64,000 nt of DNA from Callorhinchus milii (lineage: Eukaryota). Position numbers and translations under genes: made by a program. The notes below the pieces were generated by a model. It did no database searches, was not told where the DNA came from, and saw nothing but the letters and a program-made list of their open reading frames with translations. Shown here in pieces: positions 1-64,000 of this stretch (positions are counted from its first letter, which is position 1; each line of letters begins with the position of its first letter). The stretch is taken from assembly GCF_018977255.1 (NCBI RefSeq), contig NW_024704742.1, positions 66,900,001-66,964,000 of the forward strand, given 5' to 3'.

Positions 1-162
1 CCTTACCTATAGACCACACCCAGGAAAAAGGAGGTCAGACCAGGAGCTAGAGGGAGAATGGGGAGAAATTTTGACACTTGACCCTCTTTCCAGGCTCCTA
101 AGATTACTTGAACCAGTTAGTACAGCCACTGTCTTTTAGAAGAGTGGAGAAATCGTTCTTTT

Positions 163-915
163 ACAACAAAAACAACTTTATATAGCGCCCTCCACGCCAG
201 ACGGCGTCTTGAGCGCTTCACAGTAACGGATCCCGGGCCGAGCCAGGGGGAGGGGTCGGAAGGTGACCAAAGGCGCGGTCGAAAAGAAAGGTCTTCAGCA
301 GGGACCTGAAAATAGGAAGAGAGGGGGTGAGGTCAAGGGAGTGAGGAAGGGAATTCCAGAACCTCGGGACATAGTGGCTGAAGGCATGGCCGCCGAGGCT
401 GGAGCGGAGGAGTCGGGGGATGAGGAGGAGGCCAGACCCGGAGGAACGAAGGCAACAGGTACTGTTTTGAGGAGAGAGGAGGTCGAAGAGGTAGGGGGGT
501 GCAGAGGAGTGGAGAGATTTGAATACAAGGGTATTGAATCTTGATCTTGACGGATCTTGAAGTCGATCCTCTCGGGGATAGGCAGCCATTGCAGTCTGGC
601 GAGGACTGGGGTGATCTGGGAGCGAAGTTTGGTGCGGGTGAGAATGCAGGCGGCAGAGTTTCGAATGATCTGGATTTTATGGATAGGAGACCGGCAAGGA
701 GGGCGTTGGAATGGTCCAGCCGAGCGATGACGAAGGCATGGACTAGGGTTTCAGCGGCTTTTGGAGAGAGGTATTGGCCGAGACGGGCGATGCGTCGGAG
801 GTGGAAGAAGGCGGTTCTGGTGAGGGACCGGATGTGGGTGAGGAAGGATAATTGGGGGTCGAACCTGATGCCTAGGTTGCGTACGGGTTCGGAGTTTTAT
901 GGGGATGTCGGGTAG
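163..915 (-). mobile_element. L2 3' fragment
   Basis: Track ORF 218..589 (FKSLHSSAPPYLFDLL..FSHYVPRFWNSLP..LKTFLF); L2-type tail at 163-220. Confidence 0.9.
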
Positions 916-1604
916 GTGGAGGAGGTGAGAGCCATGAGATTCTTTGTGTGGAACTGCCTTTCTTCCGATCAGAGCATCTTCTGACAAGTTTACCAAGACC
1001 GTATGGATTCACCATATAGTGAATTAGTGCAATTTATTACCTGCTGTCGGGTACATCTACTATTTCAACAACTGTTGATGATTTGGAATTTTTACTAATT
1101 TTCCAGTGAGTATCAAAACATTAGTTCTTTGCCTCCAATTATTTTTTTCATGAACCATGTGTTTTACTGGAAGGAAACTACCACAGCAGTGTTTCAGTGC
1201 AATGCAGGAGAATGAATTTGTGTGCCTGCAATTCACTGCAGGGCTGGTTCCCATCTTAGTCACATTGCAATGGAGAAGTAATGAGCATGTGGAATTTGCT
1301 TCACCACAGAATGGAAGAATTAGATGGCATGCCTCCCAGGCTGTAGTCTCTCTCTTGCACCTGTTCACAGACTGATTTAAGCAGAGGTCTGGGAATGAGT
1401 TGACGCCTACCTGTATTCTTGGCAAGGCACCAACAGAAAGATGAGGGTAAATGGGATGATTGGGCTGGCAGGCAGAAGTGTGTAAACATGTTTACTTTTT
1501 TGTTTGCTCCACTATAAATAATGCGTTGAATATTACATTATTGGAAACTTTAAATGTTGGCGAGCTCGGTAAGCTGCATTTCCTGATCTGCAAGATTGTC
1601 ATAT

Positions 1605-1922
1605 TTATAGTGGTCAGAGCACTCGCCTCACAAGCGAGAGACCTGGGTTTGATTCCCGGGAAGACAAAATGTTGGCCAAGTTTGCTTACTCCTCATGCGT
1701 CTGTTTACCTAGCAGTAAGTAGGAACACGGTTGTTAGTTGATTGATGGATTGTTTTTCTGGGGTTAATAATTCCTTCAAAAAATAATAATAAATTGTTTA
1801 CTTCAATCCATGACTATTTGTGGGACACTGCTGTGTGCGATTGGCTGCTGTGTTTAACCCACAAAATATACAGTCAATTCACTTTACAGTACATTCTGTG
1901 AAGCCCTTTGAGATGTCTCAAA
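1605..1922 (+). mobile_element. tRNA-derived SINE, family A (Deu-like core, L2-type tail)
   Basis: A-box TAGTGGTCAGAGC, B-box GGTTTGATTCC, core GTGGGACACTGCTGTGTGCGATTGGCTGC; many homologous copies in the window. Confidence 0.88.
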
Positions 1923-2088
1923 GAAGTGAGCTTGTATCGACTCAACTGCCTGCAAGAGAAAAACAAGACTATTTTTGCATCTGTAAACTAAACAGGTTGC
2001 AGTAATATGACAATTAATCCAATTCATTTATGCTCAGAAATATTAGAATCATACAGAATGTTGTTCAAATACATTTGGTAACAAAACA

Positions 2089-3076
2089 TTGCTAACCCAC
2101 CTGACCGCTCGCTCCTGGTCCCCGCGTGCGCACTATGGCTGCTTCTCTGACCCGAGTCCCCTCATCCCCTCTCTCCCTCCCCCTCCTATCTCCCCCCAAA
2201 CCCTCCCCCCTCTGCATCTCTCCCTCTCTGTCCTCCTCTCTCTCTCCGTCCCCTCGCCTTCTATAACCACTTAACCCTCCCACAACCTCCCTCTGTTCCA
2301 GCCCAGGAATCCTCCGCCGGGCTCATCGTGGCACTCGGCGTTGGCTGTCCAGCAGCCACTGCCCCATTCCCCACCATACTCGCCAGCCACCCCGGACACA
2401 GACCCGGGGAGCCAACCTCTCCTCCCTCATTCCCATCCCCCCCGGGACTACAGGAACTCTCTCCTCATCGGCCTTGCCGGCACCTCCCTCCACAAGCTGT
2501 AGGTCATTCAGAACTCTGCAGCTCATGTACTGTCCCGCACCAGGCTTCACAACCACATCACTCCCACCCTCGCTCGCCTCCACTGGCTCCCCATCCCCCA
2601 GAGGATCGAATTCAAGATCCTCATCCTCACCTACACGGCCATTCACGGCCTCGCTCCCTCCTACCTCTCCGACCTACTATCCCCCTACCTACCTGCCCGT
2701 ACCCTCCGTTCCTCTGGCTCCGATCTGCTCCACATCTCCCGCCCCAACCGCCCTACCATCGGTGGTCGGGCCTTCAGCCTCTCAGCCCCGAGGCTCTGGA
2801 ACTCCATCCCCCAGTGCCTTCGCCGCTTCCTCCCTTTCCTCCTTCAAAGCCGGTCTCAAGACGTTTCTCTTCAACCGAGCCTTCAGCTCCCCTCTTGACT
2901 CTCTACCCCCTCCTCGCTCCCTCCCTTCCCTCACCCTGACCATTTCCCCCTCCTCGCTCCCTCCCTTCCCTCACCCTGACCATTTCCCCCCTGCTCGGGT
3001 CCCGACCCAACTGTCCAGCGCCTTGGGGTGTCCTCCCGACGTGAAAGGCGTTCTATAATTGCAATCTTGTTGTTGT
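2089..3076 (+). mobile_element. Internally deleted L2: 5' region fused to the post-RT C-terminus and tail
   Basis: 2445-3076 is closely similar to 46037-46668. 2089-2445 encodes GILRRAHRGTRR and GANLSSLIPIP, typical of the pre-endonuclease part of L2 ORF2. Confidence 0.8.
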
Positions 3077-3426
3077 ATTATATTTTCTTTTGCTCAATTT
3101 GGAAACTACATTCTGTATGTTTAATACTGTGCTGACTAACATTTTAATTGTACTTGCTGCAAAAATTAGCAAAATAGTTTCAAGATTTCCATGCTTGACA
3201 AAACAAACAGGCCCCAAAACTCCATTTTTTTGCAGATAAAAAACAGACTAAACAGTCCTTAAATGATGGGCAAGACTGGGGGAGTTTCCTCTTTATTTGT
3301 ATTGTATTCTTTGAATAACTAGGGTTTAGCTCCTCGTCTCTCAGACAGCGACTCCAAAAATATAGCACTCGCTGGAATGTCAGCTAAAGTTCTGTTGTGG
3401 ATTCGAATAAAAAAACCTCCAGCATA

Positions 3427-3975
3427 TAATAAAACTCACACACATCATATCTGGCAGGAACATGACATTTAATATGATTTACATAAAGTTCGAGTTGCAC
3501 GTAAACTTGTGCAAGTCATATAAGATCCCATTTAATCAATAATCTACATTGCCATATGTAATTCAATGCAGCCAGTAAGTGCACATGCGTGGACTAGTCA
3601 AGATTACATTTCCCGCGATTCAATGCGATTTGATCCATTGCCGTATGCGCACTTATCGGCAAGCATTGGCATCGCGGGAATTTAAGTTCTTCTGCATATG
3701 CGTCGACAGATCAAGACTATGTTTCCTGCAATTCAATGCAGCCAGTCGCTAAGTGCTGCAACCAGTCAGGATGTCACTAGCCTCTATTCAATGCAGCCAG
3801 TAAGTGCGGGTGAAATGGAGGATAGGGGAGCAGGTTTACAAATTAGGATATGATTAATAAGACTAGTGCAAAGAAATCTAAATGGATTTGATAGGAAACT
3901 GAATGGACTCAGGTGCATGTACGACTTAAGACGATTAGATTATTTATAAGTATAAAACTTATGCAAATGTTACTG
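3427..3975 (+). mobile_element. Tigger/pogo-like MITE, long copy with internal repeats
   Basis: TA-flanked degenerate TIRs (TAATAAAACTCAC.. / ..CTTATGCAAATGTTACTG); homologous to copies at 12096, 53615 and 58689. Confidence 0.7.
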
Positions 3976-6900
3976 TATAAACTTCATATAGATTAGCCAG
4001 ATAACTATAGACCAGTTTATCTGACAAATTGTAGTCAATTGCTTCAATCTAGTGAATTAGTGTTAATTCACAAATTAACACTAATTATACACTCCAAAAC
4101 GACTCTGCATGAAGGGCACTATATAAATGCAAGTTGTTGTTGAAATGAACACTTGAAAATATATGGACCACTCAATTGTGACCACTCAAAAAGTATTTGT
4201 TAAAGGGCAGGTTGTGCTTAAATAATCAGTAAATGATTCTGATTCTACAACCTATGTATCAAATCTTAATAAAATATGCAGAAATACACAAATCCCTATA
4301 GAGTCGTAATAACTTATGAAGTAGGCTAGTTGTCAACATCATCTTGTGCCTGTAAAGGCCAAAGTCGCAGGGAGGGAAAATAAAGTAAAATTTAAAACAT
4401 ATCGAGCAAGGTAGAAAAAAGTGTTTTTATTAAAAAAAACTTCCTATTGAAATTAACCTTCCAATTAACTTTCAACTTCTTCCAAATCATTCATATCTGT
4501 TTTCTTACTTCAGTGCCTGTGCAATAAAAAAATATTTCCTTGTCCCAACAATGACGCAACCTAAAGTGATACATCACTGTATCACTTGGCGCTGCAAAAA
4601 CACACTGAATCCTTCACTCCAAGAATTAAACGCGCTGCTTCAATCCTCTGTAAATGTTTATTTTATCTGACATTTAATTCTTAAAGTAACATTCTAATAA
4701 TTAGAATGTTAATGACATTTCATTAACATTATAATTATTGTTATAATTATAATTAATTGGCACTTCCAAGAGAGAGGAGACTTCCCGAACATTCCAAGAA
4801 AGAATCCGAGAAACAGTCAATTAATTTAAATGTTAATCCTTAAACTGCAAATATAATTAACACAAAAGCTTTTTTGGGTACTCTGAAAATCAAATTGTAT
4901 GAGAATTTTCTAAAGTACTATATTACACAAATTATAAATTGAAGATACATAGATCATATGTAATGAGAATGCAGGCATTACTCCTCATAATTTATGTATT
5001 GAATGCTCATTGATCCATTTTCAGTGCATGTTTTACACTAACAAAATCATTTCACCTTTTCTCCATACCATGTTAGTACCCGTGGGTACCAGTTCAAAGT
5101 TATACCTTTGTTTATACAATAGAAGTTAGCTGTTTTAAAAAGTTAAAAGCCAATTTGCGGAAAGCCATTTTGAGCATATAACAGAAAAAGGGGACTGCTC
5201 TTAAGCCAAACCTGAGCAAAAATTTCAGCTGCCCACCATATATTATATTCAGTAAGATGATCTTCAGAACAAAATAATTTATATATAAAGCACTTTTCAC
5301 GTCAAAACGACATCTCAAAATGCTTAACACAACTGACTGTGAGCCCAAGCTGGTGGTGGTGGGGGAGGGATGGGGAGGATAGCCAAAAGTACTGTCAAGG
5401 AGATAGGTCTCATGGTCGGGAGGTGAAAGGAGAGAGGGAGAGGACAATGAATGGAAGTTGTATGGAACGGGTAGACATTTATCTCTAAGCAGGCAGACAT
5501 CTGGGAAGTACAGGCAAAGAACTGCAAAATCAGCCATGGAGAATCTAAAGGATTCGTCCAGAATAGCAAATACAAGTGCTTTTTAGAGTATTCACGTGAA
5601 AAACACACCCTAGACATATTTAAAAGGTTTACTGCAAGATGGCTTGGTTATTGTGCCAGAATTTTGTAGCCAAATCTCAGCTTCCTCCATCCCACCCATC
5701 ATTAAACAATTTCAAAAGCATGTACATGTGGAGGAGGAGGTGTATATGATACTCATGCATAAAGAGGGTAGGTCTTTTTAACAGATAAGTATATGCAGAT
5801 GACCGTAGCAAGAATCTCAACTGTGGAAAAAACTCAGTGAAAATGTAATAAAGTGTTTTTTTGAATAAAAGGATCAGAAGTAATCCTTACAGAAAGCACA
5901 TGTATCTTATTCTGACATACATACCTCACCACTAATTTCATATTTCTCAGTTAAATATCCAACCTAGCAATTCAAAGCAAAGACATAGCTATATGGTTGC
6001 AAATTACAACCCAACTTGTATATTCCCCATAATCACACAACAGAGTATTGATAGCTTTATCATCCAAGTCTGTTGTCAAATATTTTTCTTTCTTCTAAAG
6101 AACTAATTTTGTTTTGATAAAAACTAATCCCAAAGAGGGTGATTAACAGTCACCTCCTGCAGATTACAGTGTGCCCAACTGCAATTTCATCTGCTTTGAC
6201 TGGATAATGCAAAGATAGATCACCCTGAGGATCACCTTTTTAGATTATTTGTCTGAATGTAAACCAATATTATGTTTAAACAGACAATGCATTTTAAATA
6301 TTTTTAAATGCAGAACTTTTCCCAGCATGTCTGTATCACAAAGTTCTGCTTTAAATATCAAATGCAAACTGGTGAAGTATTAGAGCAAGAACTTATCTGA
6401 ATAACATATTCACTCAGTTTTCATTTTGTTAATTCAATCAAAGGAAAAGCACCAGTTTTAATGCAGCAGGGAAGCAATAATAATCCATGCATTTGATACA
6501 GTGCTTTATCACATCATTAAGACATCTCAAAGAGCTTCACAGAATATACTGTAAAGTGAATTGACTGTATATTTTGTGGAGAAAACAATAAATTGCTGAA
6601 ATTAGCTTGTCGCCAAGTATAAGCAATGCCTTTGTTTAAGGTCTCATTTTGAAAAAAACACAGCAATTTTACTTTGTACAAATCCTATTTACAGGCTTCA
6701 TAAGATTTCAAAATAAAAACACTTCAAATAAAAATAATTTGTCAAAGCTAAAGCCAAACACTTTCAGTTACTTGTTAGGGTCATTAAAGGTTAGAACATC
6801 ACTATATAATTCAGACCAAAGTTAGCACTCGGAAATGTGGCATTTCTCTTTCTATAAACCTACTACAGAAATGCACAGCTGCTGAATTCAAAATTGTACC

Positions 6901-8021
6901 CAGTTATGGATTCTGAGTTTCTCTAAACTCTTGACCAACAGTCCTCTAGATAAAATTGGTCCTTCACTCAGGGCTGTTTGTGAGACATTACTGTGTGCAA
7001 ATCTGCTGCCAAATTCACCTACAAATACAATCACGACACTTTACAATAATTCCCTGTGAAACACTTGGCAGAGATGTTTCAAAATTATGGAAGGATTGCA
7101 AGGATTTACTATGGTTCATTAGAAAATGTACTGTATAATGTGATACAAAAATATATATTATATAGTACTTATCACACCTGGAGGACATTGTTGGAGATGG
7201 CAACATCCCAGTCGTCTGTCCACAGGTGGATGCAAAGATCCTATTATATTATTTAGAGGTATTTTTGCCTGGGGTGGGGGGTTAATCAATAATGCTCTGG
7301 GTAAAATTGTTCATTCACCTGGTGACTGTTGGTGAGACTGAAGCTGAAAGTGATTCAGTGAAGAAAGATGAATATATATTTCCCATATTTCCCAAATACT
7401 TGTTAAAAGAACCCAAGGGGAAGTGAGAAGAATTTTTTTCACACAGCAAGTTTCTGAAATGCATTGCCTGAAAGGGTAGTGGAAGCCGATTTGCATGCAT
7501 AGTGCTCCTCTAACCACTGCGAGTAGTTTTTAAAAACTGTTGAAGAGCTGGTTGAGTGACTGATTCTGTAACATTGAAAACTGTCCTTAAAAGTTCTTGA
7601 GCAGCCTAAAAGCTTTATTGAGTAGACCTGAATTGATTTACACCATGCTGGTGTGAATCGATGCCTTGGACAAACACACGCCCCTTCACAGTTGACAACT
7701 GGATTCCAGCCTAAATCACTGTGAAAGGCATGTCTTGGTTCCAAGTTATTTTTAAAACTGTTTTCTTTCAGGGATTTGCTGCCATTTTCTTCTCATAAAA
7801 GGTGCAGTATAAACTGTGTCAGACCAAAAAAACTTGTTTGTGTTTTATCATTTAGCAAAGTTTGATTTTGCATTTGTTATATTTTCAAATAAAATACTAA
7901 CTTTACAGTAATATAAATGCAGGAACAAAACATTTCCTAAACTCACTTTCAGACCATTATTCATAAAAGGAACATCTTAAAAGGTTTCACGATGCAAACT
8001 CTCATAGATACAAATAACTTT

Positions 8022-8515
8022 ACAACAACAAAATTACATTTGCATAGTGCCTTTCGTGTCAGGAGGACGTCCCAAGTTGCTGGACTATCAGTATTTCGGA
8101 CCCGAGCTGGGGGTCCGGATCAGGGAGGGTGGAAGGCAGAGGGTGAAGGAAGGCATGGTTGAAGAGGAGGGTCTTCAGACGGGTCTTGAAGGAGGCAAGG
8201 GAAGGGTCGAGGCGGAGTGACTACAGGATGGAGTTCCAGAGGGTGGGGGCAGAGTGGCAGAAAGCCTGCCAATGATAGGGCAGGCGAAGCAGGGGGTGTG
8301 AAGCAGGAGCCCCCTGAGTGGAGAAAGTGGGCAGGGATTTAGTAGGTCGCAGATTTGGAGGGGAGCGAGGCCATGGAGGGCTTTCAAGGTGAGGAGCAGG
8401 ATCTTGAACTGTAGCCTTTGTGTGATGGGAAGCCAGTGGAGTCAAGCGAGGATGGGGGTAATAGGATCACGGAGTCTGGTGCAGGAGGACACGGGCTGCA
8501 GAGTTTTAGATGATC
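8022..8515 (-). mobile_element. L2 3' fragment
   Basis: KALHGLAP and APTLWNSI motifs plus L2 tail. Confidence 0.88.
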
Positions 8516-8685
8516 AACTTTATACAGCAGTTAAGTGAAGTTTAATGTGCTGTAGTACAAGATACATTTAAATAGAGGATTTTTTTTTAGGGGAAGAGGC
8601 TACCTAACCATCTAATTAGCTAGCTAGTTAAGTAACTGTAATTCCTTATTTCCCCTCCATCTTTTCCTGCAACCAAGTTATTAAT

Positions 8686-9042
8686 AATAGTAATAATGAT
8701 CCTTCCATTTGATATTGCGCCTTATCACATTATCAAGACATCTCAAAAGCCTTCACCGAATATACCGTAACATGAATTGAATGTATATTTGGTGGTTAAA
8801 ACGCAGCAGCCTGTGTCCCACAAACAGTCGTGGGTTGAGTGACCACATTTCTTTTTAAAGGGATTATCATCCACAGAAAGCGATCCGCCAATCGATTAAC
8901 AACCGTGTTCCTGCTTACTGCTAGGTTAACAGACATGTGTGGAGTAAGAAAACTAGCCTAAGGTTTTATCCAGCCAAGGAATCGAACTTGGGTCTACTCG
9001 CTTACAAGGCAAGTGTTCTAACCACTACGGAACAGCACTCCA
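8686..9042 (-). mobile_element. SINE family A, full length
   Basis: Reverse complement of the 1605-1922 type, with an (ATT)n tail. Confidence 0.88.
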
Positions 9043-12000
9043 CAGGAAATCACTCTAATTTGTAATCTGAAAGTCTCTATATTGATACTTTGAAGTTCAG
9101 GCAGCTATTTGCAAATGTGTGAGTCTTGACAATGATCCTGTCCACACTGCACATCTTCCTGCAGGAGTCACGAGATAGCAATCAGGAGTGGAAAGTCGAA
9201 GGGCGTTGTGGCCAGTCGAACCATTGCTACTTGCTGCCACAGCTGAGATAAGTTAACTCTACACAGGAAAAGGCAAATTCAAGTCTGTTTTAAAAAAAAG
9301 TTCAATGATTTATTCGCAAGATGAATAATCTGTCCAATAACCTAAACTAAGTGCAGCTGTGCTGCTGAAATATCCAGCTGGCAACACTGAATTTATATAA
9401 GCAGAGGAATTTTCCTTCTGAGTCCTGTGAACAGGTTTTCCCCCAAAACATAGTTGGAATACCTACAATACCAATACAAGACAGTTGGGCCCAATGCTTC
9501 ATAGACGTCCTCCTGACACGAAAGGCAGTATTAATATTTTCACAAAGCTGCAAATTAGATGCAGTTTTACTGTAGCTTGCACCACAAGGGAGAGAAGTTC
9601 ATCACATATGCAAATCAAACAAGAACAATGCACGAGTTAGCAGCTTCCTGCACCGTTGGCAAATTTTCTGTCACTTTACTATTGACTCTGATCCCATTCT
9701 CCTGCTCCCTATCCACATCCTTTAATATTCTTCTTTTTCAATATCTCATTTCCGATTTAAAATATTGATGAATTCTTGCCTTAACTACAATTTGTGGTAG
9801 ATTTCCAAATTCTAACCAACTCTCTATCCAAAGGTTTATTTTTCTGACCTCCTATTGACTAGGCTCTGTGGTTATCTTAAATTTGTCTCCTCTTATTACT
9901 GGCTCCCCACTGGTGGAAGGAATCTAATACTTTTTTGGTCAAAGCAGAATTTAATTTTGACATTAAATTGTCATGTAGTTCTTCAACTTCAAGCCAATTA
10001 TGAACAATAACATACTTACTAAGTGATTTTTTACAGAGTGAGCTAAATGACTAATATTTCATCAGAATTCCTGTTGTACAGAAAGATGTTTTTTTTTAAA
10101 AAGGTAACATTTGTATTTTATTACCCCACCCCCCCAATTGTGCTAGAGCGATCCAAGAATATTGTTTGATGATTACAAAATGATTTCTGCCTGCTGAAGG
10201 CTGGTAATTTCCAACCAGGGAGATATAAGAAACTAAGAGTAAAGAGGATATTACAAAATACTAATGCCAGGTCAGAAGATGTTGTATATTTGCCTAAGAA
10301 ATGATTTACGTTGCAAAGAAATAAACACAAACATACACAAAAAAAATGAGGAATGATACTTTGGTGCACTATCACTCACGGGTTGCATTTTGAAACAGAC
10401 AGAACAAAAAATCTATGTGGATCAAAATTGTGATTAATGAGTGGCCAATGCAAAAACTGCCATTACCACCACCTAAACTGACAGTACTTGTTTCACCAAA
10501 ATTCCAATCTGACAGAAAAAAATACAGGAAATATTCAAAATAGCTGAAGCATACAACAATGAATTAATCTTTAGAATCCAGTGGACAGGTTAGCCCATTT
10601 AGTGCACTCAAGTTGTCAATACCATGGATGAGATATATTAATGTTAACCTGGTCATATCTATGAAGCATGAAAAGGATAGAAGGAAGTCAGACTGATCAG
10701 AAATAAATGTTTAAGTTACAAAAATAATGTTTTAAGTGTGTATGATTAATATTACAGTAATGAAGGTACTCTTGTAAGGCAACAATTTTAATGTTATAGC
10801 TTGCAGGATGAAGTTTTGGAAAATGGCATTCCCTGACGCTGCTGTCAGCCTATGGATTAAGGTGTACCTGTTTAGAAAATATCTATTTTAGGTACAAAAA
10901 GTTTGTATTTCTTCAGAACAGGCAATTTAATGCTTGTTAATATACAAATATCAGAATTTTGTAAAAAATGATTAGACTGCATCTGTAATCCATTGCATTT
11001 AGCACTCTACTACGTATAGCAACGATAACACTAACAATTTCCATTTACTTAACACCCTCGACTCGCTTAGGGTCTTGGAGCACTCAAGTGGAACAAATTG
11101 CACAATCATAATAATCACAAATCAATTAAAAAATGCAATCATAATAAGGACCTGTGCATTTCATTGTTTTTATTTAAAACAAGTTTATGTTTCAGGTGAG
11201 TCACAGAATCAGGATCTTTTTCAAACCGCTTGATCTAATAATTAGATTCTGATTAACATTAACCTTTTAATTCTGCACAAATTCAGGATACGAATGTCCT
11301 GGGGACAACTCTCTACTCATCTGGGAATGCACTAAACTTGATCTGGGAATGAGTTTTATTCCCTGCTAGTTGATAAATCCGAGTCATCAGTTTGCCATTG
11401 ATATAATTTCTGGCACTGAATGATTGGATAGTATGTGCTTAGCATTTTCCCATTTTAGGTACACACCACCAAGCTCTAAATTTACTATCCAGGGCAGAAT
11501 AGTTCACATTCACCCACCATAGTAAGTACATTTATCACATGGATAATCTCATCCAACATAATAATAATAATCCTTGCATTTGATATAGTACCTTGTCACG
11601 TGATAAGAACATCCCAAAGCGCTTCACAGGATTTACTGTGAAATGGAGTAACTGTGTATTTGCAGGCAAGCATGTTTAAAAAGGATTACCAACAAATACA
11701 CTGGTATTACAACGTGGTGTTTTGGGTCCATAAAATTGAACCGTGCATTACAATTGAAATAAAAAAAAGGATTCAGATCCCACTTCCGAGTCATCAGGTC
11801 ACTATTGATATGACTTTTGACGGTAACTGGCAAGATTCGTGCACATGCCTGTTAGGAGTGAAAGCATACCACCTCTGGTCCACTACCCACACTATAACAA
11901 GTCACATTATAATGGGGTCGGACTAGCATTATTGTAAAAAGAAAGTACTGGTGTCATTTTTGGGTGCATTTACTTGGAAGCATTACTGAGCCTTGCAGCA

Positions 12001-12095
12001 TAAGGAAGCTGCATCAAAAGGCTTTATTCCAAAGAATGGCATAACAAGCATTGCTTCAACTGAAACGATTAAAAAATTCACAGAACATAACAATT

Positions 12096-12559
12096 TAGTG
12101 AAACTCACAGAAGTCTTAATCAGTCGGGAGTATAACATTTAATATGACTTGCACAAAGTATGAATTACAAGCAAACTTGTCATATAAGTCATATAAAATC
12201 CAATTTAATCATTAATCTATTATATAATTACAACATTTGATAAAGCGCTTTATCACGTCTTCGAGACGTCTCAAAGTGCTTCACAGAATATACTGCAAAG
12301 TGAATTGACTGTATATTTTGTGGGTGAAATCTCCACTGTGCATGCATACTTCCATGCAGTGGTAAGTGCGCATGCGTCCACATGTCAGACTATTTCCCGC
12401 GATTCAATGCAACTGGTAGCATTACGAATTAGGAGACAATTTGCTTTATAAAATACAATTCGTGCAAAAAAATCTTAGGTAGGAAACTGAATGGGACTCT
12501 GGTGCATACGACAGGCGATAATACGATTTATAAAGATAAGACTTGAGCAAGTTTTATTA
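12096..12559 (+). mobile_element. Same MITE family, interrupted by a SINE tail (about 12222-12330)
   Basis: Shares ACATTTAATATGA, TTTCCCGCGATTCAATGC and TAGGAAACTGAATGG with the 3427-3975 copy. Confidence 0.7.
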
Positions 12560-13088
12560 AATTAATTAGGTTGTCTCTGCTACTTGAGATTTTCAAGTCA
12601 AAGCCCAAGAAGATACGATTGTCCCAGCAGGACAAGTAGCACAACGTTTGCCAGTCAGCAAACACACATTCTGCAGTCCCAAAGCTTTGACTCTCGCCAA
12701 CCTGTGCAGATACTCTCCAGGGTTAGGTGAGCAGGATGCGTCCCACCAAGGAGTGTGCATCTCAAAGGAATCGGAAAGGCAGGCACTAGTAACTGCTCTC
12801 ACCAGTGAATAGTTTTCCAGTTATTGTGATATGAAGATTACCTCAAAGTGAACCCGGATATATTTACTGTCTACAACAAGTAACTAATGGCAGATTTGGT
12901 GAATAATAATCAGTGAAACAAACTAAAACAAAACAAAGATAAGCAAAAGTATTTTTAAAAAGTTAACATGCAGTACTTACATTACAAAGCATTTAATATT
13001 ATAAATTAAGACTGACAATATTGTGAAACAGATTGTTCCAGGTCATTTGATGTTTGTTACGAACCATAACATAGAACATGTATTGTAC

Positions 13089-13271
13089 CTTTCTCTTTAA
13101 GGCGCTGAGTTTCTCCACCACTCCATCCAGCAAGGTCACTACAGAATCCACAGCTGGGCAGTTGCTCAAGGTTTTCTCTAGTTCTGCAACTACCATGGTC
13201 ACATGACTTGTTTCTCGGTCAATATTTTTCTGAGCGGCTCGAAAGCGCTTGTTCAAAGTTTCATAAGGTAC
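13089..13271 (-). CDS. MAEA: MAEA coding exon 2, [61 protein letters not shown]
   Basis: Acceptor tttgtag|GTACCT and donor AAG|gtacaa; 183 nt, phase 0/0, in frame with exon 1. Overlaps track ORF 12999..13256. Confidence 0.97.
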
Positions 13272-13899
13272 CTACAAACAAAGGTTAAAATTGTTTGGTT
13301 GCAAAATGCTGAAACAATCAATGATATTATTTGGATTCATATTTCTTTGGTTAAAAATGGTTCTCTCACTGAAAAACTGAATCTTTAAATGAAAGAATGT
13401 TTTTGTATTTTCACATAGGAAAATAAATCACTGACTATTTGTTTGGGAAGAGAAAGGCTGACTTTCTGAAATGTCAACAATTTCCAGAAAAACACTGACT
13501 CATCAATGATGTAACTAAAATGTTCTAATCCAACAGTTTATTTACAACAGTGAATGTCCAGCCAGGCTGCAAGAAAAAGCATCATATAGCAACTTGTCAA
13601 TATTTGATTCAGACTAAAATAACCATAAGCATGTTGCAGAGGAGAATAGATTTTAAAAGTCAACCTTTTCTAACACATTACTGTACTATTTAATCACAAA
13701 CCACCTCAGGGGAGGGGGAGAGGAGAATACAAACCCGAAACATTGCTGCTTTGTTTAGACAAACCAATTAATTTAATAGGAATCTGACTCCCATTGCAGT
13801 GTAGGCCGCAGCATAAAATAGCAGAACATTAAATAGTAGTGTTTACGAAATAAGATACTCTCATTTGGTTTTATACTTCTGTAATGGGTCCCAACTTTA

Positions 13900-13990
13900 C
13901 ACGAATCATAGAAAGTTGACAACACAAAAAGAGGCCATTCTGCCCATCGCAGCTGCCCCACTGAAGCCTGTTACTGTCTTCCCATTCCCC
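13900..13990 (-). mobile_element. CR1 3' tail fragment in MAEA intron 1
   Basis: GAATCATAGAA..GAGGCCATTCTGCCCATC. Other CR1 3' scraps at about 20750-21030(+), 26245-26450(+), 27510-27590(-), 33470-33615(+) and 63795-63908(+). Confidence 0.7.
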
Positions 13991-14199
13991 TACTTTCTCT
14001 CCTCCCCCAATGTTCTTTTGAGCTTCTTCTCAGTATAATGACAGTCTGAACATTTTTGTTTACAATTTCCGGGTCGCTCACAAGGACCACAGTTGCTCTC
14101 AGTTTGCCGAACCTCACAAAGGGGGGAAAAAAAAACCTGACAAGTGAATGTGACATTTTGTATTGAACATTAATCGCAAGCAGCACCGTGGCATTCTCG

Positions 14200-14788
14200 C
14201 CATCCTCCCCCTCCCGAACAGCCACACACAGAATACATCGATTACCGTTTTACATAAAAGAGAGAAAACCAACCACCGCGCGGTTTGGTTTCACCTTGAA
14301 TTCGGCACTGGGTGGGGGCGGTGACACAAACGATTTGCCTCGGAAAAATAGCTGCAAAAGAGGTTGAAACGGCCTCTTTTTTTTTCCCCCCCTCCCCTCA
14401 GTCAGCGACTAAAAAAGGTCGTGTTTTCACTCAAAAATAGCAGCCCTTCTTTCTGCTCAGAAAATGGGTGAAGCAGCCGAGGATGGGGGGTGGGGGGTGG
14501 GGGGGACACGGACAGGCGCGGCGGCCTCGGGGTTCACCAACAGCCGTACCTTCAGAGTGGGGTATTCCTGCACCTTTAACGCCATCGAGAGCTGAGCAGC
14601 GGACTCCTGCACCGCCATCTTATCTCAACTATCAATACTCCGAGGCAACATGGGTAGACCAGACCGGACGTGAGGGCGACAGACAGACAAGACAGACAGA
14701 GACGGAGGGAGAGAGAGAGAGGGAGAGAGGAAGAGGATGTTTGCGAGAGTGAGAAAAAAAGCGTGAGAGAAAATCAGAGAAAAAAAGG

Positions 14789-14821
<33 letters not shown>

Positions 14822-15560
14822 GAGTGTTAGTGAAAAAAAATGAGAGAGAAAGGGAGAATGTGTGTGTGTGTGTGTGTGTGTCAGAGAGGAGGGGAATCGG
14901 ATGGGGTTTATTCAAAGGCAAAAAGTTTGTCCCCGTTCGTCAATCAACTTCGTCGAAGTCAAACCGACTTTTTTTTAAAAAATACGAAAACCGAGTGGAG
15001 CGCGAGACGACAGTTCATCTTCTTCTTCCTCCTCTTCCTCCTCCTCCCCCTCCCCCCGGGCGCGGAGAAAGAAACGAGTTAATTTAACAGAAAGTTTACG
15101 GGGCCAGAGTTTCGTGTGTGTGTGTGTGTATATATATATATAATATGTATATAAAAGTAATGATTTCCTCTGCTGTGGCTCCGCTTTCCCCCTTCGTTTT
15201 GCTGGTCAGCCTGACGTCACGGGGGAGAGCGCAGCCCAACACACCTGACGTGAAGCTGCCGTCATCCTCGCCCCCTCCCCCTCGCTCTCCCAAACAGCCA
15301 ATCACCCGCGCGCACTGCTGATAGACGTATACACTGACCAACCCAACCTGCTTAGTAGAGCGGAAGTTCCACCCTTCAACTCCCCCCTCCCACCCCCGGG
15401 CCGCGTGGAGCCACGGGACAATAAGACAATAGGATGCGCACGGCTCTTCGTCCCGCCCATGCGCCGCCCTCAATATTGATCGATGTACATTCTGACCAAT
15501 CGGAAGATTCAGCGCAGCAAATGCCTCCACTCCCGCCCCGCCCCCGCCTGGGATTTTGAT
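14200..15560. promoter_or_regulatory. MAEA CpG-island promoter
   Basis: CpG-rich. Perfect CRE TGACGTCA at 15212-15219 and TGACGTGA at 15246-15253; CCAAT boxes at 15298-15302 and 15496-15500; ETS GCGGAAGT at 15360-15367; GC boxes at 15531-15548; YY1-type AAGATGGCGG over the start codon. GA/GT microsatellites occupy 14680-14890 and 15113-15150. Confidence 0.8.
14550..14618 (-). CDS. MAEA: MAEA (CTLH/GID E3 ligase subunit, Gid9 orthologue) coding exon 1, [23 protein letters not shown]
   Basis: Manual translation of the reverse complement: aagATGGCG start (A at 14618), 69 nt = 23 codons, then donor AAG|gtacgg. The peptide is near-identical to the vertebrate MAEA N-terminus as I recall it. Confidence 0.97.
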
Positions 15561-16234
15561 CGACGTGTGAACAGATGCTGTAGGTATTTCTCAGTGATGA
15601 CCAGGACAGAGAATGACAAGTTCAGCCTCGTGTGAGGGGACTGTGTTTCCCCACAAACAGCAGCCACGATGGAACACCAGGACATAAACCAAGAGGCACA
15701 TTGCTGTGCGCACCAGCAGATTGCCATCCAGCTTCCTGGTGGGGTTTTTGCAATAATCCAGAGATGTTTTGTCAACTCTATAATTGACCAGACCGGCTGC
15801 AGCTGCTGCAGACATTAAGCAAAGCACCGTGATACCGTATAGATAAAGCATAGCTGTTGAATGTCCCACCTGTGAGCTGTACACAATGAGAATCCCCTAT
15901 ACAGTCAATTCACTTTACAGTGTGTTCTGTGAAGCGCTTTGGGACGTCCTCCCGACGTGAAAAGCGCTATATCAAATGCAAGGATTATTATTATTATTGT
16001 GGCTGCCAACACTGCAGCTCCCAGAACTGGACCTGCCATTAGACTGTAGGTCCTAAAGGTAACCTTCAGAGCTCTGTGCTCTTCCAGGGAACGCCCCAAA
16101 GTTCTTCCACATAACGTAAAACATGGCAGATGCAAAGACGTGGAACTCAATGTTGAACGGGTACATATAATGGGAACTGTTGTAGAAAATAGCGCAGGCA
16201 TTTCTATTGCAGCTGCAATTTGATCCAGTGTCAC
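15560..16234 (-). pseudogene. OTOP1: Otopetrin (OTOP1-like proton channel) pseudo-exon, equivalent to the 5' part of the large penultimate OTOP1 exon; frameshifted, SINE-interrupted and 3'-truncated
   Basis: Acceptor atttctttgtag| at 16234, phase 1. Stitched translation: DTGSNCSCNRNACAIFYNSSHYMYPFNIEFHVFASAMFYVMWKNFG / RSLEEHRALKVTFRTYSLMAGPVLGAAVLAATI / [SINE] GILIVYSSQVGHSTAMLYLYGITVLCLMSAAAAAGLVNYRVDKTSLDYCKNPTRKLDGNLLVRTA / SWFMSWCSIVAAVCGETQSPHTRLNLSFSVLVITEKYLQHLF. This is colinear with recalled OTOP1 motifs CNC..YLYPFNIEY..LYVLWKNIG, GAVLGLTVLAATI, YLYAITLL, SLDESKNPARKLD, SWLISWGSI and EKYIQNLF. Ortholog versus paralog is unresolved. Confidence 0.9.
15898..15998 (+). mobile_element. 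5'-truncated SINE tail inserted into the OTOP1-like exon
   Basis: ACAGTCAATTCACTTTACAGT..GCGCTTTGGGACGTCCTCCCGACGTGAAAAGCGCTATATCAAATGCAAGG(ATT)n; otopetrin homology resumes on both sides. Confidence 0.9.
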
Positions 16235-17138
16235 CTACAAAGAAATGGAATGAAGCATTAACTTGAAATTGGGCCCGAGATTACTTGGTAACAAAAGTCT
16301 ACTTACTGTTGGCATCCTTAAAATATCATTGTAAATTCCTGTTTATTTTTGGTAGGCACTTTGTAATAACCCTTCAAGTCCCTATTCAAATGTATTTTCA
16401 AGTCATTTTGCAATTGCATTGCAATTTTTGTTACCAAAATGAGTGCCTTATCACATCAAAACATCCTTCATAAATGTAAATTATATTCAATCATGAAACG
16501 TCTGAAAGCACTTCACAGGTAATTGCTGTCAAGCGTAGTGACTGTTTTTTTCACAAGCAAACATGTCCGTCATTTACAGCAGCAAGATCCCAAAGACTGG
16601 CATGGGAAAAATAGCTAATCTACGTGGGATAGCTAGTTAAACACAACAGCAAGCAGTTTTGGGTCCAACATTTTCACAAAATCAGGGCAGGGAAGAGGGG
16701 GAGTTTACCTAATGAGCTAATCCACTGGGATATTTCCAGGACCAGAATATCTGCCAATGTAATAATAATCACCCTTCTAATTACGACACTGAAAATCACA
16801 TTCTCTCCATATTTCTATTTTTCTTTGATTCTTCATACAAAGACACTCCACTCATTAAAAGAACATCTACTTTATTCACTCTATGGTTGTCTGGGACATT
16901 GCTTTGCGTAAAATTGTCCCCTACAAAACAGTGACTTTACAGTATATTCTGCAAAGCGCTTTGGGATGTCCTCCCGACATTAAAGTTGCTAGACCATTTG
17001 TAAGGATTAATATTATCTATTAGTTAGGATTAACATACATTATTCCCAATTGAATCTCCAAATTTTTGGTCGTTGGAAGACATCTATCATGAAATGATTA
17101 AAGCTTATGTTGAAGCAATGGAAAAGATCCCAAAATGA

Positions 17139-17258
<120 letters not shown>

Positions 17259-19650
17259 TGAAAGGTACAATGCCTTTCACATAAAGCATGTCTCAAAATG
17301 TTGATGGATGTAATGGTGAGCACCAATAATAATAAAAAATAATCCCTGCGTTTGATTTAACATGTATAATGTCAAATTGTAGAAAAAGTGTTTTACAGCA
17401 ATTAAGTGCAGTGACTGCGTATTTGTAGGCAAACTCAGCAGCCAATATGTGCACAAACCATGTCTGACAAAGAGCCAGGTGGTGACTGACAATTTATGAT
17501 TAAAGCACAATCAAATAGTTATGTAAGATACATCATTTTTATGCCATGGTTCACTTGATGGAATGAATTGTTCTCATCTCCTATTGTTATTCTCGCCACC
17601 TCTTTTCCCATTTTCAGGTCTCAGCAGAGGACCTTTCTTTTTGACTGCGTCTTTGGTCATCTTCTTCACCTGAGATTGGGCCCGAAACCACTATTTCATC
17701 TCCCTCAACTCCTATATCCCTCTCCCCACTGCCTCCAAACGTACCACCATCTCCTACCACCCCTGGAAGAAGATCTCCCCGCAATCCCTCTCCGATGCCC
17801 TGGAGTCCTCTGAACTCCTTACACTCCAGCTCACCTCCTGCACCAACTCATCCTCTGCATTTAGTCTCCTCCACAGCACCCTCTCCACCACACTCGACAC
17901 CCTTGCCCCTATCGCCTCCCGAACTGCTTCCTATTCCCGATCCTCACCCTGGTTCACCAGTAAAGATCAATGCTGATTTATAGCTGACAAGTGTTTGTGC
18001 AAGCCATTTTTAAGAAAATTGTCTTTGGGTCGAGATCAGCTTACCTGCTTTACAGTCAACGTCAGCTCATCTCATCAAAAACAGCACTTTGAAATTGTTG
18101 ACATTGTTGACTTCCCTAACTACCTTAAAGACCCTTCTCTTCGATCATATCTACAGTCATTTCCCCTCTTCCCTCGATTGGGCTACTAACTATGCAAACC
18201 TTTCTCCAAAACACTCCAAGGTGCTATCCTGCATGAAGGCTATTATATAAATGCAAGTAATTGTTTTGAATGGGTTTGAGCTTGCCAGGCTGTGATCGGC
18301 TGCACCAATTACCGATTGCTAGATGGTTCTACGGACGATGTGAATGTAACTGATTTGGGCGGGAAAACAAAAACTAAATGACAATAATTATTTCAATACT
18401 TGTCCACCAGAATTTCAACCAATAGACTGGAAACAAGTAAATGTGGATGTTTTATTCAGAGTTGTAAACGTTACATCTGTCAACTATAGACACATTTGTC
18501 TGATCTTAATAAATGGAAAACGCATTAAAACGCACTGGAAGATTATCTGTATGAAAATAGCCCAATAAATGACAGTATGATAGGAGGATAAACCCTGTCA
18601 CTACCTTTTATGGTCATTGATGATCAACCTATGTTAAGGGAGCTAACAAGGGCTGGTTTTAACTTTTGTGATAATTGAGCACCAGCTCGCACGGATAATT
18701 GAGCACCAGTATAAAGCTGGGGGCTTGGGCATATCTGCAGAAGGTTGACGTGGAGCTCCCTTGCTAAAATCAACCTTTTTTTTTTTGGTGTGTGACCCAA
18801 ATCCTCCTACAGCCATGAGAACTTGGAGTCCAGATGATTTTATTACTTGAGTTCTTTAGGAAACTGCTTAATATTGGGTTTGGAAGACTAAAGGATAGAT
18901 ACTTTGGTAAGTAAACAAACATATTTTCCTTCTGTTCAAAAAATAGTCCCTTCCTGGATTGTTTTGTGCCTGTGTGAAGTAATACATTTTTCCACAATGT
19001 CTGATGACAATCCCTGCACCATGCCCCTCTGGGTTCTTCTGGTCAACCAGTTACATATACATTGTAACTCTTTTGCACTAATTCCTGCCTTCTTTACTTT
19101 CAGTAGCAGCCTCTTGAGCGATTAAAGGCCTTACTAAAATCCAGATATAAAACATCCACAGCCTTATTGAGTTCCTTTGTCAAACCATCAAAGAAAAGCA
19201 GTAAATTTAGATTGGCAAAACGTGTCCTTCATGAACCGATATTGGCTATCATTTGTAACTTTATTTCTGCCCAGGTACACTGTGATTTTATCTTTAATAA
19301 GAGTCCCCAAAATTGTGTGTCAAGCTGGCTTAGTTGGTAGCACTCTCACCTCTGAGTCAGAAGCTTGAGGGACTTGATCTCATGAGCTGAGATCTCCCTT
19401 GCCGGAACTCAAACTCACATAGTCTAAGATAATACTCCAGTGCAGTGGTGTAAGTGTTTTGCATTCTTGGATGAGACATTCAATTGAGGTCCAATCTGCC
19501 TGTTTGCCACAACATGAAAAAAGCAAGGGAGTTTCTCCCAGGGTCCTGACATGAAGGTAATGGAAAATTGTGTGCCCATGGAAAGCAAAAGTACCATGCT
19601 TAAAGGCACTCTTGCCTGGTTGGACGGAGCTACAAAGCAACTCATCAAAA

Positions 19651-19844
19651 GGAAAAAAGCATTTAAGGCCAATGAAGGAAAATGACACAGAGTTACGTCA
19701 GATTCAATACCAGAAGACACGCGAGGACTGTTTCTAAAAAAATAAAAGGAATCAGAATGGCGTCAAACTTTGCATGTCTTCTGGTATTGAATCTGATGTA
19801 ACTCTGTGCTGTTTTCCTTCATTGGCCTTCAATGCTTCTTTTCC
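19651..19844. repeat. Long inverted repeat (arms 19651-19724 and 19770-19844, 45-nt spacer)
   Basis: The arms are reverse complements with only a handful of mismatches, e.g. AAGGCCAATGAAGGAAAA..CACAGAGTTAC.TCAGATTCAATACCAGAAGACA. Confidence 0.92.
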
Positions 19845-21936
19845 GTTATTGTCTTAAACAGCTCTTTGGCTCGGACTATGGTGTGAGACTATGGTAAATG
19901 GAATCTTGTTGTTGAGAGGGTTGAACGCTTTTTGGAATGTGCCTCTGTTGAGAGTGTGGGTAAGGAACATAGCACAGGTATGTTTGACTCGTATACAGTA
20001 TTTGTGCAGCGCCATGAGGAACAAGAAGTAAGAATGATTTGAGCTCCTTGATTATATTCAAGAATGATATTGTTGATTCTTCAATGTGATATAAATTGTC
20101 ATAGCAATATCACAATGGATATGTTCCAATGAAATTGTGTGTAAGGCTGGCTCAGATGGTACGACTGGCAACTCTGGGTCTTAGGGTTGTGAGTTGGGCC
20201 CAGTCTTGTTTTTGAATACAGTTTATAATCCTGACAAATCTGAAATCTGTTTTTAAACTGTTTTTGAATACAGTTTATAATCCTGACAAAACTTTGAAAG
20301 AAATAATCATGATTAAATACAATAACTGCAAGCATGCGTACTGCTAACTGTGCTCCCTGCTCCGTTGCGTCGCCCGATTAACCACTTACAAGGATTGAAC
20401 GAGTTCAGAGAATATACATTCCATTAGTATAATCTTGGGCCCAACCTCCTCTTTGTCCCTTGTACTGTTCGCTCCGCCTTCAGACACTCCAGTTCGAAAT
20501 TCTGGAACTTCTTCCCTCAATCCCTCCACCTTGTCCCCTCCCTCCTCACTTTCAAATCCCACCTAAAGAACTTCCTTTTTGATCGTTTCTTACGGTCACC
20601 TCCCCTTTCCCCCTGGCTTGGGGTCAGACTCCACCACTGTCGAGGGCTCTGTGATGCTATCCCGCCTGACGGGCGCTATATAAATGCAAGATGTTGTTGT
20701 TGCGTAATTTGTGTAAGTGCAGTGAAAGAGGACTCTTTTTGCCTGGTTGGAACTAGGAAGGTTGTGGGGTGATCGATCTGATTTGACAAGAATCACAGGT
20801 CATTGAGTCAGTAACCAGAGGGCATCGATTTAACAATAGTGAGTAAACAAACAAAATAGAGAGGTGAGAAGAAACACGCACAGAGTTCAGGGTCCATATT
20901 TGCCTTCAAGAAGGAACTGGACAAAGAAAAGTCAGCTGCAATGATGGGGGTTAAAGGGCAGGTAAATGGTACTGAAAAGATTGCTCTTAAAGGCGTGAGC
21001 ATGGATACAATGGGCCAGATGTTCCTCCACCTCCCACAACAAAAACACACACCAGTCCCTTCAACAACAACTTGCATTCACAGGATAGCGTCCCAGAGCG
21101 CTTAACAGTGCAGAGCACAAGGCCAAGTAGGAGGAGGTGACCCTAAGCACAGTTGAGGAGGGTCTATTTCAGCACCTTGGGATATCCTCCCGACGTAAAA
21201 GATGCAATACAAATGTAATTTTGTGTTTGTTGTTGAAAGCCCAGCCACCAATGGTTGAACGCTCCGAGACGCGTGTCCGGCGTGGAGGGCGCTATATAAA
21301 TCCAAGTTGTTGTTGTTGTTGAACGGATTCCTCACCCACCCACCACCAGCCCCTCCCACTCAGACACCACCAGCCTCTCCCCCATTAAACACCAGCCCCT
21401 AAACTCATTGAGAAAATGCTGTTGATCCGGTCATTACCTTTTGTCCTTTTGATATAGGAGATGTGTGTGTGTGTGTGTGTGCGATGGGGGCAAAAAAAAA
21501 AACTGCGCCTTTGAATGAGTCGTGTATTAGTTGCGTCTTTTCAGGAAATTATGTTGCCAATGTAAACTTGGTGTCTTCTGATCAGAAATAATAAAATGCA
21601 ATGTTCCCGAGGACAGAATGGTTTGATGAACAAAGTAGGAGAGAGGGAGGAGGACTGGTCCTGCTGTGCAACACCAAGTTACTGAAAACAAACGTGGGAC
21701 TGGCCCTTTGCAAGTGTCCTGGGTCGGGAATGGTGGGTTGTGGTGATGTATTTGTATTGAGAGTCTGTGTTGGTGCACACGAGGGAGGAGAGAGCGAGGG
21801 AGGAATTTGTTAAATGTCACAATTGTAGCGTTATTGCTCACTGTGTTGGAATTGGGAAGAGACCAAAGACAGGCAAGTCAGGACTACCCGACAACAGTTT
21901 GTGCAGATTTCCTAAGCAATGTTTGTGAAACTTCAA

Positions 21937-22055
21937 TGGGGTGTGTGTGTTTGTGTGGTGGGGGGTGTGAGGGGTGGGTGGGTGGTGTGTGTGTGGTGGG
22001 TGTGTGGGGGGGGGTGTGGGGGGGTGTGTGGGGGGGGGGGTGTGGGGGGGGGGGG
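21937..22055 (+). repeat. GT/G-run low-complexity tract with G-quadruplex potential
   Basis: Multiple long G runs separated by TGT linkers. Confidence 0.9.
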
Positions 22056-22180
22056 CTGCCAGGGTCCACGCGTGTAGAGAAACATGTGTTGTGGGCAGAT
22101 GTTCGCAGTTATCAGGATTGCACTCAAAACGAAGCCAACACGTATGTGCATGTTCAGGAGGTGAAGGATCGTTGGGTCAT

Positions 22181-22214
<34 letters not shown>

Positions 22215-22749
22215 TGTCTCTGCCTTCCCCCAACTCCATAAACTCGTGTGATATTTTTTTTTAAAAAAAAGCACGAAACTCGGTTCTGTTTTCCGTCTCC
22301 GAGATCTGAAAAACACACCCGAAAGAAGTCGGATTTCCCCTTCGCTGTCACCATTGCGACGGTCAGTAGTTTGCAGGGCTCCGGGTTTGCAGCTTGTGAT
22401 GTGTTGGGGACTGAATGCTTCGGTCCCGATCTATTTAAATCTTATAGCTCCGCAAACGTTACCGGTTCCCTCACCGGTGAATGCAATAATCAGATTTTTT
22501 TTTTTTAAACGCGTTGGTGTTAAAACAAATTAGACCTCACCATTTCCTTGTGGCATAGGGACACTTGAACTAACTCTGACCCCCCTTTTTTTTTCCCCCC
22601 CTTCTGTTTATTGCAATTAACAGTTTGTTGAGCGGGGTCTGTGGGTGTTGGTGGGTGTTTTCCTCCCCTCTGGGTGTCCCGCGGGGTTTTTCACGCAGTT
22701 ATTTTTTTACCCAAAAAATAAATAAAATAAATGCGATGTTTATTAGCAG

Positions 22750-23764
22750 TTTCCAGCAGAGGGTCAAATGATGTGCATCGCATCACACGCCGTTGTTCCG
22801 CAGATGTTGTAAACGTCGAGAGCGGACTTTCCTCTCCGGTGAAGGAGGCAGCAGAGCCCGGGGAGGGGGAGGGGGAGAGGGGAGAGGACCGGGTGCGTGT
22901 GCAGAGAGGCGTCGCATCTGGAGGGCAAAAGCGGAGGATGGAATCTGTCCGCTTTGTGCGGTGTGTGGACTTTGCGGGGAGTGGGGGGGAGGGGAGGAGG
23001 GAGGGGGGGGGGTGTTCATCGGAACAGTGCCGCTGTAATTGCCGGAGTTGCGCGGGGAGGGAAGCCGCTGTGGGGGCACTGTGGCTGTGGGGGCACTGTG
23101 GCTGTGGGGGCACTGTGGCTGTGGGGGCACTGTGCTGTGGCTGTGGGGGCACTGGGCTGTGCTGTGGCTGTGGGGGCACTGGGCTGTGGCTGTGGCTGTG
23201 GGGCACTGTGGCTGTGGCTGTGGGGCACTGTGGCTGTGCTGTGGCTGTGGGGGCACTGTGGCGGCACTGTGGCTGTGGGGGCACTGTGCTGTGGCTGTGC
23301 TGGCTGTGGGGGCACTGTGGCTGTGGCTGTGGCTGTGGGGGCACTGGGCTGTGGCTGTGCTGTGGCTGTGGGGGCACTGGGCTGTGGCTGTAGCTGTGGC
23401 TGTGGGGGCACTGTGGCTGTGGGGGCACTGTGGCTGTGGGGGCACTGTGGCTGTGGGGGCACTGTGGCTGTGGGGGCACTGTGGCTGTGGGGGCACTGTG
23501 GCTGTGGGGGCACTGTGGCTGTGGGGGCACTGTGGCTGTGGCTGTGCTGTGGCTGTGCTGTGGGGGCACTGTGGCTGTGGCTGTGCTGTGGCTGTGCTGT
23601 GGGGGCACTGTGGCTGTGCTGTGGCTGTGGGGGCACTGTGGCTGTGGGGGCACTGTGCTGTGGCTGTGCTGTGGGGGCACTGTGCTGTGGGGGCACTGTG
23701 GCTGTGGGGGCACTGTGCTGTGGCTGTGCTGTGGGGGCACTGTGTTTGCTGTGCGTTGAAAAAG
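22750..23764 (+). other. CTBP1: Candidate CTBP1 non-coding exon 1 (start approximate), containing the minisatellite
   Basis: Lies in a CpG-rich island and ends at a good donor AAAG|gtacgt (GT at 23765). The TSS cannot be fixed from sequence alone. Confidence 0.5.
23067..23744 (+). repeat. G-rich minisatellite: 17-bp unit GCTGTGGGGGCACTGTG with interspersed GCTGT/GCTGTG units
   Basis: Directly visible tandem array; it produces the long low-complexity ORFs in the track. Confidence 0.97.
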
Positions 23765-24106
23765 GTACGTGAGATCTCGTCCGCGTTCCTCCCCTCAGTT
23801 TGCAGGGGATCAGCTGCCCCCGAGAGCTCAGTCAGTCACTCGCCCTGTGGCCGCTCGGGGGCCACTTTCGCCATATTTTTGTTGATTCAGATCCACTGAA
23901 GGTGATGGGAGTGACTTCTCCAGAGTCCATTCCCCTCCCAACCTTCTCTCTCTCTCTCTCTCTCTTTCTCTATCTCTTTTAACCTTCCGTTTCGTCATCG
24001 AGAGCCTCGACTTGTGTTTCAATAGAAATGTATTTTTTTTTAAAAAAACGCACACCCTCTGCCTTCGGGAGTTGTGTTTGACACAGCGTTTCACAGCACT
24101 CATCGG

Positions 24107-24240
24107 GCAGCACCGCACAGCACAGTACAGTACAGTACAGCACAGTACAGTACAGCACAGCACCGCACAGCACCGCACCGCACAGCACAGTACCGCACCG
24201 CACAGTACCGCACAGCACAGCACCGCACAGCACAGTACAG
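24107..24240 (+). repeat. Pentamer microsatellite (CAGCA/CAGTA/CCGCA)n
   Basis: Directly visible. Confidence 0.95.
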
Positions 24241-27200
24241 CCTTGAAATGTTTTGCTCTGTTTTAAAGCTTCTATCTGTGTGTGTGTGTTGGGGGATTAT
24301 TAATAATAATCTTCGCATTTGATATAGCGCCTCATCACGTCGTTGAGACGTCTCCAAACGCTTCACGGGTTATACTGTAAAGTGCATCGACTATTTTGTG
24401 GGCGAAATTGAAAAGAAAATATCGACTGTTTTAATCACCAGGTTTGCAATTTAATGATAACCTCAGGCACCCGGCGGAGACTGCCCAGGAGGGTTTGGAG
24501 AGCTTTGTACATAATCTGGTGTATGTTATAGCAACTGTAACGGCTTATCTAAGCAAATACTTTTCCCCCCCCCTTCTTGGTTTAGATCAGAAATGCTGTG
24601 ATGCACATTATTAATTTACAGTGTTCCCTTGTTCTGCCGCAAAGTGCAATTCCACCACACTTGGGTGGTACACACTTGCTCAGCCCATATTAATTACTGC
24701 TTCATGTCCTCTGCCCACTCCATCATTGGCAGTTGACCTTTCGGCTTATCTGCTTCCACCCTCTGGAATTCCACGCCAGAGTCCTTTCACTTCACCCCTC
24801 CCTCACTTTTTTTTAACGTCTGTCTCAAGACTTTTTGACCAAGCTTTCAATCATCTTTGCCAACACCCCCCACCCCCCCCACCTTTTTTTTTGGCTCCCA
24901 TCCTACTGAATCCAACCCTCCATTCTTCAGCACCTTGGCATGTCCTCCCGATGTGAAAGTTGGATGAATGCAATTTATTGCTGGTGGTGGTGTTGGTAGT
25001 TACAATGGAATCTCTCACCTACAGTTAAACAATTTGCTTTCACTCACTCTTGGCAATATTATTCCACTTAGGGAGCTTCTGTGTTTTTTTTGGTTACACA
25101 CAAGGAAACCTGTCACCATGTTTAATGTCCAAGTCGGTCAGAGTTTCAATTGTGTATGCCATCTGTAGATGGAAATTTCCGTGTCTGGAATGGAATGTAC
25201 AAAACAAATACAGTTTATGTGTTGGGAGGACACTCAAAGCGCTTCAAATTCCATATCTATTGGATCAGTGTGAAAGTGCAGTCTCTCTCCGGAGGGACGC
25301 ACCACACTTGCCTAATTCTGGAGTATGGGTGCAGGTTAAGAGCCAAGGTCCGGGGACTCCTATTGGGTGTGTGGTTGGGGAGGGACAGGTGGAGAGGTGG
25401 TAGGTGCGGAGGTGGGGGGGAGGCATGCTCCTGGCATTTAACCAACTAAAACCACTTAACTTTACAATTGACTGCACTGTCTGGCAAGCTTCCAGTTGCT
25501 TGTCCAGCTGAAACCACCCTACCTGTTCGAGCTTTCCCTTGTAATTTATAAACCCAGCATACAATAATTTAATAGCATAGCGTTTATCAGTGCAGCTAGG
25601 AATAGCCAGCTACATTCATTTATTTGTCAATAAATGGAAGGCAATCGGGATATTATCCATTTGTTCCTCTAATTTATTGGTAATTGGAGGATGAGGGAGG
25701 TGGTACAATATAGCAAATAATATCCATTCAAGATATTCTTCTTTTAGCATTCTCCACACTCTGCTGCGTATTGGTAAATACATTTGAGATGGTAAACAAG
25801 TAGGACTTGTCAAAAGTTGTGGGTGGGTTTGTTGTGTTGTTTGGTACCTCTTAATGATTGTTTACTTCATTACGTTTTGAATACCTCTATTTTGTTCTGC
25901 ACAATGGCTTTCAGTGCTCTTCATGCTTGCTTTAAGCAATGTGTTCAGTGTAATTGAGTGCTTATATTTGTTGATAGCCAGATTTGTTGCCTGAGGCATA
26001 TATGATCCTAGTACACACCAGATATTTCTGAGATTCTCTGAGTTGGGAATTGAACTTGGAAATCCACACAACCACAATTTCCTTCCTGTAGCACATTATC
26101 ACGGTGAATAGCATCTATTGTTTGAACCACTTAGCTCTTGATTAAAATCTTTACTTGGAAGAAGGCTCCACTGCTTTGTAATAGTCAGCTTACAGTACTA
26201 GTGAGATGCAGGTGCTAACCTGAATTGGCATGCTAATCAAGTGATCCTTTTTTCATGCAAAGGGTAGTGGCAATCTGGAACTATCATTCCAAAAAGTCTG
26301 ATCCATTCAAATTTTCAAGATTGAGGTGGATAAATTTTTATTAGACAAGGTTATCAAGGGATATGGGGAAAAGGTGGGTATTTGGAGCCATCATCTAATA
26401 GAATGGTAGAACAAGATCGATGGACTGAAGACCTACTCCATTTCCTATTTTCCTGCCTCATCCTGGTTTCTTTTTGGGTGATCTTCACTTGTTTGTATCT
26501 TTCCAATTCCATAATTTCTATGTCAGTGCATTCTGTCCCTCAGGGCTTCCCACAACCTTCTCTTTATCCTTATTTTGTTAGTGCTGTTCATGTGTCACAC
26601 AAACTTGAATGGTGGTGAATGTTAACATTGGCCTACTTCATGTCTTTTCTTCCCCTACACCCTGATCCACAAGTGAGCTTTCAACCATTTTGCCCCTGCT
26701 CTTTGGAACTCCACCCTGAATCCCCTATAACTCAGCTCCTGCCTCCCACCTTAAGATCTATCTTTTCAACCAAGCTTTCAGTCACCTTTCCTTCTGCTCC
26801 TCCTTCCTCAGCTCCCTCCACTTCAGATGCCCAATCAATTTGTGTAATGCCCTCCCGAAGCAAAAGATGCTACTTAAAATAAGGTGGTGGTTGTTGAAAG
26901 CAAATTCCTACCTTGGCTAATTTACACTCCACTAACAGACAAACTTGATGTAACAGTATTTTTCTGCATGTGAAACCATAGTGCAAAGATAATAATAGAT
27001 AATACAAGCAGTTGGTTTCAAAGCTGAGGGCAGTGCAATGACTGGGTCATGTCACTCACGTGAATTTGTGCATTCCAATTTGTGTGATGTGTATTCACTA
27101 ATTTTGAATTTGAGTCTTTTAATTCCATTAAGATAAATAGATTCAGTTTTTATTATTATAAATATAATGTTATGAGATTTTAAAAAAAAAGCTTAACTAT

Positions 27201-30200
27201 ATGAGAATATTGAAAACAAAATCACAGTATTTTAACTGGTTACAAGCATTCGTGCTTTAGTCATGTAAAATTTCCAGTTCACTGTAAATTATTGTTTGAT
27301 CTTTGCTGAACCAGAGAGCTTAATAATTGAGAATGCCCACAAGCACTTGCCATCTTAACTTAACCTTGGATGACTGCTAACAAGACATTCTGGTTTAAGA
27401 GTCTGGAATCTAATTTTGATGCATTTTCATTTCTGTGATGGTTGCTTAAGTCTTACTTAGATTTTAAAATGTGATCAATAGCTAAAAAATTAACAAAAGG
27501 TGGTTGGAGCCATAGAAAATTGCAGCACACAAGCAGGCCGTTTGGCCCATCATGTCTTTGCTGGCTTTTTAAAGAGCAATCCTTTCAGTCCCATTAATAT
27601 CATGTTATGCTACGTCCAAATCCCTAAATGTCCTGGACCTTGGGACGTCCTCCCAACATGATAGGCAGTATATTAATGTAATTTGTTGTCATGTTCTAAG
27701 CCTCCTTTAGGAATCAGTTTATAATTTCTTAGTTCTCAGTGAGGTTCAGGATCTTTTCAAACATCCGGCACTGGTGCATGTTAACAGCATCGCCAGTGAA
27801 CAATTTGCGGACGACTATTTATGGTACTTGTATTTTGAATGTACAGCGATTTGGTTTACAGGCCCTACAGAGAATTTATAGAACTACTGGCTAGGAACAA
27901 TGGGAGTTCAGGGAAAGCTCTGAAACTCCAAGGTGTGCTAACTGACCACACTGTCCGTGTAAGATAAAAGAGTATTTGACTGAGTGGTTGTTATGATGAA
28001 CATCATGTCACGCTTTTCTAGCAAAATATCTGTTCATGCAGTTGAACTGGAAGAACTATGCGTTTCCCTTGGGAAACAAGATAATAAGTTAATGGATAAC
28101 CTTGAGTTAAGTGACTTGGCAGATGATGCAAAGTTTTGTACTGCACAGTATTTTGTTCTACTGCCTGTTTATGTTCTGCAAAAAGAATACACACCTACAG
28201 ATAGTTTAAATCTTAAATTCCAAACGGACAAGTTAATGTGACAATATTATGGAACTATTATAATAAGGAGTTGATTGAATTTCTTTAGGGAATTGATTGA
28301 ATTTCGCAATTTGATTAATTTTATTCAAAAATGTGCCTTTCTTGCCATGACCTTAAGTGACTTTTGAGATTAGGGAAAAGTTAATTTGACGTGTCAGTGA
28401 TAGCTAATTTACAAGATTGTCATTTTAAAGTTTTTGTGAATACACAACAACTTCTGGGTCATCGAGTCATTGCTAACATAATTTTCCGCATACTGATCTA
28501 TGCGCATTTCTTCTCAAGACAAGTGATGCCAGTAGCGCTTCTTGCACATAGCTTGTGTGTATAGGAAGTGACATCAGTGGTGACTGGAATGACTGGAAAT
28601 CGGTCATTTTACTGTGCTTTTTGTTTAATAATGTGAGGTCTGAGATAAAGTGGACCAGTGTCATAAAGAGCTTGTCCTGTGCTAACATAGACAAGAAACG
28701 TGGTAAATTAATTAAATCATTAGCAAAAAGATCAAAGTTACAGACAGATAGACTGGGAAAGAAGAGTCTAGAAAGAGAAGTTAAGGGGACAAAGACCTAA
28801 AAGTAGCAGAGAGATAATTATCCACACTAACTTGAACCAGCTCCAGTGTAGATAAGCAAACCATGCAGGTAATCGCCAGCACATAGAATACAAATTGACT
28901 TCAATGCTAACTCAAAGAATGTTCCATCAGGAGCTCCTGTCTTTGTAGGTACCATGGTGCTGCCAGCTTTTCTCTCAGTATGGCTTCCTCTTTGCCTCAC
29001 ACACAAACTTTCTCAGCCCCCATCATTTATAATCAACATTGTTATAGATATTTGTGTTATTATAAGGTTATACTGGTGTCACGCTATCACACAATGAAAA
29101 CTATATTCTGACTCAGATTTGTGTGGAGGCAGGTGGAACAAAACAATGAATATTTATTGACCTCGGTTGCAATTAGCTGCAATCTTGGGCAGGAAGAATT
29201 GACAAGGTAGGAAACACTGTTTTAAAAGTTCAAGCTACAGAAAGAACTTGCACTGTACCTTTTCATGTTGACATGTCTCAAAGCATTTCACAGATAATTA
29301 CTCTTCTACTTTCGTGAAATAATATTTTAAGTAGCAGTTGTTCAGATTGTGCATTAATTAAGAGTAGAGTTTATCTGAAGCAAACTCTTGTCCACATCTC
29401 TTTAAATGACAAAAAATAGTCTTACATTTGATGCCGTCTTAAAGTGCTTCACAGGATTTATTGTGAAGTGATTGTGTATTTTGTAGATTAATGTGGCAGC
29501 CAATTTGTATACACAGTTACAGTGTTCCACAAACAACCATGAAGTGACCAATTTTATTTGGGGGATTGTTGGCCAGGATACTGGACAAAACTCTCTTTGT
29601 CTTTTGAAATAATATCTTGGGATTTTTAACGTCTGCCTGAAAAGGCAGATGGGATCTTTAGCAGATGGGATGACCTCCAACAATGCAGAACCCCCAGCAC
29701 AACATAGGAGTGTCAGCCTAGACTATCATTTCAAAGCCACAATCTCTCAGTATTTCATCAGCTGTTTAAATGAACTTGCCTTTTGTTTATATTGACAAAG
29801 TAACTTTGTCTACATATGTGTGGGCTGTTGTCACTTTGTTTTAGCGTACAGGATTGTGCCAAAGAGCAAAGAGCAGAAAACAACATCAAATACCAATTGG
29901 CTACTCATGAACAAAGTCTGCCTAGTTTAAAATGCAGAATGTATCAGTTTTCCATTTTAAAGCTGATTTGGCAGTATTTCAGCTTGTATTTCAGAGGCAA
30001 AGATCTTGAAATGGCAGTCAGAAACATTGTAAATTATAAACAAGAAAATTCCCAGATGGAAAAACACATTTGCAGGTTGTCGTGTTAGAATTGATCTTTG
30101 TAGAACACAGGTGGCAATGTGTAGCACCCTCTGGGTATAGTAATTTATACAGTCAGAGCTGCTCTGCAACTGTTATAATCTTGTGTCAAATGGAGTAAAT

Positions 30201-30511
30201 TTAATCCTATCAGTGCCAAATGTGGAATTGTGTTGAATGTTCCTCCTCAAAGGAGATTATTCACAGTAACATTTTATGTTTTTTTAAAAGGCTGTCGAAC
30301 AAAATTATCTTTCAATGTAGTGAGTGCCGATGTTTATTTTTACCTGACATTAATGTCTAACGTGCTTTAAAAATAAATTCTGCTTTCTAATTAAACAAAG
30401 AATTTGAATATTATATCAATATCTCAAAGCATGTGCAACAATTTTTCAACATTACTTTTTGTATGCAAATGTGGCAGTCATTTTGCACATGGCAAGATTC
30501 CACAAACAGCC

Positions 30512-31612
30512 AATACAAAATACAATACAAAATTACATTTGTAAAGCGCCTTTCACGTCGAGAGGATGACCCATTGTGCTGAACAGTCAGGGATTAGGAC
30601 GCGAGTGGGTGGGTGGGGAGGCTGGGATCAGGGAGGTTGGAGGGCAGAGACGGTAGCAGGGTGGCCAAGGGCACAGTCGAAGAGGAGGGTCTTGAGGTGT
30701 TTCTTGAAGGAGGTAAGGGACAGAGCATGACAAAGGGAATGTGGGGTGGGGTTCCAGGTGGTGTGGGCAGAGAGGCTGAAGGTCTGACCTCTGATGGTGG
30801 GGCGGCCCGGGGGACATAGAGCAGGCTGGAAGCTGCTGAGTGGAGGGAGTGGACAGGTTGATAAGGGATTAGCAGGTAAGAGAGCAGAAGGGACAAGGCT
30901 ATGGAGAGCCTTGAAGGTGAGGACAAGAATTTTGAACTCTATCCTCTGAGAGATGGGGAGCCAGTGGAGCCGGGTGAGGATGGGTGTGATGGGGGTACAG
31001 AGCCTGGTGTGGGAGAGGACACAAGCTCCAGAGTTCTGGAGGGTCTGCAGCTTGTGGAGGGAAGGCTGAGAAGTAGGGCGTTGGCATGGTCAAGCGTGGT
31101 TGTAATGAAGGCATGTATGAGGGTTTCGGTGGCCTGAGAGGTGAGGCAGTGGCAGAGTCTGGCAATGTTCTGGAGGTGGGGAAAGGCAGAGCGGATCATG
31201 TCATGGATGTTGGGGTGAACGGACAGTTGAGGGTTGAACAAGATGCCCAGGTTCCTGACTGGCTTGGTGAGGTGGAGTGTGTGTCCTTGGATCCTTGGAT
31301 GCTGATGCTGCCAGTGCCTGAGGTGAGCTCAATCAGGAGAGCTGATGTTCAACTGTAGTACGTTGGCTCTCATCCAGGACTTGATGTTTGACAGACAGTC
31401 TGTCAGGTCGTCGGTAGTCCTGGGGTCGAGGGTGGAGGCAGAGAGGTAGCGTTGGCTGTCATTCGCTTACATGTGGAGGTTGACCCTGTGTCTGCGGATG
31501 ATGCCACCAAGAGAGATCAAGTACAGGTTGAAGAGGAGAGGACAGAGCCCTGAGGAACACCGCGCAAGATGGTGTGGGGGGTGGAGGAGAAGCCATTTGT
31601 GGAGACAAATGA
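30512..31612 (-). mobile_element. Degenerate L2 fragment (RT C-half to tail)
   Basis: HLQNIARL..ETLIHAFITTTLD, degenerate YADD region at about 31460 and PQGSVL at about 31550; tail at 30512-30590. Confidence 0.9.
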
Positions 31613-32320
31613 CCTATTTATGTGTGGGTTGTTGGCCAGGAATCCAGGGGAACTCCTCCTGAAGTGCTCTGAGACGCTGTCCGGCGAGGAGGGTGCTATA
31701 TAAATCCAAGTTATTGTTGTTCTTTTCAGATTGTGTCATAGGATTAAACATGAGCTTTGGTTAGCATCTTGTACAATGGCATCTCCAACATTGCAGTGTT
31801 CTCCTAGTATTGATTTTATTAGAAAGTTAGGACTGGACCTCATACATGAGAGTAAGATAACGTGTACTTGAACGCACGATCTTCTGACCCAAAGGTGATA
31901 TTCTACCAACAGTGTCAAACTGACTTGTAAGATGCAAGACTTGAATGCTTCTTTTTTCTCATAGCCAGTGACCTAACTGGACAAAATGCATTTGAAGATT
32001 TGAAACTTTAGTTTCATTATCAGTTGTGAGAAACTATTATATTGATTTGGAGTACTGTTTAATATACTATAATTAATGTTAAGTATCATTTAATTTTTAT
32101 GTCCAGTTAGCCGTAACCTGGCTCACCTGTCCAGCCCCCAAGGAGTGAACGAACTGATCCTCCTTTTGTTCATTCACATCCCCACCCTTACCACCCCCTT
32201 TACCCCCCAATCCCTCTTCAAAGTGATTTGGGACTTACTTCTGAGGTGAAAGGCACTATATCAATGTAAATTTGTATGGTATTGAATTGTAAAGTGACCA
32301 TTCTTTATTTTGGTTTACAG

Positions 32321-32408
32321 ATTGGTGCAATTCCATTGAACTGTATAGACGTTCAGGAAAAGTTAAACTTTAATTGATTGCAAGCTGACTCAACCAAAGT
32401 TACAGCAG
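32321..32408 (+). other. CTBP1: Candidate non-coding 5' UTR exon (88 nt) of CTBP1
   Basis: Acceptor ttctttattttggtttacag| and donor CAG|gtatgc. No ATG, and all three frames contain stops. It is unique sequence among repeats and resembles my recollection of the CTBP2 non-coding second exon (unverified). Confidence 0.65.
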
Positions 32409-32509
32409 GTATGCCTTCACCTTTATATAGTGTAATTATTACATTGTTTCTGCTCTGTAAGTCCCTGGAGCTGCTATGTAGTGTTGAGTATTCAGTTTGG
32501 TGTGTCAAC

Positions 32510-32915
32510 CTAGTGAGTTTGGTAGCATTCTTGCTTCTGAGTCAGAAGGTTGTGAGTTCAAGCCCATTGTTGGAGCTTGGAGTTCATATCGTCTAAACTG
32601 ACACTCCAATACAATACTGAGAGCTTGCTGCTTTGTTGGAGGTGCCGTCCTTTGAATGAGATGTTAAACTGAGGCCCATCTGTCTGTTTAGGTGCATGTT
32701 AAGGATCCCATAGTGCTTTTCAAAAAGAGAGGGGAGTTTCTCTCAGTGTCGTGGCCAATAGTCGCCCAAATAAAATTGGTCATTCACTTTGTGGCTACTT
32801 CGACATTGCTATGAAACACACGGTCATTCCACTTTACAATATATCCTGCAAATAGATTTAGGATGCCCTCCTAACATGAAAGGTGCTGTGCCAAATGTAA
32901 GGATTATTATTGTTA
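32510..32915 (+). mobile_element. SINE family B
   Basis: Homologous to 61092-61470. Further partial copies at about 19320-19560(+), 29405-29740(-), 31745-31920(-), 40260-40610(-), 49190-49512(-), 51562-51852(+) and 52538-52745(+). Confidence 0.8.
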
Positions 32916-34344
32916 AGTAACATATAAACAAAAAATACACCGTCAGTGTGTAATACTGGAGTGGCGATTGCACTAGTTTGTCTAAAATTATATTATTACA
33001 TTCCATTTACAATGCATTGAAATTGTTACCTTCCTGTATTTTTGATATCCAGAAAAATGTATTTATTTCTAGGCCTATGTAACTGTAGGAGCATTCGTAC
33101 AAAACATCTTTTGTTGGTAGTTTCAGCTTGGAATGACATCCCAACTTTTATTTCCCTGAATCTTTGCTCTGCCAGTACCTCCTCTTTTCCAGTGACTGGT
33201 TTGTACGTAAATTAAGATTCATGCATACGTGGGACTGAGTTAAGCGACCATCAGTCCACAGTGAGTGGTAATGGGCTGTTTGATTACAGCAGATCATTGT
33301 AACCAAACCCAATCCTGTCCTCATCTGACAAGCAAACAAACAAACAGACACCATTTGCAGGAGGGCCTTCGAGAGGGGAGCAGAATGGCTGAAAACTCGA
33401 GCACGAATGGCACTGAATGCATTTCGCTGATGCTGAGAAAAGGAAATTCAGGAACGTCACCTAATGAAGAAAAGGGAAAGGTTAGAAGGAAGATTTTTAC
33501 ACAGAGGATTATTAGAGTAAGGAATATCTTACCATGAATAGTTGTTGAAGCCAAGTCCATGACTACATTTAATAAAGCACTCAATAAATATGTGAAGAAA
33601 CTAATATTTTAGGATATGTGGTGGTGTGTGCTACAAATTCAAGGATTATTTTTATTGTTATGGTTCTATAGTCCTTTTTTGCAAAAAAAAATCCCATCTT
33701 GCTGAAAAATGACTTAATCGAGGCTCAAAAATGTACAAATTGAATGCTTTAGATGAGATTCATCTTGAAATATCAGAATGAAAGAAAAGTTCTGCTTCTT
33801 AAAATACAAATATTCCTCAATCTCAGAATTGCTTGTGTAGGTGGAATAAGCGAAATGCAAAGTAAACCTTCCCCTGAAACTAATGTGAATTTGACTCTAC
33901 ATGTCCACTATACAATGCCATCGCTATGTTCGAGAATGAAAAGAATAATGAGTAATGTTATGAAAGGGAAGAATTAACCATGGGAGTTTAGTTCCCCTTT
34001 AAATTTGCATGTTTATTGTCAAGGGACCAAAATTGTGCATGTACAAAATTGTAATTTCTACTATTTGAACCAAAATACACTGGATTATTGTTGTTTATTT
34101 CGTTCACTAGCCAAAAACTGGCAATGAGCAGGAAGTGGCAGTTCCTGGGCTTGACTCCAATCCATTGTAGTTTTATTCTGAAAATTTTTCAAGATATATT
34201 GTTTTTTCAGAATCTCTGCTGGAGTTGTGTGAGGATACCTGATTACATTGACCATTTAGCCTGATCTAAACGCATCCAATCATTGCATCTGATTTTTAAA
34301 AATCTTAACAAACATTGTGTCCATGAACTACTTTTTATAAAACT

Positions 34345-34520
34345 AATAATAATCCTTGCATTTGATATAGCGCCTTATCAGGTTGAGATGTCTCAAAGCG
34401 CTTCACAGAATATACTGTAAAGTGAATTGACTATTTTGTGGGTGCAACACGGCAGCCAATTGTGCAAAGCAGTGTCTCACAAACAGTCGTGGATTGAATG
34501 ACCAAACTATTATTGTTTTT
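34345..34520 (-). mobile_element. SINE family A 3' half
   Basis: Tail plus Deu-like core. Similar tail-only pieces at about 6478-6585, 11557-11670, 16885-17015, 24298-24408, 35020-35252, 54170-54263 and 55558-55705. Confidence 0.8.
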
Positions 34521-35949
34521 TTAAAATTTTTTGAAAAGTTTGTTTTTTGATGACAGGTAGGACTTAAGTTAGACGCCAGACATGATGCTTGCAGATAAGA
34601 AAAATACAATAATGGTGCATGCCACCCACTGTATATCAAAGAACAATAGAAGTGTATTCTTTAATGTTTTTTGAGGGGTAAATACAAATAGAAGTTTGTG
34701 CAAGTCTGATTGCCAATTGGTTTCCTCCACCAACAGACGAGGTCATGCTGGCAACCTTTCAAATATGCAGCTGTTTCAAAAAATGCAAGCACATGGTTTC
34801 TAAAGCTGCAGTAATCTTTCACAGCAGACCTCTAGTGAATAGCAGGTCAGTTTTTGTACCCTCAAAGAAACTAACCAGTGAGACATTTCACAGGAGGGCC
34901 ATCAATAAACAACTGTTATACAGCTTCTCCGCATTTATTTCCTGGAATCCGCCGTGCTCCATTGTGAATCCAGTTGCGCAATTTCAACAACAACTTGCAT
35001 TTATATAGCGCCCTTCATAGGAACCCAGTTGTTTATCGATTGGCGGATCACTTTCCGGGAGTAATAATTCCTCAAAAAAAAAACATTTGGTCACTGAATC
35101 CACGACTGTTTATGGGACAGTGCTGTGTGCAATCAATTGCCAGATTTCACTCACAAAATATAGTTAATTCAATTTACAGTATATTCTATGAAGCGCTGAG
35201 ACATCTCAATGACATGATAAGGCACTAAATCAAATGCAAGGATTATTATTATACTTCATGGTTATCTAAAAATTCCACAGTTTTAGATCCCTTTTATTAG
35301 ATCATAATAAATGTTGGTACTGCAAAACGCATAAGAATGATGTATGTATAAAGCACAATGTGACAAGATCTTTAATATTGCTAAAAATGTTCTGTTCATT
35401 ATCCTTGCGATATTTGAGAGATTTGAAACTAGAATGGGGAAATGAGTCTAGTGTTATTCACTCACTACATTTATACTGCACAATGGATGCTGCATGAAAA
35501 AATGAAAAACATCGTCATTAATCTTACTTCATACCAAAATTTACCATACATATTTTTTAATAAGTTATTGTAAGTGTACAAACCATCTGCACCACCTAGA
35601 TGCATTTTGTTTTCATCAGCTGGGTGCCTGACATGTGAAGGACAAATTGATAGACTTCCACATATGTATGTCACCTACACATGGAAATTTCCCTGTGCCT
35701 GGAATGGAATGCGCGCTCGCTCCCCAGAGGCACACACCCTGCTTATCTAATTCTGGAGAGTACAAGATGCGAGTTAGCAAAAGCCAAGACATGGGGCTCT
35801 CAGGCCGGTTTGAAGTTGCCCCATTATTGTCTTTGGAGCCACATGGGGAATCTGCTTGTCAGTTATATAACCTCGCAGGAAGGCGAGTGCCATTTGAAGA
35901 ACTCTATGGCTGGAAGGAAACACTAATTTTCCTAAAGAAAATTCTTGCT

Positions 35950-38900
35950 GATTAACTGAGCAGAGAGCCCAGCAATATGAGGAGGGAGCTAAGTGAGATG
36001 GAACAGAGTGAGAATTCTGTTAAGGAACTTGGTGAGAGTGGGAATTCGGTGCAGAGGTGGAAAAAGGTGCTTAATTATAAAATATATAATAATTATATTA
36101 AAAATATAAAACATGTCTGAGAATATGGCAAGGCAGCTGAGACTTGTTGCATGCACAATGGGTGCCATGTGGGAACTCCAGGATGTTTTGTGTGCCCTGG
36201 ACAGACACCTGTGTAGGAAGAGCCTCTGGCTGCTCTAGTTTGAGCTCAGGGTTTCTGAGCTCGAGGAGAGGCTGGTATCACTACATAGCATAAGGAAGGC
36301 TGATGGGTTCATAAATTGAACATTTCAGGAGGTGGTCACCCCACAGCCACAGAGGGTTCAGAAGAAGAATGTGTGGGTGATCACCAGGCTTGGTAAGAAG
36401 AGGGGCCAGGAAGTGCAGAAATCCTCTGAGTGTGTGGCACTCACAAACCAGTTCTCTGTACTGAATACTGGCCAGGGTGATGACACCTCTGGGGAGGGGA
36501 GTCAAAAGAAAATGGATGCACAGGGGGCCCCAAGGAAGACTGTCAATGCAGTTGTCATTGGGGACACAATGATGAAAGTTGTAGACGGGCATTTCTGCAA
36601 CCAAAGATGTTACTTTCGCATGGTATGTTGCCTCCCCAGTGCCAGGGTTGAAGACATCACTGAATGGGTGCAAAATGTTCTACAGGAGGAAGGGGAACAT
36701 CCATAAGTCGTGGTCCATGTTGGGATCCATGACATAGGGAAAAAAAGGGCTGAGATCCTACAGGGAGAGTATCAGAAGCTAGGGAAAAAGCTAAAGAGTA
36801 GGACCTCAAAAGGTGGTGATCTCTGGATTACTCCCAGTGCCTCGTGCAAGTGAGTATCAAAACAGAAGGGTCAAATACATGAATGCATGACTGGAAAAAT
36901 TGTGCAGAAAGGGGGGCTTCAGGTTCCTGGATCATTGGGACCATTTCTGGGGCAGGTGGGACCTGTACAAGGTGGATGGGTTACACCTGAACAGTACTGG
37001 GACCAATGTCCTTGCAGGGAGGCTAGCTAGTGCTGTGGGGAAGGGTTTAAACTAATTTTGAGGGGTGAAGGGAATCAGGATGTAGCATTTGAGAGGACAA
37101 ACAATTTACATAGAAGGCTGGGAGAGACGAATAGCAATTTAATAAAGGAGTAGTCCAGAAAAAGGAGGTATTAGACAGGGGAGAAATGCAGAGCAGACTC
37201 GGTCAGTCTTGGAGTGCATGTGTGTAAATGCATGGAGTGTGACAAATAAGATTGGTGAGCTGCAGCCTGAAGTTATCACATGGGGTTATGACATAGTAGC
37301 AACAACGGAGACCTGGCTCAAACAAGGGCAGGAATGGGAGCTGAATATTCCTGGCTATTCAGGAGGGTTAGGGAAGGAAAAAAAGGAGGGGGTTGGCAAT
37401 ATTGATTAAAGACACAGTTATGGCCCTGCAAAAGGATGATGTGCTAGAGGATCCAAAAACAGAATATATTTGGTTAAAGTTAAGTAGCAGAAAAAGAGCT
37501 GTTAGTCTGTTAGGTGTAGACTATAGACCATCAAATAGTGGGAAGGAGATAGACGAGCAAATCTACAAGCAGATTTCAGAAAGATGCGAAACTAATAGAG
37601 TAGTGATAATGGAGGACTTCAATTATCCTAATATAGAGTGACAAAGTAACAGAGTAAAGACCAAAGAGGGGAAATCATTCTGGAAATGTGTGCAGGATAA
37701 CTTTCTGGATTAGTATGTTTCCAGCCCAATGAGGAAGGAAGCAGCGCTGGATCTAGTTCTAAGGAATGAATTGGAGCAGGTTTCAGTAGGAGAGCATGTG
37801 GACAACAGTGATTACAACATCATTACATTTAGAGTACTTATGAAAAGGGACAAGGAGCAATCAAAGGTGAAGATACTTAACTGGAAGAGGGTTAATTTCA
37901 GTGAGTTAAAAAGGTGGACTGGAAAGAAAGATTGGCAGGTAAAACATCTTAACGAGCAATGGGAAGCATTCAAGGAGGAGATAGTTCAGGGCAGAACAAA
38001 TACATTCCTACAAAAGGGAAAGTTAGGCATCCAAACCTCCCTGGATGAATAAGGAAATTGGGATTAAAATAAAACAGACAAAGGCTGCTTATGATAAATG
38101 TCAGGTTGAAAGTACAGAAGATAATTAAATGGAATATAGAAAGTACAGAGGAGAACTGAAAAAGGAAATAAGACAGGCAAAGAGGTTGTATGAGAAAAGA
38201 TTAGCGGGTAATATAAAAGGGAACCCTAAAATATTTTATAAGCATACAAAGAATAAAAGGTTAGTCAAAGGTAAGGAGGGTCCAATTAGGGACCAAAGAG
38301 GAAATCCTCTTGTGGAGCATGGCTGATGTACTGAATGAGTACTTTGCATCTGTCTTCACAAAAGAAGAGGATGCAGCCAATGCCACAGTATCGGAGGCGA
38401 GGGTAGAGAAATTGGATAACAAGAATAAGCCGAATGGAAAGGTTGACGGTGCTCAAGGTAGATAAGTCACCCGGTCTGGACGGGATGCATCCTTGGTTAC
38501 TGAGGGAAGTAAGGGTGGAAACAACGGAGGCTCTGGTCACAATCTTTCAATCTTCCTTGGACACCGGGGTGGTGTCAGAGAACTGGAGGGTTGCAAATAT
38601 TACTCCCCTGTACAAAAAGGGACAGAAGGATAAACCCGGGAACTACAGGCCAGTCAGCCTAACATCAGTAGTGGGGAAACCTCTGGAGACTATAATCAGG
38701 GACAAAATAAATTTTCACTTAGAAAGATATGGGTTAATAAAGGACAGTCAACACGGATTTGTTAAAGGTAAATCATGTCTAACAAACCTGATCGAGTTTT
38801 TTGATGAAGTAATGGAAAGGATGGATGAAGGTAGTGCAGTTGATGTAGTTTATATGGATTTTCAAAAGGCGTTTGATAAAGTGCCAAATAAGAGACTTGT

Positions 38901-40025
38901 AAGCAAAATGGAAGCCCACAGTATTAAAGGGAAAGTGGATACAGAGCTGGCTGGGAGCCAGAAAGCAGAGAGTGGTGATGAACAGTTGTTTTTCTGATTG
39001 GAGAGAGCTGTGCAGTGGTGTCCCCTAGGGGTCAGTATTAAGACCACTGTTGATTTTAATATATATAAATGACCTGAACTTGGATATAGGGAGTAAAATT
39101 TCCAGGTTTGCATATTGCATATTTCCTAAGCTAGGAAAAGTAATAAATGATGAGGTGAATAGTAGCAGACTGTAAATGGATATAGACAGACTGGTAAAAT
39201 GGGCAGACATGTGGCCGATGAAGTTTAATGTGGAGAAATACAAAGTGATGTATTTTGGGAGGACAAATGAGGAGAGGCAATATAAGCTGATGGTACAATC
39301 TTAAAGGGGGTGAAGAAACAGACACCTGGGGGTTCATATCAGTAAATCTTTGAAGGTAGCAGGACAGGTAGATAAAGCTGTTTTTTTTTAAAAAAGCATG
39401 CAGGATACTAGGTTTTATAAATAGGGGAATAGAATACAAAAGTCAGGAGGTTAATGATGAACCTTTATAAAACACTGGTAGAGTACTGTGTTCAGTTCTG
39501 GGCACCGCACTTTAGGAAGGATGCCAAGGCATTGGAGAGGGTGCAAAGGAGATTTACCAGAACGGTACCAAGAATGAGGGACGTCAGTTATGAGAAGAGG
39601 TTAGAGAAGCTAGGATTATTCTCCTTGGAGCAGAGAAGGTTAAGAGGAGACTTAATAGAAGCTTTTAAAATTATGAAGGGATTTGATAGGGTGAAAAAGG
39701 AGAAACTATTTCCACTGGCGGGTGGGTTGGTAACCTGAGGACACAAATTTAAAATAATTTTAAAAAGAAACAAGAGGGGAGGTGAGGAGAATTTTTTTTC
39801 ACACAGCGAGTTGTTCGGATCTGGAATGCGTTGTCTGAAATAGTGGTGGAAGCTGATTCGATAATAACTTTTAAGGGAGAAGCAGACAATTGTTTGGGGA
39901 GGACAAGTTTGCAGGGCTATGGGGAGAGAGCAGGGAAGTGGGATTGAATTGGATAGCTCTTTTCAAAGAGCCGGCACAGACACAATGGGCTGAATGGCCT
40001 CCTTCTATGCTGTAAAATTCTATGA
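35950..40025 (+). mobile_element. Near-full-length degenerate CR1 LINE (5' UTR, ORF1 zinc finger/SGNH esterase, ORF2 APE endonuclease + RT, 3' tail)
   Basis: ORF1 remnants VIGDTMMK..RMVCCLPSARVEDI and DGLHLN. ORF2 remnants NAWSVTNKIGEL..DIVATTETWL, YRPSNS, EDFNYPNI, LDLVL, KSPGLDGMHP, NYRPVSLTSVVGK, QHGFVKGKSCLTNL, YMDFQKAFDKV and EYCVQFWAPH..LERVQRRFT. Tail GGGCTGAATGGCCTCCTTCTATG. Many stops and frameshifts. Confidence 0.95.
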
Positions 40026-40810
40026 AAACAGTGAATCAGAATAATCCTGAGGCTGATATTTTCTGTTTATCTTTTGCCCTTTATAGAGTATTTGATTTCC
40101 AAAATCGAACAATTGAGGCATTTCCATTAACTTCCTATTAGTGGGAGTAATCCTATCTTCTTTCCAAGACCCCAAGCCATCTTACGGGAAATTATGTTGT
40201 GCTCTGATTCCCCTCATCATACAATATTCAGTTTCTACCACATGCAGGCTCATAAAAATCATAACAATATCCTTGCATTTTGGTATAGCCTTATGTTGTT
40301 GAGATGTCTCGAAATGCTTCTCAGGAATTCCTGTAAAGTGAAGAAACTATGTACTTGTAGGTAAACACGGCATCCGACTTGCACACAGCAATGGCCCGTA
40401 AACAGCATGAAATAATTTACCAATTTTATATGGGGGATTGTTGGCCAGGAAACTGGAAGAAAGTCTCTTCTTTTCGAGTAGTGTCATGGGATCTTTAATG
40501 CCCTCCTGAAAAGGCAGATGGGGGGCCTTGATTTAAGTCTGATCTGAAAGATGGCACCTCTGGCAATGCAGCACACCCCCAGCACTGGAGTGTCAGCAGA
40601 GGCTGAGTTTGAATGGCAAGCTGATTTTGACAAAAAAAAATCCCCCCCCCCCCCCACACCATGGCTGCAGTAATACCTACTAGAGCCAAGCAGAAAGAAA
40701 ATGGCCACTGGAAAGCTGGCAGAAAAATAGTCCAAGTTTGAACTCGCTTGTAAATAATGCCAAGTGAAGTTCACTGGAAATGAGTACACAGGGCTTCCTC
40801 CAGTTCTTAC

Positions 40811-41179
40811 ATAATAATAATCTTTGCATTTGATATACCATCTTATCACATCTTTGAGATGTCTCAAAGCAATTCACAAAATATACTGTAAAGTGAATTG
40901 ACTGTATATTTTGAGGGCGAAATGCGGCAGCCAACTGTGCACAGCAGTGTCCACCAACAGTTGTGGATTGAGTGACCAATTTATTATATTTTTTGAAGGA
41001 TTTATTACCCCCTGGAAAAGTGATCCGCCAATCGACTAACAACCAGGTTCCGACTTATTGCTAGGTAAACCAAATCATGTGAAGCACGGAAACTTGTTCA
41101 ACATTTCGCCCTGCTGTGAATCAAACCCAGGTCTCTCGCTTGCGAGGCGAGTGCTCTAACCACTGAGCTGCAGGACTCC
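40811..41179 (-). mobile_element. SINE family A, full length
   Basis: Head at 41115-41179, tail at 40811-40900. Confidence 0.88.
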
Positions 41180-42377
41180 ACTGGGTGGAAAAGAGCAGTT
41201 ATATGTCAAAAGATTGAGTTGTCTGGACTAGTTTTGTGATAACCGGCTTCTGTTGTATTGTTGAAGCTTTTGACCTCTGACTGGTGGAGGTATTGTTTAA
41301 TGGTTAGAGCATTTGTGCTGTTGTAGTCTAGTCAATGGTGGAAATGCATTCCTGCTGATTAACTGCAACTGTGCCACTCAGTGTACTGCTCGTGGAGTTC
41401 CTGGTAGTGGGTATCTGTCTCGCAAGAAGTCAAACCTATATGGGGGTAAGTAAGTGTCGCCTTTCTGATGTTCAGCTGGCCTCACGGTGACACACCTGGC
41501 AAATGAAGAGTGACACTGAGTGAATTCTTTGGACTGCTCCGACACTGACAATGATTTACTAGCCTGTCTGGATCATCAACAAGTAAAGTCCTTGGGGGAT
41601 GGGGGTTTTCCCCCTCAGCTCCTGATAACCTGCAAACTGTCCCATTACCTCAATGCACACTTCAGGGTTTCTAATGCAGTGAAACCTGTTCAAGCAACCA
41701 CCTCTGTTAACAACCACCCTGAAAAAGCCCCTTCAGTGTGTGTTCACACACCAAGAAACTCATGCTCGGAGGCCAACCTTACATAAAAGCCACTTTGGAG
41801 CAGTCCCCAGAGAGGTTGTTGAAGACAGTTTTGACTGTGGCTTGGCTTCAGCCAATTCACACATGTTCTCTAAGCTTAAACCAAGAGTTTGCGGGAAGGA
41901 TTGCTAGTTTAGAAATATACAAACAGAAACTCTGCTTCTGTGAGTTCTCTGTAGCTGGAAGTGGAGAGTCTTAAACATGTCAAGTGTTTTGCACTCATAG
42001 ATGATAAAAAAAGAAAAGGTAATGTAGTCTAAACTATTGCAATAGATTTTTAACAAGATGGGAAAAGTGTGATGCAGTTTGTTATGAATATTTGACACAG
42101 TACAGAGCAAATTATCTCGCCACCTTTTGGTTATTATCAGTGTGGTGACTAAATTTGCAGTAAAAATAGATTGTGTTAATAGCAGTAATAAATTAGCAAT
42201 ATATTGTATTAAATATTTTTAACAAAATCAATATAGCACAGCAGGATTGTGCAGAAGACAATTTGGTTTCTGCAGCTTCTCAGTCTGCAAAGACTGCCAG
42301 TGATTGATCCAATCTAAACCAGCAGATGTCAGCTTGATACAACACCGCATCAAATAACCATCACAAACCTGAGAGGG

Positions 42378-42413
<36 letters not shown>

Positions 42414-42476
42414 CTAATGTACACCGCGCTATACATTAATAATGTACCAAATAAAATAGATTTTTTTTCTTTGCAG

Positions 42477-42607
42477 GTGAGGAACAGCTAAACTCTCAAC
42501 AGCTCAGTAATCCATATCGATTAGATTTGTGTGTTTTTCTCAAGTTGTGCAGCTAGACAGTTCGGTGAAGACCTTTGAACCCCTCCTCGTTCCTGCCTTC
42601 ATCTGTC
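42477..42607 (+). other. CTBP1: 5' UTR part of the CTBP1 first coding exon
   Basis: Strong acceptor ttttttttctttgcag| ending at 42476; no ATG before 42608. Confidence 0.8.
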
Positions 42608-42656
42608 ATGGAAAAACATAAAGTAAAGCGACAGCGCCTTGATCGGATGTTGGAAG
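42608..42656 (+). CDS. CTBP1: C-terminal binding protein first coding segment, MEKHKVKRQRLDRMLE(G), phase-1 donor
   Basis: Kozak context gtcATGG; upstream in-frame TAG at 42554-42556; donor GAAG|gtttga. The peptide matches the CtBP N-terminal KHKVKRQRLDR motif. Paralog assignment rests on the head-to-head position with MAEA, as at human 4p16.3. Confidence 0.85.
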
Positions 42657-44859
42657 GTTTGAAGCACCTGTGGTCAAAATGATTGTTACAATTTTATAGT
42701 CACCTATGATTTTTTTGCAGGCTTGTATTTTTTTGAAAGATACATGCTCGAGACGGGTGTTGTTATTATTAATTATTATTGTTATTCTAGTTCAGCCAGC
42801 TAGTACTTGTTTTCATCAAATATATTGCGTAGAAACATGTGCAAATTAATAGAAATACAGTGTTTAAATTTAAATGGTTAAAAAGCAAGAATTATTTTAG
42901 TACTGTTATAGTAAAACACACTCTATATATTTAATTGTGGAATATTTTTTCCAAATTGATATCTTCTTTCCAGGCTGAAACTGCAACTGGAATTTTTGAT
43001 TATCCAAAACACTATGTAGCCAATTATTATTGTCAGTGGAGCGGTTCTGATTCTTGAACATGTCTGGTTAATAGTTTCGTTTCAAGTCTACACAGAATCC
43101 CAATGCACTCGTGATTTCTATCTCATGGTATTTGGCCAGCAATTTTTCAGAAATGGAGTAATTTATACTGTTTGTGTTTTCTTAACGCGCTGTCAGGTGT
43201 GCTGTTTTTGAGATGGACTGTGATGGTTGTGAGGCTGGCAGATGGCATTATAGAACTATCTTAGTTACAAAGCTTTGTCTGTCCTTCCTCTCTTACATCC
43301 AGAGTAATATTGTACAGCCTTCATCATCCTGCTTTCGTATTGCTCGATCAGCATACAATTTTATTCACTATTTTGAAAACTAAGAAATTGCTGGGGGTGG
43401 GCGAAAAAGGAGAATTCTGTCCATTCTTCAACTCAGGAATTGTTAAAAACTAGTTTTGCCCTTGAGAAAAAGTGAAAATGGCAACATTGGATTGTAGCAA
43501 TTGAGGCAGTCTATTCTGGAATCTATCGGGACCGTGAAAAATCATCAAGGATGCTTATTTCATTATTGCTATTCTACCTTGTCAGCGACTGATCCGGAGG
43601 ATATATTTTCTTGGTTAGAGCTCCCTACACCTCAGAATGTTTACTAAGATTCTATCTTTTCTCGTAGCTCATTTTAAGCTGCAACTCCCAAATATCTCCC
43701 CTTATCTAGATGATTGTCTTGTACACAAATGTAATTTCACTTGACTTAATTGAGGTGAAGTGCACTTGATTAAGTCTGAAGTAAGTATCTTGGAAAGATC
43801 TTGTGGAAAAAATATAAGGAATGTACACTTTCAAACACAATGGTCAAATGTACAGGAACCAAATCTGGTTTATTATCATCACTTACTGCAGAGACTGAAG
43901 AAACATTCAGTTTGCAGAAACGTCAAATCCTTAAGACGTGAAATACTGCTGTTTCACCCCACCTTAAAGTCAAGTTCATTCATATATTAAGGCAGGAAAA
44001 GCATGGAAACTTTTAATTTCATTTTGAAAATGCACTCATAACGTACTGAATGTCTGAGAAATTATAAATAGAAGACCGCTTCAGATAATTTTGGCATGAG
44101 ATATGTACTTTGCGAAGCTCTTAATAATATGCGTCAGAATGACCGTAATGTGCTTGGTTCCTGTCGATGCAGCAGCGCAGAAATTACTGTACATTATCTT
44201 AAATGGAGCCTGGGGCAACATGTGAAATGATGTGTTGAAGAGACTACGCATTTTAAAAAGCTACTGTATTTCAAAATATAACAATTGTTTTGATGTCGAT
44301 TTTGCAGCAATGTCACATCATTAAGTATTTTGTCACATTCTAAATTGCATAAGCATTGCATAATTTACGGTTGTCAATCAAATATCATGCAGTAGCCCTG
44401 ATGTGGAGATTGACATTGAATGCCATCTTGAAATAAAATGTGGCAGTTCAACTAATGTTTTTCATTTTTTTTGTGTTTCTAAAGCTGTTTAGGAAGGGGT
44501 GCAAAGACTTGTTTAACATATAGTTTGCACTCTAAGACATGGAATAGAAATTCTTATGCAAACTTCAGTAATTTCCATCATTCCTGCACATTGGGCTAGA
44601 ATTCATTATTAATTGTACGTCAATCCATTCTAAGGTTTTGTCACCCACAGGTTCTTGTCTTAAGGAGCATCTCCTTTATGCAGTACTAGATTCCATGCAC
44701 TCATTTGCTTTTTGGGGCTTTCTTCTATATTCCTGACAATATCCCACCCTCCCGAGCACCCACCTCCAACTCCAACTCAGGTGCAAACCTTAGACTGTCC
44801 AGCATCTTGGAAAGTCCTGGTGACATGAAAGGCAATATTTAAATGTAAATTTGTGCTGT

Positions 44860-46668
44860 CAACCCCCCACCCCCTCACTCCCACACTCCGACTGCTACCC
44901 ATCCTCCGCTACTCGCTTTTGTACCCGTTTCCCCACCCTCTGTCACGAAACTCATCCTATCCCTAAAACCAACCACCTGCTCCCTTGACCCCATCCCCAC
45001 TCCACTCCTTATCTCCCAGCTCCACTTTCTTGCCCCACATATCACTGACATCATCAACCTGTCCCTCTCCTCTGGCTCTGTCCCCATTCCCTTAAAAACT
45101 GCCACCATCACGCCCACCCTGAAAAAACCCTCCCTTGATGCGTCGCAGCTATCAAGCTACCGGCCCATCTCCAACCTCCCCTTTCTCTCCAAGGTCCTGG
45201 AAAGAGTTGTCGCCTCCCAACTGCGCTCTTTCCTTTCCACCCATTCTCTTTTCGAACCCCTTCAGTCAGGTTTCCGTGCTGCCCATAGCACAGAAACTGC
45301 CCTGGTCAAGGTCACCAATGATATCCTGACCATCTGTGACCAGGGCTCCCTCTGCCTCCTCGTCCTCCTCGACCTATCGGCAGCATTTGATACGGTCGAC
45401 CACGCTATCCTACTCCACCGCTTGTCCTCCCACCTCAACCTTCAAGGCACTGTCCTTGAGTGGTTTAGGTCGTACCTTTCTCACCGTCTTCACTTTGTCT
45501 CGACGAATGGCTTCTCCTCCACCCCCCGTACTGTCTCATGTGGAGTCCCTCAGGGCTCTGTCCTCGGTCCCCTCCTCTTCACCCTCTATATGCTCCCCCT
45601 TGGTGACATCATCCGCAGACATGGAGTTAACTTCCACATGTATGCGGATGACACCCAACTCTACCTTTCCTCCTCTACTCTCAACTCCACGACCACCGAT
45701 GTCCTGACAGCCTGCCTGTCCGACATCGAGTCCTGGACGAGAGACAACTTTCTTCAGCTCAACGTGCGAAAAACCGAGGCCCTCCTGATTGGCTCACGTC
45801 AGCGCCTCCGCACCTCAGGCGTCGACACCATCAGCATCCAAGGCTGCACTCTCCACCTCTCAAAGCCAGTCAGGAACCTCGGCGTTTTGTTCGACCCTGA
45901 GCTGTCCTTTCTCCCTCACATCCGCACCACAACTGGCACCGCCTTCCATCACCTCCGGAACATCGCCAGACTACGCCATTACCTCACCCCTCACGCTGCT
46001 GAAACCCTGGTCCACGCCTTTGTCACCTCAAGGCTGGACTATGGGAACTCTCTCCTCGCCGGCCTTCCCGCCACCTCCCTCCACAAGCTGCAGGTCATTC
46101 AGAACTCTGCAGCTCGTGTACTGTCCCGCACCAGGACCACATCACTCCCACCCTCGCTCGCCTCCACTGGCTCCCCATCCCCCAGAGGATCGAATTCAAG
46201 ATCCTCATCCTCACCTACAAGGCCATTCACGGCCTCGCTCCCTCCTACCTCTCCAACCTACTATCCCCCTACCTACCTGCCCGTACCCTCCGTTCCTCCG
46301 GCTCCGGTCTGCTCCACATCCCCCGCCCCAATCGCCCTACCATTGGTGGTCGGGCCTTCAGCCCCGAGGCTCTGGAACTCTATCCCCCAGTGCCTTCGCC
46401 GCTTCCTCCCTCTCCTCCTTCAAGGCCGGTCTCAAAACCTTTCTCTTTGACCGAGCCTTCAGCTCCCCTCTCGACTCTCTTCCCCCTTCTCGCTCCCTCC
46501 CATCCCTCCCCTCACCCTGACCATTTCCCCCTCCTCGCTCCCTCCCTTCCCTCCCGTCACCCTGACCATTTCCCCCCTGCTCGGGTCATGACCCAACTGT
46601 GCAGCGCCTTGGGACGTCCTCCTGACGTGAAAGGCGCTTTATAAATGGAATCTTGTTGTTGTTGTTGT
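44860..46668 (+). mobile_element. Young 5'-truncated L2 (LINE2) with an intact RT domain
   Basis: One frame is open from about 44870 to 46135: [66 protein letters not shown] small deletion at about 46135 shifts the frame. 3' stem-loop tail followed by (TTG)n. Confidence 0.96.
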
Positions 46669-49600
46669 AATTATATGGCATATGAGAATAGACACTGGCT
46701 TCTGTCAATTGAAACCCGTTCATCCTTGTCTTGATGAATCATCACATCATTGGACAGCTCTCTCAATGGCAAGCTATGCAGGTTACCTGGTTAAATTCCA
46801 TCACACACTCTGGAGTCCCTAAGCTTTGGCTTTCACAAAACAGTGGCTAATAATCACTGAAATTTGCTGGGCATCCAATCTAATATTGTTATCTTGTGAA
46901 TTCCAATGGATGCAGCCTCTGTGAACCTTTGTGGAAAGGGACAAGACCATTTATGCACAAGTTCCCATGATTTCCTTGAGATTGCTATGTCTTCAGTGTC
47001 AATGTCAGGATGGAAATAATCCAGTTCTCTGCATTTAGCTCATTCAATATCATCCAGATACGTATATCTGTGAATTTTCTTCTAACTGGTTGAGATGTGT
47101 TGACCGGTCTTGCAAATCAAAATGTCGAGGAAATAATGGTGTGCTTTGCATTGTAAGAGGTCAATACTATATATGGTACACAATTTAAATGATGGTGTTG
47201 CCTTTGCACTGATTCATGATATTTCTTTTTGAGTCTGTTTATTCAGATTGTAATTCTGTTTGTGTACACGATATGAACCTGGAATTCCTTGTACCTTACA
47301 ATTGAGCATTACTAAACGTTTTTTTTCACTTAACCACGCTGACCTTACACGGAAGACAAAACTGCTGTATTCAAGTGACCTTTTTCATTCCAAAAATGGA
47401 ACGTGGAGAAATAGCTTGTTAATTAAGCTCTTTTTTTCTTATTGTAGCCATAAATTTATCAGTTATCCTTGAGTGTTTTGTACAGGAAATGCTACATTAC
47501 ACAGGACAATTAGTCAGTTTGCCAAGTCGCATCATGACAGAAAATGCTAAAAGAACACTGACATTAACAATATGTCCAGTCATATCCTATGGAAAGAGAA
47601 GATTTTATAAGGCAGGCACTAATTTTCCCACCCTATTCCTGTGATTGCCTGAAAACCCTACTGACTTGCCGTTCCCTTTACTTAGCGTAAAATACTGCAT
47701 CCACGTCTCCCACCCTTTCCATTCCACCATCAGTGGATGAGCTTGCATCGATTCTGCCCCTGCTCTCTGCAACTCCGTCCTGGAACCCTCCGACTCGCCT
47801 CTTCCCTCTTTGCTTTCAAACTTGCCTCTTTGACCACGCTTTCAGTCTTACCCCACCCTCTGCAGCTCTTTCAACCCCCCCCCCCACCCACCACTATCCA
47901 CTGAAGGCATTTGCAAGGCCCCTACATTTTACCAAATGATGATACTAAATACTATCTGCTTAATCAGGTGTCAAATCCATATAGGTCTGATTGTGAAAAG
48001 GCATGTTGAGATCCCATTCCTTAGACCAGGAAAATCTGAAATTCCTTAAAGTATTCACTAGATCTCCTTGCGGCCCCTGACTGATTTAGGGCCCCATGAA
48101 ATTGCACAGGTTGCATGGCCCAACTGCTGCCAGCTATGTAAAGCACTTTGAGACGTCCTCCTGATGTGAAAGGTGTTGTATCAATGTAAACTGTGTTGAA
48201 ATTTGCACAAAACTAACCTTCACAAAGGAGGGACCGATTGTGCAATGAATGGTAAGGAGTTATATCTGCGTTCTATTTTTGAGTTCTGCCACAATCATTT
48301 TGTAACCTTGCATTAGATTGTGCTTTGGTCACACACAGGATTATTTGCTGCTGAACTGTTGGTGTAATTGATCTCTGTTGGTATGTACTTCATGTACATT
48401 ACTGCTGCTGTGTTTGGAATGTAATTGTGTAGTTTTTTTAATTAAAGTGCTTGGATTTATTGCAAGCTGGATGCATTGGAAGCCATTTTTAAATGTTTGA
48501 AATCTCCCAAAAGCGAATACAGTATACTGATTTAGTTTTGAATTGCCAGTGAACGTAAATGTGGGTAACAAAGCAAAACCAGGTTGTCCTGTTTTTGTAA
48601 TGATCTCTTCGCCATCACATGTTTCAGGATCATTGCAAGCTGCATACAAAATTGATGCCTCAGGGATACTTATTATATTATTTCTGCAATTGATTCTGTG
48701 TGTGAGCTATTAAATAGTCTTCCAAAATGTGTCTTGTCCAGCAAACTGTATTGAGACATTTGCACGATTCTAAAATGTATTTGCTGCCCCATATATCTGA
48801 ATGAGTGTCTTATCAATATGTATTTCCAGTCCTGCTGTGCTTATGATAAATCCCTCTCTTGTTCCCAGCTAAATATATCCTCAAATCTTGCTTATGCTTC
48901 GCTACATTTATTTCCCCTATGTTTCATCTATTTCCTCATCTGCTTCTGCATGGTCCTTTTTTTTTAGTCGGGAGTAAAATAATGAAATGGGAATTTGGCA
49001 TATCTCTGCATTTTTTTTCTCGCTACTCTTTGTACAACCCTGTTAGGCTTCGAGGAGTCCTAACTGCAAAGTTAGCCAAATGCTTTTTCATAGAATCTTA
49101 GTCCTTCTGCTGAAGGGGAATTTTTCACCTTTAAATAATTAGGCAGCAATTATGCTGCCTTTTTATTTTGTTTCCTCATTTCTTCAATATTATAATCCCT
49201 TGCATTTCTTATAGTACCTGATCACGTGTCTCAAAGCGCTGAACAGTATTTTACTGTGAAGTGTCATGCCCGTGTTTGTTGGCAAACGCAGCAGCCAATT
49301 TACAATGTTCCACAAACAACTATGAAGTGAATAACCAACTTTATCTGGAAGATTGTTAGGTAGGACACCAAAAGAAACTCCCTTTGTTTTTGTATTGTGC
49401 CACGGGATCTTTTAATGTCTACCTTAATGTGCAGAAAAGACATCTAACATCTAATCAGAAGGACGGCAACTCTGACAATGCAGCACTCTCCCCAGCACTG
49501 CATTGGAGTGTGAGCATCTTACACCTTTGCGACTGAAATGTTAGTAACCATGGAATTTTGTGCCTTTGATTCCTGTAGAACATCACTTTTGCGTTTGATG

Positions 49601-52600
49601 GTAGGAACTAACTTCATAGTTATGTTCAAAAATCTTATGAAGGGGATCACTGCCCTTGAACTTCATTTGCCAATTGTCTCATCTTCTCAAAAGGTGCTGT
49701 GATCTCAGCTGCTGAAGATAGATAAATTCTACGCCATTGATCTGAGCTGCTCGTCTTGAGTCAAACGTTGCAAAGATGGCAGCGTATCAGACACTTGTTT
49801 GTTAAAATTAATTCATATGTGAATCCAAGGCAAGTGGACAGTGGCAAAATCTACTTCACACGTTAGTAGATTCAAGGTTCAAGCTGAACACTTGATCTAC
49901 TTTCAAGGCACGTTGGTATGGATGATTGGCTGTGGCAGACAGCAATACAGGGGCAAAGGATAGAGTGTAAATCCCCATTGTGTTGTAGTTTTCAGGATCA
50001 TCTTAGACTCACATCCAAAGTCAAGCCAGTTGTTTAGGTGGGTCTTGGAGATGCCAGAGACTGCCCTGTTCTGTAGGTGGATTTAGTCGTACAAACGGAT
50101 AGGAGATTTGACCTAATTAACATACATATCTACTCTTTTTGTAATGCTAAACAGGGTATCAAACTGCTACATCTCTTTTCATCCTAGTATGCTTTCTTCT
50201 ATCTGGTAATTATCTCTGGTTACCATGGACACTAAAAGCAAAATGTCACTACCTCAACATTATACAGTACAGTTGTGTACCTAATAGTTTTCTGTATCCA
50301 TCTTACACATGATCTTTCTGGAATTTATTACCGGTTTTCTTCTACTCAGACTGTTTCTTCAGGTTAACATAACACAGAATTTGGATTTCCTGATCCTTTT
50401 TGCAAATATTTTGAAATTGAGGAAGCAAAAGCTTCATTTGTAAGTCTTCGATGAAGTTTCTCGTTCTGTAATACTTACACGTTTGCACACAGATTGTGTA
50501 TAATTTGTATGTTTTTACATCACAGTTGAATTTTTGTCAGTTGGAAAACATAAAATTCACAAAGTGCTTTTCTAATCTTGATTTTGAAAAGATAAACTCG
50601 TTGTTTTGGTCAGATAGATTTCTGGTGCATGCGGAATCCCATCTCAGTCCTTGAATATGCAAACTAGGCTCAGAGTTTCTTATATACACTGCACCTATGC
50701 ATGGAAATTTCTGTGTCTGTAATATAATGCGCATTCTCTCCCTGGAGGGACCCACCCTGGGTACTTAATTCAGGAGAGTTTTAAGCGCAGGTCGGTGAGA
50801 GGCAAGGTGCAGGGACCCCAGAGTGTGTGTTGATGAGTGAAGGAGTAAAAATTGCTTAACGTGGCATTATGAGCACAATCTGCCAAGTTTTCTGCTGCTT
50901 GTGCTGCCGGACCACCCTACCTATTAGAGCAACTATTTATTGAGAGAATGTTCACTGTGCTGGGATGGCAGCTTGGGCTATCTGCTCCTATATCGATACC
51001 AATGCCACTATTGGATGGCTAGAAAGAGGTACTATGTAAGAGAAACACAAGGGAGACTTTCCGGGTGATTTTCCTTCTTTTTGTGGCAGTTCACAGCAGC
51101 ATTGCTGAGTTAGAAAAATAAGGGAAATCGAATCTTACAACCCTCTGTTCCAAGGCAACAAGGGGTTTGGTATCTGATGTTTGCTTAACAGTGCCATAAT
51201 CATTATTTGAACCTCTAGCTCCTCTACTGGAGATCTGTAATCTTATCCCAATTCTGTGCTCTTTCTGTGATTCCTTTCATATTATACAAAACAATTGCTA
51301 AATATTGAGTTTATCCCCCCTACTGATTCACCAACCAGTGGGAACAATCTTATACAATTGGTCCCTTCAATAGCATTTCTTGTGATATGTAATCAATTAT
51401 CTTTCTAACCACTCGGGTGTCCCGGCCATACTGTATAAAGGTAATCTTTCAAACTTCATCTATTTCCTTAATGACCCGACATTTGATATTTGCTTCCCTT
51501 GACCTAGTTTAGCTGCAAGTTGTGGGATCAGACCTCACATCAGGAATGAGCTCAATGTCTTAGCTAACACTCCAATGCAGTGTTGGGGAAGCATTATATT
51601 ATCTGAGATACTGTCCTTCAGATGAGATGCTAAGTTGAGGTCCCATCTTCCTGTTCATATGGAAAGAAAAAGGAGTTTCTCCCGGTGTCCTCCAGATAAA
51701 ATTGCTCATTAATTTCATGGCTGTTTCATGGGCTATTGCTATGTGCATACTGGCTCCGGGTTCACTTACAAATACAATCATTCAATTTTATAAAAAATTC
51801 CCAAACGGCTTGATGTTTTGACGTCACAGGTGCTAAATCAAATGCAAATATTATCTCCATGGTGCCTACAGCATTGAAATTACCTTTTTCCAAAATGTCT
51901 TCTGCACATTTATGTACAAACATCACATTCCAGTTCTCTTTCTCCCTCCCCATTATATTTCCCTGGTCATATTATATTATAATAATAACAAACTTGCTCT
52001 CTGGGGTTTTTTTGAGGCAAGGGGACATTTCCGAATGCTTTCCTATATGACAAAAGTTATTTCATATGATTCAGAATGAGGACACCACCACAGCAACAAC
52101 GTGCATTTAAATAGTGTCCTTCACTTGGGGTAGTTTGTTGGTGAGCTCAACCATAGTGATTACTATTCTGACCCAGGTAAAGCTTGACTTCAAGTGAATA
52201 GTCCCCCCATCGGGCATATGATCTAAATGAAATAATTTCCTGTATTGTCAGCGCCTTGGTATGTCCTCCTGATGTGAAAGGCGCTTTACAAATGTAAATT
52301 GTTATTGTTGTCGTCATATTGTCAATGGTATATCAAAGACACTGTTAGCAATACTGCAGCTCACTCGATACGCTTCATACTCCAGATTTCTGCCTTCAAT
52401 TGAGAATTCTGCTCTTTGCTGTACTGTCTGAAAGCTGATATCATAGCCTCATATTCATTTTCTCTTGACCAAAAGTTTAGAGTCCATTTCATGCCAATGG
52501 TGACTGAACTTATTGATACTGCTCAGAATGAGTGTTATCCTGGTTTAGTTGGTAGCACTCTCACCTATGAGTCAGACATTCATGCTAAAAGTGTAGCCCC

Positions 52601-53614
52601 AGGTTGGACATTGCTGTGCGTAACTCAGCTGCTGCATTTTTCTACAGATACGCAGTCACTCCACTTCACAGCAAATCTTGTGAAGAACTTAGAGACATCC
52701 TCCCAACATGAAAGGTGCTTTACCAAATGCAAGGATTATTGTAGCTATCACCAAAAGTAATTTTAACATAGCTCAGAGGACTGGGTGAAGTCTACCCTTT
52801 TAGTGTGAACAGATTGTCAAACTCAGTAGCACAGGAGATTTCCATGTGTAGGCGGGATGCTTGGAATTCTCAGTTTGGTTTGGATACTCTTTAGCATGGT
52901 GATAGGTTTCCGTATGCATCAGACACCCGGCTGACCCCAAAAAGCCAGTAGGAGGGATCCTGAGAAGTTGGTGGTACCTATGAAATGCAGTAGCACCCAT
53001 CTGGTGCAGTGCTTCAATCTTAAATTTCCAATCTAATTGAGACTGTGCGTAGTATTAAAATTGTCTGTTTTCTTTTAGGAAGAAAGAACCAGCTGGTAAA
53101 TTAACTGATATCTCGAGATTATTTTAATTGTTAGCACCAGAGGGAGCCATTACATTAATGTCGATGCCATTTTATGTCTTCCGGGGTTAGCATTCCTTGT
53201 GTTGCTGTAGGAGATTTTTATTGCTATATTTTAAAAACCAAACCAATAGTGAGTTCTGTGTTGTAAATTTATAGCTAGTGTGTTTAATCAAATTAAAGTT
53301 AAATTGGACTGAATAATTTTAACACTCATCAGTAGTAATTAGTGTACAGTATACAACATGTGTGAGTTCCAGAAGTCCCCATATGTTTCTGATGATAAAC
53401 CTGAGAATTTCACAAATACTTTTCCTGCAGATTTCGAGCTACTGGACATAATGATGGTGTGTTTAATGCGACAGCCTGTGACCGCATTCACACTGACGAG
53501 CTAAATAGTTTTAAATTCACCCTTTGAAATAACCTTTATGAAGAAACACTGGGATGTAAATAAAACAGTTTAATTTGTCTAAATCCATTTTCTCCATTCA
53601 TACATAAATAATTA

Positions 53615-53777
53615 TAGAAAAACTTGCATAAGTCTGATCTCTAATCGCCTAAGTTGTACATCTGCCCAAGTCCTATTCAAGAGTTTGTATTCTATGCAAG
53701 TTTGGCATAACTCATACTTTGCATAAGTCTTATTAAATGTATGGTCCCAACTGATACAACATATGTGAGGTTTATTG
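53615..53777 (-). mobile_element. Short, internally deleted copy of the MITE
   Basis: TA-flanked TIRs; its reverse complement aligns with 58689-58840. Confidence 0.65.
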
Positions 53778-55872
53778 TAAAGTAGCTAATTGTCAGCAAA
53801 AATATTCAGTACAATTTTACCTGCTGTGACAACCCCTCCAATTCCAGCACAAACACAGTTTTATTCAGATAGTGCACCTTTAAGTTGCTAAAGGCTTAGG
53901 GATCTTGATTCACAAAATTAATTGGGTCCAATCAACATTTAAAGAACAACTTGCATTTTATATAGCGCTCTTCACATAGGCTAATGTCTCAAAGGACATC
54001 ACAGTGTCAGATATCGTTGGATGTTAAACAAGAATTGGTTTTAAGGTGGGATTTGAAGACAGAAAAGGGACAAGTCGGAGGGGCCAAGGGGAGGAGTTTG
54101 AGGTTTACGGTGTAGAACTGCTTAAAACAAATGATGCTTTTGTTGCAAATTAGTGTGAATTATTTCGCCCAATCAATTCACTTTACAGAATATTCTACGA
54201 AGTACTTTGAGATGCCTCGATGATGTGATAAGGTGCTATATCAAATGCAAGGATTATTATTATTTGCTTATACACTCAGGTAATGTCGATCTGAATAGTT
54301 CATGATCTGAATAGTTGCTTCTTGGACCTGCAGATTATTACTTCTGAAAAAAATAATAAAAGCACTTTAGTATGTTTTCCCAGTTCGCTCATTATACACA
54401 AGGCTAGATAACATCTGTATTCCACAGCACAGATAATCCTGTTTTAACCACAATTTACAGAACTGAAGCAGTTCCTATCAAACTCGCCTCAATGAAGTGC
54501 ATGAAGTACCTTTAATCATGCTGTGGCTGAGAGGTTGCTATTTTTCACAAAATTAGCACAAAATGTTTTATTGCATCAGTTGACAATCAAATTGGTTTAG
54601 ACAAAATGTATTTCTGGAATGTCTGCTGTCAACAGTCTAAAAATGTTAGTGAACACAATTTGAAGAGAATAGAGTCAAAAGATTGCTGCCTGGCAAGGAA
54701 TTTAGAGCAAGTTAGGTCCAGTACTTTCATTTTTGAGCTCACAATAATTAACATGGAGACTGGTGGCCAGTCATTGTCTCTGCCAAAGAGAGCATGCTGA
54801 CCTTTTTGTGCGTTTTGCTGGAAAATCTTTTCGTGATTTGATGAGACTATTTTTCTGCCTGTTTTGATTCTTTTGATTTTTCTTGTTTTGTTATGTGCGA
54901 TCTTCATATTTTCTGATTGGGTCATTTGCATCGTCATTAAATTCCATGTTGCCTATTCATTAAGTCAGGCAACACCATTTTACTCACCAGGTCCTGTTTC
55001 AGGTACTGGGTGAAATACTTCTGAGCCTTAGCAGATGGGACATTGTTGTTTCTCCATACTGACAGTGCAGGCAGGATGTCTACCCATGGTCAATCGCTTT
55101 GGCTTGTTCAGTGTGATTAGTGAGGATAGCTTCAATACCTCCAGTACATAATGGAAGAAAAAATATATCATCACTCTGACTGCAATACCCACCCCCAGCA
55201 CTGCTCAATGTCTGTAGAATCAAGAAAAACCCAGAGCCATTGGCCCCATGCAGATATGGTGGCTTCCAACCCCAGATTCCAGAAGACTTGCAAGATGGCT
55301 TTGGTAATTGGGGTATCCACATTCATTCTGCACAAAACATCAGCTTGGCAGACCCAGAGCGTCTGCCTGAAGACTCAATGACCCCCAACTTGTGATAACC
55401 AAAGGAAATCCTTGATGTCAGTGAAGCCATGAGCCTCAAGTAAGTAGAAAATTATTCTTCTGTATTGTCAAACTTGATATGCCCCCAAAATAGAGGGCTT
55501 TTTGTGTTTTTACTGACCCCCCCGGTAGCAATCACATAAAATATCTGTTTAGGGAATGTAATAATTCTTGTATTTGATATTGCGTCTTATCATGTCTTCG
55601 AGGCATTTCAAAGCACTTCACAGCATATACTGTAAAGTAAATCGACTGTATATTGTATGCGAACACAGCAGCCAATTGCGCACATGTCCCACAAACAGTC
55701 GTGGGCGGCTATTCACAGATAGAGAATATGTTGATAGATTGAGAGACCTGAGCAGCAAAAGGAAGACAGACCAATAAGACGAGGCCGACACAAACAAAGG
55801 GAGGCTGAAGCAGATAGTTTTTATAAAGGATGTTTTATCGAGTGGCCTTGAATGTAGATACTGTTGTTATTC

Positions 55873-56200
55873 TAATAATACTCCTTGCATTTGATATAGA
55901 CCCTTATCACATCATTGAGACGTTTCAAAGCGCTTCACAGAATATACTGTGAAGTGAATTGACTGTACATTTGTGGGCGAAACGCATCAATTAATTGCGC
56001 ACAGCAGTGTCTCCCAAGTAGTCGTGAATTACTACATTTTTTTTGTGAAGGGATTGTTACCTCCAGAAATCATCTAACAACCGGATACCTACTTACTGCT
56101 AGATAAACAGAGTTGTGTGGTGCAAGCAATCCTACCTGGGAAGTGAAACTGGGTCCTCTTGCTTGCAAGGCGAGCGCTCTTACCAATATGCTACAAAACT
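55873..56200 (-). mobile_element. SINE family A
   Basis: Same head, core and tail as the other copies. Confidence 0.85.
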
Positions 56201-56904
56201 CTGGAATCTATTGGTGAAGACAAATCTAGAAGAAATGTTATCAGGAAAAGACGATAGTTTTTTTTCCCAGTCATTTGTTGTAATGATTCATCAGCAGAAA
56301 TATTAGGTACATGGGTTCTGAGATTTGGGCTCTCGTGAGATACAAGTGCAGAAGATTGCTCAGACTTGTCAGTGACCTTATCAGTGACCTGATTTAATAA
56401 GCCACAAGAGGTAAAAGGCTAAATTCTATTAATTTTGTTCAGTGAAAAAAATGTTTGGACTGCAGTTTGTAGTAGAAGTTTTTTACAATTATGTCAAATT
56501 TGGGGCTATATTCTTCTCACTCGCCCTCACCCTCTTCTCTTACATAAATGTATACATTATACACTCTAGCATACCATACTAAATCTGCTAAGAAAAGAAA
56601 GTGTCAGCATTACAGATGCTGTGTCATCAAGGCAGTATAGCATTTTACAGGTTGCACCTGCCACAGTCAGTGAGAGGAAAACTGCTGCACAAAAGATACA
56701 GATCTTGTTGTTTGTTCCCACAAAACCACGCTTTAAAAATCAAATGATAGTTGGGTGTTACCGGTGAACTTGGCTCCTCTCCCCCTTGTTTTTTGCTGAA
56801 ATGTTATTTCCAGTTCGCAAGATGAGAAATATTTTGAATGTTAATTGCAAGGACTTTCTGCCCCATCCCCACTCCCGCAAGCTTTAGGAGAATTGGTTTG
56901 GATC

Positions 56905-57262
56905 TAATAATTCTAGCATTTGATATAGCACCTTATCACATCGCTCAGACGTCACAAAGCACTTCATAAAATATACTGTAAAGTGAATTGACTATATATT
57001 TTGTGGGTGAAACACGGCAGTCAATTGCACACAGCAGTGTCACGCAAACAGTGGGAATGACAGGATTGAGTGACCAATTTTTTTAAGGAACTATTCCCCT
57101 CGGAAAGCGATCTGCCAATCTACTAACAACTGGGTTTCTACTACTGAAGGTAAACCGAAGCATGTGGAGTAAGGAAACTTGCCTAAGGTTTTGCCCTGTT
57201 CGGGAATCAAACCCGGGTCCTCTCGCTTGCAAGGCTAGTGCTTTAACTAATATGGTACGGGA
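56905..57262 (-). mobile_element. SINE family A, full length
   Basis: Same head, core and tail as the other copies. Confidence 0.87.
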
Positions 57263-57400
57263 CTTGACAAAGTAAAGCAGGTAACTTGCTAATACTGTGA
57301 CATGGAAAGTCCAATACATAAAGCTTCAGGCCTTGTTGTTGTGATGGAGTAATGTCTTAGTTATGGACAAGCTGTAATTGTCAACATGGAAGTGTATTAT

Positions 57401-57912
57401 TAACAACAACAACAACAAGATTACATTTATAGAGCGCCTTTCACGTCGGGAGGACGTCCCAAGGCGCTGGACAGTTGGGTCGGGACACGAGCAGGGGGGA
57501 AATGGTCAGGGTGAAGGGAGGGAGCGAGGAGAGGGTAGAGAGTCGAGAGGGGAGGTGAAGGCACGGTTGAAGAGAAAGGTCTTGATTCCAGCCTTGAAGG
57601 AGGAAAGGGAGGAGGCGGCGAAGGCACTGGGGGATGGAGTTCCAGAGCATAGGGGCTGAGAGGCTGAAGGCCCGGCCACCGATGGTAGGGCGGTTGGGGC
57701 GGGGGATGTGGAGCAAACTGGAGCCAGAGGAACGGAGGGTACGGGCAGGTAAGTAGGGGAATAGTAGGTCGGAGAGGTAGGAGGGAGCGAGGCCGTGAAT
57801 GGCCTTGTAGGTGAGGATGAGGATCTTGAATTCAATCCTCTGGGGAATGAGGAGCCAGTGGAGGCGAGTGAGGGTGGGAGTGATGTAGTCACGAAGCCTG
57901 GTGCGGGACAGC
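57401..57912 (-). mobile_element. Young L2 3' fragment
   Basis: Track ORF 57441..58013 ([33 protein letters not shown]); perfect tail hairpin at 57433-57468; (CAA)n. Confidence 0.94.
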
Positions 57913-58688
57913 ACACAATACCAGAGATGGCTATTTTCACCCCAATAAGTGAAACATATGCAAGTAATCACTACAGTACCCAAGCTATGCAATGGAGCTA
58001 ATCCAAGTAACACTACAATTTGAAAAGAAACGAGTAAAAATCAAATTCTTCCATCTGTTACTTGAGAGATTAAGTCAGGCTGGTAAGGATTTCTCTGTGT
58101 TTGGTAGATGAACCAAACGCTTCAAGCTCCACAGATTAATTTCTCTCAGTGCACATCAGGTCGCTGGGACACTGCCAAATATATTGAACTACATTATTTC
58201 CTGCTTCCTATGTGAATTCAGGACCAGGATTCAAATATTAGTATTTTTGAGTATAGACTTTATATTGGCCTTATTAAACTGTTATTAACCAATGCAAATA
58301 TGGTTTTAAAAGACGCGTTAGAATAAACATTTTTGGGGGGAAAATAGTGTATTTAATGTTTATTTTTAATAATTCTAATCTTGGCTTTGGTAGTTTTAAT
58401 ATTAACTTTGTAGGAAATTGAGCGATTCTGATACTTGAATAAGTTTGCTTTGTCAGTACTGATACTTCTTTAGTATCTTGATGCGTGAACTAAAAACTTG
58501 TAGAAGCTGTCAGCCCACAGACTTTTTCAGAAAGCAGTAGCAGTCCTGATGGTTAAATATTGTTACAGCTGTTAAAGGCCCAAGATAGCTGACTAACTTT
58601 AAGGGTACACTTCCAAATTAAAGAAAAAAATTGCAAATGCAAAGTAACTGGCATAACCCTCTATTTATGCATTAATATATGCAAAATA

Positions 58689-58840
58689 TAGTAAACCTCA
58701 CATAAGTTGTGCAAGTGGGACCATACAGATAATATCAAATATGCAAAGTATGAATATAAACTCTTGAACGGGACTTGGACAGGTGTATGATTTAGGCTAT
58801 TAAACGATTTATACATATCAGACTTAAGTGAGTTTTGCTG
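58689..58840 (+). mobile_element. Short, internally deleted copy of the MITE
   Basis: TA|TAGTAAACCTCACATAAG ... CTTAAGTGAGTTTTGCTG|TA. Confidence 0.65.
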
Positions 58841-59601
58841 TATATTAAGCCATGAAACAGATTTTTTTGTATATTGATGTTTTTGCCAGAAATTCTAGGT
58901 GAGTTCATAAAGCTGATTGCTAGATTGGTTTAGATGAAGAAGGCCTTTTGGTCATTTGATTTTATCCTTCCAGATTGCCGATTCTTTGTCGCTTTCTCAC
59001 TCTCTAAGGATATATTTTTAACAATACATGGACTTAAAGCAGTTGCATTGTACTGTATTTTAATGAGAATAGGAGACTGTTGTACAGTATTGATGTTACC
59101 ACCACATGTCACAAGCAGTGTGCTTACTTGTAAAGCAGGATTTGCACATCAAGGCTAGATTTTCTTGTTGGGATCTTTGCATATTTTTAAAGTTACAGCT
59201 GATGGTCATGTTAGCTTGTCACCAACTAAAAGGATTATCATGTTAAAACAAATGATAATCTTTATTTGTCACCAGGTTAAAACAATTTCCTTGCTAAAAC
59301 CAATAGCTTGCTACCCAATTGACAAAATAGAGTGTTTAGCCCTAACAAGGAACACTCTCCTAACTATCCAGTGTCAGAAGTGGTACAATATTTTAGCATT
59401 ATTATTGCTCAATTTTTTTTAATGGCTAGAATGTCTCCAAAAGCATTGGAGTCATCATGGCACGCCTTCAGCTTTGAAAGACAGTGCCAGCATTCATCCA
59501 TTGCAGCTCTTGATCAGTGGATCAGATGGATTGAGTCACACAGGCTAAGGGAATTGCCATGGAGCACATCTAACAATGTGGTATTAGCATGAATATCTGC
59601 T

Positions 59602-59917
59602 TTAATAATAATAATCCTTGCATTTGATATAGTGCTTTTCACGTCTTCTAGACGTCCCAAAGCGCTTCACAGAATATACTGTAAAGTGAATTGACTGTAT
59701 ATTTGTGGGCGAACGAGCCAGCCAATTGCGCACAGCAGTGTCCCACAAACAGTCATGGATTGAAAATGACCAATTTATTATTGTTTTATTTTTTGGAGGG
59801 ATTATTATTAGGCGTGTGGAGTAAGGAAACTTGCCCAAGGTTTCGCACTGCCTGGAATTGAACTCAGGTCTCTCACTTGCAAAACAAGTGCTCTAACCAC
59901 TGAACTACAGGACTCCA
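59602..59917 (-). mobile_element. SINE family A with an internal deletion
   Basis: Same head and tail; the middle segment is missing at about 59810. Confidence 0.85.
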
Positions 59918-59994
59918 CTATCATGTCAGTTACATGTTTTCTCTCTTTGGCCCATCTCCCCTACCCCCCCCCCCCCCCACCATGTTCACTGAGT

Positions 59995-60955
59995 ACTTTT
60001 ATGAACCCCTCCAATCGTGTTTCTGTGCTGCCCACAGCACGGAAACAGCCCTGGTCAAGGTGACGAATTACATTCTCGCCGTCTGTTACCGGGGCTCCCT
60101 GTCTCCTCGTCCTCCACGATAGGCTCGCACTAGCGCCTCCGCACCTCAGGCACTGGCAGCACTAGCATTCAAGGATTCACACTCCACCTCACCAAACCAG
60201 TCAGGAATGTGGGCATCTTGTTCGACCCTCCACTGTCTTCTCCCCAACATACATGCCATGAACTGCTCTGCCTTTCCCCACCTCCACAACATTGCCCGAC
60301 TCCACCACTGCCTCACCCCTCAGGCAGCCGAAACCCTCATACATGCCTTCATTATAACCAGGCTTGACTATCCCAATGCCCTGCTTGTCGGCCTTGCCTA
60401 CTCTTCCTTCCACAAGCTGCAGATCATCCAGAATTCTGCAGCTCATGTCCTCTCCCTTACCAGGCTCCGTGACCCCATCACATCCACCCTCACCCGGATC
60501 CACTGGCACCCCATCCCTCAGAGGATCGAGTTCAAAATTCTTGTCCTCACCTTCAAGGCCCTCCATGGCCTTGCCCCCTCCTACCTCTCCGACCTGCTAA
60601 CCCCTTATCAACCTATCCGCTTCCTTCTGCTCAGCAGGCTCTGGCCCGGTCCATGTAGCCCGCCCGGCCCGCCACACCTTCGGCAGTTGAGTCTTCAGCC
60701 TCTCTGCCCTGACTCTCTGGAACTCCATCCCACATTCCCTTTGCCTCGCTTCCTCCCTTGCCTCCTTCAAGGCACACCTCAAGACCCTCCTCTTCAACTG
60801 TGGCTTCGGCCACCCTCCTACCCACACTCTCCCTGCCTTCCACACTCCCTGATACCAACCCCACCCCCTGGCTCGGGTCCTCATCCTGGACTGTTCAGCA
60901 CTTTGAGACATCCTCCTGACGTGAAAGGTGCTTTACAAATGTAATTTTGTATTGT
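59995..60955 (+). mobile_element. L2 fragment with an internal deletion of the RT core
   Basis: [14 protein letters not shown] jumps at about 60115 directly to IGSH.RLRT; continues to the tail at 60895-60955. Confidence 0.88.
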
Positions 60956-61091
60956 ACATAATTTATTGAGTGGATGTTGTCGAACAACTGGAATGGAGAA
61001 TGTGTCGGGATCCATAGAGATGTGCGAACAGAAACACAGTGTTGATAAAGGTAATTGAACGTACCCAAAACTTGTTTTATAATATTCCTTT

Positions 61092-61470
61092 GTCAGCCTG
61101 GCGCAGTGGTAGTGCTCTTGCCTCTGAGTCAGAAGATTGTGGGTTCAAGCCCCACGTTGGTACTGGAATCACATGGTCTAAACTGACACTCCAATGCAGC
61201 GCTGAGGGTATATTGCTTTGTCGGAGGTGCCGTCTGCTTATTCCGGTGGACGTTAAAGATCCCATGGTACTATTCGAAAAGAGAAGGGCATTTGTCCTGG
61301 CCGCCAATCTCACAAATAAAATTTGTCATTCACTTTTTGGGACATTGTTGTTCGCAACTGGCTGCCACACTTCGCCCATAAAATACAGTCAATCTCCTTT
61401 ATAGCGTATCCTGCAAAGCACTTTGAGACTTCTCAACAACGTGATAACGCATTATGTCAAATGCAATTTT
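61092..61470 (+). mobile_element. tRNA-derived SINE, family B (SacSINE/Deu-like)
   Basis: Head TGGCGCAGTGGTAGTGCTCTTGCCTCTGAGTCAGAAGATTGTGGGTTCAAGCCC, body CTGACACTCCAATGCAG..GGAGGTGCCGTC..AAAGATCCCATGG, and the same tail as family A. Confidence 0.85.
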
Positions 61471-64000
61471 TTTTGTACAGAAAGATATGCAGTTTGATTT
61501 TTACATCAAAAGTTTTTTGAGAGTTATTTTTTAACATACAGGGAACCTGAACAAGACAATAAACATACTGTGCGCTCTAAGTGTTAAAGACCACTTAGGC
61601 AGGTGTTGCTCAGTTTCCACAACATCTGCTTATTGCTTTTTGTTCACTTTATCCAACCTGCAGATGGTCTTGTTTGCCCATTTCTGTAGGCGGTTCTACA
61701 AATCCTCTATCTTTTTGTTCTTTTTTTTTGAACCATGTTGATGGACTAACATTTGAGCATGCCCATTTATCAAACCAACTAATCTAGTAATGGTTATTTC
61801 ATGTTGTTATAAATGGAAACAGCTGCGTTCTATCTATCGTTGCCTAAATGGTTGCAGGTTCTCTAGCCCTTTCCAAAGTTTTGAGACGATGGGATGTACA
61901 GAAAATTAATGGCTTGTGATTTCTATTTTAACAGTATTTGTTGTTATTACAATTTGTGGCCAAGTACAAAAGATGCAAGCATTATAATTTGCTGTTCTGA
62001 GGTGTGAGTGGATATATCTCATTATTTTCTTGGGTTTGGGTGGGAGGGCAAGCGTCAGCAGGGTTGGCTCCAAGGTAACATATGTGGTAACAGAATGTTG
62101 AAATCAAGTCGGTCCTCTGTGGCAATCTCAGTAGTCCAATTCCTGAAGGAGCCAGGACCACAGTTCTTCAGGGGATTATGGACGCAGGGTAATTTCCATG
62201 TGTATGCAGCATACATATGTGAAACCCTGTCTGGATTGGATACTCTTAAGCATGGTGATGGGTTTCCGCACATGTCTGACACCCGCTAACCAAAAATAAT
62301 TGGGGAGAAAACACACTCAATTGCCTTGAAAATACCTAAAAAGTTAACACTATTATTGAATTCCATGCTTCATTTGTATTGTGTTAACATTTATGAAACT
62401 AACATGCAAATTTTAAATAAAAGATAGGATAAGAGGTTATTAGGATAGGTCAGGAGGTTGCCCTGATGTGAAAGGTGAAATTCAACTTCTTGTTGAAACA
62501 GTTGATACTTAACATACATACAGGTGTCTAAACTGTCTTGTTTTGAATAAATAGTGCCAAAGAATCATCCCTGTGTCTCAATTTCTATATGAAGATCATT
62601 CTGTTTTAATTAATACGTTTTCTTTTTCTTATGCAGCCTAGTCATAGCAACCAGTGAGGCATATTCCTCCTGGGTGTTGTATGTCTCTAAGCATTGGTGG
62701 TAATGTTCAGAGATTGCTACAACCAGATGTTGGTTAATTTACTTGACCTAAGCCATGCCCCATGTATGTAGTAGTTGCATATTTCATAACGGGAGAAAGG
62801 CGCATTGTGAAGATAGACTCCTACTCTTAAGAACCAAGGAAAATATCTGGTTTCTTACTATTATTTTAGGTCTGAGCAGTAATTTTAGATCAATGTAACA
62901 TCAGAAGTCCTGAATAGTACCTTTAAAACAAGTAAATGTAATACTTTTAACATCTTAAAGTAACAAGATGGGTTACCTTGAATTACTTGGAGTGATACAA
63001 CATGGAAACAGGCCATAGAATGCTGACATTCAATTTATTTTGCTTTGGTGATTTAGATGAGGAAGGTATATTGGCCAGGACATCAGTAGAACTTCCTGCT
63101 CCAATTGAAAATTGTTCCATGGGATCTTTAATGTTCATCCAAACGGACAGGCAGGGGAGACCTTGGTTTATTTGTGTAACATCATTGCTAATTGCATTAA
63201 TTAAACTTCAGAAAATTGAAAGATCTCTCCACCTGGCTGGTCAAATTTGCTAAGAAGCATAAACTCAAAGATTTTAACCAGATTCAATTTTGGGTAGATT
63301 GAAAAGAAATTCACAGAGAGGGTTATAACAATAGGGATTACGTTGTCACAAGTAGGCATCGAAACCAAAACCACAGCATGCAAAGGGAATCGGATAGATA
63401 TTTGTGGAGGAATGCAAGGCAGTCCCATTAATAACATGGATGTATGGGTCCAGAAGGTCAGACATCATATTAAAAAAGTAGGAAGAATGGCTAATTTCTG
63501 GGTCTTTGGCTACTGCCAACATCCCTTTGGCGTGTTGCACACTATACACAGGAAGCGCTGCTGACATTATTTCCCTCTGTGCTGTGCATCAGGTGCCATG
63601 TGAAAGCAATGCCACCGATATTGCCTCCTTTAGTGCATCATGGGCACGGGCAACGGGCAAGAAGCTACTTTGGCGCTTGATGACACCGAAGTCAGCCGTT
63701 TGTTAGGGCAGGAAGCTGGCCAGTCCGCACTGGAAGCCCATAGAGCCCCCACATTAAAATCCGACCCATGCCCAATAACAGGGTTCGCTTTAATAAGATA
63801 CGGGGAAAGAATGGAGAATTGTGATGAGAATAGTGGAGGAGCTGAGATCAGGATAGGGTCAAAGGGCCGAATGACCTCCTTCTGTGTTATAATTTCGATG
63901 ATTCTATGTTGTGATGGTATAAGTTATAACTTCAGGATTTTTTTTTGTTGGTACTATTGTTGTCTATTCTGAAAGCAACGGCAGTGATTGAAGCCCTCCT

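Follow-up and report, generated by a model that had tools for sequence, protein, structure and literature searches.

Next to the MAEA gene of the elephant shark, Callorhinchus milii, there is a stretch of DNA that reads, with interruptions, like part of a gene for the otopetrin OTOP1. The original prediction for this locus saw in it a decayed OTOP1-type gene between MAEA and CTBP1, left behind either by a lineage-specific loss of OTOP1 or by the decay of an extra OTOP1 paralogue. The question is what this piece derives from and whether the species still has OTOP1. We have analysed the window, by which we mean the whole stretch of 64,000 nucleotides (C1:66900001-66964000 of the 991.5-Mb C. milii assembly), together with the rest of that genome; coordinates without a prefix are those of the window. 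The piece is very probably an unprocessed duplicate, made at the DNA level and without function, of part of a single OTOP1 exon.

From the alignment with the OTOP1 gene at C1:25.41 Mb, called the parent below, it is clear that the OTOP1-colinear stretch in the window runs over 15570-16262 on the minus strand, and comprises 28 nt of intron with its AG acceptor and about 187 codons, interrupted once by foreign sequence:

16235-16262, minus strand: OTOP1 intron end, 28 nt, with polypyrimidine tract and AG acceptor (alignment with the parent)
15995-16234, minus strand: OTOP1 large-exon copy, part 1, about residues 232-311 of protein model P0001 (Pfam PF03189; 95% DNA identity to the parent)
15897-15994, plus strand: 98-nt insertion, the 3′ tail of a 5′-truncated SINE (alignment; near-identical copies genome-wide)
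15570-15896, minus strand: OTOP1 large-exon copy, part 2, to about residue 432 (alignment with the parent)

Of five pieces scanned against Pfam profiles, one (16053-16280, minus strand) matched the Otopetrin family PF03189, with an E value of 3.6e-8 and 33.2 bits against a cut-off of 27.8. The DNA identity to the exon at C1:25.41 Mb is 90-95% (E 1e-104 to 1e-133), and the read-through protein is 92% identical to the parent OTOP1 over 186 columns. It corresponds to residues ~232-432 of P0001, a 598-residue OTOP1 model, so that the ~190 colinear codons originally predicted are matched by 186 codons actually compared. Judged from these sequence comparisons, the otopetrin homology of the window stretch is genuine and far above chance. 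The predicted phase-1 acceptor is there as well, with the AG at 16236-16235, the exon start at 16234 and a phase-1 exon in the parent. Since intron sequence and a splice site have been retained, the fragment is not a retrocopy. At the other end, the homology breaks off sharply inside the exon, at 15570, and the final third of the exon is absent. Beyond 15570 there is no match to the parent or to the sister copies described below except low-complexity runs, and a low-stringency search for parental sequence past both fragment ends returned only repeats and a TCC low-complexity run. With ~187 of ~600 codons, two +1 shifts, an insertion and a truncation, the fragment falls well short of the complete frame of a ~600-residue multi-pass membrane protein; because two thirds of the protein are missing, proton-channel activity would seem to be ruled out in practice.

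The lesions of the window copy were called relative to the parent exon from the assembled sequence, and three of them break the frame, in addition to the truncation. The first had been described as an extra G in 16094-16097; a +1 is indeed present, but its exact site is ambiguous within 16094-16100. The second is the SINE 3′ tail, formerly placed at 15898-15998 and now bounded at 15897-15994. From an alignment of six full-length copies, the source SINE is ~330 nt long, with a tRNA head and an (ATT)n end, and the insertion represents its last ~100 nt; the Rfam tRNA model matches the SINE head in both full-length copies scanned (35-43 bits). The inserted 98 nt are absent from the parent and from the copies at 41.25 and 58.02 Mb, and are 99-100% identical to many copies elsewhere in the genome, which indicates that this SINE was inserted much later. 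A probable second extra G at 15894-15897 has not survived the comparison: the fragment has GGGG where the parent has GGG, but this additional base belongs to the junction of the insertion, and no separate lesion is necessary, since 98 = 2 mod 3 alone explains the change of frame. The deletion predicted downstream is in frame, although it removes 21 nt, or seven codons (EQRVSAV), between 15856 and 15855, and not about six. The last frameshift, expected near 15697-15702, is a +1 at 15701-15702. When the 186 codons of the window copy are read in the parent frame, no in-frame stop is met. Among the variant contig rows listed, those at 16097, 16104, 16107, 15629 and 15630 fit the sister copies. The dN/dS ratios, all from small counts, are 0.48-1.02 against the parent (0.48 for the window copy) and 0.62-0.99 among the copies; with so few changes counted, and with the parent's own branch included, values below 1 in some pairs do not by themselves prove neutrality, but the ratios are suggestive of relaxed constraint.

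Using the whole parental exon as a DNA query against the genome, and with all eight candidates scored, we have found the parent and five copies, every one of them on C1 (29.41, 41.25, 58.02, 66.86 and 66.92 Mb). Apart from these, the search gave just two weak matches, to paralogous otopetrins on C1759 and C1123. The five copies, all from this search and the inverted twin also from alignment, are:

C1:29406847-29407475: sister copy, 3′ two thirds of the exon
C1:41248745-41249740: sister copy, whole exon
C1:58023322-58024320: sister copy, whole exon
C1:66859511-66860205 in this search (to 66860215 as delimited for the 99% identical twin): inverted twin of the window copy
C1:66915570-66916262, minus strand in the window: window copy, 5′ two thirds of the exon

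The other C1 copies, the 99% inverted twin and the truncation at 15570 are all features that the original prediction did not contain. All four copies that reach the 5′ end of the exon lose their parental homology 28 nt upstream of the acceptor, at 16262 in the window and at the identical end point in the 41.25 and 58.02 Mb copies and the 66.86 Mb twin, and the same four carry the identical first +1 (16094-16100). In the parent, the preceding exon is only ~120 nt away, across an intron of about that length, yet it is never present in the copies. The tblastn queries P0001, which is C. milii Otopetrin 1 (UniRef A0A4W3JE50), and P0002, which is Heptranchias OTOP1, cover all coding exons at the parent locus, whereas the copies match only residues 232-534 or less; no other OTOP1 exon was detected by tblastn in the 20-60 kb fetched around each of the five.

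On their downstream side the copies differ from one another. Those at 58.02 and 29.41 Mb continue over kilobases of parental downstream sequence and have the same internal deletions, one of which removes the last OTOP1 coding exon, while the copy at 41.25 Mb stops 0.3 kb past the exon; 0.3 kb of downstream intron is also retained in the sister copies. The window copy is cut within the exon at 15570, and the 29.41 Mb copy is cut within the exon at the other side. Compared with the sister copies at 41.25, 58.02 and 29.41 Mb, the window copy has the 5′ breakpoint, the +1 and the flank in common with them wherever these are covered; the three lack its SINE, its 21-nt deletion and its second +1, and each has lesions of its own.

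The protein tree agrees with a single origin of these copies, in that four of them form one clade (100/98), which is sister to C. milii OTOP1 (100/99) and nests with it within the OTOP1 of cartilaginous fishes (98/97). The genome contains three further, more distant otopetrin genes, on C7, C1759 and C1123, and these paralogues fall outside the OTOP1 clade in this tree, which was built without named OTOP2 or OTOP3 sequences. A decayed OTOP1-type otopetrin sequence, as originally proposed, is therefore what the profile match, the 90-95% DNA identity and the position in the tree all support. The branch leading to the parent is short (0.006) and the common stem of the copies longer (0.045). K2P distances are 4.7% between the parent and the window copy and 4.2-5.2% between the window copy and those at 41.25 and 58.02 Mb; taking a commonly assumed vertebrate neutral rate, a copy-to-copy distance of 4-5% would point to an age on the order of 10^7 years.

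In addition to the exon, the copies share the sequence upstream of it. The window copy has ~4 kb of non-OTOP1 flank (16263-20196) in common with those at 41.25 and 58.02 Mb; the spans it shares with the former are 16006-17944 and 19292-20196, those shared with the latter being similar, with 88-93% identity. Neither alignment nor a low-stringency search revealed anything in common between this upstream flank and the parent. Two repeats have been delimited in it:

16281-17459: interspersed repeat of ~1.15 kb, directly upstream of the exon copy (copies of 84-92% identity on C3 and C4)
17687-17944: high-copy SINE-like repeat of ~258 bp (~30 of 43 listed matches, 88-90%, many chromosomes)

The 1.15-kb repeat starts 19 nt past the end of the parental homology. 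On C3 and C4 its copies are free of OTOP1 sequence and end before the exon, and a copy of the flank without the exon is found at C1:30.13 Mb. The flanks of the copies are rich in SINEs and LINE fragments. An Rfam search of 14000-20500 gave one sub-threshold match to MIR8562 (45.8 versus 211 bits), taken here as an inverted-repeat element. A candidate tandem unit of ~100 bp at 15300-15570 was not borne out by a tandem-repeat scan of 13500-16300, in which only microsatellites were found. We have also scanned with Pfam 71 of the 193 window ORFs of at least 75 residues, hand-picked and roughly at least 300 nt long; the scan gave reverse-transcriptase fragments at 38407-38994 and 44849-46447 only, and no host-gene domain was present among these ORFs.

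Taken together, the shared 5′ breakpoint, the shared +1 and the single clade indicate that one partial duplicate, already dead, was re-copied. We infer the following order of events, with segmental duplication as the mechanism. The 3′ segment of OTOP1 would have been duplicated on C1, from 28 nt upstream of the large penultimate exon into the sequence beyond the gene. This partial copy, incapable of encoding a channel from the start, would then have acquired the +1 and lost the last exon as it decayed, and would have become joined on its 5′ side to unrelated, repeat-rich sequence. Pieces of the resulting chimeric block would have been re-copied to several C1 sites, with end points that differed each time. 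The MAEA-side piece, having kept the 5′ two thirds of the exon, would finally have acquired the second +1, the 21-nt deletion and the truncated SINE. If so, no complete paralogue would ever have stood at the MAEA-side locus.

The differing end points favour segmental duplication over a transposon with fixed ends. A mobile element may nevertheless have had a role in dispersing the copies, since the 1.15-kb repeat lies only 19 nt from the end of the parental homology. That the exon was itself captured by, or travelled with, such an element, through transduplication or transduction, we consider unlikely. This would account for several copies on one chromosome, and would be in keeping with the repeat that adjoins the parental homology and recurs on C3 and C4, with the flank-only copy at C1:30.13 Mb and with the abundance of SINE and LINE fragments in the flanks. 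However, the end points of the copies differ on both sides and no common termini have been seen, the C3 and C4 copies of the repeat are without OTOP1 sequence, and the presence of all exon copies on one chromosome is usual for segmental duplication. It is very unlikely that the chimeric block of repeat and exon is a recombination-prone or mobile C1 unit of which the MAEA-side copy has been adopted as regulatory or upstream-transcribed promoter-region sequence.

That a complete extra OTOP1 paralogue once had its place beside MAEA and decayed there, the second of the readings originally offered, is highly improbable, although the part of it that makes the piece an OTOP1 duplicate has stood. The retention of an intron end and splice acceptor, which speaks against a retrocopy, and the location of MAEA, CTBP1 and OTOP1 on one chromosome in this species would both suit such a paralogue. 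Yet neither the window nor the 60 kb upstream contains a further OTOP1 exon, and the 5′ end point, 28 nt into an intron of ~120 nt, is identical at 41.25 and 58.02 Mb. The copies also have the +1 frameshift in common, and ~4 kb of flanking sequence foreign to OTOP1 is shared with those at 41.25 and 58.02 Mb. What lies next to MAEA is only two thirds of one exon, copied secondarily from a partial duplicate already dead by then; segmental duplication of that dead block is the reading that we prefer.

The fate of OTOP1 itself is settled by the parent locus, where the genome search for an intact gene found every coding exon present and in order on the minus strand at C1:25.41 Mb (tblastn with P0001 and P0002). 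The P0002 segments aligned there cover residues 1-121, 119-170, 166-186, 186-546 and 533-602, and the segment 186-546 represents two exons with a short intron between them. In the large penultimate coding exon the reading frame stays open over 327 codons as far as the donor, and the translation of this exon matches P0001, the database entry 'Otopetrin 1, Callorhinchus milii'; the identity is nominally 92% due to a 27-residue stretch that is spliced out in the database model. The next-best matches of this exon are shark and ray proteins named OTOP1, and the named proteins among its 120 best listed matches are all OTOP1 or otopetrin 1. As far as sequence alone can tell, OTOP1 is present at C1:25.41 Mb and looks intact, and the window piece derives from this gene (A0A4W3JE50), which has all its coding exons and an open frame. 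A lineage-specific loss of OTOP1, in which the window piece would be what is left of a sole copy, has nothing in its favour beyond the decay of that piece and practically no chance of being correct: the gene at C1:25.41 Mb retains every coding exon, its large exon is open, this gene corresponds to the database-named Otopetrin 1 of C. milii, and the genome has three additional otopetrin paralogues.

The surroundings of the window copy require some care. The features involved are:

14546-14675, minus strand: MAEA exon 1, coding 14618-14547 (tblastn 100% over 24 residues; spliced contigs)
13086-13271, minus strand: MAEA exon 2 (tblastn 98% over 62 residues; spliced contigs)
1929-18964: one arm, 17 kb, of an inverted repeat whose other arm is C1:66856812-66873908, ~99% identical

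In RNA-like contigs of runs X5 and X6, 14546 is spliced to 13267, after which a second splice, from 13088 to 1948, links MAEA exon 2 with the initial ~20 nt of exon 3; a MAEA exon is also found 1.5 kb ahead of the window start. The fragment is ~0.95 kb upstream of MAEA exon 1 on the same strand, and its truncated end abuts GC-rich sequence, which is followed by that exon. Measured from the MAEA-side copy to the first MAEA exon, the distance comes to ~0.8-0.95 kb, again on the same strand. On the other side, a CTBP1 exon is found at C1:67099.4 kb, 135 kb past the window end; its best PDB matches are CTBP1 with 148 bits versus CTBP2 with 136 bits. The predicted position between MAEA and CTBP1 is thus roughly right as to MAEA exons 1-2 and the CTBP1 exon 135 kb on, within a local assembly that is doubtful. 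MAEA, CTBP1 and OTOP1 all lie on human 4p16.3, and all lie on one chromosome (C1) in this genome. Over the fragment, runs X5 and X6 give a low signal (in X5, a mean depth of 6.6 in the bin 16009-16675), which is ambiguous, as it could come from short contigs of genuine OTOP1 mRNA or of sister copies.

The two arms of the inverted repeat differ by 44 substitutions and 38 indels over 17.1 kb, 25 of the indels being of 1 nt, and the differences cluster in the far arm's outer 3 kb. Each arm contains the OTOP1 fragment together with MAEA exons 1-2, with an identical relation of the fragment to MAEA exon 1, while MAEA exons 3-5 occur once, between the arms, and MAEA residues 253-418 were found nowhere in the assembly (43 of 43 candidates scored). 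A run of 30 N, which may be a gap, stands ~70 bp beyond the end of the far arm. In the contigs of other runs, the word depth of the arm equals that of the single-copy stretch 912-1637, the values being 8.8-11.7 versus 9.2 in X1, and 3.3-12.3 versus 15 in X6. The sites that distinguish the arms show one state only per run: X1 has the far-arm state at 4540, 4597, 6116, 6125 and 9486 as well as at the 17-nt insertion at 5904, and X2 has a mixture of arm states across the distinguishing sites. Among the contigs listed, which are broken by repeats, none bridges the arm ends at 1929 and 18964. Depth and allele pattern are as expected from two haplotypes of one locus. The inverted 17-kb repeat is thus probably a false duplication, in which case the extra OTOP1-exon copies number four, not five. 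If the arms are indeed two haplotypes, the lesions have been read twice independently, and this speaks against assembly error as their source. Because the local assembly is doubtful, the copy count (five or four) and the orientation of the fragment relative to CTBP1 are uncertain.

There is a precedent for such remains in human. According to Hurle et al. 2011 (PMC3038909), human psi-OTOP1 lies with psi-TMEM128 in a ~60-kb segmental duplication at a pericentromeric site on chromosome 2, is 96% identical to OTOP1, and contains stops and indels. Going by that description, both cases are DNA-level segmental duplicates, highly similar to the parent gene (96% in human, ~95% here), lesioned and without function, with the parent intact. 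Human psi-OTOP1, as portrayed there, comprises most of the gene plus a neighbour, whereas the elephant-shark copies comprise one exon or part of one; it is single and on another chromosome, whereas the elephant shark has four to five copies on the parent's own chromosome; and, unlike what is described for it, the elephant-shark copies go back to a shared partial intermediate. In literature searches on Callorhinchus otopetrins and on OTOP1 pseudogenes, we have found no description of the elephant-shark copies.

The feature is best seen as ordinary genome debris with a human precedent. For annotation, the five pseudogene fragments of the OTOP1 exon on C1 could give rise to false gene models or to false calls of gene loss, and a probable misassembly is flagged at MAEA, where a 17-kb duplicate is inverted and the MAEA 3′ exons are missing. 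The copies also provide a small, well-resolved case of stepwise segmental duplication in a slowly evolving genome. Since the elephant shark keeps OTOP1, the decay of the piece next to MAEA has no consequence for otolith or otoconia formation or for acid sensing in this species.

At the MAEA locus the assembly shows two inverted arms, which share ~99% identity over 17 kb and carry the OTOP1 fragment (a dead partial copy of one OTOP1 exon) together with the promoter and exons 1-2 of MAEA. The features of this region are as follows, C1 being contig NW_024704742.1:

Window 1929-18964: window arm of the inverted repeat
C1:66856812-66873908: far arm of the inverted repeat
C1:66861150-66898556: MAEA exons
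C1:66856711-66856740: run of 30 N

This repeat is likely a false duplication in the assembly, because the contig depth and the allele pattern, taken from contigs of other runs, match those of a single-copy locus. The run of 30 N is situated ~70 bp past the far arm on its outer side, where the neighbouring 3 kb of arm sequence have a high density of 1-nt indels and substitutions. This has the appearance of a contig end that was poorly polished; alternatively, the N run could be a withheld stretch.

As to the remainder of the gene, MAEA residues ~253-418, encoded by the 3′ exons, were not found anywhere in the whole assembly; these residues do occur in two C. milii database proteins (P0145 and P0189). 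The 174-aa NCBI MAEA isoform X2 (P0123) ends by read-through into the intron after exon 5.

Outside MAEA, the window contains the following:

Window 22694-23896: ~1.2 kb in which each of the six reading frames has long open stretches, with no Pfam domain
Window 38407-38994: LINE reverse-transcriptase fragment (Pfam RVT_1)
Window 44849-46447: LINE reverse-transcriptase fragment with a 533-codon open frame (Pfam RVT_1)

The first of these is probably a GC-rich island; it could represent a promoter or a first exon, perhaps that of CTBP1.

Besides OTOP1, three further otopetrin genes are present, all far from OTOP1 in the tree; two of the three lie on small unplaced contigs:

C7:4866581-4870862: otopetrin gene
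C1759:822-1427: otopetrin gene
C1123:3239-3907: otopetrin gene

Within the repeat-rich, non-OTOP1 flank of the fragment, the Rfam model of the MIR8562 precursor matched window 19648-19846 below its threshold (45.8 vs 211 bits); the match falls on an inverted-repeat element that is also present in the 41.25 Mb copy. Another part of the flank, window 16690-17944, has a 92% copy elsewhere:

C1:30134269-30135552: flank-only copy, without any OTOP1 exon

This site may be the landing place of the first partial OTOP1 duplicate or, on an alternative reading, may represent another fragment of the chimeric block.
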